A program made the position numbers and the translations under genes. This document shows, piece after piece, positions 1-64,000 of a stretch of 64,000 nucleotides of DNA. The stretch covers positions 24,996 to 88,995 of the forward strand of contig JAZDOC010000006.1 in the NCBI GenBank assembly GCA_043798935.1, written 5' to 3'. This stretch comes from Patescibacteria group bacterium. Lineage in GTDB: Bacteria > Patescibacteriota > Patescibacteriia > UBA9570 > JAHJKD01. Within the stretch, counting starts at the first letter, position 1; each line of letters starts with the position of its first letter. The notes below the pieces were generated by a model. That model saw only the letters and a program-made list of their open reading frames with translations. It was not told the DNA's origin and searched no databases.

Positions 1-95
1 CAGATCACTTCAATATCTGTCTTATGGCGCGCAAGCCGGAATTATATTTATCGTTTTTATAAGTTTATTTGCCAATCATTTTGAAATACGTTCAA

Positions 96-1286
96 CTATG
101 ATTTTACTTTGGTTGTTGCCAGCATTAATTGCACGGTGGCGGTTAGCTCTTGATTCATAATTTCCGCCGTAAAATGATTTTCAGCATAAGCCCTGGATTT
201 TCGCGCCAGGTCTTTTTTTGTTGATTCATCTAAATTTATAAACCACAGCATTTTATCGGCAATGGCTTGTGGCGATGCACTATCCATTATCAATTCTTTA
301 TTTATCGGCGTTAGTATTTCCTTAGTAGCGCCTATCGGAGTTCCAATTACCGGTAGAGCGGAAAATAATGCTTCCAGCGTGGAAATACCCACACCTTCTA
401 AAGCTAATGTTGGCAGTACAAAACACGAAGCTGTTTGATAATGCTTTATTAATTGTTGATCACTTATAACACCCAAGAAGAATAAGCAATCTTGAATGTT
501 AAGTTTGGCGGCAAGATTATGGCATTCTTTTTCCAAGGGTCCGGAGCCGGTCAAAAAAACTTTAAAATTAATATTTTTATCTTTTAAAATTTTTGTGGCT
601 TTAATTAAGTTTAAAACACCGGTGCGAGGGCTTAAACGACGCGAAGTAAAAAAAATGTTTTTTGAATAATCACGGTTAAAATTAGCACTAAACATATCCT
701 TAGGAATACCCGGTGCCAGCGCTTGCAGTTTATTTTTTATTTCCGGATATTTTTCTGCCAGAATTTTTTTGGAAAAGTTGCTTAAATATAATATTTTATC
801 GCTGGTAAGGAGAGTTGTTTTTTCTTTTCGCGCCGTAAAAGCAGTAATTATTTTTTTAGACAGAAAATTATTTAAACATGGCTTAGTCAGGCCTTCAAAA
901 GAAATTTCCATGGGCCGTGAACTATGAAAAATATACAAGGCCGGAATTTTTATATTTTGTTCAAAGAAAATCGAACCGATTAAAGGATGATGAATAATTA
1001 CCAGATCAAATGTTTGTTTTTGTAGTAATTGTTTTAAATATTTTTTTGATTTAAATAAGATGGAATATAAAGTTGACCCCGGAAATGAAAAAGAACTGCC
1101 GGCGCGAATTATTTTTATATTTTGAAACCGCTCTTGCCGTTTTAAATTTTTTCGATAATAAGTGGAGAAAACCGTAATGTCGTATCCGTTTTTTTGCAGT
1201 GCCTGGGCTTGCCATAAAGCCAGTCTTTCGCTGCCGCCAAAAGTATCCGGGTACCATCTTTCAGTTAAAATAAGTATTTTTTTCAT
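96..1286 (-). CDS. glycosyltransferase family 4 (GT4, group 1)
   Basis: C-terminal GT-B motif EGVGISTLEALFSALPVIGTPIGATKEIL typical of GT4; N-terminal Glyco_trans_4-like region. Confidence 0.8.
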   Translation of the reverse strand: MKKILILTERWYPDTFGGSERLALWQAQALQKNGYDITVFSTYYRKNLKRQERFQNIKIIRAGSSFSFPGSTLYSILFKSKKYLKQLLQKQTFDLVIIHHPLIGSIFFEQNIKIPALYIFHSSRPMEISFEGLTKPCLNNFLSKKIITAFTARKEKTTLLTSDKILYLSNFSKKILAEKYPEIKNKLQALAPGIPKDMFSANFNRDYSKNIFFTSRRLSPRTGVLNLIKATKILKDKNINFKVFLTGSGPLEKECHNLAAKLNIQDCLFFLGVISDQQLIKHYQTASCFVLPTLALEGVGISTLEALFSALPVIGTPIGATKEILTPINKELIMDSASPQAIADKMLWFINLDESTKKDLARKSRAYAENHFTAEIMNQELTATVQLMLATTKVKS

Positions 1287-1348
1287 TTACAATTATTGGT
1301 TAGTATGTTTTAATTATCATATATTACTATAGCAGATTTACATTAAAA

Positions 1349-2239
1349 ATGGAATTAAAACAAAAGCAAAAATTAATAAAAAAACAATTTGAGCTAGAGA
1401 AAAATTACGCTCAACAAATTTTAAAATCCGAAAAAAATTCATTAGCTCGAAAAAATTTAATTGCTCGGGCATATTGCGATGTAACAAATATTATTTATCA
1501 ATATAACCCTCATCAGGCGTACAGTCGCTTCAACGAATTCACCACTGCTCTCGTTAAAAAAAATTTACCGATCAAAAAAAATGTTAGAGTACTCGACTTT
1601 GGTTGCGGTGATGGCGAGTTGGTTCTCTCGTTAAATAAAAATAATGTCGATGCTTATGGGTTTGATGTTTCCGAAAACAGCATTCGCGAAGCCCAAAAAA
1701 AATTAGCTGTTATTAATAAAGAAAAAAATGTTTTCCACGGTGATTTTAATCAAATTCAAGAAAATTTCGACTTAATCATTATGGATAATGTTATAGAGCA
1801 TTTAGTACCAGACGAGCTCCCGGCGATTATCAGTAAGTGCCATGAGTTATTAAACAACCAAGGAATATTACTAATAATTACACCGCATCCTTTTTCCGGC
1901 CCGCATGATATCAGTAATGAATTTTTACCTCTGGGTGCTAAAGCCCAAGGCCTGCATTTAAAAGAATATAAATTGGAGGAATTAAAAGATGTTTTAGAAC
2001 AGAATAATTTTAGCGCTCTTTACGGCTATGGCATGCATCCGCGGATTTTAAATAAATTAAATGTTATTTTTAAAGCAAGCACATTCGGCTTGAAAAAATC
2101 TTTATGGTTAGAGAATTTTTTCGGTAAAAACTTACGATTTATTTTTAACATCAACAGAAATTTATCTCGTCTGTTGAATGCTTTGCTGTTTCCTAATATA
2201 ATTATCGCAAAAAAACATGAAAATCTTACAAATAAATAA
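1349..2239 (+). CDS. class I SAM-dependent methyltransferase
   Basis: Motif I VLDFGCGDGELVLSL plus downstream acidic residue (DVSEN); about 300 aa. Confidence 0.65.
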   Translation: MELKQKQKLIKKQFELEKNYAQQILKSEKNSLARKNLIARAYCDVTNIIYQYNPHQAYSRFNEFTTALVKKNLPIKKNVRVLDFGCGDGELVLSLNKNNVDAYGFDVSENSIREAQKKLAVINKEKNVFHGDFNQIQENFDLIIMDNVIEHLVPDELPAIISKCHELLNNQGILLIITPHPFSGPHDISNEFLPLGAKAQGLHLKEYKLEELKDVLEQNNFSALYGYGMHPRILNKLNVIFKASTFGLKKSLWLENFFGKNLRFIFNINRNLSRLLNALLFPNIIIAKKHENLTNK

Positions 2240-3368
2240 ATTTTGGCATCCCAAAGGCGGCGCCGATACCATGGCCATTAATACTGCAAAATGGCTGGAG
2301 CAAGCCGGCCATGAAGTTGCCAGATTCGGTATGAAGAGCGAAAAGAATATTGATTCAAAATGGAATAAATATTTTATAGATGAAATAGATTTCGGATCGG
2401 CAGATTTTTCTTTATCTAAAGCCGCGCATTTTATTTATTCAACTCAAGCTAAGGAAAAACTCAAGCTACTATTAAAAGAATTCCAACCAGACGCAGTGCA
2501 TCTGCATAATTTTTATCATCATTTAACCACTTCTATTTTGCCCATATTAAAAAGCACCGGCGCAAAAATTATCATGACTTGTCATGACTACAAAATCATG
2601 TGCCCGAATTATAAAATGTTGTCGCATGGAGAAATTTGCGAGCAATGCAGATATCATAATTATTATAAAGCCGCGTTAAATAAATGCACGAAAAATTCTT
2701 TGCCCGCTAGCTTACTGCTCAGCACTGAGGCTTACTTTAATTGGCTGGGAGATAGATATAAAAAGAACATCGACTTATTAATTGCCCCGTCAAAATTCAT
2801 GCAGAAAAAAATAAAAGAATGGCAAGTCGGCATCGACAGCGAATTTTTATTGAATGCCATAGATATCAAACCGTTAGATCAGCCGGCTGTTAAAAAAGAT
2901 TATTTATTATATGTCGGCAGACTGAGCGAAGAAAAGGGGATTGATTTACTAGAAAAAGTTGCTCTGAAAATGCCCGAACAGAAATTTTATATTATCGGTG
3001 ATGGCCCTTATAAAATTAATAACAATATTTCCAACTTAAAATATTTAGGCAGAAAGAATCAAGAAGAAGTTCAGCAATATTTGGCTCAAGCTAAAGCATT
3101 GATCGTGCCGTCGAAATGGTATGAAGTAAACAGCTTGGTTATCCCTGAAGCGCATGCCCTGGGTACCTGGGTAATTGCCGCGAATACCGGTTCTATTGAT
3201 GTTATTAATGATGGCCAAAACGGATGGTTTTTTAAGATGAACAATGTTAATGATTTAATCTCTAAAATTAAATCATTAGAAATTCAAAAAACTAGCTTTC
3301 AGCCTTTTTTGCATATTACTGCTAACGAGTATATTAATAAATTATTAACTTTTTATCCAAGAAGATAA
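2217..3368 (+). CDS. glycosyltransferase family 4
   Basis: GRLSEEKGIDLL ... EAHALGTWVIAANTGSIDVINDGQNGWFF GT4 C-terminal signature. Confidence 0.75.
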   Translation: MKILQINKFWHPKGGADTMAINTAKWLEQAGHEVARFGMKSEKNIDSKWNKYFIDEIDFGSADFSLSKAAHFIYSTQAKEKLKLLLKEFQPDAVHLHNFYHHLTTSILPILKSTGAKIIMTCHDYKIMCPNYKMLSHGEICEQCRYHNYYKAALNKCTKNSLPASLLLSTEAYFNWLGDRYKKNIDLLIAPSKFMQKKIKEWQVGIDSEFLLNAIDIKPLDQPAVKKDYLLYVGRLSEEKGIDLLEKVALKMPEQKFYIIGDGPYKINNNISNLKYLGRKNQEEVQQYLAQAKALIVPSKWYEVNSLVIPEAHALGTWVIAANTGSIDVINDGQNGWFFKMNNVNDLISKIKSLEIQKTSFQPFLHITANEYINKLLTFYPRR

Positions 3369-4259
3369 ATCACGATTTATTAATTTAGATAATTTTTCGA
3401 TATCTAGCTGATAATATTTTGTAAGTTGTTTTTTTGTTTCCGGATCCATAGGAATTTTTTTTAAGTTTTTGGCTTTAACCTGATCACGCATATTGTTCCA
3501 GCTTTTTTCCGGAATTATTTTTTTTAAAATTGATTTTAATTCATCTTTAAGCGGCGCCGGCTTATGCAATAAATTGTATAAAAATTTATTTTTTGGAATA
3601 CCGGAAACATTATGCCGGCGGGATATATCGGGAACGAAATTATCGTCGACTTGCAAAAATTGATAAATGTCTTTTATAATGTTTAACGGTTTTGTTCTGA
3701 GGTCGTCAAATAAATAAATTTTCACCTGTGAAAAATTATCTAAAAAATCTTTTACTTGTTTATAGTATAAACCGGCTTTTTTATATTGCCAGCCCCATTC
3801 CCAATTATTTTGCCGCCTTATTGTTTCTTGCTCTAAGCCCATATTAAATGGCAAATTTTCGCGGAAATCACGAATAAAATGCAAATATTGCGAATAAGCT
3901 CTTTCCACCGGGTTTCTAAGAATGATAATTATTTTAATGTCGCCTAATATTTTTTTAATTTTGGCCACGCTTTGATCGTGATAAAAAAGATAATCCGGGG
4001 ATGCTTCGCCGATAGCAATTTCATTTTTTACGCTACTGAATAATTTTTCGTATTCGCCAAGATTTCTAACGATAACATTATTAAGCGCCACATCATCGCC
4101 AGGCCCCTGATAGTTCTCGTTCATGTCAGAAAAAAATTTGCTTTCTTTGGTGTCGGGCATAAAAATTTGCGGATGCTGATGCAGGTAATCAGCCAGCGAA
4201 GTTGTACCGCATTTTGCTGCGCCGACTATTAAGAAATTTGGAAGATTTTTTTTGTTCAT
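3345..4259 (-). CDS. PAPS-dependent sulfotransferase (Sulfotransfer_1-like)
   Basis: 5'-PSB motif IVGAAKCGTTSL and 3'-PB-like RNPVERAYSQY; about 300 aa cytosolic sulfotransferase size. Confidence 0.7.
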   Translation of the reverse strand: MNKKNLPNFLIVGAAKCGTTSLADYLHQHPQIFMPDTKESKFFSDMNENYQGPGDDVALNNVIVRNLGEYEKLFSSVKNEIAIGEASPDYLFYHDQSVAKIKKILGDIKIIIILRNPVERAYSQYLHFIRDFRENLPFNMGLEQETIRRQNNWEWGWQYKKAGLYYKQVKDFLDNFSQVKIYLFDDLRTKPLNIIKDIYQFLQVDDNFVPDISRRHNVSGIPKNKFLYNLLHKPAPLKDELKSILKKIIPEKSWNNMRDQVKAKNLKKIPMDPETKKQLTKYYQLDIEKLSKLINRDLSSWIKS

Positions 4260-4260
4260 A

Positions 4261-5565
4261 TTACCTGGTTATAAAAGGAAAATAAAAAGCGTTAATATTA
4301 TTTTTTTGCTTAATCATTATTACCGACGCTATATTCCACAAAGCCATGCTGATAAAACTGGCAATAGCCGCGCCATTAATACCGTATAAGGGTATTAAAA
4401 ATAAATTTAAAATAATATTTAAAGCCATGGCAAGAATCACAATGTTGCGAAAAGCAGTTTCACTACCGGTCATTTTCATAAAAGATCCGGCCGTTCCACA
4501 AATCGCATTTAGAAATTGGGATAAAGCTAAAATAATAACAACGTTTCGACCGACTGTAAATTCAGGTCCAAATAAATTCATTAAAAATCCAGACATAATA
4601 ATTAATAACAACACCACCGGTAGCGAAAACCAAAAAATTATTTTAGCCGAAAAGTTAACAATATTTTCAAGTTCAGTTTGTTTTTTGGCCCAAAATAAAT
4701 GGGAAAATTTTGGCGCCACCACGGTGTTAAGAGCTATTAATATAAAACTGGTGGTGGCGGCTAATTTTATCGCTACGTTATAAATACCAATACTATCTGT
4801 GGAGGTAAAAATTCCCAGCATAAAAGTGTCGGTGTAGGTCATGAAAAAGAAAGCTAAGCCTGTAATCATCATGGCTGAAGAACTTTTAATAATTTGCCTT
4901 CTGGATTCAGAAATTTTTTCGGATTGAGTAAAATTTTTAAACTTGGCAAACAAGTAAAAACTGGAAATTAAAAAAGCAATGCTTAAAGAAATATCGTAAA
5001 TTACAACCGGTAAATTAATATCTTTATGACCAAGTGTTAAAATTAAAATTATGTTTATTATCGGAATTATGGAGCGGCGTAAAAATTCAGATAATTTAAT
5101 ATTGTTGAAGCCTCTGATTAATTCAACATTAATTAAAAATAAAACATAAAACGGAACTACCAAGCTAATAATTTTTAAACTCGCTGCCAAATCAGCGTCT
5201 TTAAATATTATTTCCGAAAGAGCATTTGAAAAGGTGTATAAAAGGATGCTTATAATAATTGAAATCGGAATTGATATTTGAAAAAAAATTTTATAGAGAT
5301 CTTTTATTTTATATAGCTTATTCTCGGATTGAAATTTACCGATATATTTTAGTGATGCGTTATTAAAACCAAAATTAGCCATCATGCCTAAAACAAATAA
5401 ACTGGCTGTAGCCAAGCTGTAAATACCGGTTCCACGAGCGCCATAATTGTGCGCAATTATATAAATAAATCCATAACCGGCTATCAGCCCAATAATAATC
5501 ATGATAAAAGCCGATAAGCTGTTTTTTAAAATGTTAGTATTGACAGAATCGTTATTTTTTGCCAT
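4261..5565 (-). CDS. polysaccharide flippase, MOP/Wzx family (start trimmed to MAKNND to avoid divergent overlap)
   Basis: 12-14 predicted TM helices, about 435 aa, composition typical of oligosaccharide flippases. Confidence 0.6.
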   Translation of the reverse strand: MAKNNDSVNTNILKNSLSAFIMIIIGLIAGYGFIYIIAHNYGARGTGIYSLATASLFVLGMMANFGFNNASLKYIGKFQSENKLYKIKDLYKIFFQISIPISIIISILLYTFSNALSEIIFKDADLAASLKIISLVVPFYVLFLINVELIRGFNNIKLSEFLRRSIIPIINIILILTLGHKDINLPVVIYDISLSIAFLISSFYLFAKFKNFTQSEKISESRRQIIKSSSAMMITGLAFFFMTYTDTFMLGIFTSTDSIGIYNVAIKLAATTSFILIALNTVVAPKFSHLFWAKKQTELENIVNFSAKIIFWFSLPVVLLLIIMSGFLMNLFGPEFTVGRNVVIILALSQFLNAICGTAGSFMKMTGSETAFRNIVILAMALNIILNLFLIPLYGINGAAIASFISMALWNIASVIMIKQKNNINAFYFPFITR

Positions 5566-5577
5566 ATTTGTATTATA

Positions 5578-7602
5578 ATGAATAAAATTAAAAAATACAA
5601 AAGATCTGTTTTCGTTCAAAACAGTTTTTTAATAACTGGGCTGTTTTTATTGTTTTTTCCGTTTACTCTAAAAGCGGCTAATATTCATGAATATCCTAAA
5701 TTGTCTCTGTATCACTTAAATTCGGTTTTCGATGAGGAACAAGCTAAGAAAATCGCTCAATTCGATTTAGTAATTCTTACTATGGAAGCTCAGGAATATA
5801 ATCCTCAGGGCATTAAATTATTACGACAATACAATCCAAACATCACTATTCTTCCGTATGTACCCAGCCAAGGAGTCCATTTTTCCGACGCCTCAAATAT
5901 CAGATATAAGTTAATCAAACAAGTCCAAGATAGCTGGTATTTATTAGACGGCGATGGCAATAGAATTTCCCGGTATAAGGGTGAATACGATATGAACATT
6001 ACAAAAAAAGCTTGGCGAAAAGCTTTGGTAAATTTTGTAAAAGATTTAAACACGGCTAAATGCAATGGCGTACGCTGTTGGGACGGTGTCTTTTTTGATG
6101 TGGTTGAAGATAATTTAGATTATTTAGGTGGCATTGATATTAATAATGATGGTGAGGCCGATGATAGTAAATATGTAAATGAAAAGTGGGTGGCAAGCTA
6201 TAAAAAAATATTCAAATCAACCCGAAAAAAATTAGGCAAAAACAAAGTAATTGTAATTAACGGAGTTTCGACAAAAAAACTGCAAGCCAATGTTAACGGC
6301 CGTATGTTTGAAAATTTTCCGACTCCATGGCACGCCGATGGCTCGTGGAAGGGGGTAACTGAAAATACAGTTGATCTGGAAGAATTGAATTATTCGCCGG
6401 TATCAATTATTTTTTCCGCCGAGGGTGATGAAAATGATTATCAAAAATTAAGGTATTCATTAACATCAGCCATGGTTTTTGGAGCTTATGGCGGTTATGA
6501 TAACGGCATTAGTAAAGTTCATAAAAGTGTCTGGCTTTACGATGAATATCAAACTAAATTAGGAAACGCACTAAATACCGGTTATAATTTGCTTGATATA
6601 AATAATACCAAAGTTAAACCCGGTGTTTGGCGGCGTGATTTTGAAAATGGGATAGCCATTGTGAATTCCACAAATATAGCACACAAAGTATTATTAGAGC
6701 AGGGTTTTGAAAAAATCAATGGAACTCAGGGAAATATAAACGATGGCAGTTTGGTTGGCAGTGTAACTATTAATGCCAACGACGGCATTGTTTTATTAGG
6801 CAGAATTCAAACAATTTCATACGCGCCATTTGTAAACGGCGCTCAGGCCAAGGTTTACAACATTAACGGCGTTTCTCAAAGAAAAACTTTTTTCCCCTAT
6901 GACTCTAAATATCCGGGTAGTGTGCAGATTGTGAAATTGCCGGATGTTAATAAAGCTGTAGTAGCTGAAGACACTTATGTAAGCGTTTACAAGAACAATA
7001 AATTAGTAGCTAAGTTTGCGCCTTATGGCGAAGCTTTTTCGGGCGGAGTAAATATTGCGGTTGATCGGTTATACAGCCGAGGCAATAAAGGGGATTATTT
7101 TATTGTTACTGGTACTGAAAAATATGGTCCTCATGTAAGAATATTTACAATTGATGGCAAATTACATGATCCGGGTTGCTTTCCTTATGCGGAAAATTTT
7201 CGCGGTGGAGTATTTGTAGCCATTGGCGACGTGGATAAAGGAAATGCGGGCAAAGAGATTGTGGTTTCAGCCGGCCTTGATGGCGGTCCGCATGTTCGAA
7301 TTCTCAATAATAAGTGCGAGTTAATTAGCCCTGGTTTCATGGCTTACGACACATCCCTCCGTACCGGAATCAATGTAGCTGTGGGCGACGTAAACGGCGA
7401 TGGCAAAAACGAAATTATTACGGGTACTGGTCCGGGCGCCGGTCCGGAAGTGCGGGTTTTTAATAAAAATGGTAAACTATTAAGTAGTTTTTTCGCTTTT
7501 AATAAAAGCGATCGAAACGGCGTCAGAGTCTCGACAGCTGATGTAAGCGGTAATTCAAGAAAAGAAATCATTGCCACCAGTTTCGCTATTTATGGATACT
7601 AA
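5578..7602 (+). CDS. secreted protein: N-terminal signal peptide, putative TIM-barrel glycan hydrolase-like domain, C-terminal FG-GAP repeats
   Basis: Signal peptide LFLLFFPFTLKAANI; repeated VAxGDVNGDGKNEIxTG / AIGDVDKGNAGKEIVVSAG FG-GAP-type repeats in the last about 200 aa. Confidence 0.5.
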   Translation: MNKIKKYKRSVFVQNSFLITGLFLLFFPFTLKAANIHEYPKLSLYHLNSVFDEEQAKKIAQFDLVILTMEAQEYNPQGIKLLRQYNPNITILPYVPSQGVHFSDASNIRYKLIKQVQDSWYLLDGDGNRISRYKGEYDMNITKKAWRKALVNFVKDLNTAKCNGVRCWDGVFFDVVEDNLDYLGGIDINNDGEADDSKYVNEKWVASYKKIFKSTRKKLGKNKVIVINGVSTKKLQANVNGRMFENFPTPWHADGSWKGVTENTVDLEELNYSPVSIIFSAEGDENDYQKLRYSLTSAMVFGAYGGYDNGISKVHKSVWLYDEYQTKLGNALNTGYNLLDINNTKVKPGVWRRDFENGIAIVNSTNIAHKVLLEQGFEKINGTQGNINDGSLVGSVTINANDGIVLLGRIQTISYAPFVNGAQAKVYNINGVSQRKTFFPYDSKYPGSVQIVKLPDVNKAVVAEDTYVSVYKNNKLVAKFAPYGEAFSGGVNIAVDRLYSRGNKGDYFIVTGTEKYGPHVRIFTIDGKLHDPGCFPYAENFRGGVFVAIGDVDKGNAGKEIVVSAGLDGGPHVRILNNKCELISPGFMAYDTSLRTGINVAVGDVNGDGKNEIITGTGPGAGPEVRVFNKNGKLLSSFFAFNKSDRNGVRVSTADVSGNSRKEIIATSFAIYGY

Positions 7603-7603
7603 T

Positions 7604-9340
7604 ATGCATAAAAAAATTTGGCATCACACTAAAAGAATCGCGCATCATACGGCAAAAAAAACCGGTCATATTTTATTTCCGTGGATGGTTCATTTTCTAA
7701 CCGATAAATATCAAAACAAGCATCATCATGTTGTGGTTGATACAATTTTTTCGTTGTGCATTATTGTATTAATTGCTTTCAACATTGGTTTAGGATATTG
7801 GTTTTTTCTATTTACTACACCGGCGCAATTAAATATAAAACTCGATACGCCCACGTTTGTAATTTCCGGATCAGAGATAACCTATTACATCAACTATCAT
7901 AATGTCAGTAAAGACGTTGATAATGTAAATTTTACATTAATTGCACCTTCTACTTTTACTTATACTCATAGTAATTTAGAGAAAACCGAGAATTCATATT
8001 ATTTTGGAGAATTAGATAAATATAAATTTGGTGAAGCTGCTATCAGCGGAGAAATTATCGGACGAGTTAACGAATGGCAGAAAGTGTCGGTAATAATAAA
8101 TTATCGTTATCATGGGCAGGAGTTTTCACAAATTGTTTCGCATTCATACCAAATTTCAGATAGCTCTTTGGAAATTACTACCGAACTGCCGGAAAGCATC
8201 TTGAATAATCAAGAGTTTACCTGGTACATTCATTATAAAAATAATTCTAATTTTAACCGAGATAATATAAATTTTATTCTTGATTTACCCGATACATTAG
8301 CAATTACCAGCGCACCGGAACAATATAATAAAGATGATAAAAAAATTACATTAATAAATGTTGAACCCTGGGCGCAAGGGGATTTAGAATTTAAAGGTAT
8401 TTTTTCAAAAGCCGTGGGTGAAAGCGATACTTTTATTCGTGTTGTTAGCAGTTTCGATGTCTCAGACATTGTTTATGCGCAAACCAGTTATATGGAAACA
8501 GTAGAAGTTTTAACACCGCGAATGAGTATTAATTCCAGCGCAAAAACAGTAGCCGGCATCGGTGAAAAATTTTATTATCGAATTGATTGCAGTAATATTG
8601 GTGATGTCGAACTTACTAATGTAAAAGTTTCAGCATCAGTAGCCGTTAATCAAGAAGCGAATATCGGTTTATATGCTTCCAGTGGGAGTGTATATGAAAA
8701 TAGTGCAACGTGGATTATAGATTCGCTTTTGGCCGGGGAAACCAAATCTGTTTATCTAACAATTTCCACGCCTTATAATTTAAGAAAACAAGATTTGGCT
8801 ATTTCCATGAGTTCAAGCGCGCTGGCCAATATTAGCGATCTCAAAGTGTTAACTTATAGTAATCAAAGCACTGCTAACACAAAATTTAATTCCACTCTAG
8901 ATTTCGAAAATATCGCCAGATATTACGATAACAATGGCGAACAAATTGGCTACGGGCCATACCCGCTCGTAAACGGGGAAATTACAGCAGTTAGTATTTT
9001 TTGGAATCTTCGAGATTTTACCAATGATCTTCACAATGTAACCATTGTTACTACTTTACCATCGCAAGTAGAGTGGACTAACAATACCGCCGTGTCTTCT
9101 GGCGCAAACATTAGCTATAATCCGGCCACACGCGAGGTGATATGGCATACATCGTCTATTCCGGCTTTTGCTGGTCCACAAGGCGCAAATTTTGAGGTTA
9201 GAATACTGCCCAATAACCAGCAAATAGGAACTAGCGTGAACCTTACTAATTCTACCCGTTTTTCAGCTCAAGACGCTTATACTAATTCTATTATGATTCG
9301 CGATTTAGACGCTCTTAAAGCCGATGGTGTTGTTCAATAG
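7604..9340 (+). CDS. membrane-anchored surface protein with four DUF11-like (conserved repeat domain) repeats
   Basis: Start moved to ATG after the upstream stop; His-rich N-terminus, one TM helix, then four repeats of the Y-x-I-x-Y-x-N-x-S/G...(D/N)V-x-(F/L)-x...LP type. Confidence 0.45.
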   Translation: MHKKIWHHTKRIAHHTAKKTGHILFPWMVHFLTDKYQNKHHHVVVDTIFSLCIIVLIAFNIGLGYWFFLFTTPAQLNIKLDTPTFVISGSEITYYINYHNVSKDVDNVNFTLIAPSTFTYTHSNLEKTENSYYFGELDKYKFGEAAISGEIIGRVNEWQKVSVIINYRYHGQEFSQIVSHSYQISDSSLEITTELPESILNNQEFTWYIHYKNNSNFNRDNINFILDLPDTLAITSAPEQYNKDDKKITLINVEPWAQGDLEFKGIFSKAVGESDTFIRVVSSFDVSDIVYAQTSYMETVEVLTPRMSINSSAKTVAGIGEKFYYRIDCSNIGDVELTNVKVSASVAVNQEANIGLYASSGSVYENSATWIIDSLLAGETKSVYLTISTPYNLRKQDLAISMSSSALANISDLKVLTYSNQSTANTKFNSTLDFENIARYYDNNGEQIGYGPYPLVNGEITAVSIFWNLRDFTNDLHNVTIVTTLPSQVEWTNNTAVSSGANISYNPATREVIWHTSSIPAFAGPQGANFEVRILPNNQQIGTSVNLTNSTRFSAQDAYTNSIMIRDLDALKADGVVQ

Positions 9341-9377
9341 AATTTAGCTAATTTTAGCCAAAAAAATAATATGAAGG

Positions 9378-9405
9378 CCCCCAATTAATTGGGGGTGTTT
9401 TTATT
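9378..9405 (+). terminator. rho-independent terminator (CCCCCAATTAATTGGGGG + T-run)
   Basis: 5-bp GC stem, 8-nt loop, followed by TGTTTTTATTGTTTTT. Confidence 0.5.
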
Positions 9406-9426
9406 GTTTTTATCCACACGAATCCC

Positions 9427-9455
9427 TTGACAAAGCAAAAAAAGCATGATAAGGT
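9427..9455 (+). promoter_or_regulatory. candidate sigma70 promoter (TTGACA-17-TAAGGT with upstream TG)
   Basis: Perfect -35, 17-nt spacer, weak -10; 40 nt upstream of the GT4 start at 9496. Confidence 0.35.
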
Positions 9456-9495
9456 ACGCGGTTAAATATTTATTAATCTATTTGCCAAACAGTAT

Positions 9496-10644
9496 ATGAA
9501 AATCGCAATGATTGGTCAAAAAGGAATCCCTAGTATCTACGGCGGTATTGAAAAACACGTCGAAGAGCTTAGTGTTCGTTTAGCCGATTTAGGCAATAAA
9601 GTTTATGTTTATACTCGTGCTTATTATACAGATAAAAACAAGAAAAAATATCAGACAGTAAATTTAATTAATTTGCCCACAATTCACACCAAACATTTAG
9701 ATGCCATTTCTCATACTTTGTTTTCAAGCGTTCACGCTTTATTTCAGGACTACGATATTATTCATTACCATGGCGTAGGCCCTTGTTTGTTATCATTTAT
9801 ACCAAGAATACTTAAACCGCAAGCTAAAGTAGTCTGCACTTTTCATTGCATCGACCGTCATCATCAAAAATGGGGGTGGTTTGCCAGATTCATGTTGTGG
9901 TTAGGTGAGCGCGCCGCCTGCACTTTTGCTCATGAAGTAGTAACAGTTTCCAAAAATCTGCAAAGCTATACTTATGAGGTTTATAATTGTCGATCACGTT
10001 ATATTCCTAACGGCATTAGTGAAGTACAAAATATCAAGCCATCCATCATTAGCCAAAAATACGGTTTAGATGGAAATGATTATATAGTAGTAGTCAGCCG
10101 TTTAATCCCGCATAAAGGAATTCATTATTTAATTGAAGCTTATCAAGGTTTAATTACTGATAAAAAATTAGTGATCGTGGGCGATTCTTCTTTTACAGAT
10201 CCTTATGTGCGAGCTTTAAAAGAACAAGCTGGTGGTAGTGATAAAATTATTTTTACTGGCTTTGAGTCTGGTCAAACTCTGGCTGAACTTTTTTCTAACG
10301 CTTATGTATATGTCCAACCATCTGAATCGGAAGGCCTTCCCATTTCAGTTTTAGAAGCCGCGGTTTATGGCAAGTGCGTGTTAGCTTCTGATATCCCGGC
10401 TAATATGGAAATTGTTCGAGAATGCGGTTTACATTTTGAAAACACAAATGTATCGGATTTACGTGAAAAATTAAAATTCGTTTTAGAAAATCCAGACGTT
10501 GTAGCCAAAACCGGTAAATACGCCAGAAAATATGTTTTAGAAAATTATAATTGGACTGATATTGTTAAAAAAACAGTTCGCATGTATCGCAAGCCATTAA
10601 AAGCGAATGCCCGAGAATTTTCCGGTTATAAAGCAACGGCTTAA
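9496..10644 (+). CDS. glycosyltransferase family 4
   Basis: ESEGLPISVLEAAVYGKCVLASDIPANMEIV GT4 signature (E-x7-E). Confidence 0.8.
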   Translation: MKIAMIGQKGIPSIYGGIEKHVEELSVRLADLGNKVYVYTRAYYTDKNKKKYQTVNLINLPTIHTKHLDAISHTLFSSVHALFQDYDIIHYHGVGPCLLSFIPRILKPQAKVVCTFHCIDRHHQKWGWFARFMLWLGERAACTFAHEVVTVSKNLQSYTYEVYNCRSRYIPNGISEVQNIKPSIISQKYGLDGNDYIVVVSRLIPHKGIHYLIEAYQGLITDKKLVIVGDSSFTDPYVRALKEQAGGSDKIIFTGFESGQTLAELFSNAYVYVQPSESEGLPISVLEAAVYGKCVLASDIPANMEIVRECGLHFENTNVSDLREKLKFVLENPDVVAKTGKYARKYVLENYNWTDIVKKTVRMYRKPLKANAREFSGYKATA

Positions 10645-10672
10645 TTACATTATTAATATCAATGTGCTCTAA

Positions 10673-10752
10673 TAGCCCCGCCCCTCACGGGCGTGGGCTA
10701 TTTTTAATTGAATGTTTAGCCCACTGGCATAAAGCCAGGGGCTAAATTTTTT
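10673..10752 (+). terminator. two tandem rho-independent terminators sharing a TAGCCC...GGGCTA stem
   Basis: TAGCCCCGCCCCTCACGGGCGTGGGCTA+TTTTT and TTAGCCCACTGGCATAAAGCCAGGGGCTAA+ATTTTTT. Confidence 0.45.
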
Positions 10753-10812
10753 AATTTAATATTAATGATTGCTCTTGCTTATTAATAATGATATACTTAG
10801 AACCATAATTTT

Positions 10813-11235
10813 ATGAAAAAATTAATTCATCAATTTAGCAAATTCGTAATTGTTGGTTTTACAAATACGGCACTTGATTTTTTTTCGTATTTGGCGCTCA
10901 CCAGATTATTTGCTTTCTGCTTTAACCACCCGGTTTTTTCTGCCATGGTATCTTTTTTTATTGCTAATTTAAACAGCTATTTACTAAATAAATATTGGAC
11001 ATTTTCAAACAAAAACAAACAGCATCATGTGCAATACAGTAAATTTTTAATTGTTAGTTTAATCGGTTTGGGTTTAAATTTATTAATTTTTGGCAGTCTA
11101 GTCCACTTGCAAGTTTATGATTTAATAGCCAAGCTTATTCCAGTGCCAATAGTAATGCTCTGGAATTTTATCGCCAATAAAATTTGGACATTTAAAGATA
11201 CTAAAAGCGGGGTAGACAAAATTAGCTCTTTCTAG
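10813..11235 (+). CDS. GtrA-family membrane protein (polyprenyl-phosphate-sugar flippase subunit)
   Basis: 140 aa, 4 TM helices, KFVIVGFTNTALDF ... WNFIANKIWTF typical GtrA signature. Confidence 0.7.
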   Translation: MKKLIHQFSKFVIVGFTNTALDFFSYLALTRLFAFCFNHPVFSAMVSFFIANLNSYLLNKYWTFSNKNKQHHVQYSKFLIVSLIGLGLNLLIFGSLVHLQVYDLIAKLIPVPIVMLWNFIANKIWTFKDTKSGVDKISSF

Positions 11236-11250
11236 TATATTATAAGGGCT

Positions 11251-11982
11251 ATGATTGACGTTTCTATTATCATTCCTGCTTATAATGAAGAGCAGAGAAT
11301 CAGCCAAACTTTACGTGATTATTTGATATATTTCAGCTCTAAAAAAGCTGAAATTATTGTAGTTCTAAATGGTTGCATAGATAATACAATCGATGTTGTA
11401 AAAACATTTCAAACACAATATCCTGATTTATTAAAATATATTGAAATTTCGGAGGCTGTGGGAAAAGGCGGAGCTGTCCAAGCAGGCTTTAAACAAGCCA
11501 AAGGTAATATTATTGGTTTTGTTGACGCCGATGAATCTACTTCGCCGGTTGAATATGATAAATTAATCCATGCTTTACCGGGCAATGACGGCGTTATCGC
11601 TTCTCGCTGGTTAAAAAAATCAATAGTTAAAGAGCGCACCTTGCTTCGTAAAATAACCAGTAAACTTTTCGTTTCATTAGTAAAATTATTTTTTAATTTA
11701 CCGTATCACGATACTCAATGTGGCGCTAAGGTGTTTACTGCGTCAGCCATTAATAAAATTTTACCGCAATTAGAAGTAAAAAATATGGCTTTTGACGTTG
11801 AATTATTAATTGCTTGTCGGGCCAATGATTTAAAAATTAAAGAAGTGCCAACTTTTTGGGTTGATAAAACCAGCTCGGCTTTGCTGGGGTCAAAAATTAA
11901 ATTAATAAAAAGTGCTATACTAATGTTTAAAACATTAATAAAAATAAGAAAAAAAAATTATGGTCAAAAAAGCCATCTTTGA
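11251..11982 (+). CDS. glycosyltransferase family 2, Dpm1/GtrB-like catalytic domain (no C-terminal TM)
   Basis: IIPAYNEEQRI, VDADEST (DxD) and QCGAKVF motifs of polyprenyl-phosphate sugar synthases. Confidence 0.75.
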   Translation: MIDVSIIIPAYNEEQRISQTLRDYLIYFSSKKAEIIVVLNGCIDNTIDVVKTFQTQYPDLLKYIEISEAVGKGGAVQAGFKQAKGNIIGFVDADESTSPVEYDKLIHALPGNDGVIASRWLKKSIVKERTLLRKITSKLFVSLVKLFFNLPYHDTQCGAKVFTASAINKILPQLEVKNMAFDVELLIACRANDLKIKEVPTFWVDKTSSALLGSKIKLIKSAILMFKTLIKIRKKNYGQKSHL

Positions 11983-13003
11983 TAAAAAAAATATATTAGT
12001 AATCGGCGGCGCCGGTTTTATCGGTTCTTTTTTATGCGACGAACTAGTTAAAACAAGCAAAGTAATTTGTATTGATAACTATATTTCTGGACGAATTGAA
12101 AATATAGAGCACTTATTGGGTAATGCTAATTTTATTTTTATTAAACACGATGCCGCGGAGCCCATTGACTTGGAAAAATTTCCGGAATTGGACAAATTTA
12201 AAATAAAATTTCAAGGTGTGCAAGAAGTTTACAATTTAGCTTGTCCAACCATTAAAAAAGATTTTGAAAAAAATATTGTAAATACTCTGTTGGCTAATTC
12301 TAAAGTTGTATACAACAGTTTAGAAGTCGCCAGAACTTATCAGGCTAAATATTTACTTGCTTCATCATCGTCTGTTTATGGAAATCCTTTGGCCGGACAG
12401 GAAGAAATGACCGAAGATTATTGGGGATTTGTTGATCCGGTTGGTCTTAGAAGCTGCTACAATGAAGGTAAGCGTTTTGCTGAAGCGTTTACAATTAATT
12501 ACGGTCGTCAGTATAATCTGGAAACTAAAATTGCCAGAATTTTCAACACTTATGGCCCGCGCATGCGTTTAAATTCCGGGCGCATGATCCCGGATTTTGT
12601 CCAATCGGCCGCTAATAACCAGGCGGTTGTGATCTACGGCGATGGCTCTGAACAAGACAGCTATTGTTATGTTGCCGATATTATTGACGGCTTGATTAAA
12701 TTTATGACTGCTTCTAAAACAGGCGTCATTAATTTTGGCGGGGCTGAAAAATATCGTATTATCGATATCGCTAATAGTATTATTCAGTTAACTGATTCTC
12801 ATTCTAATATTAAATTTGATGCTAAATTACCGTTTATCATCCGCGCCGGCCGAGCGAACATTACTAAAGCTAAAACTGAATTAAGCTGGATACCGGTTAC
12901 AAATTTAGCCACGGGTTTAAAGAAAACTGTCGACGACATGTTAGGTAGCCGAGTGCTCTCTTATGCATCAGTAATGAATAATTTAACTAATAATGAATCA
13001 TGA
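11960..13003 (+). CDS. UDP-glucuronate decarboxylase (UDP-xylose synthase)-like SDR
   Basis: VIGGAGFIGSFL Rossmann motif; DNYISGRIENIEHLLGNANFIFIKHD and YNEGKRFAE match UXS-family signatures. Confidence 0.75.
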   Translation: MVKKAIFDKKNILVIGGAGFIGSFLCDELVKTSKVICIDNYISGRIENIEHLLGNANFIFIKHDAAEPIDLEKFPELDKFKIKFQGVQEVYNLACPTIKKDFEKNIVNTLLANSKVVYNSLEVARTYQAKYLLASSSSVYGNPLAGQEEMTEDYWGFVDPVGLRSCYNEGKRFAEAFTINYGRQYNLETKIARIFNTYGPRMRLNSGRMIPDFVQSAANNQAVVIYGDGSEQDSYCYVADIIDGLIKFMTASKTGVINFGGAEKYRIIDIANSIIQLTDSHSNIKFDAKLPFIIRAGRANITKAKTELSWIPVTNLATGLKKTVDDMLGSRVLSYASVMNNLTNNES

Positions 13004-13941
13004 AAAATAAAAAAACAGTTTTAGTTACCGGCGGCGCCGGTTTTATTGGTTCGCATATTGTCGATAAATTAATTGTTAATAAATATCAAGTTATAGTAGT
13101 CGATGATTTATCTTGCGGTTGCGAGAAAAATGTAAATAAAAAAGCCGTATTACATAAGCTTAAAGTTCAAGATGAAAAGCTAGAAAATATTTTCAAAAAA
13201 AATAAATTTGATCATGTTTTTCATTTAGCGGCCCAAAAAAATGTTCGGGTTTCAGTGGATAATCCTATTCAAGACGCCAAAGATAATATTATCGGATCTT
13301 TGAATCTGCTGGAAAATTGTCGAAAATATAAAATTAGAAAAATAATTTTTTCGTCAACCGGCGGAGCTATTTATGGTGATACAAATATTTTACCAACTAC
13401 CGAGTCTCATTTGAATGCGCCAATTTCGCCTTATGGAGTGGCAAAATTATCCGTGGAAAAGTATTTGCATTATTATAATAAAGTGCATAAAATACGCTAC
13501 GTATGTTTGCGTTACGCCAACGTGTATGGGCCACGACAAGATCCCAAAGGTGAAGCTGGAGTAGTGGCAGTTTTCATTTCGCAATTATTAAAAAAATATA
13601 CCCCAGTTATTAATGGTAATGGCAAACAAACCAGAGATTATGTTTTTGTTGATGACGTGGTTCAAGCTAATATTTTAGCCATGAAGGAAAAAGCACAGGG
13701 GATTTATAATGTTGGTACCGGCATAGAAACTGATGTAAATAAATTATTTTTCGAAATTGCAAAAGGCATGAACTTGAAAATTAAGCCCAAACACGGCCCG
13801 GCATTAATCGGCGAGCAAATGACAAGTTGTTTAAGTAATAAAAAAATAAAAAAAGAATTAAATTTTAAAGTCGGCACAAATTTAACTGTCGGTATAAAAG
13901 AAACCATAAATTGGTTTAATGATAATTTTAAAAATAATTAA
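13000..13941 (+). CDS. NAD-dependent nucleotide-sugar epimerase/dehydratase (GalE-like, short form)
   Basis: VTGGAGFIGSHIVDKL; YxxxK in PYGVAKL; 313 aa. Confidence 0.65.
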   Translation: MKNKKTVLVTGGAGFIGSHIVDKLIVNKYQVIVVDDLSCGCEKNVNKKAVLHKLKVQDEKLENIFKKNKFDHVFHLAAQKNVRVSVDNPIQDAKDNIIGSLNLLENCRKYKIRKIIFSSTGGAIYGDTNILPTTESHLNAPISPYGVAKLSVEKYLHYYNKVHKIRYVCLRYANVYGPRQDPKGEAGVVAVFISQLLKKYTPVINGNGKQTRDYVFVDDVVQANILAMKEKAQGIYNVGTGIETDVNKLFFEIAKGMNLKIKPKHGPALIGEQMTSCLSNKKIKKELNFKVGTNLTVGIKETINWFNDNFKNN

Positions 13942-13953
13942 TATAATAACATC

Positions 13954-15261
13954 ATGAAAATTAGCGTTATTGGAACCGGATATGTAGGATTAGTATCCGG
14001 AACATGTTTAGCAGATATCGGTCATCAAGTTAATTGCTTGGATATCGATGAACAAAAAATAAAAAATTTAAACAGTGGAATCATTCCAATTTATGAACCC
14101 GATCTAGAGCAGTTAGTAAAACATAATATTGAAACCGGACGATTAACTTTTTCTACATCATTAAAAGATAATCTTAATGATAGTGAAGTAGTTTTTATCG
14201 CTGTGGGAACACCTTCAGCTGAAGACGGCCAAGCCGATTTACAGTATGTCTATGCTGTGGCTGAAGAAATTGGAAAGAATATCAATGGTTATAAAGTGAT
14301 TGTTGATAAAAGTACAGTACCGGTTGGTACGGGTAAAGAAGTGGAAAATATCATTAAAAAATATTATAACGGAGAATTTGATGTAGTGTCATGCCCGGAA
14401 TTTTTACGTGAAGGTTCAGCAGTCAAAGATTTTTACGAACCGGATAGAATAGTAATCGGCGTGCGAACTGAAAAGGCCGGAAAAATTATGCAGGATGTTT
14501 TTAAAGATGTTAAAGGAGAAAAATTTATTACTACTGTTGAAAGCGCAGAGCTAATTAAGTACGCTTCTAACGCTTTTTTAGCCACTAAAATTTCTTTTAT
14601 TAATGAAATTGCACATATCTGTGAAAAAGCCGGTGGTGATATCGAAGAAGTGGCTTATGGTGTAGGCTTAGATCAAAGAATCGGCTCTAAATTTTTAAAA
14701 GCCGGCATTGGCTGGGGAGGGAGTTGTTTTCCAAAAGATGTTAAAGCCTTGGATCAAATTGCCGGTAGCCATGGTTATGATTTTAAATTATTAAAATCGG
14801 TAATTGAAGTGAATAAACACCAACGCGATCATTTTGTTGATAAGATTAATAATTTTTTTAGTAACGATTTAAAAGGAAAAAAATTATGTGTTTTAGGCTT
14901 GGCGTTTAAAAATAATACCGACGATATCCGCGAATCGGCCGCGATTGACATTATAAAATTATTAATTCCTAGCGATGCTGATATTCATGCTTTTGATTAT
15001 GAAGCCACGGAAAACGCCAAACGAGTTTTAGGAGATAAAATAACTTATGCCGTTGATCCTTACGAAGCTATTAAAGACAGCGATGCTGTTTTAATAGTGA
15101 CGGAATGGAAAGAATTTAAAGAGCTGGATTGGTCGCGCATTCGCACATTAGTAAAAAATAAAGTTGTTTTTGACGGTCGTAATTTATTAAGCCGATCCAA
15201 AATGAAAGAGCTTGGTTATGCGTATTTTAGCATTGGAAAAAACGGCGAACATTTACAATAA
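13954..15261 (+). CDS. ugd: UDP-glucose 6-dehydrogenase
   Basis: MKISVIGTGYVGLVSG N-terminus, catalytic GGSCFPKDV motif, 435 aa. Confidence 0.85.
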   Translation: MKISVIGTGYVGLVSGTCLADIGHQVNCLDIDEQKIKNLNSGIIPIYEPDLEQLVKHNIETGRLTFSTSLKDNLNDSEVVFIAVGTPSAEDGQADLQYVYAVAEEIGKNINGYKVIVDKSTVPVGTGKEVENIIKKYYNGEFDVVSCPEFLREGSAVKDFYEPDRIVIGVRTEKAGKIMQDVFKDVKGEKFITTVESAELIKYASNAFLATKISFINEIAHICEKAGGDIEEVAYGVGLDQRIGSKFLKAGIGWGGSCFPKDVKALDQIAGSHGYDFKLLKSVIEVNKHQRDHFVDKINNFFSNDLKGKKLCVLGLAFKNNTDDIRESAAIDIIKLLIPSDADIHAFDYEATENAKRVLGDKITYAVDPYEAIKDSDAVLIVTEWKEFKELDWSRIRTLVKNKVVFDGRNLLSRSKMKELGYAYFSIGKNGEHLQ

Positions 15262-15265
15262 AAAT

Positions 15266-16204
15266 ATGAAACTGATTGTTAATATCCCTTGTTATAATGA
15301 GGAAGAAAATTTAGCCAGTGTTATTAAAGAGATCCCGCGATCGATTGAAGGTTTGGAATCGGTGGAAGTTTTAGTTTATGATGATGGTTCAACCGATGGT
15401 ACCGCGCAAATTGCAAAAAGCGCTGGGGCTGATTATGTAATTTCTCATAAAAAAAACAAGGGTTTGGCCGCCACGTTTAAAGATGCAATCTGGGAAGCAG
15501 TAGTACGCGGAGCTGATATTATAGTTAATACCGACGGCGATAATCATTATGATCAGTCCAAAATTGCCACTCTAATTGAACCGATTTTAAAAAAACAAGC
15601 CGATATTGTAATTGGCTCCAGAAAGAACCTGAATACAAAAAATAAAAATTTAAACAAATTTGGCAGTTTTGTAATGACTAAATGGGCTGGTATGCCTAAG
15701 TATGATGTTTCGACCGGATTTCGAGCGTATAATCGTGAAGCCGCATTAAAAATAGGAATATATTCACCACATACTTATTGTCATACTACTTTATTTTCGG
15801 CTCAAGATTTAAATTTAACAGTTAAACAAATTGCCATTGCTGATAGACCTGTTTCCAGACCATCAAGATTAATTAAAAATGTGCCTGATCATATTTGGAA
15901 AGCCGGCTGGAATATTGTTGGTAATGTGGTGATATTTAGATCTATGCGTTTTTTCGGATTTACCGGAGCGTTGTTGTTAATTTTGGGTTTATACCCCATG
16001 CTTAGGTTTGCGTATTATTATATTGTCGAGCAAGGTAATGGCCATATTCAATCTTTAATCGTTGGATCCATGTTAATGATGATTGGATATTTAAACATTG
16101 TTTTAGGACTGCTTGGCTCTTCAATCGGTTGGTCTCGAAAAGTATCTGAAGAAGCATTATATCGAATTAAAAAGATTGAATTAGATAAAAATAAAGAAGA
16201 GTAA
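15266..16204 (+). CDS. GT2 polyprenyl-phosphate glycosyltransferase (GtrB/ArnC/DPM-synthase-like, with C-terminal TM helices)
   Basis: NIPCYNEEENL, DDGSTDGT, TDGDNH (DxD); two C-terminal TM helices; start set at ATG after ugd stop. Confidence 0.7.
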   Translation: MKLIVNIPCYNEEENLASVIKEIPRSIEGLESVEVLVYDDGSTDGTAQIAKSAGADYVISHKKNKGLAATFKDAIWEAVVRGADIIVNTDGDNHYDQSKIATLIEPILKKQADIVIGSRKNLNTKNKNLNKFGSFVMTKWAGMPKYDVSTGFRAYNREAALKIGIYSPHTYCHTTLFSAQDLNLTVKQIAIADRPVSRPSRLIKNVPDHIWKAGWNIVGNVVIFRSMRFFGFTGALLLILGLYPMLRFAYYYIVEQGNGHIQSLIVGSMLMMIGYLNIVLGLLGSSIGWSRKVSEEALYRIKKIELDKNKEE

Positions 16205-16226
16205 TAAAACACTTCGATTCTTTTTT

Positions 16227-17249
16227 ATGAAAATACTATTTATTACCAGAAAGTATCCGCCGCAAATTGGAGGCATGGAAGCCTTTTCTTTTGGACTGAT
16301 TAATAATATTAAATGTGATAAAGAAATAATCGCTTTAAATAAAAAGCAAATTCATTTGCTTTGGTGGCTACCTTATGCATTAATTTTAACTTTATTTAAA
16401 GCGCGTCGTGTCGAGCACATACATTTAGGTGACGGACTGTTAGCGCCGATTGGATTTTTAATAAAAAAAATTTACCGCAAACCGGTATCAGTGACAGTTC
16501 ATGGATTAGACATTACTTATAATAATTTCATTTATCAAAATATAAATGTTAGAGCTCTGAAACATTTAGATAAAATTATTTGTGTTAGTAGTAGCACTAA
16601 GCAGGATTGTATTGAAAAAGGAGTTAGCGAAAGTATAATCGAAATTATTCCAAATGGTATTGATATAAATAAATTTTCAATTTTCAATTTTCAATTTTCT
16701 TCTTCACAAAATAAAATTTTACTAACTGTGGGTCGTTTAGTGAAAAGAAAAGGCGTGGAATGGTTTATTAAAGAAGTAATGCCTAAATTAGATCAAAATA
16801 TTATTTATTTGATTGCCGGTGATGGTCCGGAAATGCAAAATATTCATCATCAAATAATAAATTTAAATTTAGAACACAGAGTAAAATTATTAGGCAGAAT
16901 TAGTCATGAAAAATTAATCGAACTATATAATACAGCTGATCTATTCATTATGCCTAATATTCATGTAAAAGGGGACACAGAAGGGTTTGGAATTGTGGCG
17001 CTTGAAGCCGGCGCTTGCGGATTAATGACTCTAGCAACTGATATTGATGGTATCAGAGATGTTATTAAAGATAATGAAAATGGGTATTTATTGCCAGATA
17101 GAGATGCTCTAATGTGGGCTAATAAAGTGAATGAAATTATCAAGAGTGATTATGAAAGAATCAAAATATGTTCTTATATTCATAGGAATTATTCTTGGAG
17201 AGAAATAACTAATCAATATAAAAAAATATGGGAATCGAAAAAACATTAA
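16227..17249 (+). CDS. glycosyltransferase family 4
   Basis: EGFGIVALEAGACGLMTLATDIDGIRDVIKDNENGYLL. Confidence 0.75.
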   Translation: MKILFITRKYPPQIGGMEAFSFGLINNIKCDKEIIALNKKQIHLLWWLPYALILTLFKARRVEHIHLGDGLLAPIGFLIKKIYRKPVSVTVHGLDITYNNFIYQNINVRALKHLDKIICVSSSTKQDCIEKGVSESIIEIIPNGIDINKFSIFNFQFSSSQNKILLTVGRLVKRKGVEWFIKEVMPKLDQNIIYLIAGDGPEMQNIHHQIINLNLEHRVKLLGRISHEKLIELYNTADLFIMPNIHVKGDTEGFGIVALEAGACGLMTLATDIDGIRDVIKDNENGYLLPDRDALMWANKVNEIIKSDYERIKICSYIHRNYSWREITNQYKKIWESKKH

Positions 17250-17629
17250 GAACCGGTTTAGCAGCGGCTTTATTATCATCTGCGCCTGACGTCTTGGCCG
17301 GAAGAATAGATACTAATGAGGCTACAATTCATGCTGAAAAAAAGGAGTTTATGGATGCGTATAATGGAGCCATAGTAAACGAACCTGGTGCAACGCAGAT
17401 GTTTATCGACCTAGCTAATACATATTGGTATTCAGATCTGTTAGATTCAAATGAAGCGAAAAATTTCTGTGTTTGTATTTTAGAAGTCGCGGAAAATAAT
17501 AATAAAGCGTACGATGCGCTGAAATTAATAATATCAGATAGTAATTTTGCATTGAATTTACATGCAACTACTGCAGAAGAGACAAAATCATTACGACTAA
17601 GATTAGGTTTATTATTAGCTAATAAATAA
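17228..17629 (+). CDS. hypothetical protein
   Basis: 133-aa ORF with a 4-nt-type overlap to the upstream GT4 and balanced composition; preferred over the antisense ORF at 17329-17706. Confidence 0.35.
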   Translation: MGIEKTLRTGLAAALLSSAPDVLAGRIDTNEATIHAEKKEFMDAYNGAIVNEPGATQMFIDLANTYWYSDLLDSNEAKNFCVCILEVAENNNKAYDALKLIISDSNFALNLHATTAEETKSLRLRLGLLLANK

Positions 17630-17644
17630 AATTTTAATAATATA

Positions 17645-17673
17645 TTGACAATGCACTCTAATAGCACTACAAT
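17645..17673 (+). promoter_or_regulatory. consensus sigma70 promoter TTGACA-17-TACAAT
   Basis: Perfect -35 hexamer, exact 17-nt spacer, 5/6 -10 hexamer; sits in the only sizeable gap before the sat operon. Confidence 0.6.
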
Positions 17674-17683
17674 AAGAGTGTAT

Positions 17684-17706
17684 TTGATTAACACAAGGTT
17701 AATCAA
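17684..17706 (+). promoter_or_regulatory. perfect 9-bp inverted repeat TTGATTAAC-N5-GTTAATCAA (operator-like) just downstream of the predicted TSS
   Basis: Seen directly in the sequence; lies at about +5 to +27 of the promoter above. Confidence 0.5.
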
Positions 17707-17725
17707 AATATTTAAATAATTAAAG

Positions 17726-17758
17726 TTATGACCCAGCTTGCCTAGGTCAGAATAAAAA
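17726..17758 (+). other. conserved leader motif copy A (TTATGACCCAGCTTGCCTAGGTCAGAATAAAAA), ends 4 nt before the ATG at 17763
   Basis: 31/33 identical to a second copy at 51603-51635 with identical spacing to a start codon. Confidence 0.5.
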
Positions 17759-17762
17759 TTTT

Positions 17763-17987
17763 ATGGCCGAAATTATTATCCCTAATGATTTGAAAGAATC
17801 GTTAGAACAAATTGTAAAAGATTCTAATGAATTTAGCAGTGTTAATGATTATGCTACTTACATTCTTAAACAAGTAGCCGATAAGAAAAAAGCTTCTCAA
17901 ACACAATCTCATCAAGATCAGGCTTATTCTAAAGAAGATGAAGCTAAAATAAAAGAACGACTTCAAAATCTTGGTTATCTAGATTAA
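17763..17987 (+). CDS. small hypothetical protein, possible ribbon-helix-helix (CopG/Arc-like) DNA-binding protein
   Basis: 74 aa; N-terminal beta-strand-like IIIPNDLKESLEQIV followed by helices; first gene after the promoter/palindrome. Confidence 0.35.
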   Translation: MAEIIIPNDLKESLEQIVKDSNEFSSVNDYATYILKQVADKKKASQTQSHQDQAYSKEDEAKIKERLQNLGYLD

Positions 17988-18029
17988 ATTACAAATTGAT
18001 TAAAAATTGAAAAATTAATTATATATATT

Positions 18030-19178
18030 ATGATTCAACCTCATGGAAATGTTTTAATAAACAGAGTGTTAAAACCTGAAGATGCTTTAAAAGCCAAAAT
18101 TAAGGCTGATGGTTTAAAGAAGATTAAAATAGACGAAGAGTTAGTAAAAGAAGTTAAAAATATTGCGCGCGGTGTTTTTTCTCCGCTCGATGGTTTTATG
18201 AATAAAGCTGATTTTGAAAGCGTAGTAGAAAATATGCACTTGGCAAATGGCGTGGTTTGGCCTTTACCGTTTGTTTTAGATATTAACGATCAAGATGCAG
18301 AAAGTATTGCTGTAGGAGATCAAATTGCTTTAATAGATGATAATAACGAACCGATTGCCTTAATGAACGTGGAAGATAAATATAATTTTGACAAAGATAA
18401 TTTTGCTGTCAAAGTTTTTAAAACTAATGAATTAGCCCATCCGGGTGCTAAAATGGTGAGCGAAATGTATGATATATTAATTGGCGGTGAAATTGAATTA
18501 ATAGATAATTCTAAAGAGCCGTTTAATAGTTTCAATTTGGATCCGCTAGAAACCAGAACATTATTTAAAGAGCGCGGATGGAATACTGTCGTAGGTTTTC
18601 AAACCAGAAATGCTCCTCATTTAGCTCATGAATATATTCAGAGGTGTGCGCTCGAAATTTGCGATGGTTTATTTGTTAATCCGGTAATCGGCAAGAAAAA
18701 ATCCGGTGATTTTCAAGACCAGGTAATTTTAGATTCATATCAGGCGTTAATTAATAATTTTTTTCCTAAACAGAGAGTAGTAATGAGTATTTTACCGCTT
18801 AAAATGCGCTATGCCGGTCCGCGGGAAGCAATTTTTCACGCTATCGTACGCAAGAACTTTGGTTGTACTCATTTTATCGTGGGGCGCGATCACGCCGGCG
18901 TTGGTAAATATTACGGCACTTATGAAGCGCAAGAAATTTTCGATACAATCGAAGATTTAGGCATGACGATTTTAAAATTTGAACATTCATTCTATTGTAA
19001 AAAATGCCGGGCATTGGGAACCGCTAAAAATTGTCCGCATACCGACGAAGATCGTATTGGACCTTCAGGAACAATTATCAGAGAAATGATATCTAAAGGC
19101 GAACTGGTGCCAGAAGAAATTATGCGCCCGGAAATTTCTAAGGTTTTAATTGATGCCGATAAGACTTTTGTTGATTAA
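18030..19178 (+). CDS. sat: sulfate adenylyltransferase (ATP sulfurylase)
   Basis: GFQTRNAPHLAHEYIQ and VGRDHAGVG signature motifs; 382 aa homo-oligomeric type. Confidence 0.85.
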   Translation: MIQPHGNVLINRVLKPEDALKAKIKADGLKKIKIDEELVKEVKNIARGVFSPLDGFMNKADFESVVENMHLANGVVWPLPFVLDINDQDAESIAVGDQIALIDDNNEPIALMNVEDKYNFDKDNFAVKVFKTNELAHPGAKMVSEMYDILIGGEIELIDNSKEPFNSFNLDPLETRTLFKERGWNTVVGFQTRNAPHLAHEYIQRCALEICDGLFVNPVIGKKKSGDFQDQVILDSYQALINNFFPKQRVVMSILPLKMRYAGPREAIFHAIVRKNFGCTHFIVGRDHAGVGKYYGTYEAQEIFDTIEDLGMTILKFEHSFYCKKCRALGTAKNCPHTDEDRIGPSGTIIREMISKGELVPEEIMRPEISKVLIDADKTFVD

Positions 19179-19187
19179 AAATAAAGC

Positions 19188-20183
19188 ATGAATGAATTAG
19201 AGCAATTAAAAAATAATCGAAAAGGATTGATTATCCATCATTGGGATACGGACGGCTTGTGTTCGGCGGCTTTGCTCAAACGTTTTTTTATTGCATTAAA
19301 TTCTAAGATAGCGCTTGATATAATGCCACCGACCATTAATAATTATTTTTTAACGGCTAGAGAATTCACAGAAATTAAACGCGCAAAATATGACTTCATT
19401 ATTACTTGCGATATAAATTTTCCGCCTAAAGTGGTTTTAGAACTCGAGGCCATTAAACCAAAAAAAGTATTTGTTTTTGATCATCATAAGCAAGATCCGA
19501 TTAAAGAAGTGCATTATTATAATCGGCGTTATCCTAGTAACACTTTAGTATTGGCTGAATATCTGGAATTAGATATGGATTTATTAATCAGCTTAGGTGC
19601 TATCGGCGATAAAGAGGAAAAAATAAAACAAGATAAACAATATTGGCCGTTAATAAATAAAGTATTAAATAATAATAATATAAATTTTGAGCAAGTATTA
19701 CAGATTAGAGATTTAGTTGACGCCAGTTACGTTATTAATGATGCAGATTTAATGCGGAAAGTCATTGATGTATTAGCCATTAATCCGTTATTAATCACTA
19801 AAAATGATGAATTGAAAAATTCATTAAATTTAATTCATAGTGAAATTCAAAGTAAAACAGAGCGAACACCAGATGAAATTATTAATGGGGATGTATTATT
19901 ATTTAATATTGAATCTAATTATAATATTTTATCTCAAGCTACCAGAGTTTTAGCTAGAAAATATCTGAATAAAATAATATTAACTTATTCAAAAAAAGGC
20001 GAGCAGACTAATATATACATTCGTCGTCAAGATTTAGATTTAAATTTATCACCACTTATAACTTGGGCCAGATCGCAGAAATTCAATTCCGGCGGAAAAG
20101 AAGAAGTTGTTGGAATAATAATTAATCAGGATTTTTCTAATATTAAATCTGATTTAGTCAATAAAATAAGAGAATTACTATGA
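19188..20183 (+). CDS. DHH-family phosphoesterase, NrnA-like (candidate 3'-phosphoadenosine-5'-phosphate phosphatase)
   Basis: IIHHWDTDGLCSAALL (motif I/II) and VFVFDHHKQD (DHH motif); about 330 aa with DHHA1-like C-terminal half. Confidence 0.65.
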   Translation: MNELEQLKNNRKGLIIHHWDTDGLCSAALLKRFFIALNSKIALDIMPPTINNYFLTAREFTEIKRAKYDFIITCDINFPPKVVLELEAIKPKKVFVFDHHKQDPIKEVHYYNRRYPSNTLVLAEYLELDMDLLISLGAIGDKEEKIKQDKQYWPLINKVLNNNNINFEQVLQIRDLVDASYVINDADLMRKVIDVLAINPLLITKNDELKNSLNLIHSEIQSKTERTPDEIINGDVLLFNIESNYNILSQATRVLARKYLNKIILTYSKKGEQTNIYIRRQDLDLNLSPLITWARSQKFNSGGKEEVVGIIINQDFSNIKSDLVNKIRELL

Positions 20184-21565
20184 GCCAAAAAAAATTATTT
20201 GTTTTGGGGCTTGATTGTGCCACGCCGCAATTTTTATTTGACGAGTATTTAGATGATTTGCCGACATTTAAAAAATTATTTTCTCAAGGAGCCTATGGTA
20301 AATTGCGAAGCACTATTCCGGCTATTACGGTTCCGGCTTGGATGAGCATGATGACAAGCCAAACCCCGGGAGATTTAGGAATCTATGGATTTCGTGGGCG
20401 GCGGGCCGGCTCGGGGTATAACGACATGTTTATTGCCAGTGCTGAGCATGTTCAATATAAAAAAGTTTGGGATTATCTAAACATGGCTGGATTAAAAACC
20501 GGCATGCTAAGCGTGCCGTTAACCTATCCGCCGCAGACCGTGGATGGATTTATGGTAAGCGGTTTTATGACGCCATCGCTGGAAAGTGAATTTACTTATC
20601 CCAAAGAATTAAAACAAGAAATTGCCGATGTGGTAGGCGAATATATTTTTGATTTTGCAAATCGTTCAACCGAAGCTCCGGAAAAGATTTTGGAAAAAAT
20701 TTATGAGATGACCGATAAACGACATAAATTAATCAAGTATTTTATCAAAAACAAGCAGTGGGATTTTTTAATGATGGTAGAAATGGGCGTGGATCGGATT
20801 CATCATTACATGTGGAGCTATGTGGATCCAAAGCATCCTAAATTTCAGGGAGAAAATAATAAATTTAAAAACAGCATTAAAGAATATTATCAGCATATTG
20901 ACCGGCAGCTAAGTGAAATTTTAGATTTATTACCGAAAGAGTGTAGTGTTATGATAGTGTCTGATCACGGCGCTAAGGCCATGGATGGTATGTTTTTAAT
21001 TAATGAATGGCTAATTAAAGAAGGGTATTTAGTATTAAAAAATTATCCAACTAGCGTCACTCGGCTGGAAAAATGTGATATCGACTGGTCTAAAACCAAA
21101 GCTTGGGCTTGGGGCGGTTTTTATTCCCGCATTTTTATTAATGTTAAAAGACGCGATCCGGAAGGTATCGTGGAAGATTTTGAAACAGAGCGAGATTCAT
21201 TAGCCCGAAAATTAAAAGCCATAACCGATGATCACGGTAATAAATTAATAAACATTGTCGCACCGGCTAATGAATTATACAATGATCCCCAAGGCGATGT
21301 ACCGGATTTATTGGGATTTTTTGGAGATTTATCTTGGCGACCAGGCGGTACCGTCGGGCATAATAAAATTTATATTCATGAAAACGATACTGGCCCTGAT
21401 GATGGTGTGCACGATTGGAACGGAATATATGCTTTTTGGCAGCCCGAGAAAACCGGAAGCGGGTTATTGCCGGAGTCGAGTATTTTAGATATTGCGCCAA
21501 CTATTCTAAATTATTTTGGAGTGGATATCCCAAAAGATTTTAAGGGAAAAATAATTAATTACTAA
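20180..21565 (+). CDS. alkaline-phosphatase-superfamily protein, nucleotide pyrophosphatase/phosphodiesterase (PF01663-like)
   Basis: LFVLGLDCATPQF N-terminal metal/nucleophile motif, MIVSDHGA motif; paralog of 25914-27518. Confidence 0.6.
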   Translation: MSQKKLFVLGLDCATPQFLFDEYLDDLPTFKKLFSQGAYGKLRSTIPAITVPAWMSMMTSQTPGDLGIYGFRGRRAGSGYNDMFIASAEHVQYKKVWDYLNMAGLKTGMLSVPLTYPPQTVDGFMVSGFMTPSLESEFTYPKELKQEIADVVGEYIFDFANRSTEAPEKILEKIYEMTDKRHKLIKYFIKNKQWDFLMMVEMGVDRIHHYMWSYVDPKHPKFQGENNKFKNSIKEYYQHIDRQLSEILDLLPKECSVMIVSDHGAKAMDGMFLINEWLIKEGYLVLKNYPTSVTRLEKCDIDWSKTKAWAWGGFYSRIFINVKRRDPEGIVEDFETERDSLARKLKAITDDHGNKLINIVAPANELYNDPQGDVPDLLGFFGDLSWRPGGTVGHNKIYIHENDTGPDDGVHDWNGIYAFWQPEKTGSGLLPESSILDIAPTILNYFGVDIPKDFKGKIINY

Positions 21566-21571
21566 AAAAAT

Positions 21572-22177
21572 ATGACCGAACAAAAAGCAACAAACATCAC
21601 TTGGCATGATGGCGAAATTAATAAAAAAGAGCGTGAGCAGTTATTAAAACAAAAAGGAGTAATTTTGTGGTTTACGGGTCTTTCCGGATCTGGAAAGTCT
21701 ACTGTAGCTGTAGCTTTAGAAAAGAAGCTGTTTGAAATGGGTCACATTAATTACCGTTTAGACGGCGATAATATTCGCCATGGCCTCAATAAAGATTTAG
21801 GCTTTTCACCAGAAGATAGAGTAGAAAATATTCGTCGTATTGGTGAAGTATCAAAATTATTTGCCGATGCTGGCGATATTGTTTCGACATCATTTATTTC
21901 GCCGTATCTTAAAGATCGTGAGATTGTGCGTGATTTAGTTCCAGCCGGAGAGTTTATAGAAGTTTATGTAAAATGTTCGCTGGCTGAATGCGAAAAGCGC
22001 GATCCTAAAGGATTATACAAAAAAGCCCGCGCCGGAGAATTAAAGCAGTTTACAGGCATAGACGCGCCTTATGAAGAGCCAATTAACCCTGAAATGGTGG
22101 TAGAAACCGACAAACAGGCTGTAGAGCAAGTGGTGGATAAAATATTAGCTTATTTAAAAGAAAAAGGCATAATTTAA
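21572..22177 (+). CDS. cysC: adenylyl-sulfate kinase (APS kinase)
   Basis: P-loop [13 protein letters not shown], 201 aa, typical CysC length and motifs. Confidence 0.9.
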
Positions 22178-22224
22178 GCTTTAATCAGAAAAATATACAG
22201 ATTTATTGCTTTATTATTTTAGGC

Positions 22225-22253
22225 TTGCCAAATAACGAAAACTAGGGCATAAT
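22225..22253 (+). promoter_or_regulatory. candidate promoter TTGCCA-17-CATAAT ending 7 nt before the ATG (possible leaderless transcript)
   Basis: 5/6 -35, 17-nt spacer, 5/6 -10; predicted TSS coincides with A of ATG at 22260. Confidence 0.3.
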
Positions 22254-22259
22254 AATGGC

Positions 22260-24017
22260 ATGTTAAAATCGTTACAACGTTTCTGGATAATTACAATTGT
22301 TATCTGTCTAATTTTAGGCGCATTTTTTTCATATATTTATTTTCAGGATCATGCTTGGGGTACCTGGGGAGACGATAGCGCCGGATACATTTATTTGTGG
22401 GGCAAAATGGATCAAAATAAAGATTTAGTTTATCAAGAGCCTTTAACCGTAGCGGCGCTTAAATTTTTTGGTAATGAAAAATTAGCACGCTGGACCACGC
22501 CGACTCATCATGAAATCATCTCGCCGTCGGGGTATGTCGCATCCAAATATCCGATAGGCCTTTCACAAATAATGCTATTGTTTTCTCGGCTCTTTCAAGA
22601 CGATAAGGCTATTTATTATGTCTTGCCATTACTAGCAACAATAAATTTAATTCTTGTATATTTAATATCACTAATATTTTTTAAAGACATTAAATACAAA
22701 CACTTTTTTAGTTTGTTGCCGGCCTTTATGCTGGGCCTGGCTAGCTTGTATTATAATTATGCTATTTCTCAGCCCATGCGGGAAATTCCGTCTATGTTTT
22801 TCTTATTGGCTGGTTATTTATTTTTATTGCTGGCAGTTGAATATTATGGTTCACAAAATCAAAAGAAAGATAAAATATTTTTTTATACTTTAATAATATT
22901 AGCATCATTATTTGCCGGCTATAGCTTAAACGTTAGAGAAACCAGTATCATGATTTTGCCGGCTTTTTTAATAATGTTGTTTAGTATATCTAATAGAAAT
23001 GCTGAGCCCCAAGAAAAAAATAAAAACATTAAGTTTAAAATTAAATTAGCATTATTAGCTTTATTAATGTTAATTATCGCTTATATACCGTCTTTTATTA
23101 ATTCGGCTGATATTACCCAATTTAAAGAAAAATTCAGAGCTAAAGATATCACGTCTATTGCCATTACTTCAAATTTTGATCATATCAGTTCATTTAGCTT
23201 GCAAAATGTTTTTAATAACCAGGGAAAATTCAGGCCCGGGCGCGGTGCTTTACCGCATTATTGGGGCGTAATGAATGATAATTTAGCTGTCTGGCCATGT
23301 TTTATTGTTCTAGCAATAATAGGACTATATTCTATTTATAAAAAAAATAAATGGCTATCGGCCAGTTTACTACTATGGATTCTGGGTGTATTAATAATTT
23401 TTTCTTTATGGATAAACCCTTATTCCAGATATATTTTGCCACTGTTTCCAATATTAGCCATTTGCGGAAGTTATGGATTGTATGCAGTGTGTTTTAAAAT
23501 TGTACCACATTTTTTCAAGAATAAACGCCTACAGTTTTTAGTTTGTTTAATAATATTATTATCTTTAATTATTTCATATCTACCGGCAATAATCGATATT
23601 AAAACTAATTTTAATGAAAATGAAGACGGCGAAGAAAAGTTGGTGTTTAAAGCAATCTCTGAAAATGATTTATTTAGTTTAAAGGGTTTAGGAGAAAAAA
23701 TTTATACTGATAATAAAACTGATAAACCGCCATTAGTGGTTTTTAGCGGTACTTGGCAATACGGAATTTCTGAAACTTTTGAAGCCCATACTGGAATTCA
23801 AGGTATCCACATGCCACTTGAAGACAAGAAAAATGTTTTCGATAAAGAACAGGTAAAAGATTTTTTTACCCAAGAAGTGTTTCCAAATTATAATGTATAT
23901 TTTTGGATAGACGCGACCAGTAAATCAAACAGCGTTGATTTTATTAATTATTTTAAAGTACAACCTAAATATTCTTATTCATTAACATTTGCTAACCCCA
24001 CTATTTATGGAAATTAA
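22260..24017 (+). CDS. multi-pass membrane protein, putative GT-C glycosyltransferase (ArnT/PMT-like)
   Basis: 585 aa, about 10 N-terminal TM helices with early acidic loop motif (WGDDSAGY), large C-terminal extracytoplasmic domain. Confidence 0.4.
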   Translation: MLKSLQRFWIITIVICLILGAFFSYIYFQDHAWGTWGDDSAGYIYLWGKMDQNKDLVYQEPLTVAALKFFGNEKLARWTTPTHHEIISPSGYVASKYPIGLSQIMLLFSRLFQDDKAIYYVLPLLATINLILVYLISLIFFKDIKYKHFFSLLPAFMLGLASLYYNYAISQPMREIPSMFFLLAGYLFLLLAVEYYGSQNQKKDKIFFYTLIILASLFAGYSLNVRETSIMILPAFLIMLFSISNRNAEPQEKNKNIKFKIKLALLALLMLIIAYIPSFINSADITQFKEKFRAKDITSIAITSNFDHISSFSLQNVFNNQGKFRPGRGALPHYWGVMNDNLAVWPCFIVLAIIGLYSIYKKNKWLSASLLLWILGVLIIFSLWINPYSRYILPLFPILAICGSYGLYAVCFKIVPHFFKNKRLQFLVCLIILLSLIISYLPAIIDIKTNFNENEDGEEKLVFKAISENDLFSLKGLGEKIYTDNKTDKPPLVVFSGTWQYGISETFEAHTGIQGIHMPLEDKKNVFDKEQVKDFFTQEVFPNYNVYFWIDATSKSNSVDFINYFKVQPKYSYSLTFANPTIYGN

Positions 24018-24678
24018 TAAAATCAGCGATATTAAAAAATATCAAAAAGCGCACGATAGTATTTTTTCCAAACTAATTACCCGTAAAATTTCAGTTATTT
24101 TTAGCTTTTATTTAATTAAGCGTTGGAAGCAGGTAACACCTAATAAAGTTTCGCTAATTTCTTTTATTACAGCCGTGGTAGCTATCGGATTATTTCTGGC
24201 TGATAATTATTTTGTTCGATTACTCGGCGTAGTTTTTTTACAAATTTCTTTTGCCTTAGATTGCTCTGATGGAGAAATTGCTAGAATTAAAGAAATGAGT
24301 TCTAAATTCGGCGCTTGGATGGATAGTGTTTTAGACAGGTTTAAAGAAGTAATGATGTTTGGAGCATTAACTTTTATTGTTTATAATTATGCCTGGGATA
24401 CGTCTGCTTTATTAATCGGATCTTTGGCAATAATTTTATGGCTATTAGTGGGATTTTTAAGAGAAGCAAAAAAGTCTTCCTGGCCGGAAAAGCGCACAGC
24501 GGAATTATATATTACTGATAACATATATATCGGTACCGTAGATACTACTATTTATTTTGTATGCTTTGCCATAATAATCCACATGGAATTGATGGCGTTA
24601 TGGGTTTTTGCAATTTTGGGATTAATACTACTAGTGAAACAAATTATTAGTGCTTGGCAGCTGGAGAAAAAGATTTAA
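23989..24678 (+). CDS. CDP-alcohol phosphatidyltransferase family protein
   Basis: D-x2-DG-x2-AR-x7/8-G-x3-D-x3-D signature: DCSDGEIARIKEMSSKFGAWMDSVLDRFKE; 6 TM helices. Confidence 0.7.
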   Translation: MLTPLFMEINKISDIKKYQKAHDSIFSKLITRKISVIFSFYLIKRWKQVTPNKVSLISFITAVVAIGLFLADNYFVRLLGVVFLQISFALDCSDGEIARIKEMSSKFGAWMDSVLDRFKEVMMFGALTFIVYNYAWDTSALLIGSLAIILWLLVGFLREAKKSSWPEKRTAELYITDNIYIGTVDTTIYFVCFAIIIHMELMALWVFAILGLILLVKQIISAWQLEKKI

Positions 24679-25966
24679 AATATTTTGTCTGCATAAACAG
24701 CAGAATTATAAAGAGAATAGATAAAGCGATAGTTGAAACTCTGGTTAATATAAAATTACTATTCGGAATGAAATTGTAAAATTCTGTCGAAATGAAAATA
24801 ACAACACTAATAATACTTAAATAAACTTTTTTTTCTTTTAAAAAATAATAGATTAACCATATTAGAATTGGTACGGTCCAAAATAAATATTGAGCATGAA
24901 CACTTTTATTGAACAATAGAAAAAAAGTCATCATCAGAGCATAATCATTTAAATATTGTTGCCCAGAAAGAGTAACTCTTTTTTTATACATTAAGTATAA
25001 AATTGTTGTAAAGAAAAAAATTGTTGATAAAAGAAATAAATCATCAAAAGTTGATATTAAAGTTTGATTGGGCAATGATAAAAAGGGCAAATAATTTTTT
25101 TTAATTGCGACTCGAACAAGGCTATATAAAGAAACTCCTGATGTTAGATCGTTTATGCCATTAACAAAATATTCCCAAAAAACATTTTTCCAGAAATAAT
25201 AAATGCCATTTATTTTAAAATACGGAACAGTCGCGATCACTAATAATATTGATGAAAAAACATAAGATGTCAGGGCACGCCATTGTTTTTTAATAATAAA
25301 ATATGGAACGAAAATAACCGGAAATATTTTTAAGGCTGTTGCTATAGCCAAGATACTGCCAGCCATAATCGGTTTTTTTTTATAAAGAGCAATAAAAGTG
25401 GTGATTAATAAAAATAATATCACCCCATTAATTTGGCCGGTTCCCATTAAGCTGTTAATTGGTGCGGCAAAACATAATAGAAGCAATGAAATGGAAAAAA
25501 GCGGATGGAATAATTTTTTTCGATCAATTAAAAAATAGATACCGGCATAATAAGTAATAATAAATAGCAGTGAATTAAACTAGAGCCAATAGTGAACTAA
25601 TATTTTAAATTTAAAATGCGAAAAAAATAAAAAGAAAAGCGCTGCTTGCGGTGGATATAAAAATTTTGTTCCGCCGCTATCGAATACTTTTCTAACTTCC
25701 GGTCTAAAAAACGGACGATTATAGATGTCGACGGCGGTTAAAGGAGTTAATATACCGGTTAATACTTTTGATGATGTATAATAAACGCACATATCGCTCC
25801 GACCATAGCCTTTGTTATTAAGATAAACACCGTTGTAATAAAGAAAAAAAATAATCGCTATTATAAACAGAACAATACAAAATATCTTATAAAATTTTAA
25901 TAAATTATATTTGTTAAAATTTAATGTCATTGATAAGATTATTAATCGCTTGTTTTTCAGTTTCAA
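24647..25966 (-). pseudogene. GT87/DUF2029-like GT-C membrane glycosyltransferase interrupted by one in-frame TAG (codon at 25580-25582)
   Basis: ORFs 25580..25966 and 24647..25486 are in the same frame; manual translation shows no other stop between them (amber then FNSLLFIITYYAGIYFLIDRKKLFHPFFSISLLLCFAAP...); N-terminal part has the YPPqAAlFF motif typical of DUF2029. Confidence 0.4.
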
Positions 25967-27518
25967 ATATTATTTCTTTTTGTTCCTTAAAAATTTCGGT
26001 TATTACTTTGCCGTCCATGTCGCGCGGGATAGGAATATTTAATAAATGTAATATAGTAGGTGCAAGGTCGGTAATATTATTGTCTTCTAACTCTGTATTT
26101 GATTTAATATTTGGTCCTAGAGCCAAGAAAATACCGTCCATATCATGGTGGTATTTATTACTGTCCTGATTATCATTAAAAATTTTACCTGAATAGAAAT
26201 TACCGTCTAGCCAGTAATTTTTTAAATCGAAAAATAAATCAGGCGCATCTATGGGGGCATTTTTTCCGTAAACATCTTCTTTGGTTAATATTTTTTCGAT
26301 AACTTTTTCTCCTGAAGCATCAGTAAGTTTTTCTAACTTTTGTTTAATTTCGGTTCTGATTTTTAAATATTCTTTTTCGGTTTTAATTATACCGTCGTGA
26401 TATTTTTTTTGATAATTTAGATATACATTAGTAATATGACCGCCTTTTGGGATACAAGCATAAGTTTTGCTGTAGTCAACTCCAATGTTAACTTTTAAAT
26501 TGATCGGTAGATATTTTTTAATGAATTTTTTATACAGCCAAAAACTAAATTTTTCTAACCAGGGAAAGTACGATAAAATTTTAAAAGCGCTTTTTCCTAA
26601 ATTAATTGCCTTGTATTTTGATTGTGTTTTAGTTGCTTCACGTCCGCGACGAGTGACACGGGTTTTAAATTGTTCTGAACCAATTTTAGAAGTGAGATAT
26701 CCTTCTTTTTCTAACCATTTATTGATATAGAAAATTTTGTGAAAAGAAGTGAATCCATGATCGCTCATCATAAGTAAAGTTGTATCAGGAGGCAAGTTTT
26801 CTAAAAACCATCCTAAATAACCATCGATTATTTTATATATTTCTAATGATTTTGGATCGCGATCATTAACAACTTCATCAAAACGAGCGTGCTGAAGCCA
26901 ATCGGTAGCGGAAAAAAGATAAAAGAAAAAATCCCATTTTTTTGTAGTAAATATTTTTTTAACAGCTGCTAAATGATCGTGTTCCATTTGACCGATTTCT
27001 TCAATGTATGCTTCTTGTCTTTCTTTCATGCGCAAAGATTCATTAGGAGTGAGTTTGTATTTTTTTAGTTCTGGAAATTCTTCAATTAATGAATTTGGCC
27101 AAATCCATTGGTCGCCTTGTGTAAGCAAAGAAGTAATAACAATGTGTTTATCTTTTAATCGTGGTGGCCAGGAATTAGGCAGGTTAATTGTAATGGGTTC
27201 TAATCCTTGTTCGGAAATAATTTCGTAAACTGTTTTGCCTTTTATATCACGGGAAGATGTGATACGAAAATCAGTTAGACTGCCATTAGATAATAAAAAA
27301 TCATAAACACCATGCTTGCCGGGTGTTTTACCGGTAGCGAAAGTAGTCCAGGCAGTACCGGTCATGGGTGGAATCGTGGATTTTAAAATTCCATGACTGC
27401 TTAATTCTAATATTTTTTTAAAATTAGGCATTACGCCTTCTTCAGCCAGCGGTTTTAAAATTTTATATGTTCCGCCATCGAGGCCGATTACAACAACTTT
27501 ATTGTTTGCTTGTGTCAT
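25914..27518 (-). CDS. alkaline-phosphatase-superfamily protein, nucleotide pyrophosphatase/phosphodiesterase (PF01663-like), paralog 2
   Basis: VVVIGLDGGTYKIL and MMSDHGF motifs; alignable with 20180-21565 (LKSTIP..T..AW....T..TPG..G.Y.F). Confidence 0.6.
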   Translation of the reverse strand: MTQANNKVVVIGLDGGTYKILKPLAEEGVMPNFKKILELSSHGILKSTIPPMTGTAWTTFATGKTPGKHGVYDFLLSNGSLTDFRITSSRDIKGKTVYEIISEQGLEPITINLPNSWPPRLKDKHIVITSLLTQGDQWIWPNSLIEEFPELKKYKLTPNESLRMKERQEAYIEEIGQMEHDHLAAVKKIFTTKKWDFFFYLFSATDWLQHARFDEVVNDRDPKSLEIYKIIDGYLGWFLENLPPDTTLLMMSDHGFTSFHKIFYINKWLEKEGYLTSKIGSEQFKTRVTRRGREATKTQSKYKAINLGKSAFKILSYFPWLEKFSFWLYKKFIKKYLPINLKVNIGVDYSKTYACIPKGGHITNVYLNYQKKYHDGIIKTEKEYLKIRTEIKQKLEKLTDASGEKVIEKILTKEDVYGKNAPIDAPDLFFDLKNYWLDGNFYSGKIFNDNQDSNKYHHDMDGIFLALGPNIKSNTELEDNNITDLAPTILHLLNIPIPRDMDGKVITEIFKEQKEIIFETEKQAINNLINDIKF

Positions 27519-28203
27519 ATTGCTTGAATTGTTTATAATTTAGATAAATAGAAAAACAAGTATAAATAAATTGAATGATTGCATACATTACTAGTAATAA
27601 AGAAACTTGGTTAAGCAGTGCAAATATAATTATTAAACCATAACGATCCGCTTCTTTAAATAGCAGAGTGTGTTTAAGCGATCGAATGAATTGGCAAGGA
27701 ATTTTTTTAATAATAACTTTTTCAGATATTTGAGCTTTATATTTTAATTCGAAAGATTCGCGCCAATAACGCGACATGTTTCTTAAATATTGGAAACTCA
27801 GTGCAAAAAAAGCGAAGACATAAACTAAGCATTCGTGATTAATTTGATAGGCACCCCAGGCTAATCCAAAAAGAATAAGTACATCTTTAATTTTATCAGT
27901 ATAATGATCATACCATTCTCCTAATTTAGATTGTTTGCTAATCAAGCGCGCTAGTTGCCCATCTACACAATCAAATATTAAAGTTATTAGTAATAATAAA
28001 GAACCCACAATCAATTGATTATTAGCAAATAGCCAGGCAGTAATAATACCGGAAATAAATGAGATAGTTGTGAAAAAGTTAGGTGATAACCATTTTATTT
28101 TAGTAGCCATTTTGGCAATCAAAAAAGATATTTGACCAGCAAAATAATATGTTAGCAAACTATCTTCTTTCTTTATGACGTCGCGCGGGTTGTTATAGCT
28201 CAT
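27499..28203 (-). CDS. CDP-alcohol phosphatidyltransferase family protein, paralog 2
   Basis: DCVDGQLARLISKQSKLGEWYDHYTDKIKD signature; 6 TM helices. Confidence 0.7.
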   Translation of the reverse strand: MSYNNPRDVIKKEDSLLTYYFAGQISFLIAKMATKIKWLSPNFFTTISFISGIITAWLFANNQLIVGSLLLLITLIFDCVDGQLARLISKQSKLGEWYDHYTDKIKDVLILFGLAWGAYQINHECLVYVFAFFALSFQYLRNMSRYWRESFELKYKAQISEKVIIKKIPCQFIRSLKHTLLFKEADRYGLIIIFALLNQVSLLLVMYAIIQFIYTCFSIYLNYKQFKQYDTSKQ

Positions 28204-29245
28204 TTAATAACTGATTAATATTAAAATCATCCAAATTTAATTTTTCTAGAATTGTATATCTATCAGGGCGGGTTTGAGGGGCGAATTTCAGCACTTCTAT
28301 CATTTGGCTATGAGTAAGGTTGATATCTTGATAATGAGTTGGTAGGCTAAGGTTTTTAAATAATTTTTTGTAATTATTATAATAAGCACTATTTCTTAAT
28401 TTTTCGGTAATAATTATTCCTAAAGCTACTTGTTCGCCATGCATGGCCGTGTTTGGAAATAGTTTGTCAATGGCGTGGGAGATTTTATGCTCTGCACCAG
28501 AACAGGGGCGAGAGTTTCCGGAAATATGCATAGCTATACCGCTTAATACTAAGCCGTTAATTAAAGTGAGTAAAAATTTATCTGAGTATATATTAATGTT
28601 ATAATCATCATCGACATTGCCGTAAATTAAATCTGCGGCCGAATAAGCAAGCGACATGGCGAAATCATCAATTTTTTCTTGTTTTTCCATGTGGGCTAGT
28701 TTCCAGTCGGCTAGTGCTGAAAAATTTGATAATAAATCACCTGTGCCAGCTTGAATATTTTTAAGCGGTGCTTTTTTTATTATATCTAAATCCACAATAA
28801 TGCCTGTTGGCATATTAACGCCCATGCTTTGTTTTAAATTATTACCGTCTGTTAAGACTGCAATTGGCGAAGCGATACCGTCGTGCGATGGAGAAGTCGG
28901 TACAGAAATATAATTTACATTAGCCTTAGTGGCAGCGTATTTTCCTACATCCAGAACTTGGCCTCCGCCAATAGCGATTATGGCATCGTGGGCATTAGTT
29001 AGAATTTGATCTTTAATTTTTTCCGCCGCCGTAATAGAACTGTCATTACTAATTAAAATATTTTGAGGTTGACATAATGAATTTAAATTTATATTTTCCA
29101 AATTTTTAACGGTTTTACTAATAAGTATTAAAGGGTTATTAGCAATTAAATTTTCTTCAATTAAAATATTTTTAATATCATTAATAATATTTTTTTCAAT
29201 TTTGATAAATAAGGGAACTTGTGTATCGCGGAAATTTACCGACAT
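28193..29245 (-). CDS. glycerol-1-phosphate dehydrogenase [NAD(P)+]-like (AraM/EgsA family, Fe-ADH/DHQS-like fold)
   Basis: GGGQVLDVGKYAA glycine-rich NAD motif, SVPTSPSHDGIASP (G1PDH-type substrate/metal motif), GAEHKISHAIDKL His pair; 350 aa. Confidence 0.55.
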   Translation of the reverse strand: MSVNFRDTQVPLFIKIEKNIINDIKNILIEENLIANNPLILISKTVKNLENINLNSLCQPQNILISNDSSITAAEKIKDQILTNAHDAIIAIGGGQVLDVGKYAATKANVNYISVPTSPSHDGIASPIAVLTDGNNLKQSMGVNMPTGIIVDLDIIKKAPLKNIQAGTGDLLSNFSALADWKLAHMEKQEKIDDFAMSLAYSAADLIYGNVDDDYNINIYSDKFLLTLINGLVLSGIAMHISGNSRPCSGAEHKISHAIDKLFPNTAMHGEQVALGIIITEKLRNSAYYNNYKKLFKNLSLPTHYQDINLTHSQMIEVLKFAPQTRPDRYTILEKLNLDDFNINQLLNEL

Positions 29246-29249
29246 ATGT

Positions 29250-29984
29250 TTACGGAATTATTTGTTGAATTAATTGTTTGGCGTTTTTTAAGTCTTCATG
29301 AGTATCAATTTCCATGGCCGGTAGGCCCGAAGTGGAAATTTTATAAATTGGAGCATCTTGATCAATAAAATGCTGTAAAGCATCTTCATAATATAAGCTC
29401 GGATCATTTTGCATCACAGTTTCTAAGCTATTAATTAACGCTTGTTTAAATTCACTGCCTAATTTCATGAGGCCAATATATTCGCCGTTAGCTATTTCAG
29501 GTTTTAAAGTTTTGTGAATTTTGTGAATTTTATTATCTTTATCGATGTAAACTTTCATTTCCTCATCAGATAATTTTTTAAAATCATCGATGGCCATAAC
29601 ATTTTTTTGCGGATGATCGAGTAGCGCTTGCAGAATATTTTTGTGAAAAATAGTGTCAGAATTAATAATAATAAAATCGTTAGAAAAAATTGGTTTAGCA
29701 GAGTAAAGAGAATGGATATTACCTTTGCTGTTATATTCGTTATTATAAATTATTTCAATAGAAACATCGGGATTGTTTTTTTTATATTTTTCTGAAAAAG
29801 CTACCACATGTTCATGGCCATGCCCGGTTAATAAGCTAAATTTTTTCAGACCACAAGCTTGGCAGGTATCTAAAATATGGTGCAAAATTTCTTTATCACT
29901 AATTTTAAGTAAGCTTTTTGGATGTTTATCAGTGAGAGGTCGAAGGCGTTTAGATTCGCCGGCAGTTAAAATTAAAACTTGCAT
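29250..29984 (-). CDS. sugar/alcohol-phosphate nucleotidyltransferase (NTP_transferase family)
   Basis: N-terminal LILTAGESKRLRPLTDKHPKSLL (G-x-G-x-R-L motif), 244 aa. Confidence 0.6.
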   Translation of the reverse strand: MQVLILTAGESKRLRPLTDKHPKSLLKISDKEILHHILDTCQACGLKKFSLLTGHGHEHVVAFSEKYKKNNPDVSIEIIYNNEYNSKGNIHSLYSAKPIFSNDFIIINSDTIFHKNILQALLDHPQKNVMAIDDFKKLSDEEMKVYIDKDNKIHKIHKTLKPEIANGEYIGLMKLGSEFKQALINSLETVMQNDPSLYYEDALQHFIDQDAPIYKISTSGLPAMEIDTHEDLKNAKQLIQQIIP

Positions 29985-30000
29985 AATAATTTTGGTAGTA

Positions 30001-31488
30001 TTAATTGTTTATAGCATCAGATTCAGGATTGCTTGACGCATTCTTTTGAAATTTATTAGGAATTAATTGTTTAAATAATGCCATGTCGTAAGCGTCGAGA
30101 AACTTAAAAACCCATAAAAAGAAGCCGTAAATTAAGGCTCCTAATAATATAGTAAATATAACATTTAACTTGTCCATTGTAAAATAGATTACCGTGCCCA
30201 TAATAATGCTCGCCAGAACGGGTTTAATGAGTTTGAGTAGATAAGAGAAAACGTTTAATTTAAGATAATAAAGATCAGTAATAGTGAAAGCGATTCTGAT
30301 AATAAATTCAGTAGCGACAGTACCAATAACAGCGCCCATGAAGCCATATGCATTAATTAGAAAATAATTAATAATTATTAAAAAAATAAATGAAAAAATT
30401 TGGATAATATTTTCCTGTTTTTGTTTATCAATGGCGGTTAAAGATTGCCCGGAAACATTACCGGCAAAGCGAGCGATTAAAAACAGCGCAAAATATTTTA
30501 GGGCAAGGGCCGCTGGGGCATAACCGGGCTTACTGTAGATTAAATGAATAATAGGGTCGGCCAATAAAAAAGTGCCGATTACTATTGGAATACTTAAAGC
30601 ATTTAAATATCGAAAAATTAAAAGGTGAATTCGCTTATACTTGTTAATGTCTAAAGTACTGTACTTAAACATTAATGGTAAAGCAATTTGAAAAATCATT
30701 TGTGGCAGAATTAGAATTAAAATAATTAATTTAGCCGCCGCTGAATAAAGACCAGCCTCGGTATTGCCTTTAAAATACTGCAACATCAATATACTGATTT
30801 GAAAATAAGCAATTAGAAATATATCGTAAATGGAATATTTAAGGCCGTCTTTAACCATGGGCCATAAAAGTTTTAAATTGAATGTTGGTTTCACAAGTTT
30901 TAAGTCGTAAAGGAATACCGATAGTATAAATAACAGATTCATAATCAGCGGCGCCCCGGCTATCAAAATAATACCGAAATTTCGGTCATTAATAATATAG
31001 CTAATAGCTAAAGTTAAAATGAAGATACAAAAACCCGTAATGACTTCAAAAATTGAAACCACTTTCATTTTTAGCATAATACGTAAAACAGCTCGAAATG
31101 ATTTTCTAAATTCAAAGAAAACAGTTGCCAAACCTAAGAGTACTACCAAAATCATGGTTTGCGAGTCGTAGTGCAACACTACGGCCATCACAATTGTTAT
31201 AATAAAGAAAAAAGTCGAAGCAATGGATTGAATAATAATAGAATTTCCGAAATAAAGGCTGATTGAATCTTTATGGCGTGATCCTTCGCGCATTAGGAGA
31301 GTGGTAGAGCCAATATCGTTGGCTACTAGAAAGGTATTGGTTAAGGCGAGGGCTGTAGAATACATACCGAATTTTTCCACGCCAGCATAACGCGCGATAA
31401 TAATTGCAACCAGAGCATTAAAAATGCGATATAAAACACGAGCGATTAAAACCGCAAAAGCGTTATTGAATAATTTGCGAAACATCAT
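30001..31488 (-). CDS. polysaccharide flippase, MOP/Wzx family
   Basis: 495 aa, about 14 TM helices. Confidence 0.6.
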   Translation of the reverse strand: MMFRKLFNNAFAVLIARVLYRIFNALVAIIIARYAGVEKFGMYSTALALTNTFLVANDIGSTTLLMREGSRHKDSISLYFGNSIIIQSIASTFFFIITIVMAVVLHYDSQTMILVVLLGLATVFFEFRKSFRAVLRIMLKMKVVSIFEVITGFCIFILTLAISYIINDRNFGIILIAGAPLIMNLLFILSVFLYDLKLVKPTFNLKLLWPMVKDGLKYSIYDIFLIAYFQISILMLQYFKGNTEAGLYSAAAKLIILILILPQMIFQIALPLMFKYSTLDINKYKRIHLLIFRYLNALSIPIVIGTFLLADPIIHLIYSKPGYAPAALALKYFALFLIARFAGNVSGQSLTAIDKQKQENIIQIFSFIFLIIINYFLINAYGFMGAVIGTVATEFIIRIAFTITDLYYLKLNVFSYLLKLIKPVLASIIMGTVIYFTMDKLNVIFTILLGALIYGFFLWVFKFLDAYDMALFKQLIPNKFQKNASSNPESDAINN

Positions 31489-32372
31489 AAGTTAATTTGT
31501 TTTTTACACACGGCCGATAATAATCCGTATTTAATAGCCAGAATATTTAATAATTTAAAGAATTTATAATTAATAAATATTTTTGCCGGCCAACGACAAA
31601 CTGTTAATCCGAGCTTACAAATAATCCGTAAACATTGAGCAGGAAAATTATTTTGATGGGCTAATAAATGTGGAAAATATTTTTTGATAAAGCTTGGATT
31701 ATGAAGAGAAGTGATTAAAAAATTATTATAATTTTGTTTGATGCGTTTTTTTATAATTACATCTAAACAAATTTCATTAACGTGATTAATAATAACATTT
31801 TCGGAAAAGATAATTGTTTTATTATGCTCGTGTAAGAGCGCACCGAATTCCATATCGCCGCCGTACTGAAGCCGGCTATTAAAACCATTAAGTTTTTCAA
31901 AGACGTGTTTTTTAATAGCAAAATTTCTAGTATCAATGCGGCTTAATGTTTTATTATTATTGTTTAGAAAATCATGGGTAATTTGTTCATAAAATTTTTG
32001 TTCAAACTCGGCAATATTATTTTTATTTATACCTAATATTTTACCCATAAGGCTGTCTACATTTTGATCGAATGTTTTATCAATCTCTTTTAACCAATTG
32101 CTAGTCACTTGGCAGTCTGAATCAATAAAAATTAATATCTCACCACCAGCGTTATTAGCACCGGTGTTTCTAGCTTGATAGGATCCTGTTATTGGTTCAT
32201 GGACGTATTTAACCAAGTATTTATCAGCAAAATAGCGTAATTGCTTTTCGTGATTATTATCTACTAAAATTACTTCAAAATCAGAAATTGGATAATCTAA
32301 ATTTTGAATTGATTTTAAGCAATCATTAAGATATTTTGAAGATGAACAGGGGATAATAATTGAATATTTCAT
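31485..32372 (-). CDS. glycosyltransferase family 2
   Basis: SIIIPCSSSKYLNDCLKSI and DSDC (DxD-type) motifs. Confidence 0.7.
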   Translation of the reverse strand: MKYSIIIPCSSSKYLNDCLKSIQNLDYPISDFEVILVDNNHEKQLRYFADKYLVKYVHEPITGSYQARNTGANNAGGEILIFIDSDCQVTSNWLKEIDKTFDQNVDSLMGKILGINKNNIAEFEQKFYEQITHDFLNNNNKTLSRIDTRNFAIKKHVFEKLNGFNSRLQYGGDMEFGALLHEHNKTIIFSENVIINHVNEICLDVIIKKRIKQNYNNFLITSLHNPSFIKKYFPHLLAHQNNFPAQCLRIICKLGLTVCRWPAKIFINYKFFKLLNILAIKYGLLSAVCKKQINL

Positions 32373-32408
32373 TGTCTTATTATACTATAATGCATTAGTA
32401 AAATCAAC

Positions 32409-32437
32409 TTGGCAAAATCGGTTAATTAATCTATAAT
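32409..32437 (+). promoter_or_regulatory. sigma70 promoter TTGGCA-17-TATAAT
   Basis: 5/6 -35, 17-nt spacer, perfect -10; 8 nt before the ATG at 32445, in a divergent intergenic region. Confidence 0.55.
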
Positions 32438-32444
32438 AACGGCA

Positions 32445-33926
32445 ATGTTTTTAAACAATAAATCAGAAAAAAAAATAAATTATAAAGCCGTTATTGTCGC
32501 TGTTTTTTTTATAATTTTATTTTTTGTGGCACTCTACTTACGCTATAAAAATATCGATTATATAAATTTTCAAAATGATGAATATTATCATTTGAATACC
32601 GCCGTTGGTTTTCTGAAAACCGGCCATTTTGAGACATGGGATTTTGTAGAACAGAGAACTCTAAGGCCATATCCGCGCGCTCGAATATTTACTATTCAAG
32701 TTGCGGCCAGCTTTAAACTGCTGGGTATAAATGAATTTGCGGGCCGTCTGCCGGCATTAATTTGGGGATTATTATTATTACCGCTTATATACTTTGTTTC
32801 TTATAAAGTAAGTAAATCGCATCTGGTATCTTTAATTGCAGTTTATACAGTAAGTTTCGATAATATGTTTATCTGGTCATCGCGAATTTGTCGAATGTAT
32901 TCCATGTTTGCATTTTTAGCTTTACTTTTTTCTTGGCTGGCTTATAAAGCGCTGAATACAAAAAATAATTATAAATATATTTATTATTTATTAGCTATTA
33001 TTACTTTTTATTTGGCGTTTATTACCCACGCCGAAGTATTAGTATTAGCGATCGGTTTTTTAATTTATTTTATTTTGAATTTTTTTAAAGAGTTTAAATA
33101 TAAAGTTTTTACAATTAGTGCAATTATTGGCGGGGTAGTAATTGCTGTGTATCATTTTTTTATTGCTAAAATTTCTTATTTAAATTTTATTGGCTGGCAA
33201 GCAAAGCCTAATTGGTCTTATATTGCGGAATTATTTAATCAGTTTAAGTTTGAATACTTAGGATGGATAGTTTTATTAGCGGGAATAATATTTTTATTTA
33301 CGCATAAAAATAATTTACGAACTTATTATTATTGTTTGTTTTCCGGGCCGCTAGTATATTTTGTTTGGTTTGCGGATCGTTATGCGGCAAAAAAATATAT
33401 TTTATTTTTAATTCCTTTTATCATAATAATTTTTTCCGACAGTTTATATAGAATTTGTTCATTATGTTTTAAAAAGCAAAAATATGCACAGTACATTTTA
33501 TTAATCATAATTTTATTATTTGCTGGCCCATATTTTTCTTGGCCAAGCGTAAAGGAAAATTATTTTTTCCAGCCGGCGCGGGCCGATTGGACATATTCAA
33601 ATTCGCAAATGCATAATTACCGCGATGCTTACAATTATATCGCCGATAATAATAAAAATAGCGATCCGGTATTAATTTACTCTAAAAGAACTTATTATCT
33701 TGAAAATAAAGCCTTAAATTTAGTTTATTTCACTGAAAATACCACTATCAATGATATTCAAGAATTAGTTAAAAAAAATAAAAGTGGCTGGATTGTTTGG
33801 CCACAATACAAAGCCAGGGCTCATTTATCGGCCAAGGTAATGAAATATATTCAGAAAAATTTTAAAAAAATTGAACCCATCAGTAATGATACGCATGTAA
33901 TCATTTTTCACTGGGAGAATAATTAA
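32445..33926 (+). CDS. GT-C membrane glycosyltransferase, ArnT/PMT (GT39/GT83)-like
   Basis: 493 aa, about 11 TM helices, first extracytoplasmic loop with NDEYYHLNTAVGF (DE motif of the PMT_2/ArnT family). Confidence 0.5.
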   Translation: MFLNNKSEKKINYKAVIVAVFFIILFFVALYLRYKNIDYINFQNDEYYHLNTAVGFLKTGHFETWDFVEQRTLRPYPRARIFTIQVAASFKLLGINEFAGRLPALIWGLLLLPLIYFVSYKVSKSHLVSLIAVYTVSFDNMFIWSSRICRMYSMFAFLALLFSWLAYKALNTKNNYKYIYYLLAIITFYLAFITHAEVLVLAIGFLIYFILNFFKEFKYKVFTISAIIGGVVIAVYHFFIAKISYLNFIGWQAKPNWSYIAELFNQFKFEYLGWIVLLAGIIFLFTHKNNLRTYYYCLFSGPLVYFVWFADRYAAKKYILFLIPFIIIIFSDSLYRICSLCFKKQKYAQYILLIIILLFAGPYFSWPSVKENYFFQPARADWTYSNSQMHNYRDAYNYIADNNKNSDPVLIYSKRTYYLENKALNLVYFTENTTINDIQELVKKNKSGWIVWPQYKARAHLSAKVMKYIQKNFKKIEPISNDTHVIIFHWENN

Positions 33927-34846
33927 TTTTTTATAACGCGTTCAATATTATATGGTCGGCGTTTATCGTTGAAGTAATTTTTTATTAGAATTTCGCCCAG
34001 TAATCCGGAAACAAAAAGCTGGATGCCGGCCAAAATTAAAAATACTGAAATGGTTGGCCAAATGCGGTTTGATAAATAAAAATTGAAAAATAATCTTAAG
34101 ATAAACAAACTAAATAGCATGGTGCTGCCAATCAATGTTAATAATATTCCGCTTCCGCCGAAAATATGCAATGGGCGAGAAGCATATTTTCTCCAGAACC
34201 AAACACCGATCATATCCACAAAGCCTTTTAAAATTCGTTTGTAATTGTATTTGGTTTGGCCATATTGGCGTGCTACATGCTCAACTTCAACTTCTCCCAC
34301 TTTATAGCCTTGCCATAATAATATACCCGGAATAAAGCGGTGAATTTCTCCATACAAATCTATCTGGTGGAAACATTCTTTTTTGTAAGCTTTAAGCGAG
34401 CAACCAGAATCGTGGATTTTGTCATCAATAAAAAATTTACGTAAAACATTTGCGCCGCGAGAAATAAATTTTTTACCAAAAGTGTCTTTGCGTTTATGGC
34501 GCCAACCGGAAACAACATCAAATCCTTCTTGCATTTTGTTTAATAGTTTCGGTATTTCTTCGGGGGGATTTTGCAAGTCGCCATCAAGTGTTATTAGAAT
34601 TTCGCCTTCAGCCTCTTTGATGCCGGCATCCATGGCGGCTGTTTGGCCGAAATTTTTACGGAATTTAATAAGCTTAACAGGGGATAGTTTTAATAGTTCA
34701 CTATAAGTGTTATCGTCACTACCATCATCAATAATGATTATCTCATAGTCTTTTTGTAAAGAATCCATTACTTTTTTAACGCGTTCATGAAGTTCAATTA
34801 TATTTTTTTCCTCATTATAAACCGGAATAATTACTGAATATTTCAT
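33923..34846 (-). CDS. GT2 polyprenyl-phosphate glycosyltransferase (GtrB/ArnC-like) with C-terminal TM helices
   Basis: SVIIPVYNEEKNI, IIDDGSDDNT, LDGDLQ (DxD); two C-terminal TM helices. Confidence 0.75.
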   Translation of the reverse strand: MKYSVIIPVYNEEKNIIELHERVKKVMDSLQKDYEIIIIDDGSDDNTYSELLKLSPVKLIKFRKNFGQTAAMDAGIKEAEGEILITLDGDLQNPPEEIPKLLNKMQEGFDVVSGWRHKRKDTFGKKFISRGANVLRKFFIDDKIHDSGCSLKAYKKECFHQIDLYGEIHRFIPGILLWQGYKVGEVEVEHVARQYGQTKYNYKRILKGFVDMIGVWFWRKYASRPLHIFGGSGILLTLIGSTMLFSLFILRLFFNFYLSNRIWPTISVFLILAGIQLFVSGLLGEILIKNYFNDKRRPYNIERVIKN

Positions 34847-34878
34847 AAATTGTTTGATAATAGATTAAATGTTTAACT

Positions 34879-36426
34879 TTGGCTATTATATCAAGCTTGA
34901 TTTATTTTGGCAATTTATTTATAATAATGAAGATGAAAATAGAGAAAATTACGAAAATTTGGTCAATTTTTTTATTTGTGGCGATTGTGGCTCTTTTTTT
35001 GTTTTTACTTAATAATTACTTTGTTTTTAACGGAAAATTAACAATTTCATACGATTTTTGCTCGCCAGCAACACTCATTACTGAATTTACGCCTACTGGC
35101 CGAGCCTTAGCCATTGAAAAAAACCTAAAAACGGGGGAATGTTATCAGAGAATCGTCGGAGAGCCGGTTTATTTCACTTCTTATGTACCCCGTTCGTTTG
35201 ATACGGCGGAGGTGGCTATAAATTATCAAAACCCCAGCCAAAGCATTTTAGAGCTTGGTGTGCAAAAATCCATTGATTGGAATTTCGAGTTAAAGCCTTT
35301 GGAAAATAAATTTATCGATAATTCGACTTGGGATAGAATAAACACTGATAATATAATTTTTTTACAAAAACAAAAAAAATATAATAGCTATCAGGAATTT
35401 TTAGATAATGTTCCGACTGATAAAAAAATAGCTACTTATAATTATAGTTTGCCGTATAAATTTGTGATCGACGATTATGAGCCAAGCGACAAACAGCTTG
35501 AAATTAATACGGCACTGCGAGGCCGGCATGAATTTTATACTTATTTAGGCAAAGGCGAAGATCTTGATTTTACTTTCTATTGGCAAGATATTAACTGGGC
35601 GCTGAGCGCGGATAATTTTATAGTGCGTATTTACAAAGATGACACTGAAATTCAAACCGAAGTCGAGCCCGGAGACGGCAATACCGATATTAGTGGCACG
35701 GCTTCACTGGTTAAAGAGAAACAAATAAAACTAACTAATTTAAGCGGTGGGTTATTCCGGATAGTAGTTGATGTTAGTAATGATGTTTTTATTCGAAAAA
35801 TTATCACTAAGCAACATTTGCTAGTAGTAAAAAACAGAATTTTTTTAGCTGACAGCGAGGCCCATAAAAATAGCATTTCAGATTTAACTCTGGATCCTAC
35901 CACGTTATATACTAACAGTGATATTTTATTAGCGCGTACTGATCATTCGGAAAGTTTGCAAAGCATAAGCATTAACAACGACAAATTAGAACTTATTCGC
36001 ACCGGTGAAGATTTTAAATGGAGTGATGATAATAATTTAGGTTCCATAAAAATTATTAACGCTGTTTTAAATGATGTATACATTCAAGGATTTGGCTATT
36101 ATTCTTTTACGCCCGAAAGTTTTTTTGATCCCGACTATGGCATAGATATTTTGCGCACCGACATGAATATGGATAATTACGATTATTTAATTGCCAAAGA
36201 TTATTCTGCCCCGACAGCTGTTCGCAGTTGGAACGCGGCTACGCAAAGTTTTGTTTTAGACACGGTACCGGGCGACAGAAAAACATTAAATTTTATTCTG
36301 TCCGCACCCGGAATCACCGATATTAATAGCCAGATTATAGTTAAAAATATTGAAATTAAATTTAAAAAAGATCCATTAAATTTAAAAAATTTATGGCCGC
36401 GGCTAAAGTTTAAATTAGGCTTATGA
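34879..36426 (+). CDS. hypothetical exported protein with an N-terminal TM anchor (true start possibly the MKMKIEK methionine)
   Basis: 515 aa; one N-terminal hydrophobic helix then a large hydrophilic domain; no recognisable motif. Confidence 0.35.
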   Translation: MAIISSLIYFGNLFIIMKMKIEKITKIWSIFLFVAIVALFLFLLNNYFVFNGKLTISYDFCSPATLITEFTPTGRALAIEKNLKTGECYQRIVGEPVYFTSYVPRSFDTAEVAINYQNPSQSILELGVQKSIDWNFELKPLENKFIDNSTWDRINTDNIIFLQKQKKYNSYQEFLDNVPTDKKIATYNYSLPYKFVIDDYEPSDKQLEINTALRGRHEFYTYLGKGEDLDFTFYWQDINWALSADNFIVRIYKDDTEIQTEVEPGDGNTDISGTASLVKEKQIKLTNLSGGLFRIVVDVSNDVFIRKIITKQHLLVVKNRIFLADSEAHKNSISDLTLDPTTLYTNSDILLARTDHSESLQSISINNDKLELIRTGEDFKWSDDNNLGSIKIINAVLNDVYIQGFGYYSFTPESFFDPDYGIDILRTDMNMDNYDYLIAKDYSAPTAVRSWNAATQSFVLDTVPGDRKTLNFILSAPGITDINSQIIVKNIEIKFKKDPLNLKNLWPRLKFKLGL

Positions 36427-36629
36427 ATACAGTAAAAAATACCAGGCGTCAGTTATTTAGCGAAATTCTTAAATTATTATTTAAAGCTTTATTTGTTAGC
36501 TATTTTCTACTGATCATTTTAAATGTTTTTACTGATAATTTTGTAGAGTATTATATAAATTTTAATTATTGGTTAGTTGGTTTATTAACTATCGTAGTTT
36601 TATATATTTTAATAAAAGATAAAAATTAA
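36423..36629 (+). CDS. small membrane protein, hypothetical
   Basis: 68 aa, two hydrophobic helices, 4-nt overlap with the upstream gene. Confidence 0.25.
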   Translation: MNTVKNTRRQLFSEILKLLFKALFVSYFLLIILNVFTDNFVEYYINFNYWLVGLLTIVVLYILIKDKN

Positions 36630-36642
36630 TTTTAAAGTCAAT

Positions 36643-37665
36643 ATGAAAAAGAAAGCATTAATAACAGGTATTTCCGGGCAAGATGGTTATTTTTTAACTA
36701 AGTTGCTTTTAGAAAAGGATTATGAAGTTCACGGTTTACTTCGTCGTAATAGCCGTAATGACATCGGTAATTTAAATGATTTAAATGATGCCGATAAAGC
36801 ATTATTAATATTACACTGGGGAGATATCATTGATCATACCTATGTTGAAAAATTAATTCGTACTTATCAATATGATGAAGTGTATCATTTAGCGGCTCAA
36901 AGCTTCGTTGGTCTTAGTTTTACAAATCCCCGCGCAACTTACGATATTAATATCAGCGGAACTTTAAATGTAATTAACGCCATCAAAGAATTTTCTCCGC
37001 ACACTAAATTGTATTTTGCCGCCACATCAGAATTATATGGAAAAGTTCATGAAGTGCCACAGAACGAAGAAACGCCTTTTCATCCGCGCAGCCCTTATGG
37101 CGTATCAAAGTTGGCTGGATTTTGGACCATTAAAAATTATCGGGAAAGCTATAATTTATTTATGTCTAACGGTATATTATTCAATCATGAATCCGAAATG
37201 CGCGGACCGGAATTTGTCACTAGAAAAATTTCTATTGGTATTTCTAAAATTAAAAACGGATCAGCCGAGTGTATTGAACTTGGCAATTTAGACGCTAAAA
37301 GAGATTGGGGATATGCCAAAGATTATGTACTGGGCATGTGGCAGATTATGCAGTATGAAAAAGCCGATGATTTTGTATTAGCTATGGGCAAAAATCACAG
37401 CATCAGAGAATTTGTAGAATTAGGTTTTGAAGTAATCGGTAAAGAGATAGTTTGGGAAGGCGAAGGCGTAAATGAAATCGGCAAAGATAAAATTAGCGGT
37501 GAAGTGCTGGTAAAAGTGAATCCGGAATTTTTCCGCCCGGCTGAAGTAGATGAATTATTGGGTGACGCCACCAAGGCCAAAGAAAAATTAAATTGGCAAC
37601 CACAAACATCATTTTCTGAATTAGTTGAGATTATGGTTAAACATGATTTGGAAAAAAATAAATAA
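36643..37665 (+). CDS. gmd: GDP-mannose 4,6-dehydratase
   Basis: KKALITGISGQDGYFLTKLLLEKDYEVHGLLRR N-terminus and SPYGVSKLAGFW catalytic YxxxK region are characteristic of Gmd. Confidence 0.85.
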   Translation: MKKKALITGISGQDGYFLTKLLLEKDYEVHGLLRRNSRNDIGNLNDLNDADKALLILHWGDIIDHTYVEKLIRTYQYDEVYHLAAQSFVGLSFTNPRATYDINISGTLNVINAIKEFSPHTKLYFAATSELYGKVHEVPQNEETPFHPRSPYGVSKLAGFWTIKNYRESYNLFMSNGILFNHESEMRGPEFVTRKISIGISKIKNGSAECIELGNLDAKRDWGYAKDYVLGMWQIMQYEKADDFVLAMGKNHSIREFVELGFEVIGKEIVWEGEGVNEIGKDKISGEVLVKVNPEFFRPAEVDELLGDATKAKEKLNWQPQTSFSELVEIMVKHDLEKNK

Positions 37666-37700
37666 ATGTTTTTTTGTAAAAATAATAAATATATTTCAGC

Positions 37701-38870
37701 ATGATTAGCAAAAAAAATATTCTCATGATTGCCGCAACGCCATTTTTTTCTGATCGTGGTTGTCATATTCGTATATACAATGAAATAAAATATTTATTAA
37801 AAAATAATATTTCTGTAGATCTTTGCACTTATAATTTGGGAAAAAATCCGCCCGGTATCGATATATGTAATATTAAGCGTTCAATAAATATTCCCTGGTA
37901 TCGCAAAACTACACCCGGTGCTTCATGGCATAAAATTTATTTGGACTTCTTTTTGTTGCTCACTTCCATAAAACATTGGGCTCATACTAAAAATAGAATA
38001 ATCCACGCTCATTTATATGAAGCATTATGCATTGCTATAATTATTAAGATTATCTCTTTTGGAAAAAGTAAAATTATTTTTGACTGCCAGGGAAGCTTAG
38101 CTGAAGAAATGTATCAGTATACATTATCAAAAAATAAATTTATGAGATTGTTTTATTATTTTTTTATAGTTATTGAAAAATTTTTACTTTTATTTCCCGA
38201 TTACATATTTTGTAGCTCGACTAATAGTCGAGATTTATTATTAAAACGATATAAGATTGATATAAATAAGATCGATGTGCTAAATGATGGAATTGATTTT
38301 GATCTTTTTTTGAACTTTGATAGAGTTAAAGAAAAAAAAGACCTAAAACACAAATTAAATATTGCAGATGAACAAAATATAATTTTATATACGGGCTCAT
38401 TAAGCCGAGCGAAAGGAGTAGATAAGTATTTAGAAGCGTTAGAAGGTATTAGTATAAATAACCCCGGGTATATTTTTGTTTTTGCTGGTTATGGTGAATT
38501 AGAAGAAGTGTATAAAATAAAATATCATCAAATGATCATCGAAAAGAAATTATTTTTTTTAGGAGGATTTGATTATTTTTCTTTACCAAAAATTTTATCA
38601 ATTGCAGATATTTTTATCGAACCAAAAAATAATAGCAGTGAATCTTCAGGTAAAATATATAATTATTTGTTTTTTGGTTTACCAATTATTTGTTTTAAAA
38701 ATAAATTAACCAGTAAGTTGTTAGATGATAACGGTGTATTTATTGATAATTATCAAGAATTTGTTAAATTAGATAATATAAAATCAAATATTTATTCCAT
38801 TAATATACCAGAAGAATTATCATGGCAAAAAATTATTTCCAAATGTATCACATTATATGAAAAATATTAA
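37701..38870 (+). CDS. glycosyltransferase family 4
   Basis: GT-B architecture, RAKGVDKYLEAL and C-terminal E-x7-E-like region; weaker than other GT4 calls. Confidence 0.6.
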   Translation: MISKKNILMIAATPFFSDRGCHIRIYNEIKYLLKNNISVDLCTYNLGKNPPGIDICNIKRSINIPWYRKTTPGASWHKIYLDFFLLLTSIKHWAHTKNRIIHAHLYEALCIAIIIKIISFGKSKIIFDCQGSLAEEMYQYTLSKNKFMRLFYYFFIVIEKFLLLFPDYIFCSSTNSRDLLLKRYKIDINKIDVLNDGIDFDLFLNFDRVKEKKDLKHKLNIADEQNIILYTGSLSRAKGVDKYLEALEGISINNPGYIFVFAGYGELEEVYKIKYHQMIIEKKLFFLGGFDYFSLPKILSIADIFIEPKNNSSESSGKIYNYLFFGLPIICFKNKLTSKLLDDNGVFIDNYQEFVKLDNIKSNIYSINIPEELSWQKIISKCITLYEKY

Positions 38871-39975
38871 AATCGGAATTGACATCAGAACTGTTTCGCA
38901 GGGCGCGGGAGTAGCAACATATGTGAATAATGTAATTCCTCGATTATTAAAGAAAATGGAGAATTACGATGTTTATTTATTTTCCATGAAAAAAATAAAT
39001 AAAAACTTTTTTTCCAATAATAACAATGTAAAATTAGTAGTTTTTCCGATTCCAAAACTTTTTTTATTATTTTATGATTGGTTTTGTCTTCCTGTATACT
39101 GTTATTTCAAAGGAGTTAATATTTTTCACGGAACAAAGAGTGCCTGTTCGCCATTATATAAATTATTTGGTATCAAAACTATTGTTAATTTGCACGATGT
39201 AATACCTTTAACTAATCCTGAAACCGAACGAATTCCAAATTATATATATTGGAAGATTCAAATCCCTTTAGCGTATTATTTTGCCGATTCAATAATTACC
39301 CTTTCTAATTTTTCTAGCGAAGAGCTTATTAGAAGATACAAGAGACGAAAAAATTTATTTGTAGTTTATGCTTCCGGCAATAAAATTGATTTTGAAAATA
39401 ATATAATAAATTGGGACGAGTTTAAACAAAAAAACGGTTTAGCAGAAAAATATTTGTTATATGTAGGTACATTGCAGCCTAGAAAAAACGTTTTAAATGC
39501 AATAAAAGCATTTTGTATTTCAGATATTAATCATAGTTCCCAGTTTGTAGTTGTAGGTAAAAAGGGATGGCTATATAAAGACATTTTTGATTACACTAAG
39601 CAAAATAATCTAGAAAAGAAAATTATTTTTTTAGATTATATTAGTAATAGCGAGCTAGATGCAGTTTATAATCATGCATCAGCGTTCATTTATATTTCTT
39701 CAAACGAAGGCTTTGGTTTGCCTATTATTGAAGCAATGGAGCACAATTTACCGGTCATTACATCAAGTTGTAGTTGTTTACCTGAAATCGCTGGGGATAC
39801 TGCCGTTCTTGTAGATCCAACTGATATAAATGGAATTGCAAACGCAATAAATAAAGTTTTTTGTGATGAAAATTTACGCGAACAGATGATTATAAAAGGA
39901 AAAAAAAATATCCTTAAATTTAACTGGGAGACTACCGCGGAAGAAATTTGGGCAGTTTATCAGAAATATTTATAA
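38857..39975 (+). CDS. glycosyltransferase family 4
   Basis: EGFGLPIIEAMEHNLPVITSSCSCLPEIAGDTAVLVDP. Confidence 0.8.
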   Translation: MKNIKIGIDIRTVSQGAGVATYVNNVIPRLLKKMENYDVYLFSMKKINKNFFSNNNNVKLVVFPIPKLFLLFYDWFCLPVYCYFKGVNIFHGTKSACSPLYKLFGIKTIVNLHDVIPLTNPETERIPNYIYWKIQIPLAYYFADSIITLSNFSSEELIRRYKRRKNLFVVYASGNKIDFENNIINWDEFKQKNGLAEKYLLYVGTLQPRKNVLNAIKAFCISDINHSSQFVVVGKKGWLYKDIFDYTKQNNLEKKIIFLDYISNSELDAVYNHASAFIYISSNEGFGLPIIEAMEHNLPVITSSCSCLPEIAGDTAVLVDPTDINGIANAINKVFCDENLREQMIIKGKKNILKFNWETTAEEIWAVYQKYL

Positions 39976-40002
39976 TATAATAACTATCTATATTGTCTCA
40001 CG

Positions 40003-41100
40003 ATGAATAAAATTTTAATAATAACGAGAGAATTTCCCCCACATGTTATAGGAGGTGCTGGTTTTCATTCATTTTTTTTAGCTAAATCTTTTTTGGAAAA
40101 TAATATTAAAGTAACAGTTTTCTCGGCATATAATGGATCGAAAGATATTACCGAAACAGTATTGGTTAATAATAACAATTTTGATATTAATCGGATAACA
40201 TATTTTAATAAAATTATTCCAAGAATTTGGTTTAATAGAAAAATAATAAAAATTTTAAGAAATATAGATTTAACTGATTATGATGCTATAATTTCGCATG
40301 AATATATTGATTTTACAAAAATAAAGTTTGGCGGAAAAAAAATATTAAAAACACATATTAATATATTTAAAAAAAGTGAAGAATACAAAGAAAAAAAAAT
40401 ATTGCATTTTTTTATGAATTATTTCATTTGGCCTTTTGAGCGATCTTTAGAAAAAAAATCTTTATTTTCGGCTGATATTATTATCCATAATAGTAGATTA
40501 ACTCGTAATTTGTATATCCAGAAATTTCCGGAGCTTAAAAAAATAGAACAGCAAGTTGTTTATAATGGTGTAGAAAGTGATAAATTTGAATTTTGTGTTG
40601 ACAAAAAAAAATATTTTCTTTTTGTGGGTGGCGATTCACGCAGAAAAGGATTTAATAATATTCTTAAATTAGCAAAATTATTGCCAGATGATTTTACAAT
40701 AAAGATCGCAGGAACAATGAATAAAAAAAATCGAAATATTGTAAATAATATTCATAATATTGAATATATTGGCAAGATTAGCCAAAGTGATTTGATTCAT
40801 TATTACAAGAATGCATTAGTATTAGTACACCCATGTTTTTACGAGCCATTTGGTAATGTTATATTTGAAGCATTGGCGTGTGGCTCATTAGCAATAATAT
40901 CAAATGAAAAATATTGTGGCGCCGCGGAAATTATTCCTAATTCTTTTTCTATTAGAGTAGATCCATATGATATTAAGATAAATTTAGACGAGTTAAAAAA
41001 TAAACTATCAAAAATAAACAGAAAAGAACTTGCTGCGTTTATTAAACAAAATTCTTGGAATTTACATTGTAATAAAATAATTAATTTAATTCTTAAATAA
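40003..41100 (+). CDS. glycosyltransferase family 4
   Basis: EPFGNVIFEALACGSLAIISN; PPHVIGGAGFHSFFLAKSF N-terminal GT4 motif. Confidence 0.75.
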   Translation: MNKILIITREFPPHVIGGAGFHSFFLAKSFLENNIKVTVFSAYNGSKDITETVLVNNNNFDINRITYFNKIIPRIWFNRKIIKILRNIDLTDYDAIISHEYIDFTKIKFGGKKILKTHINIFKKSEEYKEKKILHFFMNYFIWPFERSLEKKSLFSADIIIHNSRLTRNLYIQKFPELKKIEQQVVYNGVESDKFEFCVDKKKYFLFVGGDSRRKGFNNILKLAKLLPDDFTIKIAGTMNKKNRNIVNNIHNIEYIGKISQSDLIHYYKNALVLVHPCFYEPFGNVIFEALACGSLAIISNEKYCGAAEIIPNSFSIRVDPYDIKINLDELKNKLSKINRKELAAFIKQNSWNLHCNKIINLILK

Positions 41101-41112
41101 AATTATTTTAAA

Positions 41113-42420
41113 TTGGAAAATATTAATATGATAAAAATAATTAAAGAGTTAATTAATAAAAATAAGTTGTTGATACATAATTTTTCAGCTTTATCTGCTT
41201 TGCAAGTTGCAGAATATGTTTTTCCACTTATTACTTTACCATATTTAGTAAGAGTTTTAGGTCCAGATAAATTTGGTTTGGTAGTTTTTGCTCAATCGTT
41301 TATTGCTTATTTTATTTTGTTAACCGAATATGGTTTTAAATTATCGGCAACCAGAGAAATATCAATAAATCGGAATGATAATAATAAAGTTTCGCAAATT
41401 TTTTGTTCTGTATATATTGTATATTTTTTATTATTTATAGTTTCCACGGCAGTGTTTTCTGTTATTGTATTTAATATACCAAAATTTCATTCAGAGTACA
41501 TTGTTTATTTATTTGCATATATTATGGTTTTTGGAACCATTATATTTCCTGTATGGCTTTTTCAGGGCATGGAAAAGATGAAGTATATAACAATTATTAA
41601 TGTTTCCGTAAAATTATTATTTTTAATTTTTATATTTATTTTTATTAAAAATCAAGATGATTATATTTATGTGCCATTAATAAGCTCATTAGGTTTTTTA
41701 ATGTCAGGTTTGATTGCGCTTGTTTTCGGAATAAAAATTTTTAAAATTAAATTGATTTTACCAAAATATCATTTTGTACTACATCAACTTAAAGAAGGAT
41801 GGTATATATTTATATCAACGATCGCAATTAGCCTTTATTCCAATTCGAATGTGTTTATCCTTGGCATGTTTACAAGTAATACAGTAGTTGGCTACTATTC
41901 TGGTGCAGAAAAAATTATTAAAGCTGTTAAGAGCTTAATGATTCCAATTTCGCAATCAGTCTATCCTCATATAAATAAAATTGCTAATGAGTCTCATGAA
42001 AAAGCATTATTTTTTATTAAAAAATTATTTAAAATCGTTGGCGGTGGTACATTTGTTATGTCTTCGATAATTTTTTTATTTGCCGATCGAATTATTAGTG
42101 TTGCCTTAGGTCCTCAATATCAGCAGTCCATAATAATTTTAAGATTATTATCTTTTTTACCGTTTTTAGTAGGCTTAAGCAATGTTTTAGGAATTCAAAC
42201 CATGCTTACATTTAATTTTAAAAAAGCTTTTTCAAAGATACTATCAATAGCAGGTTTGTTTAGTATTGTTGCAGTTTTTATTATCGCCCCAATTTACCAG
42301 GGTGCTGGTATTGCATTAACGTTGCTTATAACAGAATTATTCATTACTATTAGTATGTTTGTATATCTTTATAAGAAAGGTTTAAATATTTTAACTTTAC
42401 GGAAAAATGAAAAAAAATAA
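41113..42420 (+). CDS. oligosaccharide flippase, MOP/Wzx family
   Basis: 435 aa, about 12 TM helices, immediately upstream of glf. Confidence 0.65.
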   Translation: MENINMIKIIKELINKNKLLIHNFSALSALQVAEYVFPLITLPYLVRVLGPDKFGLVVFAQSFIAYFILLTEYGFKLSATREISINRNDNNKVSQIFCSVYIVYFLLFIVSTAVFSVIVFNIPKFHSEYIVYLFAYIMVFGTIIFPVWLFQGMEKMKYITIINVSVKLLFLIFIFIFIKNQDDYIYVPLISSLGFLMSGLIALVFGIKIFKIKLILPKYHFVLHQLKEGWYIFISTIAISLYSNSNVFILGMFTSNTVVGYYSGAEKIIKAVKSLMIPISQSVYPHINKIANESHEKALFFIKKLFKIVGGGTFVMSSIIFLFADRIISVALGPQYQQSIIILRLLSFLPFLVGLSNVLGIQTMLTFNFKKAFSKILSIAGLFSIVAVFIIAPIYQGAGIALTLLITELFITISMFVYLYKKGLNILTLRKNEKK

Positions 42421-43519
42421 AAAAATATTAATTGTCGGAGCTGGAATTACTGGGATTACTTTGGCTGAAAGATTTGCGAATGTTGGAAATACGGTTTTGA
42501 TAATTGAAAAGCGAGAACAAATTGGCGGAAATTGTTATGATTATAAAAATGATAATAATTTATTAGTGCATAAATATGGGCCTCACATTTTTCATACAGA
42601 TTATAAAGATGTTTGGAATTATTTATCTAAATTCACAGAATGGATTCCATACAAACATAAAGTAACTGGGTTAATTGATGGAAAAAATGTTCCAATACCA
42701 TTTAATTTAGATACATTGAATAAATTAATACCTGAAAAATCTGAAAAACTTGAAAAAAAATTAATAAATTATTTTGGAAAAAATAAAAAAGTCACTATTT
42801 TAGATTTAAAAAAGTTAAAAGATTCAGATTTTAAATTTTTAGCTAATTTTATATATGAGAAAGTTTTTTTATATTATACTCAAAAGCAATGGGGATTAAA
42901 ACCAGAAAAGATTGATCCATCTGTAACTGCCAGAGTACCAATAAACATATCACAAGAAGATGGATATTTTTTCGACAAATATCAAGCAATGCCAAAAAAT
43001 GGATATACGGCGATGTTTAAAAAAATGCTTGCTCATAAAAATATTAAAATTAATTTAAATACTGATTACAAAAAAAATAAAAATAATACAGATTTTGATT
43101 TAATATATTATTCAGGGCCGATTGATGAATTCTTTAATTATGAATTTGGGCGATTAGAATATCGTTGTTTTAAATTAATGCTTAAAACATTTAATAAAAA
43201 AGATTTTCAGCCATCTGCAGTCGTTAATTATCCGGACTTAGAGCATAGATTTACCAGAACTACAGAATTTAAAAAATTAACAATGCAAAAAAATAGCAAA
43301 ACAATAATTGCTTATGAATATCCTGGAAAAACAGGTTATGTTGGTTGGCCGTTTTTAAATGATAAAAATAATAAAATTTTAAGTAAGTATAATAGTAAAG
43401 CTAAAAAAATAAAGAAGGTAACCTTTGTCGGCAGACTGGGTGAATTTAAATACTATGACATGGATGATGCAATTAATAATGCATTAAATATATTTAATAA
43501 AAATAATCATGGAAAATAA
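42407..43519 (+). CDS. glf: UDP-galactopyranose mutase
   Basis: ILIVGAGITGITLAERF FAD motif, GGNCYDY, HKYGPHIFHT signatures; 370 aa. Confidence 0.85.
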   Translation: MKKNKKILIVGAGITGITLAERFANVGNTVLIIEKREQIGGNCYDYKNDNNLLVHKYGPHIFHTDYKDVWNYLSKFTEWIPYKHKVTGLIDGKNVPIPFNLDTLNKLIPEKSEKLEKKLINYFGKNKKVTILDLKKLKDSDFKFLANFIYEKVFLYYTQKQWGLKPEKIDPSVTARVPINISQEDGYFFDKYQAMPKNGYTAMFKKMLAHKNIKINLNTDYKKNKNNTDFDLIYYSGPIDEFFNYEFGRLEYRCFKLMLKTFNKKDFQPSAVVNYPDLEHRFTRTTEFKKLTMQKNSKTIIAYEYPGKTGYVGWPFLNDKNNKILSKYNSKAKKIKKVTFVGRLGEFKYYDMDDAINNALNIFNKNNHGK

Positions 43520-44432
43520 TAATTTAGTAAAAATCGCTGCAGTAGTTGTAACATACAACAGAAAAGAATTACTTAAAGAGTGTTTAGATTCCTTATTGAA
43601 GCAAGATCATAAGTTAGATGCAATTATTATAATAGATAATGCTTCAAACGACGGTACTGGAGAGATGTTAGAAAAAAAATACTTAAATAATTCTGTTTTT
43701 GATTACATTAATTTAAAAGAAAATTTAGGTGGAGCGGGTGGATTCCACTATGGAATTAAAAGAGCTTGCGAAAAAGGGTTTGATTGGATTTGGTGTATGG
43801 ATGATGACGTGGTTCCACAGTCAAACGCATTGCAAAATATGCTTAATGTTTCTTTGGATAAGAAAATTGGTTATTTATGTAGCAGAGTTGTCGGTATAAA
43901 TGGGGAGTCAATTAATACGCCGGTCATAGATTTTAGAAAAAACATTAATATGTATCCTTCTTGGGAAGAAAATTTAAATAAAAGCCTTGTTAAGGTTAGA
44001 TTTTCTACATTCGTATCTGTTCTTTTAAATCGAAATATTGTAAATAAAGTAGGACTACCTTTTAAGGAATTTTTTATTTGGGGTGATGACACTGAATATA
44101 CTTCGCGAATAACAAATATTTGTCCAGGGTACATTGTCGGTAATAGTATAGTTGTGCATAAGAGAAAGATTCAAGAACCACCGGAAATTTTTAGAGAAAA
44201 AGATCCAGTAAGAATTAAGAATTTTTTTTATAAAACTCGAAATGTATTATTTTATAAAAAAAAATATTCAAAACAATATTTTTTGCCATTTTCAATTATT
44301 TGGGAATTGTGTATTCTATTAAGATGTTTAGTTAGTTTTCCATATCCATTATTAAAAGCCAAAATAGTTTTAAAAGGATTGTTATTTTTCTTTTTTTTCC
44401 ATCCCAAAATTGAATTTCCAAAAGAAAAGTAA
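43509..44432 (+). CDS. glycosyltransferase family 2 (candidate galactofuranosyl/rhamnosyl transferase)
   Basis: AAVVVTYNRKELLKECLDSL, MDDD (DxD); translationally coupled to glf. Confidence 0.65.
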   Translation: MENNNLVKIAAVVVTYNRKELLKECLDSLLKQDHKLDAIIIIDNASNDGTGEMLEKKYLNNSVFDYINLKENLGGAGGFHYGIKRACEKGFDWIWCMDDDVVPQSNALQNMLNVSLDKKIGYLCSRVVGINGESINTPVIDFRKNINMYPSWEENLNKSLVKVRFSTFVSVLLNRNIVNKVGLPFKEFFIWGDDTEYTSRITNICPGYIVGNSIVVHKRKIQEPPEIFREKDPVRIKNFFYKTRNVLFYKKKYSKQYFLPFSIIWELCILLRCLVSFPYPLLKAKIVLKGLLFFFFFHPKIEFPKEK

Positions 44433-44459
44433 ATTTAGTTTATCAAAAATTTTTTTGAA

Positions 44460-46700
44460 TTAATTAAATATCACAATGCTAATTTTATCGTTATCAGAGT
44501 TTATCGTTTTTACAAAAATGGTGTTATCCATGTTAATTTTATCTAAATGATATTTTATTAGTTTGTAATTTCTCTCATCATAAACAAAAATTAATTTTTT
44601 CCCCTTATTAATATAATTAATAAAATTTTTATACGTAATTCCGATTATTTTTGTATTTCTTTCACGCAAACTTGTTTTTAGAATATCTCTTCTGTCTAAT
44701 AAATAGTTAATTTTTAGATCATTTTCTAAATAATTAACAAAAGCAAAGGAGTGATCGCTAATGGTTTTATAATCTTTAAATTCCGGTGACTTTAATATTT
44801 GAAATATTTCATGATAAGGAAGATTTTTTTGTTCATATTTAGAAGTCAGAGTTAATGGTGAATACGCTTCTTTTAATCCGGAAAATAAACTGATGCCAAT
44901 AATTGTTATTAGTAATATAGATAAAAAGACTTTAAATATTTTATTTTTTTTATTGTAAAAAGAAATAACGATATAAGCTGTAGCTATAAATATGAATGGA
45001 AAAATAAAATAGTAATATCTTAAAAGTGCGAAATAGCCGACTCCTTGGAAAGAAATTATCGAGTAAAGTCCAATAAGCATGGAAAATAAGTATATCTCGT
45101 TAATTTTACTTTTTTTAATTACACTATAAAAAAGTATTGCTAAAATTATTATTAAATAGAAATAATGATTAAAAAATAATTCAATTAAAAAATGCAAATA
45201 GTTTGCCTGATTATAAATTTCTCCAAACCAACTGGGCATTGTGTATTTCAGCCAAATTTCTTGATGGCTAATTAAATGACCAAGCAAAAGCAATGTTAAA
45301 GAAATTGTTGTTATTAATGTTCCGATCTTTTTTGATTTTAAGTATAAAATTAATCCGAAGAATAATAGCGCATATAAAATAAAAAAAGTTAAATCTTGTG
45401 TTTTAAACGAAATAAAGAAAATTATAGCTGAAATTAAAAAGTACGTAAATATTAAAATTAATTGCTTACAATATTTTTTTTTATTTTGCATGAATAAAGT
45501 TATGTGAAAAAAGTTTTTCAATCCTTTAAAAAGGAAAAAGTTGCCAATTAAAAATAAACATATAAACATTTCATAAAATCTTATTTCTCTCGCCATTGCA
45601 ATCCCAACCCAGGAAAAAGCAAAAAGAAATATAGCAAGTAAACCAGCTTTTTTATTTAGCAGTTCTTTTCCAAATAAATATAAAAAAATGGATGTTAAAA
45701 TATAAAAAGGTATATTCGCAATAATGCCAACCCAGAATTCATCATTAAATTGATAAAAGAACGATAAATAAGAATGATATAAAAAAGCTCTATTATATGC
45801 ATCGCCGTTAATTAATACATGTCCCAATCCATTTACAATATTTTGGGCAACACTTATAGATAAGCCTTCATCATACCATATAGATAATTTTTTAATATTG
45901 TTTAATCTAAGAGCAATGCCGGATATAATAATAGTTATTAAACCAATAATATACCATATGCCTTCTTTGTATACCCATTTAATAACATTTTTTAAAAGTG
46001 GAATTTTGTTAATTTTAGGGAATTTAACAGAGAATTCTGTAATTTTTTTTTGTTCAATTAATTTATCTGTTTCGATTAAGTCTTCATTTTCAATATCTTG
46101 TGCAATATCTTCTTTATTAAGATAAAATTTTAATAAACCAATGAAAATTGTCAGGACAAATAAAACAGACTGAAAATGATTAAAAATTTCAATTATATTT
46201 TTGCCAATATTAAGATTAGTCGATGGTTTGATAAGTGACAAAAAACTGCATAACAACAAAACGGGAAACAGATAAGAAGTAATTTTTTTTGTCCTTGCCA
46301 GTAATATAATTTTTTTTGTTATTTTTTGATAAATAATTACAATGGTTGTAATACAAATAATAAAAGTACTTATTAATAAATATAGCTGAAGGAAATCAAT
46401 ATTTTTTATTATAGAAGTGTCGCCATTTTTTAATATAAATGTATTAATAACAAATGCAAATAAATTAAAAAGTGTTACTACAAACAACAATAAAGACAAA
46501 TGATTACTTTGAAAATATTTTTTTGAAATTAATAAAAAAATAAGTAATAAAAGTGTTATTATAAAGATATATACATCAAAATAATGACAATTATTATAAA
46601 AAATAAATGTATATAATGCTGAAAATAAAATATTTAAAAAAACAACCACTATTAAGCCGATTTCGTAAAACAGTTGACTTTTATGTTTTAATTCAGACAT
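44460..46700 (-). CDS. large GT-C membrane glycosyltransferase, ArnT/PMT (GT39/GT83)-like, with a 230-aa N-terminal membrane extension
   Basis: 746 aa, at least 16 TM helices; loop motif SIWYDEGLSISVAQNIVNG (DE motif) characteristic of the ArnT/PMT_2 family. Confidence 0.5.
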   Translation of the reverse strand: MSELKHKSQLFYEIGLIVVVFLNILFSALYTFIFYNNCHYFDVYIFIITLLLLIFLLISKKYFQSNHLSLLLFVVTLFNLFAFVINTFILKNGDTSIIKNIDFLQLYLLISTFIICITTIVIIYQKITKKIILLARTKKITSYLFPVLLLCSFLSLIKPSTNLNIGKNIIEIFNHFQSVLFVLTIFIGLLKFYLNKEDIAQDIENEDLIETDKLIEQKKITEFSVKFPKINKIPLLKNVIKWVYKEGIWYIIGLITIIISGIALRLNNIKKLSIWYDEGLSISVAQNIVNGLGHVLINGDAYNRAFLYHSYLSFFYQFNDEFWVGIIANIPFYILTSIFLYLFGKELLNKKAGLLAIFLFAFSWVGIAMAREIRFYEMFICLFLIGNFFLFKGLKNFFHITLFMQNKKKYCKQLILIFTYFLISAIIFFISFKTQDLTFFILYALLFFGLILYLKSKKIGTLITTISLTLLLLGHLISHQEIWLKYTMPSWFGEIYNQANYLHFLIELFFNHYFYLIIILAILFYSVIKKSKINEIYLFSMLIGLYSIISFQGVGYFALLRYYYFIFPFIFIATAYIVISFYNKKNKIFKVFLSILLITIIGISLFSGLKEAYSPLTLTSKYEQKNLPYHEIFQILKSPEFKDYKTISDHSFAFVNYLENDLKINYLLDRRDILKTSLRERNTKIIGITYKNFINYINKGKKLIFVYDERNYKLIKYHLDKINMDNTIFVKTINSDNDKISIVIFN

Positions 46701-46776
46701 TAAACTGAATGTTGTTATGCATTTAAGTTAGTATTATATATATTAATATATATAATCGTTTCAATTATTTTTATTG

Positions 46777-46805
46777 TTGACATATCCGCATTAACTTCAT
46801 ATAAT
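46777..46805 (+). promoter_or_regulatory. perfect consensus sigma70 promoter TTGACA-17-TATAAT
   Basis: Exact hexamers and spacer; 38 nt upstream of the ATG at 46844. Confidence 0.6.
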
Positions 46806-46843
46806 ATACAAGAATTTATTAAAAAGATCAAGAAAAATTAACT

Positions 46844-47797
46844 ATGAACATTTTAATAACCGGGAGCGCGGGTTTTATTGGCTTTCATACAGCTAAAAAA
46901 CTCCTAGAAAGAGGCGACAATGTTATTGGAATCGATAATTTCAATGATTACTATGATGTTTCATTGAAAGAAGCCAGGAACAAAATATTAGAGACATTTC
47001 CTAATTTTAAGCTTTATAGACTCGATTTTTCTGATTTAAAAAGGTTGGAGCAGGTTTTTAAGTCCGAAAAAATAGAAAAAATTTGCCATCTTGGTGCACA
47101 GGCCGGCGTAAGATACTCTTTGGAAAATCCGCATGCTTATGAGATAACAAATATAAGTGGTACGCTTAATCTGCTGGAAATGGCTAGGAATTATAAAATA
47201 AAAGATTTTGTATTCGCTTCCTCATCTTCTGTTTACGGCGATAATAAAAAAGTTCCGTTTTCTGAAAGCGACAACGTGGATAATCCGATTTCTATTTATG
47301 CCGCCACAAAAAAAGCCGATGAATTAATGGCTTATACATATCATCATCTTTATGGTTTAAATTGCACAGGATTAAGGTTTTTTACAGTTTATGGACCATG
47401 GGGACGGCCAGATATGGCATTATTTAAATTTATCAAGCTAATTACAGCCGGTAAAGAAATTCCGGTATACGGAAACGGCCAGCATAAAAGGGATTTTACT
47501 TATATCGAAGATATTATTAGCGGAGTACTGAGTGCTATCGATAATCCATTCGGTTATGAAATTATTAATCTAGGAAACAATCAGCCCATAACGTTGAAAT
47601 ATTTTATCGAGATCATTGAAAAAGAGTTGAATCAGAAAGCCAGCAAGAAAATGCTGCCTAAACAACCAGGGGACGTTGATGAAACTTACGCTGATATTAT
47701 TAAAGCAAAAAAATTACTAAATTATGAACCTAAAACCAGTATTGAAGACGGAGTGAAGAAATTTATAGAATGGTATAAGGAATATTATAAAATATAA
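46844..47797 (+). CDS. UDP-glucuronate 4-epimerase-like SDR (UDP-GalA forming)
   Basis: ILITGSAGFIGFH; GIDNFNDYYDVSLKEAR motif typical of the Cap1J/GlaE/LpsL group; YAATKKA catalytic YxxxK. Confidence 0.7.
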   Translation: MNILITGSAGFIGFHTAKKLLERGDNVIGIDNFNDYYDVSLKEARNKILETFPNFKLYRLDFSDLKRLEQVFKSEKIEKICHLGAQAGVRYSLENPHAYEITNISGTLNLLEMARNYKIKDFVFASSSSVYGDNKKVPFSESDNVDNPISIYAATKKADELMAYTYHHLYGLNCTGLRFFTVYGPWGRPDMALFKFIKLITAGKEIPVYGNGQHKRDFTYIEDIISGVLSAIDNPFGYEIINLGNNQPITLKYFIEIIEKELNQKASKKMLPKQPGDVDETYADIIKAKKLLNYEPKTSIEDGVKKFIEWYKEYYKI

Positions 47798-47853
47798 TTT
47801 TAAATTGTAATTAACAAAGAAAGCGAGTCTCCCGACGAGCTAAAATAAAATAT

Positions 47854-48576
47854 ATGAAAGGAATAATACTTGCCGGTGGTAGCGGTTCGCGCTTGGCACC
47901 GCTTACAAAAGTAACCAGTAAACAATTACTGCCTATTTATAATAAACCCATGATTTATTACCCGCTTAATACTTTGCTGGAAGCTGGAATAAATGAAATA
48001 TTATTTATCGTGGCACCCGAACACGCGGGCGATTATGTAAATTTTTTAGGGTCGGGCAGAGAATTTAACGCCCGGTTTTCTTTTGAAGTGCAAGATAAAC
48101 CATTGGGGTTGGCACACGGGTTGTCGCTAGCGGAAAATTTTGTTAATGGAGAAACCTGTTGCATGATTCTGGGAGACAATATTTTTCTTGGACATGATTT
48201 TAAAAAGGATGTATCTGGCTTTACATCAGGCGCAAAAATTTATGTTAAAGAAGTGCCTGACCCGGAACGTTTTGGTGTGGCTGAATTCGATGCCGAGGGT
48301 CATGTAATATCAATTGAAGAAAAACCTAAAAATCCAAAAACAAATTTTGCTCAGGTAGGAATGTATATGTACGATGAGCCCGTTTTCGATTTAATTAAAA
48401 CCATGAAGCCATCAGACAGGGGCGAGTTGGAAATTACGGATTTAAATAATATTTATTTAAATAAAGGGGTTTTAACAGCTGAAATAATGACTGGAAACTG
48501 GATTGATGCCGGAACATTTGAATCTTTGCATAAAGCCGCAATATTAATTAGAGAACGAGAGTTGAATGAAAAATAA
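47854..48576 (+). CDS. glucose-1-phosphate thymidylyltransferase-like nucleotidyltransferase (short RmlA-type)
   Basis: MKGIILAGGSGSRLAPLTKVTSKQLLPIYNKPMIYYPL; 240 aa, shorter than canonical RmlA. Confidence 0.7.
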   Translation: MKGIILAGGSGSRLAPLTKVTSKQLLPIYNKPMIYYPLNTLLEAGINEILFIVAPEHAGDYVNFLGSGREFNARFSFEVQDKPLGLAHGLSLAENFVNGETCCMILGDNIFLGHDFKKDVSGFTSGAKIYVKEVPDPERFGVAEFDAEGHVISIEEKPKNPKTNFAQVGMYMYDEPVFDLIKTMKPSDRGELEITDLNNIYLNKGVLTAEIMTGNWIDAGTFESLHKAAILIRERELNEK

Positions 48577-49495
48577 TATAATATTTATTTCCGGGTCATT
48601 AGCGTTTGACAGGATTATGAATTTTCCTGGTTATTTTAAAGATAATATTTTGCCCGATAAAATTCATAATTTAAACGTTTCTTTTAATATTGATAAATTA
48701 GAAGAAAGGTATGGCGGAACAGCCGGTAATATTGCTTATAATTTATCGCTCTTAAGCTTGAAATCGATTATTATCGGTTCGGTCGGAAAAGATTTCGATA
48801 AATATAAAAAATATTTAGAGGAAAAAAATATTGATGTTAGTGGTATTAAAATAGCAGAAAATGATTTTACGGCCGCGGCCTACATTATTACCGATAAAGC
48901 TAATAATCAAATTACCGGTTTTCATATGGGTGCGATGGCGATTGATACTGACTATGAAATTAAAGACGGGGATTTACTGATCATTTCTCCGGGAAATATT
49001 CATGATATGCTAAGGTATCAGGATCAAGCGCAGAAAATAAATATGCCTTATATTTTTGATCCGGGGCAAACTTTGCCGTTTTTTCAACCCGAGGAATTAA
49101 AAGCCTTAGTGCGCGGCGCCAAAGTATTAATAACTAACGATTATGAGTTAGATTTAGTTATTAAAAAAACCGGATATACTAAAGAGCAGATTTTAGAAAT
49201 TGTTGAAATATTAGTAACTACTAAAGGTGAAAATGGTTCGACAATTCAGAAAAAAAATGTTACAATAAACATTCCGTGCGCTAAAACCGAGCATGTTTTA
49301 GACCCAACCGGAGCCGGAGATGCCTATCGCGCTGGTTTTATTTATGGATTACTGAATAATCAAGAACTTGAAATTTGCGGTCAATTAGGCGCTGTTTCAG
49401 CAGTTTATGCAGTTGAAAAATACGGCACGCAAGAGCATGAATATAATATGGCAGAGCTTAATGAAAGATATAAAAAGAATTTAATAAAGAAATAA
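48566..49495 (+). CDS. PfkB-family carbohydrate/nucleoside kinase
   Basis: C-terminal DPTGAGDAYRAGFIYGL signature (PfkB motif 2), N-terminal GG-containing substrate lid. Confidence 0.75.
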   Translation: MKNNIIFISGSLAFDRIMNFPGYFKDNILPDKIHNLNVSFNIDKLEERYGGTAGNIAYNLSLLSLKSIIIGSVGKDFDKYKKYLEEKNIDVSGIKIAENDFTAAAYIITDKANNQITGFHMGAMAIDTDYEIKDGDLLIISPGNIHDMLRYQDQAQKINMPYIFDPGQTLPFFQPEELKALVRGAKVLITNDYELDLVIKKTGYTKEQILEIVEILVTTKGENGSTIQKKNVTINIPCAKTEHVLDPTGAGDAYRAGFIYGLLNNQELEICGQLGAVSAVYAVEKYGTQEHEYNMAELNERYKKNLIKK

Positions 49496-49590
49496 ATTTT
49501 TAATTTTTTGTTCCTTGAATAAATTCAGGTTTAAAAAATCAATGTAAATATAGAGGCCCTGAATTTATTCAGGGTGTCAAAAAATAATAA

Positions 49591-50859
<1,269 letters not shown>

Positions 50860-50871
50860 TTAAAAATAAAC

Positions 50872-51552
50872 ATGGCAGTTTATCATGATAGAGATCCAAG
50901 AGAAAAATTACCGCCGCTAATTCAAGTGGAAGAGTATTTAACTGATCCCGGATTAATTAGTTTTATTAACGAGCAGGTCGACGCCTATATTCAAGATTTA
51001 GAACAAATTAATGGTGTTACACAAGGACTGCAACAAGAAAAACGATTAACTCCTCAAGCGCAAGAAGCTCTACAGCAACAAAAAAAAGATACCCTTAAAA
51101 AAATTGAGGCTGTTCGGTTGATGGCACAAACCAGGGCAGTTGCTAGTCATTTTAAAATCAATAATCAAGCAGCTATATTATTAATTGAACAAATAAATAA
51201 TAATAGAAAGCTGAGATTGATAGCAGAGCGTCGGCCCACAGTACCAAGAACACTGCAAAGAGAGCTAACGCTTGAAAGAACGAAGCGCAAGCCTAAAATT
51301 TTAGAAATATTAGAAAGCAAGTCGAGCGTGGCAGAAGTACGTGAATTTATTGAATATCTTCATAGAGAAAAAGATAATAAAGAAATAGTTTTAGATGCTA
51401 GTCAATCGCAGTTCGCTTATGAAATAGTAAATAACAGCCGAGACAGAGGACCAATTGTTTTTCTTCGCGATGCTGGTAATAGACGCAATGTTGTAAGTTT
51501 AACACCTCAGTTTAAAAAAGTTGTTCTTGAAATAGTTGCTTATTATAAATAA
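50872..51552 (+). CDS. hypothetical protein (Gln/Glu-rich, predicted coiled regions)
   Basis: 226-aa ORF, no recognisable motif. Confidence 0.3.
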   Translation: MAVYHDRDPREKLPPLIQVEEYLTDPGLISFINEQVDAYIQDLEQINGVTQGLQQEKRLTPQAQEALQQQKKDTLKKIEAVRLMAQTRAVASHFKINNQAAILLIEQINNNRKLRLIAERRPTVPRTLQRELTLERTKRKPKILEILESKSSVAEVREFIEYLHREKDNKEIVLDASQSQFAYEIVNNSRDRGPIVFLRDAGNRRNVVSLTPQFKKVVLEIVAYYK

Positions 51553-51602
51553 TTAAATGATTTAGACAAGCTAAATCATAACATTAGTATGAATATAAAA
51601 TG

Positions 51603-51635
51603 TTATGACACAGCTTGCCTTGGTCAGAATAAAAA
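51603..51635 (+). other. conserved leader motif copy B (TTATGACACAGCTTGCCTTGGTCAGAATAAAAA), ends 4 nt before the ATG at 51640
   Basis: 31/33 identical to copy A at 17726-17758. Confidence 0.5.
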
Positions 51636-51639
51636 AAAT

Positions 51640-52101
51640 ATGATTAACGGTGTAAAAATTAAAGAAATAAAAACGCATGCCCACGGGCGGGGAAATTTTC
51701 AGGAAATTCTTCGTGACGATGATAATCTTTTAGAGAAATTTGGGCAATGTTCAATTACTGTCACTTATCCGGGCGTGATTAAAGCTTTTCATTGGCACAA
51801 AAAGCAAGATGATTTATGGTATGCGGTCAGTGGAAATGCCAGAGTGGTGCTTCATGATTTGCGAAAAGAATCAGAAACCTATGGTCAAACCCAAGAAATA
51901 TATATGGGTGAAAACAGTAATAATTCAAGAATAGTGCTTATTCCTAAAGGTGTAGCCCACGGGTATCAGGTTTTAGGAAACAGTAATTTTACTTTAATGT
52001 ATTTTACAACATTGTCTTACGACCCAAAAAATCCAGATGAAGAAAGAATCTCTTATGATGATAAAAATATTAATTTTGATTGGACTATTAAACACGAATA
52101 A
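51640..52101 (+). CDS. rmlC: dTDP-4-dehydrorhamnose 3,5-epimerase-like cupin (start corrected to MINGVKIKE)
   Basis: GRGNFQEI, FHWHKKQDDLWYAVSG, PKGVAHGYQVL: RmlC-family motifs; ORF-track start at 51589 would place the conserved leader motif inside the CDS. Confidence 0.65.
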   Translation: MINGVKIKEIKTHAHGRGNFQEILRDDDNLLEKFGQCSITVTYPGVIKAFHWHKKQDDLWYAVSGNARVVLHDLRKESETYGQTQEIYMGENSNNSRIVLIPKGVAHGYQVLGNSNFTLMYFTTLSYDPKNPDEERISYDDKNINFDWTIKHE

Positions 52102-52103
52102 TT

Positions 52104-53105
52104 ATGAAGCTATTAGTTACCGGCGGGGCTGGATTCATTGGATCAAATTTTATTCTTCAATATTTAAAAAATAATCCTGCAGATGAAATTGTTAATTTAG
52201 ATAAATTAACTTACGCAGGCAATTTAGAAAATTTAAAGTCTGTAGAAAAGAACAGCCATTACAAGTTTGTGAAAGCAGACATTTGCAATTATCAGGTTAT
52301 TGAGCCATTAGTTGAAAATTGTGATATTGTAGTTCACTTTGCGGCCGAATCACATGTGGATAGATCTATTTTAGGGCCGACTGAGTTCGTTCAAACAAAT
52401 GTCTTGGGAACACAAACCATTTTAGAAGCAGCGAGAAAATTTAATCGACGCTTTCATCATGTTTCAACCGACGAAGTTTTTGGTCAGTTGGAATTGAATA
52501 CTGATACAAAATTTAGCGAAACCACGGCGTATAACCCGTCCAGCCCGTACTCAGCGTCGAAAGCGGCTTCAGATCATTTAGTGCGCGCTTATTATGAAAC
52601 TTATAAACTGCCGATTACCATTTCTAACTGCACGAACAATTATGGCCCATTTCAATTTCCGGAAAAGTTAATACCATTATTCATTACAAATTTAATTGAA
52701 GGTAAAAAAGTACCGGTTTATGGTAATGGTTTAAATGTACGCGACTGGATTCATGTTGATGATCATAATCGAGGGGTGGAGCTGATTATTAAAAAAGGGG
52801 AAATTGGTCAAACTTATTGCTTGGGCGGAGAGTCGGAAAAGAGCAACTTAGAAATAACCAAAATTATTTTAAATGCTTTTAATAAAGGTGAAGAGAGTAT
52901 GGAATATGTTAAAGATCGTCCGGGGCACGATTTACGATACGCCATGGATATTTCTAAAATTAAAAAAGAATTAGGCTTTAATCTGGAAAAAACTTTCGAA
53001 CAGGGGATTAATGAAACCATTGAATGGTATAAAAATAATGAAGTGTGGTGGAAGAATGTTAAATCCGGCGAGTACAAAGAATATTATCAAAAACAATATC
53101 AATAA
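52104..53105 (+). CDS. rmlB: dTDP-glucose 4,6-dehydratase
   Basis: MKLLVTGGAGFIGSNF, HVSTDEVFG, SPYSASKAASDHLVRAY. Confidence 0.85.
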   Translation: MKLLVTGGAGFIGSNFILQYLKNNPADEIVNLDKLTYAGNLENLKSVEKNSHYKFVKADICNYQVIEPLVENCDIVVHFAAESHVDRSILGPTEFVQTNVLGTQTILEAARKFNRRFHHVSTDEVFGQLELNTDTKFSETTAYNPSSPYSASKAASDHLVRAYYETYKLPITISNCTNNYGPFQFPEKLIPLFITNLIEGKKVPVYGNGLNVRDWIHVDDHNRGVELIIKKGEIGQTYCLGGESEKSNLEITKIILNAFNKGEESMEYVKDRPGHDLRYAMDISKIKKELGFNLEKTFEQGINETIEWYKNNEVWWKNVKSGEYKEYYQKQYQ

Positions 53106-53114
53106 TATAATTTT

Positions 53115-53549
53115 ATGACTAGTAATTATAAAATTAATTATCATTATCCCGAGACAAATGTCGGCGTGATTATGAATGACGACGGAATTTTAGAAATTCA
53201 TTATTCAGAAAACACTTATACAGAAGAAGAGAATGTGGCAGAAACAGTTTGGGTGCGAGATACGCTAGATAAAATTATTAGTGATTACCCGGATATTAAA
53301 ATTTATGCTTTAATGGATGTTACTTCGGCCGGCGACGCTGAGGAAATTAGTGATGAATCAATGAAAATTTACAGCAAGACAATGAATTATCCGCAAGTTA
53401 AAAATATTGCAATTTTCGGACAAACCAAATGGTTTGCTATGTTATTAAATATCATGGTTAAACTAAGTAAAACTTTCGGCAAAACAAAATTGTTTGATGA
53501 TAAAGAAAATGCAATAGCCTGGCTGAAAGAAAAAAAAGCAAAAAGATAA
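53115..53549 (+). CDS. hypothetical protein inserted between rmlB and rmlD
   Basis: 144 aa, acidic, no recognisable motif. Confidence 0.3.
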   Translation: MTSNYKINYHYPETNVGVIMNDDGILEIHYSENTYTEEENVAETVWVRDTLDKIISDYPDIKIYALMDVTSAGDAEEISDESMKIYSKTMNYPQVKNIAIFGQTKWFAMLLNIMVKLSKTFGKTKLFDDKENAIAWLKEKKAKR

Positions 53550-53574
53550 ATAAAATAGCAAAGGCAATAAATAG

Positions 53575-54408
53575 ATGGATAAAACTAAAATAATAATTAC
53601 CGGTGCCAATGGGATGCTAGGGCACGATTTACAAGAAAAATTTAAAGATTTTAATTTACTTTGTTTTGATAAAGATAATTTAGATATTACTAATTATAAA
53701 CAGGTAAGCGAAATTATTAGTCGGGAAAAACCACAGGTCGTTATTAATGCAGCCGCTTATACAGATGTGGATGGATGCGAAACCAATAAAGATTTGTGTA
53801 TGCAAATTAATGGTTATGGTGTCGGAAATTTAGCCCAGGCTTGTAAAGAAAATGATGTTATATTAGTGCATTACAGTACTGATTACATTTTTAATGGTCA
53901 AAATAAAGATGGCTACAGCGAAGATTATAATGAAATCGATCCAATTAGTGTTTATGGCCAAAGTAAAGCGCTGGGAGAAAAATTAATTAAAGAGAATTGT
54001 GATAAATATTATATTTTAAGAACTGCTTGGTTATATGGAAAAAACGGTAAGAATTTTGTTGATACCATGATAAAGCTAGGCCAAGAAAAAGATGAGCTTA
54101 AAGTTGTTGATGATCAGCATGGTAGCCCGACATTTTCGAAAGATTTAGCGCAGGAAACAAAAAAAATTATTGCCAACCTTAAACCTGATTTTGGTGTTTT
54201 TCATGTTACTAATTCCGGAAATTGTACTTGGTTTGAATTTGCTAAAGGAATTTTTAATATTAAAAATATTAAAATAAAATTAGAGCCTTGCACAAGCAAT
54301 GAATTTCCGCGACCAGCGCGCCGGCCAAAATATTCTATTTTACTTAATACCAAATTATCAGAATTAAGAACTTGGCAAGAAGCGCTGAAAGACTATCTCA
54401 AAGATTAA
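53575..54408 (+). CDS. rmlD: dTDP-4-dehydrorhamnose reductase
   Basis: IIITGANGMLGHDL, SVYGQSKALGE (YxxxK), 277 aa. Confidence 0.8.
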   Translation: MDKTKIIITGANGMLGHDLQEKFKDFNLLCFDKDNLDITNYKQVSEIISREKPQVVINAAAYTDVDGCETNKDLCMQINGYGVGNLAQACKENDVILVHYSTDYIFNGQNKDGYSEDYNEIDPISVYGQSKALGEKLIKENCDKYYILRTAWLYGKNGKNFVDTMIKLGQEKDELKVVDDQHGSPTFSKDLAQETKKIIANLKPDFGVFHVTNSGNCTWFEFAKGIFNIKNIKIKLEPCTSNEFPRPARRPKYSILLNTKLSELRTWQEALKDYLKD

Positions 54409-55298
54409 TTCATTAAACTTAATTCCCAAAAATTATCGTCTGTTTCATAAAACAGGTTTTTTTGTTTTTTATTGGTTGTAAAATTATAAGCATTGTTAAT
54501 AGATACTAATTCATAAGTTTGGCGCAAATCGCGATTATCAAGCTCGATGGCTTTAACGGCGCTGTTTTCACTGTAAATTATATAATCATCAGATAGCCAG
54601 ACTGCTTCATTAATAGCCTCGCTCTGCCTGGTAATAAGCTCTTCTTGCATGGTGTCATAATAATATACCCAGATTTCCATGGGATTATAATAAAGAAGCA
54701 AATTATGTTTTTGGTTCCAAGCGAAATTCGTAACTGCGGAACCGAATTTCTTAACGCTCATAGCATCATTATTTAATTCAACGATATAAAGCATCCGGGT
54801 TTTTTCATCCAAAATAGTTAAAAGATTGCTGTATTTTTCATAATTTATTTTAGGTGATATATTCAGTTCGGTTAATACGCTCGCAATTTCCGCATCCATG
54901 TTTTCTTGCGGTGCCATGGCCGGATAATTATCTTTAGAAATTTTTTTCGGTTCAGCATTTTTTAATAAATTTAGCTCTTTAACAAAAGTTGTTTCCATGG
55001 ATAAAACATCTAATTTTTTCTCCCAGGAAAAATAACCATCGAAATTAATTTTTACACTGTATTCACCTGGGATCAGGTTATTTATAAGAACCGGTGTTTT
55101 TTTAGGATTAAAATCGCCGTTTACATAAAGACTGGCATTTTTAGGAATGGTCTCAATATACAGGCTTCCGGTTTTTACTACTTGCATTTTTTTTTTATTT
55201 ATTCGATATCCGGAGGCATATAGAAGTAACATCGGAATTAGGATGATGGTAAGAATAAAAATGAACCAAAAATATATATCACGATAAGCTTTTTTCAT
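54405..55298 (-). CDS. membrane-anchored protein with PEGA-like domain
   Basis: N-terminal TM helix, then SLYVNGDF...NLIPGEYSVKINFDGYF resembling a PEGA domain. Confidence 0.4.
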   Translation of the reverse strand: MKKAYRDIYFWFIFILTIILIPMLLLYASGYRINKKKMQVVKTGSLYIETIPKNASLYVNGDFNPKKTPVLINNLIPGEYSVKINFDGYFSWEKKLDVLSMETTFVKELNLLKNAEPKKISKDNYPAMAPQENMDAEIASVLTELNISPKINYEKYSNLLTILDEKTRMLYIVELNNDAMSVKKFGSAVTNFAWNQKHNLLLYYNPMEIWVYYYDTMQEELITRQSEAINEAVWLSDDYIIYSENSAVKAIELDNRDLRQTYELVSINNAYNFTTNKKQKNLFYETDDNFWELSLMN

Positions 55299-55373
55299 AC
55301 TTTGACAAGAACGTTAATTATTATTAAACTACTAGATATATATAATAGCAGACAATTGAAAAATTTAAAAAAA

Positions 55374-56636
55374 ATGGAAAAACTAGTTATAAATGGCGGT
55401 AAAAAGCTACACGGCTCTATCAACGTAAAAGGTGCTAAAAATTGCGCTTTAAAGGTTATGGCCGCCTCTTTGCTAACAGATGGAGTTTTTAATATTAAAA
55501 ACGTGCCGGAAATTGAAGATGTTTTTAGATTGCAGGAAATACTTAAAGATTTGGGCTGTAAGGCTAAGCGACACAAAAAAGGGGAATGGTCATTTCAGGC
55601 CGATAATATTCATAAAATCGAACTAGATAAAAATTTAGTTCCAAAATTGCGTTCATCGGTATTACTAATTGGTCCTCTTTTAACTAGATTCAAAAAAGTA
55701 AAAATGCCTCATCCCGGAGGCTGTGCTATTGGTAAAAGGCCAATCGATATTTTTATCAGTGGTTTTAAAACATTAGGCGCTAAAGTAAAATGCGATGAAC
55801 AAGGTTATATTTTTGAAGCTAAACAATTAATCGGTGCCAAGCTAGCATTTCCTAAAATCAGCGTTACCGGTACCGAAACCATGATGATGGCCGCAGTTTT
55901 AGCTAAAGGTAAAACCACATTAATTAATTCAGCTTGTGAACCCGAAATTAAAGCTTTGGCTGATTTTTTAAATTCGCTGGGTGCAAAAATATCCGGAGCC
56001 GGTACGCCCACTATTGAAATTAACGGTGTGGAAAAAATTAGCGGTGGGTCTTTTACAGTAATTCCCGATCGCATTGAAGCTTTTTCTTTTTTAGCTTTAG
56101 CCGTAGCTACTAATAGCCATTTGGAAATAAAAAAATGTAACACCGAACATTTAACCATTCCATTGTTAGTTCTAAAAGAAATGGGAGTAAAAATGAAAAT
56201 CGGTAATGATAATATTAAAATTACGGATGCAAGTTGTTTGACGGCCGTGAATGTTACAACTCATGAATATCCAGGTTTTCCCACTGATTGCCAATCACCT
56301 CTAACTGTCGCCCTTACTCGGGCTAAAGGAGAGAGCTATGTTTCAGAAACAATTTTTGAAGACAGGTTTTTATATACAGATTTTTTGCGTCGCATGGGAG
56401 CCGATATTCAAATGATTAATCAACAAAAAATTTCAATCACGGGGCCATCCGTACTAACTGGTAAAAAAGTCGAAAGCCCGGATTTGCGCGCTGGTATTGC
56501 CATGGTAATCGCGGCGCTGATGGCTAACGGAAAGACCGAGATTGATAATATTTATCAAATCGATCGAGGATATGAAAATATCGATGCGCGTTTACGCCGA
56601 TTAGGTGCAGACATTAAACGAGAGAAATATATATGA
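55374..56636 (+). CDS. murA: UDP-N-acetylglucosamine 1-carboxyvinyltransferase
   Basis: MEKLVINGGKKLHGSINVKGAKNCALKVMAASLL N-terminus, catalytic-loop region KRPIDIF; start set at in-frame ATG 55374 rather than ORF-track 55302. Confidence 0.9.
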   Translation: MEKLVINGGKKLHGSINVKGAKNCALKVMAASLLTDGVFNIKNVPEIEDVFRLQEILKDLGCKAKRHKKGEWSFQADNIHKIELDKNLVPKLRSSVLLIGPLLTRFKKVKMPHPGGCAIGKRPIDIFISGFKTLGAKVKCDEQGYIFEAKQLIGAKLAFPKISVTGTETMMMAAVLAKGKTTLINSACEPEIKALADFLNSLGAKISGAGTPTIEINGVEKISGGSFTVIPDRIEAFSFLALAVATNSHLEIKKCNTEHLTIPLLVLKEMGVKMKIGNDNIKITDASCLTAVNVTTHEYPGFPTDCQSPLTVALTRAKGESYVSETIFEDRFLYTDFLRRMGADIQMINQQKISITGPSVLTGKKVESPDLRAGIAMVIAALMANGKTEIDNIYQIDRGYENIDARLRRLGADIKREKYI

Positions 56637-57922
56637 TGCCTTACTATACTCGGCCCAATATTTCTGTGGCTCGAAAAAAACCGCAAAATACTTTAATTGT
56701 TTCAACCGTATTGCTTTTTTTTGTTTTTGGTTTTTGGGGTGGATATTTTTTGGGTCATTTTGATCGCAGTCAAGATACGGCCGAAACAGCAATTAAGCAA
56801 GAGATTGTCCAACAAGCCGGCAAGCAAGATGTTTCCGAATCATTAGATTTTAATTTATTTTGGCAAGTATGGGATAATATTAAAAATAATTATGTTGACA
56901 ACAATATTGATGATAAAAATTTATTTTACGGGGCGCTTTCTGGTTTAGTATATAGTTTAAACGATCCATACTCTATTTTTTTTGATCCCGAAGAAGCCAA
57001 GGGTTTTGAAGATGCGGTTAGCGGTACATTCGAAGGAATCGGAGCGGAAATCGGTATTCGAGACGACCATATGGTAATAATTAGTCCGCTAGTGGGGTCT
57101 CCGGCCGAAACAGCCGGATTGCTACCACTAGATGCTATTTTAGCAATCGACGGCACTAGCACTACAAATATGAGCACAGAGCAAGCCGTAGAATTAATTA
57201 AAGGAGAAAAAGGCACAGACGTGGTTTTAACCATTAAGCATAAAAATGAAGAAAATTCACAAGATATTTCCATAACTCGCAATACTATTAAAATAGATAG
57301 CGTTACTTGGGAAATGCTAAATATAGATAGTGAAAAAATCGCTTATATAAATATTGTTAATTTTAATGATGAAACATCCACTAAGTTTAATGAAGCTATT
57401 AAAGAGACCTTGCTAACCCAACCAAAAGGAATTATTTTGGATTTACGCAGCAACCCCGGAGGCTTATTATCACAATCCATTGAAATAGCATCTCGCTTTA
57501 TTCCTGAAGGAGTGATTCTCAATGAAACCGAAAGAGATGGTTCTAAAAATACTTATAAAGCTATAGGTAATGCTTCTTTGACCGGAATCTCCACAGTAGT
57601 GCTTGTAAATAGCGGTAGTGCTTCGGCTTCGGAAATTGTTGCCGGAGCTTTGCAAGATTATAATATAGCTAAAATAGTGGGTGAGACTACTTTTGGCAAA
57701 GGGTCGGTTCAGAATTACATAAATTTTCAAGATGGATCCAGTTTAAAATTAACTGTTGCTAAATGGTTCACGCCGAATGGTACATCTATCGATAAACAAG
57801 GTATTACACCCGATGAGATTATTGAGCTTACCAAAGAAGATTATGATAACAATACTGATCCTCAACTTGATCGCGCCAAAGAGATAATTTTAAATAATGA
57901 ACTTGAAACAACTCAAGAATAA
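56633..57922 (+). CDS. ctp: carboxy-terminal processing protease (S41 family) with PDZ domain
   Basis: PDZ GSPAETAGLLPLDAILAIDG; catalytic region VLVNSGSASASEIVAGALQD ... TFGKGSVQ. Confidence 0.85.
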   Translation: MMPYYTRPNISVARKKPQNTLIVSTVLLFFVFGFWGGYFLGHFDRSQDTAETAIKQEIVQQAGKQDVSESLDFNLFWQVWDNIKNNYVDNNIDDKNLFYGALSGLVYSLNDPYSIFFDPEEAKGFEDAVSGTFEGIGAEIGIRDDHMVIISPLVGSPAETAGLLPLDAILAIDGTSTTNMSTEQAVELIKGEKGTDVVLTIKHKNEENSQDISITRNTIKIDSVTWEMLNIDSEKIAYINIVNFNDETSTKFNEAIKETLLTQPKGIILDLRSNPGGLLSQSIEIASRFIPEGVILNETERDGSKNTYKAIGNASLTGISTVVLVNSGSASASEIVAGALQDYNIAKIVGETTFGKGSVQNYINFQDGSSLKLTVAKWFTPNGTSIDKQGITPDEIIELTKEDYDNNTDPQLDRAKEIILNNELETTQE

Positions 57923-57977
57923 TATACTCATTTTGATCCGCGCAAAACTCGTGAATAACAAGGTTTTGAAGAAATAT

Positions 57978-58006
57978 TTGATAAATTTACGATTATATAT
58001 TAAAAT
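57978..58006 (+). promoter_or_regulatory. candidate sigma70 promoter TTGATA-17-TAAAAT for rplI
   Basis: 5/6 -35, 17-nt spacer, 4/6 -10; 32 nt upstream of the ATG. Confidence 0.4.
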
Positions 58007-58037
58007 ATTTGAATATAACTATTAATTAAAGAAAAAG

Positions 58038-58466
58038 ATGAAAGTCATAATTTTAAAGACAGGTGAAGTAAAAGACGTGGCCGATGGTTATGCCCGTAAT
58101 TATTTACTACCTAACAAATTAGCTGTAGTTGCAACAGCTAGTGAATTAAAGAAAACTGAAGAAAGAAAAAAGAAATATCTGGCTGATTTAGCCAAGAAAA
58201 AAGCTGAGGAGGAAAAAGTTATTGGTCAGTTAAAAGATATTTTAGTAAAAATTGAAGTTAATACCAATGACGAAGGCACGATGTTTGCGGCTTTAGCCGA
58301 TAAAGAAATTATTATCGCTTTAGAAAAACAGTATCAAATTAAACTTCCAACTGAATGGATAGAATTTAAAGAACCAATTAAGCAATTAGGAGATTTCGTG
58401 TTAAATGTAAAAACCGGTGCTGGCTTAAAAGCTAAATTAAAGATTCAGTTAAACAAAAAACAATAA
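58038..58466 (+). CDS. rplI: 50S ribosomal protein L9
   Basis: MKVIILKTGEVKDVADGYARNYLLPNKLAV N-terminus; 142 aa. Confidence 0.85.
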   Translation: MKVIILKTGEVKDVADGYARNYLLPNKLAVVATASELKKTEERKKKYLADLAKKKAEEEKVIGQLKDILVKIEVNTNDEGTMFAALADKEIIIALEKQYQIKLPTEWIEFKEPIKQLGDFVLNVKTGAGLKAKLKIQLNKKQ

Positions 58467-58483
58467 TATCTAATTAATTTAGT

Positions 58484-60118
58484 ATGGCAAAAAAACCAAA
58501 ATTTATCTTTGTTGTTGGCGGTGTAATGTCGAGTGTGGGAAAAGGAGTCACAACATCATCAATCGGCTTATTATTGCAAAGCAAAGGTTATAAAGTGACA
58601 GCTATTAAAGCTGACCCATATATAAACGTTGATGCTGGCACCATGAATCCAACCGAACATGGCGAAGTATTTGTGACCGAAGACAAAGACGAATGCGATC
58701 AAGATATCGGCAACTACGAACGATTTTTAGACACAAATATCTATTCAGTAAACTACATGACCACCGGCCGTGTTTATGAGACAGTCATTCATAAAGAGAG
58801 GAATTTAGAATATAAAGGCAAATGCGTGGAAGTTGTGCCTCACATTCCGCTGGAAATTATTCGTCGTATTAAAAATGCTCAAAAAAAAGCCAAAGCCGAT
58901 GTAACAATTATTGAAATTGGCGGAACTATTGGCGAGTATCAGAACATATTGTTTTTGGAAGCTGGTCGCATGATGAAACAAAGAAATCCTCAAGATGTGA
59001 CTTTTGTGTTAGTTAGTTATTTACCGATTCCAAAAAGAGTTGGTGAAATGAAAACCAAGCCCACCCAAAACGCCGCCCGAGCTTTAAACAGCGTGGGGAT
59101 TATAGCGGATTTTATTATTTGTCGCGCTGAATTACCGCTCGATAATAAACGTCGTGAAAAAATAGCTACCTTCTGCGGTATTTCCAAAGAAAATGCAATT
59201 TCTGCGCCAGACGCTGATTCTATTTACGATATTCCATTATATTTTGAAAAAGATAAACTAGGTGATAAAATTTTAAAAGAATTGAATTTGAAAAATCGGC
59301 CATCAAAATTGAAGGAGTGGCGCAAAATGGTAAGTAAAATAAAAACTTCCACTAAAGAAGTTAAAATCGGCGTAGTGGGAAAGTATTTTGGCACTGGCGA
59401 TTTTACTTTGGCCGACTCATACATTTCAGTAATCGAAGCTTTAAAGCATGCTTGCTGGGTAAATGGCGTAAAACATAAATTAACTTGGATTGACTCTGAA
59501 GAATACGAGCATAATCCGCGGAGCGTAAAAGAATTAAGTAAATACGATGGCATCATCGTGCCGGGTGGTTTTGGTACTCGTGGCATTGAAGGAATTATAA
59601 AAGCCATTAAATATGTTCGTGAAAATAATATTCCTTATTTTGGTTTATGCTATGGTATGCAACTAGCTTGTGTGGAACTAGCTCGAAATATTTTAAATCT
59701 TAAAGATGCCCACACGGTTGAAGTAAATCCTGATACAAAAAATCCAATTATCCATGTAAATCCCGAGCAGGCTAAAAATATCGAAGAGCAAAAATATGGC
59801 GGAACTTTGCGCCTAGGATCTTACCGCTGTAAATTAATGAAAAATAGTTTAGCCGGGCAAGCTTATAATAAAAATATAATTTCCGAGCGCCATCGCCATC
59901 GTTATGAATTTAATAATGAATACAAAGATACTTTAGCAACTGCCGGCATTAAATTTTCCGGAATTAACCCCGAACACAATTTAGTTGAGATTATTGAAAA
60001 TATTAATCATCCTTGGTTTGTGGGCGTTCAATATCATCCCGAATTTAAATCTCGTCCATTAAATCCCCATCCATTATTTAGAGATTTTATTGCTGCGGCT
60101 AAAAAGCGCGCTAAATAA
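58484..60118 (+). CDS. pyrG: CTP synthase
   Basis: KFIFVVGGVMSSVGKG N-terminus; GATase domain GLCYGMQLACVE ... YHPEF; 544 aa. Confidence 0.9.
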   Translation: MAKKPKFIFVVGGVMSSVGKGVTTSSIGLLLQSKGYKVTAIKADPYINVDAGTMNPTEHGEVFVTEDKDECDQDIGNYERFLDTNIYSVNYMTTGRVYETVIHKERNLEYKGKCVEVVPHIPLEIIRRIKNAQKKAKADVTIIEIGGTIGEYQNILFLEAGRMMKQRNPQDVTFVLVSYLPIPKRVGEMKTKPTQNAARALNSVGIIADFIICRAELPLDNKRREKIATFCGISKENAISAPDADSIYDIPLYFEKDKLGDKILKELNLKNRPSKLKEWRKMVSKIKTSTKEVKIGVVGKYFGTGDFTLADSYISVIEALKHACWVNGVKHKLTWIDSEEYEHNPRSVKELSKYDGIIVPGGFGTRGIEGIIKAIKYVRENNIPYFGLCYGMQLACVELARNILNLKDAHTVEVNPDTKNPIIHVNPEQAKNIEEQKYGGTLRLGSYRCKLMKNSLAGQAYNKNIISERHRHRYEFNNEYKDTLATAGIKFSGINPEHNLVEIIENINHPWFVGVQYHPEFKSRPLNPHPLFRDFIAAAKKRAK

Positions 60119-60134
60119 AAAAAATCAATAAAAA

Positions 60135-60160
60135 AACAACCCGGTAAAATGGGTTGTTTT
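60135..60160. terminator. bidirectional rho-independent terminator between convergent pyrG and rpmA
   Basis: AACAACCC-GGTAAAAT-GGGTTGTT hairpin flanked by an A-run upstream and TT downstream. Confidence 0.5.
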
Positions 60161-60175
60161 GAAATAAGTAAAATT

Positions 60176-60454
60176 TTATGCGCAAACGATGCTAATGTAT
60201 TTTGCTGTTTGCAGTTGACCATTAAATTTTTTAACCTTACGGGTTGTGAATTTAATTACCCCGGCTTTTCCGGCATATAAAGTATCATCTTCACCGCGTT
60301 TTACATTTTTTCCAGGTCTTACTTTAGTGCCTCGCTGACGAACTAATATTTCTCCGGCTTTTACTTCCTGACCGCTGAATCTTTTAATGCCAAGTCTTTT
60401 TGATACTGAATCTCGGCCATATTGAGTTGAGCCGCCTGCTTTTGTGTGTGCCAT
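60176..60454 (-). CDS. rpmA: 50S ribosomal protein L27
   Basis: [48 protein letters not shown]. Confidence 0.9.
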
Positions 60455-60507
60455 ATATAACTGTCAATTATTAATTTATAAATGTTATAATATTTTTAGA
60501 CTTCCAT

Positions 60508-60550
60508 ATAATATATATTTTTTGACATTATGTCAAGAGATGGTTATGAT
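60508..60550. promoter_or_regulatory. back-to-back promoters sharing the palindrome TTGACA-TTA-TGTCAA
   Basis: Plus strand TTGACA(60522)-17-TATGAT(60545) for the cysteine desulfurase; minus strand TTGACA(rc of 60531-60536)-17-TATTAT(rc of 60508-60513) for rpmA. Confidence 0.45.
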
Positions 60551-60579
60551 ATGAATATAATTTTTAAAAGTAATTAAAT

Positions 60580-61737
60580 ATGCAAGTTTATTTAGATAAT
60601 GCCGCTACCACTAAGCTAGATCCGATGGTTTTAAAAGCCATGATGCCGTATCTAGCAGATAATTATGGCAATGCCATGAGCGTACATCAGTACGGGCAAA
60701 ATGCTTTATCCGGTACCGACAAAGCTCGTGAACAAGTAGCGAATTTTTTGAATTGTAAGAGTACAGAAGTGCTTTTTACTTCCGGAGCTACTGAAAGCAA
60801 CAACTTGGCTTTAAAAGGCGTTGTAGACGCTTATAAAGAGGCTTTAAAGCCACATTTAATAGTTTCAGCCATTGAGCACGATTGTGTATTAGAAACTGCT
60901 AAATATTTGAAAAACAAGGATCTAATAGAATTAGATTTTGTAAAACCAGATAATCAAGGCATAATCTCACCTTTGGCAGTTAAAAAAATTATTAAACCAA
61001 ATACAATCTTGATTTCAATTATGTATGTTAATAATGAAATTGGCGTAATTCAACCAATTGCCGAAATAGCAAAGCAAATTAAAAAAATAAATAAGAATAT
61101 TTATTTTCATACCGATGCTGTGCAGGCCATGAATTATTTAAGTTGTAATGTTGATGACTTAGGCGTTGATCTATTATCTTTTTCGGGTCATAAAATTTAT
61201 GGGCCCAAAGGTATTGGAGTATTATATCGTCGAAGCGGAGTTAAAATAAATAAAATTCAGCATGGCGGAGAACAAGAAAACAGGTTGCGCGCCGGTACAC
61301 ATAATGTTTCTGGAATTGTTGGTTTAGGCGAAGCCGTAGCATTAATCGATTTTAAACATAATGCAAATATTAAAAAATTACGCGATTATCTTTTTTTAGG
61401 CATTAAAAAAAATATTAGCAACATTGAAATTAACGGATCGTTTACCGAACGCACACCAAACAATTTAAATGTAAGTTTTAAAAATATTGAAGGCGAGGGG
61501 ATTCTTATTTCTTTAGATCTTGAAGGCATTGCTGTTTCCACCGGCTCGGCCTGTTCATCCGGCTCATTAGATCCTTCACACGTGATTATGGAAATATCCA
61601 ACTCTGATCATCTGCGTTCGCATGCCTCGGTGCGCTTCACTTTAAGCAAGTTTACTACCAAAAAAGAAATCGATTATGTTTTAAAAAAGCTACCATTAGT
61701 GGTAGCCCGATTAAGAAAAATATCGCCTTTTAAATAA
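60580..61737 (+). CDS. cysteine desulfurase (IscS/NifS-like, class V aminotransferase)
   Basis: PLP-lysine motif SFSGHKIYGPKGIGVLY; active-site cysteine loop STGSACSSGSLDPSHV. Confidence 0.85.
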   Translation: MQVYLDNAATTKLDPMVLKAMMPYLADNYGNAMSVHQYGQNALSGTDKAREQVANFLNCKSTEVLFTSGATESNNLALKGVVDAYKEALKPHLIVSAIEHDCVLETAKYLKNKDLIELDFVKPDNQGIISPLAVKKIIKPNTILISIMYVNNEIGVIQPIAEIAKQIKKINKNIYFHTDAVQAMNYLSCNVDDLGVDLLSFSGHKIYGPKGIGVLYRRSGVKINKIQHGGEQENRLRAGTHNVSGIVGLGEAVALIDFKHNANIKKLRDYLFLGIKKNISNIEINGSFTERTPNNLNVSFKNIEGEGILISLDLEGIAVSTGSACSSGSLDPSHVIMEISNSDHLRSHASVRFTLSKFTTKKEIDYVLKKLPLVVARLRKISPFK

Positions 61738-61739
61738 GC

Positions 61740-62012
61740 TTAAAAAGGATTAATTATTTTGTTAGGTAAAGAATCTTTTTGTTTTTCAATTTCTTTATTA
61801 ATAATCGATTTATAAGTAGCTTGATTTACCGAATTACTGCCTTTGGCTTGAATGAGCGCATCTTCATTTTGGTATAAATCATAAATATTTTTATAAATAT
61901 TATAAAGCATAATACTACTGTATATCATGGCGACGGCAATCACAACAAAACCATAATTATGAATAAGAAATTTTTTAAGATAATGTAAATATTTAGACAT
62001 AATTAATTCCAA
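61740..62012 (-). CDS. small membrane protein, hypothetical (last gene of the pil cluster, PilP-like position)
   Basis: 90 aa with a single TM helix; 10-nt overlap with the upstream gene. Confidence 0.3.
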   Translation of the reverse strand: MELIMSKYLHYLKKFLIHNYGFVVIAVAMIYSSIMLYNIYKNIYDLYQNEDALIQAKGSNSVNQATYKSIINKEIEKQKDSLPNKIINPF

Positions 62013-62545
62013 TAAGTTTTAGCCGATATTTTCATATTAATAAAATCTTCAGGCACTATTTCATCAATAGCATGGGGGGCTTGTTCGGATGTTGAGATTA
62101 TAATACCACTGTAATTTATATAGTATTCTTGTTGTTCTAGCCGATTAATATAATTAAGCGCATCGTTTAAAGTGCAGCTAAGAGTTAAGCCCAGGTTAAG
62201 CATCTCATAAGGAGCGTTGCTTTGCGGATCTGATAAATCGATGTTTAAGATGCAATTATTATCTTGCGCCAGGTTTTCAAGGGAATTTACAAATTGAAGC
62301 GTATTTTCGGTTGAAAAAAAGATTTTTTCAATATCGGTTTTATTAAGTTTGTGATATTCATTATAACTAGCAATAATATTATGATTTGCGGCTTGATTTT
62401 CCGACGAAGTTTGTTTTTTTTCAGAAATTTGTTGCTGTAAAGATAAACTTTTATTTTGCAAAAAAGTAAGAAGCCAAAAAATTATTACCAAGGCGGAAAC
62501 AACCATTAAAACAGTTAAAATAATTATTTTATATTTATTTTTCAT
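62003..62545 (-). CDS. pilO: type IV pilus assembly protein PilO-like
   Basis: 180 aa, N-terminal TM helix then periplasmic domain; gene order pilM-pilN-this gene. Confidence 0.4.
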   Translation of the reverse strand: MKNKYKIIILTVLMVVSALVIIFWLLTFLQNKSLSLQQQISEKKQTSSENQAANHNIIASYNEYHKLNKTDIEKIFFSTENTLQFVNSLENLAQDNNCILNIDLSDPQSNAPYEMLNLGLTLSCTLNDALNYINRLEQQEYYINYSGIIISTSEQAPHAIDEIVPEDFINMKISAKTYWN

Positions 62546-63074
62546 AATCAGGGTTTATTTGGCCGGTATATTCAAATTTGATATTTTCTTTTTCAGACCA
62601 AGTACTGATTGGGTATTTAAAATTGGTGAAAATTTCGCTATTCGAAAGTTGATCCTGGAGAATAGATAATTGATCGCGATCAGTAGCTATGCCGGCAATT
62701 ACGACAGATTTCTTGTCGATTGAAAATTCCATGCGATTAACCGTAATACCGCTTGGAATTAATTTGCTTAATTCAGTAATTAAAATAACCGGATTAATAT
62801 GTTCGGTCTGAATTTGTTCAGCTTTTTTTAGCATTTGGTTAAAATTGATAATTTCTTGTTTTTTATTATCCACATTTTGCTGTTGCTCGACCGGAATTAA
62901 ATTTTGAGTGTCCATATCATTTAAAATAGCCGAAAAAAATATATAATTACCAATATATAAAACTGCCGGAATGATCAGAATAAAAATAAAAATATAAAAA
63001 ACTTTAAGCGCTATTTTATATTGGCGTTTAAATGTAACTTCTTTTTTTATGGTCGGCGGTAGAATATTTAGCAT
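62535..63074 (-). CDS. pilN: type IV pilus assembly protein PilN
   Basis: N-terminal MLNILPPT (INLLP-type PilM-binding motif), single TM helix, 179 aa. Confidence 0.55.
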   Translation of the reverse strand: MLNILPPTIKKEVTFKRQYKIALKVFYIFIFILIIPAVLYIGNYIFFSAILNDMDTQNLIPVEQQQNVDNKKQEIINFNQMLKKAEQIQTEHINPVILITELSKLIPSGITVNRMEFSIDKKSVVIAGIATDRDQLSILQDQLSNSEIFTNFKYPISTWSEKENIKFEYTGQINPDYEK

Positions 63075-63078
63075 ATAT

Positions 63079-64000
63079 TTAAATGTAATCTTTGTTTAAT
63101 GATCGGCGCAAAGCCAAGCCAATAGCCGTAGTGTAGGCCAGGGGATATTGCATTTTTTTCATTAAGGTAAGCTGACCATTTTTTATATTTTGCCATGGAT
63201 TACCGGGTAAGCTGTTAAGCTGGAATTTGTCCTGTGTAATTTCACTTAAATTTTTTATGTAAGCACCACTACCGCAAGTAATGATGGTGGAGATTCTAGC
63301 CTCGGCAAATAAGTGGTTATTATAAAAGATTATTACTTTGTTAATGGCATTTAATAAATCCGAAATATAAGCCTCATGATTAGAAATTACGGTTGCAAAA
63401 CTTATTGAAAATGTAACCGTGTTTTTATAAACTATGAATACGGTTGTGCGTGCTTGGCCGATATCAACAATAATATAAACCGACTGATCATCGTAGTGTC
63501 GGTTTGGTAATAAGCATCTGGTGATAGCTTCGGTTTCCACTTCCATTACCTCTACTTCATAGCCAGCTTCATTTAAAACATCTAAATAATTATTAATGAA
63601 AGTTTTTTTGCAAGCCGAAAAATGCAGAGCATCGGAATTATTAAAATAATTCGGAAGAATTTTGTAATCCAAATATATTTCTTCAAATTTAAAAGGCAAG
63701 TGTTTAGAAATTTCATCCAGTATTAATTCTTTCTTGCGGGTATTAATATCTTCAAGTTTCATGAAAGATTGTTTTTCTGGCAAACTAACGATAATTTTGT
63801 TTTTTTGAATTTTTGCTCCGACTACGTCTTTTTTTAATAATTTCAATAACCCGACGATTTTATCTTGATCAATAATTATGCCATCAGTAATGATCCCGTG
63901 AGGCACATCGACTTCGGAAAAAGAAACTAATTTAACACGGCGATTATTATTGTTTAATTGCACCAAGCGCAATTTATAATCGCTGATATCCAAGCCTAAA
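63079..64000 (-). CDS. pilM: type IV pilus assembly ATPase-fold protein PilM (5' end runs off the window)
   Basis: Actin-like fold motifs (VDIGQARTTVFIV), C-terminal YTTAIGLALR; reading frame stays open to position 64000 with ..LGLDISDYKL resembling the PilM N-terminal GLDIG motif. Confidence 0.7.
   Translation of the reverse strand, partial: LGLDISDYKLRLVQLNNNNRRVKLVSFSEVDVPHGIITDGIIIDQDKIVGLLKLLKKDVVGAKIQKNKIIVSLPEKQSFMKLEDINTRKKELILDEISKHLPFKFEEIYLDYKILPNYFNNSDALHFSACKKTFINNYLDVLNEAGYEVEVMEVETEAITRCLLPNRHYDDQSVYIIVDIGQARTTVFIVYKNTVTFSISFATVISNHEAYISDLLNAINKVIIFYNNHLFAEARISTIITCGSGAYIKNLSEITQDKFQLNSLPGNPWQNIKNGQLTLMKKMQYPLAYTTAIGLALRRSLNKDYI

Follow-up and report, generated by a model that had tools for sequence, protein, structure and literature searches.

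A gene for a membrane glycosyltransferase of family GT87, carried in the metagenome-assembled genome (MAG) of a Patescibacteria group bacterium, is interrupted by one in-frame amber codon. We hold with high confidence that the locus is a single interrupted gene, and neither two genes nor a case of recoding. As to how the stop arose, the evidence tilts, by little more than an even chance, toward a real and very recent nonsense allele in an accessory surface-glycan island. The window discussed here is the whole stretch of DNA that was analysed, 64,000 nucleotides long.

One reading frame with a single internal stop

On the minus strand, positions 24647-25966 translate as one open frame whose sole internal stop is the TAG at 25582-25580, and which terminates at a TAA (24649-24647, minus strand). 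The 31 codons that run from the TAG to the TTG at 25486 translate as FNSLLFIITYYAGIYFLIDRKKLFHPLFSIS. A preliminary description of this DNA had read the gap between the two annotated halves as continuous coding sequence, and so it is, though one residue of the stretch given there as HPFFSIS was misread: the codon is CTT, which specifies Leu, so L stands where F had been written. Downstream of the TAG 310 codons are open, set against a random-stop rate of about one codon in 13 at 32% G+C, and the frame beyond the stop is thus not there by chance. The TAG is codon 117 of 427 and falls inside the conserved domain. Its surroundings are non-repetitive (TATTGGCTCTAGTTTAATTC), and neither N bases nor repeats were seen near the site.

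The likely start is the ATG at 25930, preferred because it fits the N-termini of the homologs and because ATG starts 50 of 58 window genes; the alternative, a TTG at 25966, would give 439 codons. The product, first put at about 440 aa, comes to 427 aa when counted from the ATG. Coordinates of the gene, its fragments and its neighbours are collected in Table 1.

Table 1. Features of the interrupted GT87 locus and its surroundings (window coordinates)
Feature	Position	Strand	Remarks
Whole GT87-family GT-C frame	24647..25930	-	427 codons including the internal TAG, plus TAA; likely start
Premature TAG, codon 117	25580..25582	-	Between predicted helices 108-115 and 119-135
N-terminal fragment, 116 aa	25583..25930	-	TM1, first loop with invariant D46, YPPQAALFF segment (Y92)
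MFH0818661.1 'hypothetical protein' (V1898_01570), 70 aa	25580..25792	-	Internal ATG (M47) to TAG
MFH0818660.1 'glycosyltransferase family 87 protein', 307 aa	24647..25570	-	CTG start four codons after TAG
Alkaline-phosphatase/type I phosphodiesterase family, MFH0818662.1	25914..27518	-	Operon gene upstream of GT87; end overlaps the GT87 ATG by 17 nt
Rest of operon: CDP-alcohol phosphatidyltransferase, Fe-ADH_2, nucleotidyltransferase, Wzx-type flippase, GT2	27499..32372	-	
Convergent CDP-alcohol phosphatidyltransferase	23989..24678	+	3' end overlaps the GT87 3' end by 32 nt
GtrA-like protein and GT2 gene	10813..11982	+	Candidate polyprenyl-phosphate-sugar synthase

Family membership and homologs

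The Pfam family GT87 (PF09594, DUF2029) matches the joined protein over aa 90-338, corresponding to profile positions 1-233 of 237, in a single stretch that spans aa 117 (E 1.5e-24, 87.5 bits; cut-off 25). Taken singly, the C-terminal piece still reaches 69 bits, and the N-terminal piece has no match. Together with the PimE-like predicted fold described below, this match upholds the earlier assignment to the GT87/DUF2029-like GT-C proteins, and the YPPxAALFF motif that had been reported is present as YPPQAALFF at aa 92-100. The proposal that a single amber codon divides what is one gene into the two ORFs likewise stands, since one Pfam stretch crosses the TAG and the homologs are collinear with the joined sequence.

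A word-indexed protein search returned the C-terminal piece itself (P0001, 307 aa, 100% identical, titled at NCBI 'MAG: glycosyltransferase family 87 protein [Patescibacteria group bacterium]') and three more proteins of 419-437 aa. These share 34-36% identity over about 90% of the query, are collinear with the joined sequence and have F, W and W at the TAG column. An exhaustive profile search of 1.84 billion representatives found 9,687 members of the family, of which 46 reach E <= 1e-30; almost all are 400-440 aa long and matched in one stretch. In an alignment of 43 sequences all 42 homologs are uninterrupted, with no stop or gene boundary at codon 117. Their residues there are V (11), L (8), W and I (5 each), A (4), F, M, G and T (2 each) and Y (1), so that in the alignment the column reads as a variable hydrophobic position.

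The codons TTG, TGG and TAY are each one substitution away from TAG, and L, W and Y all occur in the column. Because the closest relatives carry W or F, a G-to-A transition from TGG to TAG would be the simplest history, and the ancestral codon was probably TGG or TTG. The comparison with orthologs envisaged at the outset went part of the way: relatives have no stop at this codon and include W and Y among their residues, but no true ortholog turned up, the nearest relatives sharing only 34-41% identity.

Of 32 highly conserved family columns the window protein retains 27, among them every presumed catalytic one. Across the family the range is 23-32 of 32, which places it near the low end but inside the range, and the protein is divergent and not decayed. 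A recurrent natural split of the GT87 family was also considered and rejected: the short homolog P0010 (293 aa) is cut by a contig end, and the tails of P0062 and P0042, both from other metagenome assemblies, read as frameshifted.

The closest known relatives are GT87-like proteins of Patescibacteria (P0002; P0003, from 'Candidatus Microgenomatus auricola'; P0004) and of two Kerfeldbacteria loci (L003, L004), at 34-41% identity to the window protein. Like it they are 419-437 aa long, and they are collinear with it over about 90% of the length and share the motifs GGTxFLYPPQAA, TGQING, KIFP and HAQY; unlike the window gene, theirs are uninterrupted. Several of them adjoin genes for ProRS and an SLT transglycosylase, whereas the window gene lies in a glycan island. 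This difference in neighbourhood suggests that the relatives may be paralogs and that the window copy may be an accessory paralog.

Predicted structure and active site

An AlphaFold2 model of the joined protein (mean pLDDT 94.6, pTM 0.93) predicts one compact all-helical membrane unit with a multi-helix GT-C(A) fold resembling PimE, in which codon 117 lies in the short break between two helices (Table 1). The best match of the model in the PDB, by Foldseek, is PimE (9dm5/9dm7, E 1.6e-5, TM 0.64/0.70), and the next are GPI mannosyltransferase I (GPI-MT-I), ALG3 and ALG6. Every one of these top PDB matches is a GT-C enzyme that works with polyprenyl- or dolichyl-phosphate sugars.

PimE, the polyprenyl-phosphate-mannose-dependent alpha-1,2-mannosyltransferase of mycobacteria, is a GT87 enzyme of the same Pfam family, PF09594, and its sequence is matched by the family profile at E 1.3e-22. 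The catalytic base of PimE is D58, which lies on its first juxtamembrane helix, and mutating D58, Y62, Y92, K195 or W319 abolishes activity (PMC12041525). PimE Y92 aligns with Y92 of the window protein and PimE K195 with K201, the lysine of a K-x-F/T-P motif. Sequence alignments of the family to PimE begin only at about residue 85-89, and it is by position and invariance, as opposed to residue-level alignment, that D46 is the presumed catalytic Asp and the equivalent of D58: it is an invariant residue of the first loop beyond TM1, in a position like that of D58, and in the AlphaFold2 model it stands at the start of helix 45-57, directly after TM1. The region of Q166, K201 and H345 presumably binds the donor phosphate, which Y92 and K195 handle in PimE.

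These positions are strongly conserved in the family: D46 in 42 of 42 sequences, Y92 and K201 in 43 of 43, Q166 in 42, N168 in 41 and H345 in 35 of 43. D46 and Y92 precede the TAG, and Q166, N168, K201 and H345 follow it. The stop divides the active site between the two fragments, each of which is incomplete and should not work alone. The expected loss of activity is carried over from the mutagenesis of PimE, an enzyme only about 15% identical to the window protein. The likeness has other bounds as well, for the PimE motif W319-T-H321-H322 corresponds to H-A-Q-Y in the window protein, the PimE gene is intact whereas the window gene is interrupted, and the Patescibacteria host, unlike the mycobacterial host of PimE, is without phosphatidylinositol mannosides.

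Genomic context

The window is chromosomal, with genes for L9, L27, CTP synthase, a MurA-like protein and PilM/N at 55-64 kb. Most of it is a surface-glycan island that holds many GT4 and GT2 genes, three Wzx-type flippases, Rml, Glf and UDP-glucose dehydrogenase genes, several large multi-TM proteins and a sulfation module (ATP sulfurylase, APS kinase, sulfotransferase). GT87 closes a minus-strand operon in the order GT2, flippase, nucleotidyltransferase, Fe-ADH_2, CDP-alcohol phosphatidyltransferase, alkaline-phosphatase family protein and GT87, of which the Fe-ADH_2 resembles glycerol-1-phosphate (G1P) dehydrogenase.

A GtrA-like gene paired with a GT2 gene lies elsewhere in the island. This GT2 shares 48% identity with the one that sits just upstream of the GT87 homolog at Kerfeldbacteria locus L004, and the GtrA-GT2 pair would be the likely supplier of the GT-C donor. 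The two genes, over 10801-11982, are in frame across a TAG and were considered as a second split gene. That idea was rejected: each encodes a complete member of a different Pfam family, and the GT2 has its own ATG.

A probable recent nonsense allele

Three explanations had been listed at first: a nonsense mutation, giving a pseudogene or phase-variable glycosylation; a sequencing or assembly error; and programmed readthrough. The evidence favours a nonsense mutation or a base error and gives programmed readthrough no backing.

The account that we prefer, at slightly better than even odds, is that a single substitution turned a sense codon, in the simplest case TGG (Trp) or TTG (Leu), into the TAG at codon 117. 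Translation would end there and leave a 116-aa fragment that has D46 and Y92 and is without the presumed donor-phosphate residues (the Q166, K201 and H345 region), and any product started downstream of the TAG would be without D46. With both fragments incomplete, the allele would be null or strongly hypomorphic. The intact enzyme would use a polyprenyl-phosphate-sugar donor on the outer face of the membrane, as PimE does. The event would be very recent, since there is no second lesion, and the stop would have no polar effect, since GT87 is the last cistron. Loss could be tolerated because the gene is accessory and last in its operon and because the island has several other GT-C enzymes. Accessory glycan genes are commonly lost, and G-to-A is the expected direction of mutation in a genome of 32% GC.

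The substitution is probably real in the cells as opposed to present only in the consensus. The window contains 66 A/T homopolymers of at least 8 nt, 4 of them inside the GT87 gene, and none causes a frameshift; with all other genes intact as well, the consensus looks accurate, which favours a real allele. Young bacterial null alleles in surface-polysaccharide loci look much the same, with one premature stop in an accessory glycosyltransferase gene that is otherwise intact and that the annotation pipeline splits into two CDSs; here, the sequence in question is a MAG consensus.

A possible error in the sequence

The strongest competitor, appreciably less probable but to be taken seriously, is that the stop arose as an error in sequencing, polishing or the consensus, or represents a minority allele that the assembler chose, and that the gene of the organism is intact with Trp, Leu or Tyr at codon 117. 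The source is, after all, a metagenome-assembled genome, the TAG is the sole lesion in an otherwise perfect 1.28-kb frame, and all conserved catalytic residues are kept. Artefacts of this general kind are common, and frameshifted family members from other metagenome assemblies (P0062 and P0042) are examples. That said, substitution errors in a consensus are rarer than indel errors, the 66 long homopolymers and about 60 intact genes bear no indel damage, and the site has no N bases or repeats nearby. The absence of further decay in the gene fits a base error or a functional gene equally well.

Further copies of the locus were sought in several collections. Exact-protein look-ups with the 307-aa, the 70-aa and the upstream alkaline-phosphatase family proteins found no other contig, and in cluster look-ups each of the three occurs once, on the same 102,189-bp NCBI contig. 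A scan of JGI metagenomes with patterns that the window satisfies gave no match. Among GTDB representatives only four distant loci were recovered, and the source genome is not among them.

A possible split enzyme

It is improbable that the two pieces form a functional split enzyme, in which translation stops at the TAG, re-initiates at the CTG at 25570, the TTG at 25486 or a later ATG, and yields fragments that assemble non-covalently into an active GT-C protein. The TAG does fall in a short turn between two predicted helices, and the gene shows no further decay. Split membrane proteins can sometimes reassemble at such inter-helix turns. An SD-like motif occurs in only 2 of 58 window genes, and as initiation here proceeds without a Shine-Dalgarno sequence, a missing ribosome-binding site is no argument against a restart, just as a start codon plus ribosome-binding site would be uninformative as a sign of a second gene. 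Against a split enzyme, none of the 42 aligned homologs is split at this point, the short members examined being cut by a contig end or ending in what read as frameshifted tails; a restart at the first in-frame ATG, about 45 codons downstream, would delete a helix; and CTG starts are rare. Promoter-like sites inside the gene number 13 against 11.8 expected, which is chance level, and no internal terminator was found.

A broader proposal, decidedly improbable in our estimate, is that the UAG is either decoded, by partial readthrough or a suppressor tRNA-CUA that would set a low, tuned level of enzyme, or else bypassed by reassembling GT-C fragments.

Possible decoding of the amber codon

Decoding of UAG on its own, whether programmed or suppressor-mediated (readthrough, tRNA-CUA or pyrrolysine), would produce a full-length enzyme, and the frame is indeed intact on both sides of the TAG. 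The codon is also rare as a stop, with 3 real gene ends among about 60. Even so, such decoding is very unlikely. Stops among the roughly 61 window genes comprise about 51 TAA, 7 TGA and 3 TAG, plus the internal TAG of GT87. After the TAG at 9338-9340 come a GC-rich hairpin and a T-run, at 9377-9396, and the one at 11233-11235 closes a complete GtrA domain, with the ATG of the GT2 gene 15 nt later and a homolog matched from residue 1 of that protein. The preliminary description had cited these two sites as normal terminators, correctly so on this evidence.

No other in-frame TAG or TGA occurs in the approximately 20,000 codons of the roughly 60 other window genes, and coding density under table 11 is 97%. 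As TAG interrupts only one of about 61 genes and ends three normally, the earlier judgement that genome-wide recoding is unlikely can be firmed up: for the window it is excluded. The 64-kb window has no tRNA genes, suppressors included, no Pyl-related families and no Rfam matches. The RNA around and beyond the TAG, 141 nt of it, folds less well than shuffled sequences (z +1.7), so no stimulatory RNA structure is apparent, and no homolog has a stop at this column; for want of either sign, programmed readthrough drops out of the list of likely explanations. The base after the TAG is U, and not the C that makes for a leaky stop context in E. coli. All bacterial stop-codon reassignments known at a 2021 screen of 250,000 genomes involve UGA and not UAG (PMC8629427). 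CTAG, taken as an unusual or methylation-linked motif, does not stand out either, at 77 observed against 80 expected.

Phase variation as a possible explanation

Little can be said for phase-variable surface glycosylation, in which the stop would be a reversible ON/OFF switch; we regard it as highly doubtful. The gene does lie in a surface-glycan island, and strain-level ON/OFF variation is common in such loci. The TAG, however, is neither in nor beside a simple-sequence or inverted repeat, none of the four homopolymers in the gene disturbs the frame, and reversion of a point nonsense mutation, being no faster than ordinary mutation, does not amount to a switch. The suggestion of phase variability is accordingly dropped, there being neither a simple repeat nor an invertible element at the TAG.

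Public annotation

The two CDSs annotated in GenBank (Table 1) are artefacts of gene calling across an interrupted frame. P0063, which is the 70-aa entry MFH0818661.1, is identical to residues 47-116 of the window protein, and the 307-aa entry MFH0818660.1 carries Q166, N168, K201 and H345 and is without D46 and Y92. That they are two truly separate genes, a 70-aa hypothetical and a 307-aa GT87 protein, as annotated, can be set aside almost entirely: the smaller CDS begins with an internal Met, past both TM1 and the invariant D46, the larger requires a CTG start, and both pieces are collinear with single proteins in all homologs and with one Pfam domain. The entries MFH0818661.1 and MFH0818660.1 are fragments of one gene; a single entry, marked as a pseudogene or a possible sequencing error, should replace them. 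Left as it is, the 307-aa entry is a misleading family member, since it is without the presumed catalytic Asp.

Significance

The locus is an ordinary single-codon disruption of a GT87 gene in a MAG, and its value is one of curation only. Wider interest would attach to it only under the unlikely readthrough or split-enzyme readings; were either true, it would be the first case of UAG decoding in Patescibacteria or the first naturally split GT-C enzyme. If the stop is real, the gene would offer a small case of strain-level loss of one surface-glycan step in an episymbiotic-type bacterium.

Translation starts and the interrupted gene

Translation in this organism seems to be initiated without Shine-Dalgarno pairing. 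Only 2 of the 58 genes called in the window carry a Shine-Dalgarno-like motif within the 25 nt upstream of the start, a stretch that is generally A/T-rich, and ATG serves as the start codon in 50 of them. At the interrupted GT87 glycosyltransferase gene, the GenBank entry consists of two coding sequences, MFH0818661.1 and MFH0818660.1, rather than a single pseudogene. A second candidate for a gene split by TAG, formed by GtrA and the downstream GT2, was rejected; the two share one frame, with a single TAG and 15 nt between them, but the resemblance is superficial, as each is complete and they belong to different families.

GT87 homologs in other genomes

In other Patescibacteria, GT87 homologs have a recurrent neighbourhood, with a convergent prolyl-tRNA synthetase gene adjoining the homolog at three loci (L002, L005 and L006) and an SLT transglycosylase following in L002 and L005, whereas the window copy lies in a glycan island. 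Three family members from public metagenome data, P0062, P0042 and P0095, stop early, with tails that no longer follow the consensus of the family and resemble the products of frameshifts. Broken copies of GT87-family genes are not rare in such data.

Features of the window and of GT87-homolog loci (locus coordinates for L002, L005 and L006)
Feature	Position	Strand	Remark
Sulfation module	3345-4259	-	
Sulfation module	18030-19178	+	
Sulfation module	19188-20183	+	
Sulfation module	21572-22177	+	
GtrA and downstream GT2	10801-11982	+	
Longest non-coding gap	17630-18029		400 nt
Candidate polyol-phosphate genes	20180-21565	+	
Candidate polyol-phosphate genes	23989-24678	+	
Candidate polyol-phosphate genes	25914-27518	-	
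Candidate polyol-phosphate genes	27499-29984	-	
Protein	22260-24017	+	585 aa
Protein	34879-36426	+	515 aa
Protein	44460-46700	-	746 aa
GenBank CDS pair	24647-25792	-	
MFH0818661.1		-	70 aa, internal ATG start
MFH0818660.1		-	307 aa, CTG start
RmlC-like cupin	51589-52101	+	dTDP_sugar_isom, E 1.3e-23
GT87-homolog locus L002	1208-3937		
GT87-homolog locus L005	5-2827		
GT87-homolog locus L006	1598-4462		

The glycan island

Coding density in the window is 97%, and a search of the window placed neither an Rfam family nor a tRNA in its longest non-coding gap. The RmlC-like cupin has an overlapping second Pfam match, to Polysacc_synt_C (E 1.3e-12); this is a membrane-domain family, yet the cupin sequence is not hydrophobic, so the match probably reflects a peculiarity in how Pfam models that family. 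No Pfam match was found for three large proteins (585, 515 and 746 aa), which may be additional GT-C enzymes or polymerases whose families are unrecognised; on inspection, the sequence of the 585-aa protein is visibly multi-TM.

The genes surrounding GT87 look like a pathway for polyol-phosphate (teichoic-acid-like) decoration. They comprise a glycerol-1-phosphate-dehydrogenase-like Fe-ADH_2 gene, a nucleotidyltransferase, two CDP-alcohol phosphatidyltransferases, and two alkaline-phosphatase/phosphodiesterase-family genes that are paralogs of each other. The island also holds a complete sulfation module, made up of ATP sulfurylase, APS kinase, a sulfotransferase and a DHH-family phosphoesterase that is possibly a PAP phosphatase. 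The presence of the full module suggests that surface glycans are sulfated in this Patescibacteria genome.

Follow-up and report, generated by a model that had tools for sequence, protein, structure and literature searches.

A candidate glycerophosphate supply-and-transfer cassette beside a glycan flippase gene in a Patescibacteria bacterium

In the teichoic-acid/capsule pathway of TagD/TarD and TagB/TagF, glycerophosphate is activated with CTP, transferred onto a lipid-linked glycopolymer and exported. The cassette that we describe here, from a window of 64,000 nucleotides of Patescibacteria DNA (the whole stretch that was analysed), has this logic in common with it, but all its enzymes come from other families: teichoic-acid glycerol phosphate is provided by GpsA or GlpK and that of the cassette would come from a G1PDH (glycerol-1-phosphate dehydrogenase) homologue, the cytidylyltransferase is LicC-like instead of belonging to the TagD (HxGH) family (PMC8262930), in place of TagF there is an integral-membrane CDP-alcohol phosphotransferase, and the predicted stereochemistry is sn-1 rather than sn-3. 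The dehydrogenase shares its family and fold with archaeal EgsA (M. jannaschii 4RGQ/4RGV) and B. subtilis AraM, and is nearer to the archaeal G1PDH than the experimentally proven bacterial AraM is (22% identity). Unlike these enzymes, it has no link to prenyltransferases of the GGGPS/PcrB type but is translationally coupled to a cytidylyltransferase, indicating that its product is CDP-activated and not prenylated.

The best solved relatives of the two CDP-alcohol phosphotransferases of the window are Af2299 and IPCT/DIPPS of Archaeoglobus fulgidus, which act on soluble CDP-glycerol or CDP-inositol and with which they share the signature motif and the size of enzymes with six transmembrane segments (6-TM). 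In the A. fulgidus systems, however, the cytidylyltransferase partner is a fused module instead of a separate gene, identity to the cassette is low with scores far under the IPCT/DIPPS cutoff, and the context is osmolyte synthesis, whereas the cassette has no inositol-phosphate synthase and sits in a glycan export context. In pneumococci, the LicC-type cytidylyltransferase of LicC/LicD activates a small phospho-alcohol for a surface polymer, as in the cassette, and Gtp1-3/WchX, likened to the cassette by description only, combines a dehydrogenase and a cytidylyltransferase in a capsule locus; in contrast to both, the cassette has no equivalent of the LicA/Gtp3 kinase/phosphotransferase, and its transferase is of a family other than LicD and, again by description only, other than the wchX glycerol phosphotransferase. 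Set beside the AlkP-superfamily NPPs (ENPP1-7, Xanthomonas NPP) and phospho-group transferases (LtaS, GacH, EptA), NPP1 of the cassette has the NPP core fold and an invariant residue set, and LtaS and GacH illustrate that this superfamily can transfer sn-glycerol-1-phosphate via a covalent Thr intermediate. NPP1 differs from them by having neither signal peptide nor membrane domain, by belonging to PF01663 and not to the LtaS-type Sulfatase family, by its 12-16% identity to any solved NPP and by an insertion of ~150 residues.

Our literature search found neither a biochemical characterisation of the cassette nor a pathway of its composition, in agreement with a sequence-only reading that had recognised no characterised bacterial pathway. 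We estimate at slightly above even odds (roughly 55%) that the cassette by itself both supplies glycerophosphate and transfers it as a decoration onto a lipid-linked glycan of the cell surface. We infer, with good support, that its steps run from the dehydrogenase to the cytidylyltransferase and on to the CDP-alcohol transferase, and more conditionally we infer the G1P stereochemistry and the acceptor. If this is true, a Patescibacteria bacterium would make the mirror-image (archaeal-type) glycerol phosphate, activate it with CTP and attach it to a glycan.

A six-gene operon in a polysaccharide island

The four genes first singled out are all found on the minus strand with exactly the boundaries proposed for them (Table 1), each encodes a protein above its own Pfam gathering threshold, and the Pfam domains of the window genes bear out a polysaccharide island. 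These co-directional genes come last in an operon of six (GT2, Wzx flippase, nucleotidyltransferase, dehydrogenase, CDP-alcohol transferase, NPP), in which gene-to-gene gaps range from -20 to +16 nt; the spacings from the nucleotidyltransferase to NPP1 are +4, -11 and -20 nt, the last three genes overlapping. The GT2 gene shares 4 nt with that of the flippase and has orthologues at the equivalent position in L001, L002 and L096. The flippase has ~14 hydrophobic segments, and its gene lies immediately 5' of the nucleotidyltransferase gene in every locus of the candidate phyla radiation (CPR) as well as L036, and immediately 5' of the dehydrogenase gene in L054. Proteins identical to these are recorded for a Patescibacteria MAG contig of 102 kb (P0001, P0121). 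Considering that these are long open reading frames in DNA of 32% G+C, kept at 40-68% identity and in the same gene order in dozens of relatives, they are far beyond what chance would produce.

Table 1. Features of the window discussed in the text, by position.
Feature	Position	Strand	Length (aa)	Pfam match (E-value)
ATP sulfurylase	18030..19178	+		ATP-sulfurylase (5.7e-92), plus PUA_2
DHH-family phosphoesterase	19188..20183	+		DHH (1.3e-9)
NPP2, NPP1 paralogue, always beside sulfate-activation genes	20180..21565	+		Phosphodiest (3.6e-42)
APS kinase (sulfate-activation set)	21572..22177	+		APS_kinase (3e-69)
GT-C-like (PMT/ArnT-like) membrane protein, overlaps start of transferase 2	22260..24017	+	585	
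CDP-alcohol phosphotransferase 2 (Af2299-like), divergent from cassette, conserved with it	23989..24678	+		3.2e-13
NPP1, divergent NPP-type (AlkP superfamily) putative phosphodiesterase/phosphotransferase	25914..27518	-	534	Phosphodiest (1.1e-32)
CDP-alcohol phosphotransferase 1 (6-TM size class)	27499..28203	-	234	CDP-OH_P_transf (6.2e-15)
G1PDH-family (bacterial subfamily) NAD(P)H dehydrogenase	28193..29245	-	350	Fe-ADH_2 (1.4e-31)
LicC-like nucleotidyltransferase	29250..29984	-	244	NTP_transferase (5e-13)
Wzx-type (Polysacc_synt/MOP) flippase, directly upstream of cassette	30001..31488	-		Polysacc_synt (5.2e-18)
GT2 glycosyltransferase, first operon gene	31485..32372	-		Glycos_transf_2 (3.5e-22)

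Across phyla, the most constant neighbour of the dehydrogenase gene is that of the nucleotidyltransferase, which adjoins it in 30 of the 50 informative metagenome loci (those with flanks on both sides of the dehydrogenase gene); 19 of these 30 pair loci add a CDP-alcohol transferase and two a TagF-type transferase instead. The invariant core is this pair, usually with a CDP-alcohol transferase, and the gene trio occurs widely among bacteria, for instance in Streptomyces, where it adjoins a TagGH-like ABC exporter pair. In CPR loci, orthologues of transferase 1 come after the dehydrogenase, with a second nucleotidyltransferase and GpsA in between in L004 and L005. The expected co-conservation of the four genes in related genomes was found, but they are not the natural unit, the core being a pair and the CPR module comprising ~12 genes.

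The dehydrogenase and its nucleotidyltransferase partner

Profile searches grouped the dehydrogenase with G1PDH: it scored 283 bits against NF002022, below the archaeal equivalog cutoff of NCBI (413 bits), which we counted against the G1P reading, compared to 86 bits for glycerol dehydrogenase (GldA) and 38 bits for aroB. The proposed likeness to EgsA/AraM is thus real, and groupings with glycerol dehydrogenase or 3-dehydroquinate synthase were rejected. Its closest solved structures by sequence were 3ce9 (171 bits) and the M. jannaschii G1PDH (153 bits, 1e-43). The predicted structure (pLDDT 94) agrees in fold with 4rgq/4rgv, the M. jannaschii G1PDH in complex with DHAP and NADPH (Foldseek TM 0.80-0.86, 33% identity), while glycerol dehydrogenases were matched at 18-20% identity and the proven G1PDH AraM at 22%. 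All 17 family-invariant positions, including H257, R246, R326 and R329, are the same in the window and M. jannaschii enzymes, and from the homologous glycerol dehydrogenase we take the invariant D/H/H to be ligands of the metal.

In a phylogenetic tree, the loci with triad context formed one clade, with the window dehydrogenase inside it, separate from the context-free clade that holds the M. jannaschii enzyme; members of the bacterial subfamily score 230-304 bits against NF002022, versus 398-471 bits for the context-free archaeal-type proteins. By its sequence, we assign the window dehydrogenase to a separate, widespread bacterial G1PDH subfamily, so that calling the cassette archaeal-flavoured, as had been done, was an overstatement. 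Its family, fold and invariant residues suggest that it would form sn-glycerol-1-phosphate by NAD(P)H-dependent reduction of DHAP. Relatives of it in the wider family act on different substrates; one haloarchaeal protein that carries a G1PDH annotation is a glycolaldehyde reductase (PMC9700705).

The nucleotidyltransferase carries the N-terminal motif TAGESKRLRPLTDKHPK and is closest to LicC and a phosphonate cytidylyltransferase, its best solved relatives being LicC (CTP:phosphocholine cytidylyltransferase; 1jyk, 6.6e-11) and 6pd1. This homology to phospho-alcohol cytidylyltransferases favours the role in CDP-alcohol activation that had been suggested for it, and makes it a putative CTP:glycerol-1-phosphate cytidylyltransferase that, judging also from gene coupling, would form the sn-1 enantiomer of CDP-glycerol with CTP. 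In the minimal loci L009 and L014, the pair adjoins a TagF-type Glyphos_transf and neither a kinase nor a phosphatase was found, indicating that the pair alone must deliver the CDP-polyol.

We consider it unlikely that the same architecture serves another alcohol, the dehydrogenase forming some other polyol or polyol phosphate, for instance by a route from dihydroxyacetone through glycerol and glycerol-2-phosphate to CDP-2-glycerol, with no G1P stereochemistry. The model for such a route is that of pneumococcal serotypes 15 and 23F, where Gtp1, Gtp3 and Gtp2 work with the transferase WchX; work by Wang et al. in 2010 reportedly identified Gtp1 as a dihydroxyacetone reductase and Gtp2 as a cytidylyltransferase. 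Pneumococcal cps loci hold gtp1-3 beside the glycerol phosphotransferase gene wchX (PMC1391919, PMC5581491), an arrangement that L009 and L014 resemble. In addition, the HAD domain fused to the nucleotidyltransferase in some loci could be a phosphotransferase or mutase, and 3CE9, the nearest solved structure, is named "glycerol dehydrogenase". However, a cytidylyltransferase needs a phosphate ester and neither the cassette nor the minimal loci linked to TagF hold a kinase or phosphotransferase, so that the dehydrogenase must already supply it; moreover, it is the DHAP-using M. jannaschii enzyme whose invariant positions are all kept, whereas two of the invariant Arg are changed in the 3CE9 group (R246S, R326K).

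The CDP-alcohol transferases and their proposed acceptor

Both transferases are of ~230 aa, the 6-TM class, and carry a complete catalytic signature, D(x)2DG(x)2AR(x)8G(x)3D(x)3D from residue 78 in transferase 1 and from residue 91 in transferase 2. Af2299 is the best solved relative of transferase 1 and matches transferase 2 with 78 bits across the whole membrane domain (4o6m); orthologues of the latter were found in L001, L002, L004, L006, L094, L095 and L096. Since the donor pocket of Af2299 holds the glycerol of CDP-glycerol (PMC4634129), the proposed CDP-alcohol transferase step gains support. The two enzymes would move glycerophosphate from CDP-glycerol, a donor suggested by the Af2299 similarity, to a hydroxyl at the cytoplasmic membrane face, releasing CMP. 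From the context, the acceptor would most plausibly be a sugar of a polyprenyl-linked oligosaccharide made by the neighbouring GT2/GT4 enzymes, and the co-transcribed Wzx may then flip the product, which GT-C-type enzymes may finish outside. An acceptor of this kind, a glycan linked to a lipid, would have no precedent, considering that the characterised 6-TM CDP-alcohol transferases all use soluble acceptors (PMC4634129).

Instead of decorating a glycan, the cassette might make a membrane phospholipid head group, either by a Kennedy-type reaction of CDP-glycerol with scavenged diacylglycerol that gives phosphatidylglycerol, or from CDP-diacylglycerol and G1P followed by dephosphorylation by NPP1. 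To our knowledge, CPR bacteria are generally without de novo lipid synthesis, a point in favour of this possibility, and a phosphatase-like partner (NPP1 or HAD) suits a PGP-phosphatase-type step. The top NCBIfam models of the transferases are archaetidylinositol-phosphate and PIP synthases and most characterised family members make phospholipids, but scores against the lipid-synthase equivalogs are far under cutoff (73 vs 180; 56 vs 170), and lipid-acceptor enzymes of the family carry 3-4 helices more than the 6-TM class (PMC4634129). Furthermore, the pair also partners TagF-type polymer synthases, it is constantly accompanied by glycosyltransferases and by Wzx or TagGH-like exporters, and no CdsA, GGGPS, UbiA-type or CarS gene was found in the window, making a head group improbable in our view.

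It is even harder to credit that the product is an osmolyte of the soluble phosphodiester type (diglycerol phosphate or glycerophospho-inositol, for example), made by a split version of archaeal IPCT/DIPPS that joins a CDP-alcohol to a phosphorylated alcohol before a phosphatase (NPP1) acts. The nucleotidyltransferase and the two transferases do match the bifunctional IPCT/DIPPS model NF041135 (79, 64 and 84 bits), Af2299 and DIPPS, the closest structures, process soluble substrates only, and the cassette has a phosphatase-type partner. However, these scores are far under the cutoff of 580, no inositol-phosphate synthase was found in the cassette or the window, and a cytoplasmic solute needs neither the translational coupling to Wzx with GT2/GT4/GT-C surroundings that is kept across CPR nor the polymer exporter of Streptomyces. 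We know of such osmolytes from hyperthermophiles, but not from groundwater/soil CPR or actinomycetes.

NPP1 and the wider CPR module

In NPP1, D14, T48, N112, D206, H210, D253, H254 and H458 are invariant among 48 homologues and presumably form the two-metal site, the Thr nucleophile and the Asn of an NPP. Its model (pLDDT 91) found ENPP1/3/5/6/7 and Xac NPP as best folds (12-16% identity), and neither a TM segment nor a signal peptide was found in the protein, which is thus predicted to be a cytoplasmic, catalytically complete, divergent NPP. The dehydrogenase is encoded on the contig of 22 of the 44 best NPP1 homologues. The claim that this gene belongs to the cassette holds mainly within CPR and for a few other loci; it is missing from most non-CPR triads and is also found where there is no cassette, which leaves its place in the pathway tentative, and the analysis gave no evidence for the remodelling role that had been proposed.

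In the glycan decoration line, NPP1, the weakest step, would accompany the other enzymes in CPR as a soluble two-metal, Thr-nucleophile phosphodiesterase or phosphotransferase. It may strip a terminal phosphate, should the acceptor be a phosphorylated alcohol, an option suggested by the archaeal variant in which a HAD phosphatase-like domain, fused to the nucleotidyltransferase, adjoins the dehydrogenase. Its other likely role would be to transfer a phospho-group itself, with a nucleotide-activated compound as the donor.

The conserved CPR unit of ~12 genes further includes transferase 2, a GT-C-like protein, NPP2 and genes for sulfate activation. The GT-C-like gene adjoins that of transferase 2 in every case; the protein has ~10 hydrophobic segments, its orthologues have an invariant WGDD in the first loop and four of the seven weakly match PMT_2 (best 1.9e-5). 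NPP2 is 27% identical to NPP1 (BLASTP 8e-46), is also predicted to be cytoplasmic, with neither TM segment nor signal peptide found, and is kept in L002, L006, L054 and L094-L096. The APS kinase gene takes the equivalent place in L002, L006, L094 and L096 and is found in the distant L054 too, and the gene of the DHH-family phosphoesterase, a candidate pAp phosphatase, has an equivalent position in L002, L094 and L096. In L095, the ATP sulfurylase gene sits between the NPP2-like and NPP1-like genes in one operon. Since the CPR module thus activates sulfate, the final surface structure would probably be doubly anionic, with both phosphodiester and sulfate.

The cassette within a glycan island

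The four genes that the sequence-only reading had grouped into one cassette were found at the proposed positions on the minus strand, with spacings of +4, -11 and -20 nt, and all four encoded proteins passed Pfam gathering thresholds. They belong to an operon whose first two genes encode a GT2 and a Wzx-type flippase (spacing -4 nt), the flippase gene lying 16 nt from the nucleotidyltransferase gene (spacing +16 nt). Proteins identical to those of the cassette are on record from a 102-kb Patescibacteria metagenome-assembled genome (MAG) contig.

Features of the cassette, its operon and the associated module in the window
Feature	Coordinates	Strand	Length	Remark
GT2 gene	31485-32372	-		operon start
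Wzx-type flippase	30001-31488	-		second in operon
Nucleotidyltransferase	29250-29984	-	244 aa	cassette
Dehydrogenase	28193-29245	-	350 aa	cassette
CDP-alcohol transferase 1	27499-28203	-	234 aa	cassette
NPP1	25914-27518	-	534 aa	cassette
CDP-alcohol transferase 2	23989-24678	+	229 aa	opposite strand to cassette
GT-C-like membrane protein	22260-24017	+	585 aa	opposite strand to cassette; overlaps start of transferase 2
APS kinase, NPP2, DHH phosphoesterase, ATP sulfurylase	18030-22177	+		sulfate-activation set plus NPP2
Polysacc_synt/MatE-type flippase	4261-5619	-		next to sulfotransferase
Sulfotransfer_1/3 protein	3345-4259	-		canonical; adjoins flippase

The setting that had been proposed, a polysaccharide island, was also recovered: a Pfam scan of ORFs showed that the whole window forms a single, very large glycan island, which includes nucleotide-sugar synthesis genes, three flippases of the Polysacc_synt family and many glycosyltransferase genes (GT2, GT4 and GT-C). 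Two island ORFs, 34879-36426 (+, 515 aa) and 44460-46700 (-, 746 aa), had no Pfam match at E <= 0.001. Promoter and terminator site counts in the window were no higher than in shuffled controls, the sole suggestive promoter sites being divergent promoter-like hexamers in the intergenic gap 32373-32444, and an Rfam search of the window returned no RNA families.

Beside the cassette, a GT87 gene (24647-25486, minus strand) has a Pfam profile match that begins only at position 62, and 93 nt upstream of it, also on the minus strand, is a short ORF (25580-25966, 128 aa) with a single hydrophobic segment, which shares 53 nt with the end of NPP1. The two may represent a split or frameshifted GT87 gene; a GT87 gene is missing from the corresponding position in three close relatives from the candidate phyla radiation (CPR), L002, L006 and L094.

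The dehydrogenase and its partner enzymes

The dehydrogenase had been linked to glycerol-1-phosphate dehydrogenases (G1PDHs), and profile searches upheld this grouping: NCBIfam NF002022 gave 283 bits (2.3e-84), which is below its curated equivalog cutoff of 413 bits, versus 86 bits for GldA, 57 for haloarchaeal glycolaldehyde reductase and 38 for aroB, so that an identity as 3-dehydroquinate synthase (DHQS) or glycerol dehydrogenase was rejected. In a neighbour-joining tree, all loci with a cassette context, including the window and a Streptomyces gene, fell into one clade, and context-free loci fell into a separate clade with M. jannaschii G1PDH. As a control, we scored both kinds of proteins against NF002022: context-free archaeal-type metagenome proteins reached 471, 433 and 398 bits, versus 230-304 bits for all proteins of the clade whose loci combine nucleotidyltransferase, dehydrogenase and CDP-alcohol transferase (the trio). 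The window dehydrogenase is therefore, as judged from its sequence, a member of a distinct bacterial subfamily within the G1PDH family.

The predicted fold agreed with the proposed family, since an AlphaFold model (pLDDT 94) matched solved G1PDHs in Foldseek searches, with TM scores of 0.80-0.86 to 4rgq, 4rgv and 4rfl and of 0.77-0.84 to 5fb3. By sequence, the best solved relatives were 3CE9, a structural-genomics deposition from Clostridium, and two G1PDHs of archaea, 4RGQ and 5FB3. Identity to the model was 33% for M. jannaschii G1PDH (in a structure with bound DHAP and NADPH), 22% for B. subtilis AraM, a characterised and proven bacterial G1PDH, and 18-20% for glycerol dehydrogenases. Among 41 aligned homologues, D170, H253, H269, H257, S173-N174, S245-R246-P247, R326 and R329 are invariant or nearly so, the first three being residues that we take to be metal ligands by homology with GldA and DHQS, and the window enzyme is identical to M. 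jannaschii G1PDH at 17/17 such positions. The predicted reaction is most likely the NAD(P)H-dependent conversion of DHAP into sn-glycerol-1-phosphate. The wider family is functionally non-uniform, since one haloarchaeal protein that carries a G1PDH annotation works as a glycolaldehyde reductase (PMC9700705).

Some homologues depart from this residue pattern. 3CE9, deposited as a 'glycerol dehydrogenase', falls into a context-free Clostridium subgroup, and its group, which includes L092 from a C. butyricum plasmid, has lost invariant Arg residues (R246S and R326K); the homologue on plasmid pDV of N. vulgaris Hildenborough (L091) shows three changes and adjoins a radical SAM/SPASM maturase gene. 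The substrates of these proteins probably differ from that of the window enzyme.

The nucleotidyltransferase matched Pfam NTP_transferase (5e-13), and its top solved relatives included LicC (1jyk, a CTP:phosphocholine cytidylyltransferase and its best PDB match, 6.6e-11) and a phosphonate cytidylyltransferase fusion. Both LicC and phosphonate cytidylyltransferase activate small phospho-alcohols and not sugar-1-phosphates. The LicC-type N-terminal motif (A/G)Gx(G/S)xR...PK is found in the window protein as TAGESKRLRPLTDKHPK, and the Streptomyces orthologue carries the NCBI name 'phosphocholine cytidylyltransferase family'; against NCBIfam equivalogs, every score was far under the cutoff. We assign the protein to the LicC-type phospho-alcohol cytidylyltransferases and predict that it uses CTP and a small phosphomonoester.

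The signature D(x)2DG(x)2AR(x)8G(x)3D(x)3D is exact in both CDP-alcohol transferases, at residue 78 of transferase 1 and residue 91 of transferase 2; in an alignment of the CPR orthologues of transferase 1, AR is changed to AK or SR and all four Asp are kept. Three other loci (L090, L007 and L036) have Ala or His instead of the last signature Asp in their downstream CDP-alcohol transferase. With 234 and 229 aa, the two window proteins have a size that fits the class with six transmembrane helices (6-TM), and a crude hydropathy analysis resolved 4-6 segments. Their best solved relative was Af2299 (34 bits for transferase 1; for transferase 2, 78 bits across the entire membrane domain), whose small, hydrophilic donor pocket accommodates the glycerol of CDP-glycerol (PMC4634129); together with the gene context, this best match supports CDP-glycerol as the predicted donor of both enzymes. 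Enzymes of the 6-TM class have so far been found with soluble acceptors, extra helices being present in enzymes with lipid acceptors (PMC4634129). Their probable membership of the 6-TM class, suggested by a length of about 230 aa, thus argues against a Kennedy-type diacylglycerol acceptor, and a lipid-linked glycan acceptor would be new for this class.

Altogether, profiles, fold, residues and gene coupling lead us to infer that the first three proposed steps, namely the formation of glycerol-1-phosphate from DHAP, its CTP-dependent activation to CDP-glycerol and the transfer of glycerophosphate by a CDP-alcohol transferase, are largely supported.

Gene neighbourhoods and the candidate polymer

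A single-protein scan of genome contigs found one relative (L001), and a metagenome scan with an alignment as query recovered another 80 loci (32-47% identity). In 30 of the 50 informative metagenome loci, where both flanks extend for at least 700 bp, a nucleotidyltransferase homologue adjoins the dehydrogenase, and in 19 of these 30 a CDP-alcohol transferase is adjacent as well; most of these loci are on high-G+C soil contigs. This linkage points to envelope glycopolymer chemistry and would alter how the phylogenetic distributions of bacterial G1PDHs are read. The expectation that all four genes are co-conserved held for close CPR relatives, but mostly not beyond the CPR: the order Wzx, nucleotidyltransferase, dehydrogenase, CDP-alcohol transferase, NPP is repeated in the close CPR relatives L001, L002, L006, L094, L095 and L096, whose dehydrogenases show 43-59% identity, whereas NPP1 is missing from most trios outside the CPR.

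Two Actinomycetota loci (L009 and L014) contain only the nucleotidyltransferase and dehydrogenase pair, next to a TagF-family Glyphos_transf gene and without a kinase gene, and the dehydrogenase product must therefore already be a phosphate ester. The case that the pair supplies a CDP-polyol rests most strongly on these minimal, TagF-linked loci. The closest rival known to us is the pneumococcal CDP-2-glycerol pathway (Gtp1-3), which also joins a dehydrogenase to a cytidylyltransferase but includes a glycerol-2-phosphotransferase, and by gene content (the level at which Gtp1-3 was compared) the cassette has no kinase- or phosphotransferase-like third gene.

Other lineages showed variants of the trio. 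A Schekmanbacteria locus (L007) has the trio with a GT2 gene, and in the cultured actinomycete Streptomyces fungicidicus, plasmid p1 (L090; NZ_CP023408.1 192857-199912; CNQ36_RS31075-RS31105) encodes the trio of cytidylyltransferase, dehydrogenase and CDP-alcohol transferase together with a CDP-OH_P_transf-DUF5941 fusion, a GT2 and a TagGH-like ABC permease/ATPase pair. This Streptomyces block adjoins the hopanoid genes hpnCDE, and a search of the open-access literature found no papers on DUF5941. Two CPR loci (L004 and L005, dehydrogenase 47% identical) contain two inserted genes, for an additional nucleotidyltransferase and for a G3P dehydrogenase of the GpsA type. There, as at 7001-10555 of L004, the G1PDH homologue and GpsA each follow their own nucleotidyltransferase, a CDP-alcohol transferase comes next and an NPP gene is absent from the cassette; such loci may activate the two glycerol-phosphate enantiomers in parallel.

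Comparison with known systems supported the view that the pathway is uncharacterised, as the open-access literature gave no biochemical characterisation. Bacterial G1PDH homologues are already known phylogenetically and have been cited in debates on the lipid divide and the LUCA membrane as hints of archaeal-type lipids (PMC6431249), and the Streptomyces block of araM, nucleotidyltransferase, CDP-alcohol phosphatidyltransferase, GT2, tagG and tagH is counted among functionally orphan genes in a synteny survey of 2026 (PMC13118837). An archaeal ether-lipid pathway was rejected: GGGPS/PcrB, DGGGPS (UbiA-type) and CarS were found neither among the 54 ORFs of at least 150 aa and one of 128 aa in the 64-kb window nor in the annotated loci, and the dehydrogenase clade lies apart from the archaeal equivalog. 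An inositol (DIP) pathway was rejected as well, with NF041135 scores of 79, 64 and 84 versus a cutoff of 580 and no MIPS-type gene; unlike in IPCT/DIPPS, the partner in the cassette is a G1PDH homologue and not an inositol-1-phosphate synthase. The cassette is predicted to work in the same way as CDP-glycerol teichoic-acid or capsule decoration, but all its enzymes come from other families and the predicted stereochemistry is opposite. No TagD- or TagF-family (Glyphos_transf) protein was found in the cassette or in the scanned window ORFs (at least 150 aa), a TagF-family partner being seen only in the two minimal Actinomycetota loci.

Polyglycerolphosphate lipoteichoic acid (LTA) is made by Actinobacteria without LtaS, through an alternative route that is unresolved (PMC3196553), and LTA is a polymer of sn-glycerol-1-phosphate (PMC7086022). 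A CDP-sn-1-glycerol route with export by a TagGH-like transporter or Wzx would fit the trio exactly, which leads us to a tentative reading, to which we give about one chance in five: the trio could be the missing LtaS-independent route, producing sn-glycerol-1-phosphate polymers from CDP-sn-1-glycerol in the cytoplasm. Glycerophosphate chains with LTA-type stereochemistry would then be built by the CDP-alcohol transferases and exported by Wzx in the CPR and by the TagGH-like ABC transporter in Streptomyces. If true, this would explain both the LtaS-free polyglycerolphosphate LTA of Actinobacteria and the existence of most bacterial G1PDH homologues, which would then be unconnected to archaeal-type lipids. 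If the activated product is CDP-sn-1-glycerol, the trio would provide a new route to glycerophosphate polymers, with a stereochemistry opposite to that of wall teichoic acid; glycerophosphate stereochemistry decides susceptibility to enzymes such as GlpQ (PMC7086022). Since the trio is present in genetically tractable Streptomyces, the question of LtaS-free LTA is directly testable.

NPP1 and the larger CPR module

In the CPR, the boundaries of the four-gene unit need revision, as the cassette forms a single arm of a module that comprises about 12 genes. The set formed by transferase 2, the GT-C-like protein, the sulfate-activation genes and NPP2, a paralogue of NPP1, recurs in L002, L006, L094 and L096. 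In another relative (L095), a sulfurylase gene lies between NPP2-like and NPP1-like genes in one operon, and a distant locus (L054; G+C 0.41, DUF1616 neighbours) combines a flippase, the dehydrogenase, a nucleotidyltransferase, a CDP-alcohol transferase, an NPP2-like gene, an APS kinase and an NPP1-like gene. The GT-C assignment is based on weak PMT_2 matches in 4/7 orthologues and an invariant WGDD motif; a profile of this membrane protein found no solved relatives by sequence.

The island also contains a canonical sulfotransferase gene, which weakens NPP2 as a candidate for this activity; its product likely consumes PAPS made 14 kb away. Together with the module, this sulfotransferase suggests that the product is probably both glycerophosphorylated and sulfated. 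Under the LTA-type reading, the CPR polymer would be additionally sulfated. The module offers a first concrete hypothesis of an anionic surface polymer (phosphodiester plus sulfate) in CPR bacteria, whose envelopes are, to our knowledge, essentially uncharacterised.

The linkage of NPP1 to the cassette was seen directly in six CPR loci, and 22 of the 44 best NPP1 homologues lie on contigs that match, by recorded size, those of the best dehydrogenase homologues. An NPP1 model (pLDDT 91) gave ENPP1/3/5/6/7 and Xanthomonas (Xac) NPP as best folds in Foldseek (E ~1e-16), at 12-16% identity and with an insertion of about 150 residues. All 48 homologues compared share D14, T48, N112, D206, H210, D253, H254 and H458, a set that corresponds to the two-metal site, nucleophilic Thr and Asn of Xac NPP. 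Characterised NPPs and LtaS-type transferases are typically extracytoplasmic; neither NPP1 nor NPP2 has a signal peptide or a hydrophobic segment that would indicate such a location, and both are predicted to be cytoplasmic.

One possibility is that NPP1 acts as a phosphatase on a phosphorylated product, like PGP or DIPP phosphatases. This role is suggested by a Woesearchaeota MAG locus (L008 3333-8056), in which the nucleotidyltransferase beside the dehydrogenase is fused to a HAD phosphatase-like (Hydrolase_6/Hydrolase_like) domain. Another possibility is that NPP1 is a cytoplasmic phospho-group transferase using a nucleotide-activated donor. The gene order in L008 is B12-binding radical SAM, CDP-alcohol transferase, nucleotidyltransferase-HAD and dehydrogenase, with a flippase adjacent; the HAD domain adjoins the dehydrogenase within the fusion, and NPP1 in CPR loci lies downstream of the CDP-alcohol transferase.

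At L093 10001-14998, three NPP1 paralogues of 535 aa each stand in tandem in a CPR glycan island that has GT2, GT4, Wzx and PMT-like genes and lacks the dehydrogenase and the CDP-alcohol transferase. The NPP1 family seems to belong to CPR glycan islands in general and to be expanding in them. In other CPR relatives, an ORF of 69-74 aa without a Pfam match (L006 8815-9027, L094 11813-12022 and L095 11747-11971) sits between the CDP-alcohol transferase and an NPP1- or NPP2-like gene; the window has no equivalent, because its genes for CDP-alcohol transferase 1 and NPP1 overlap.
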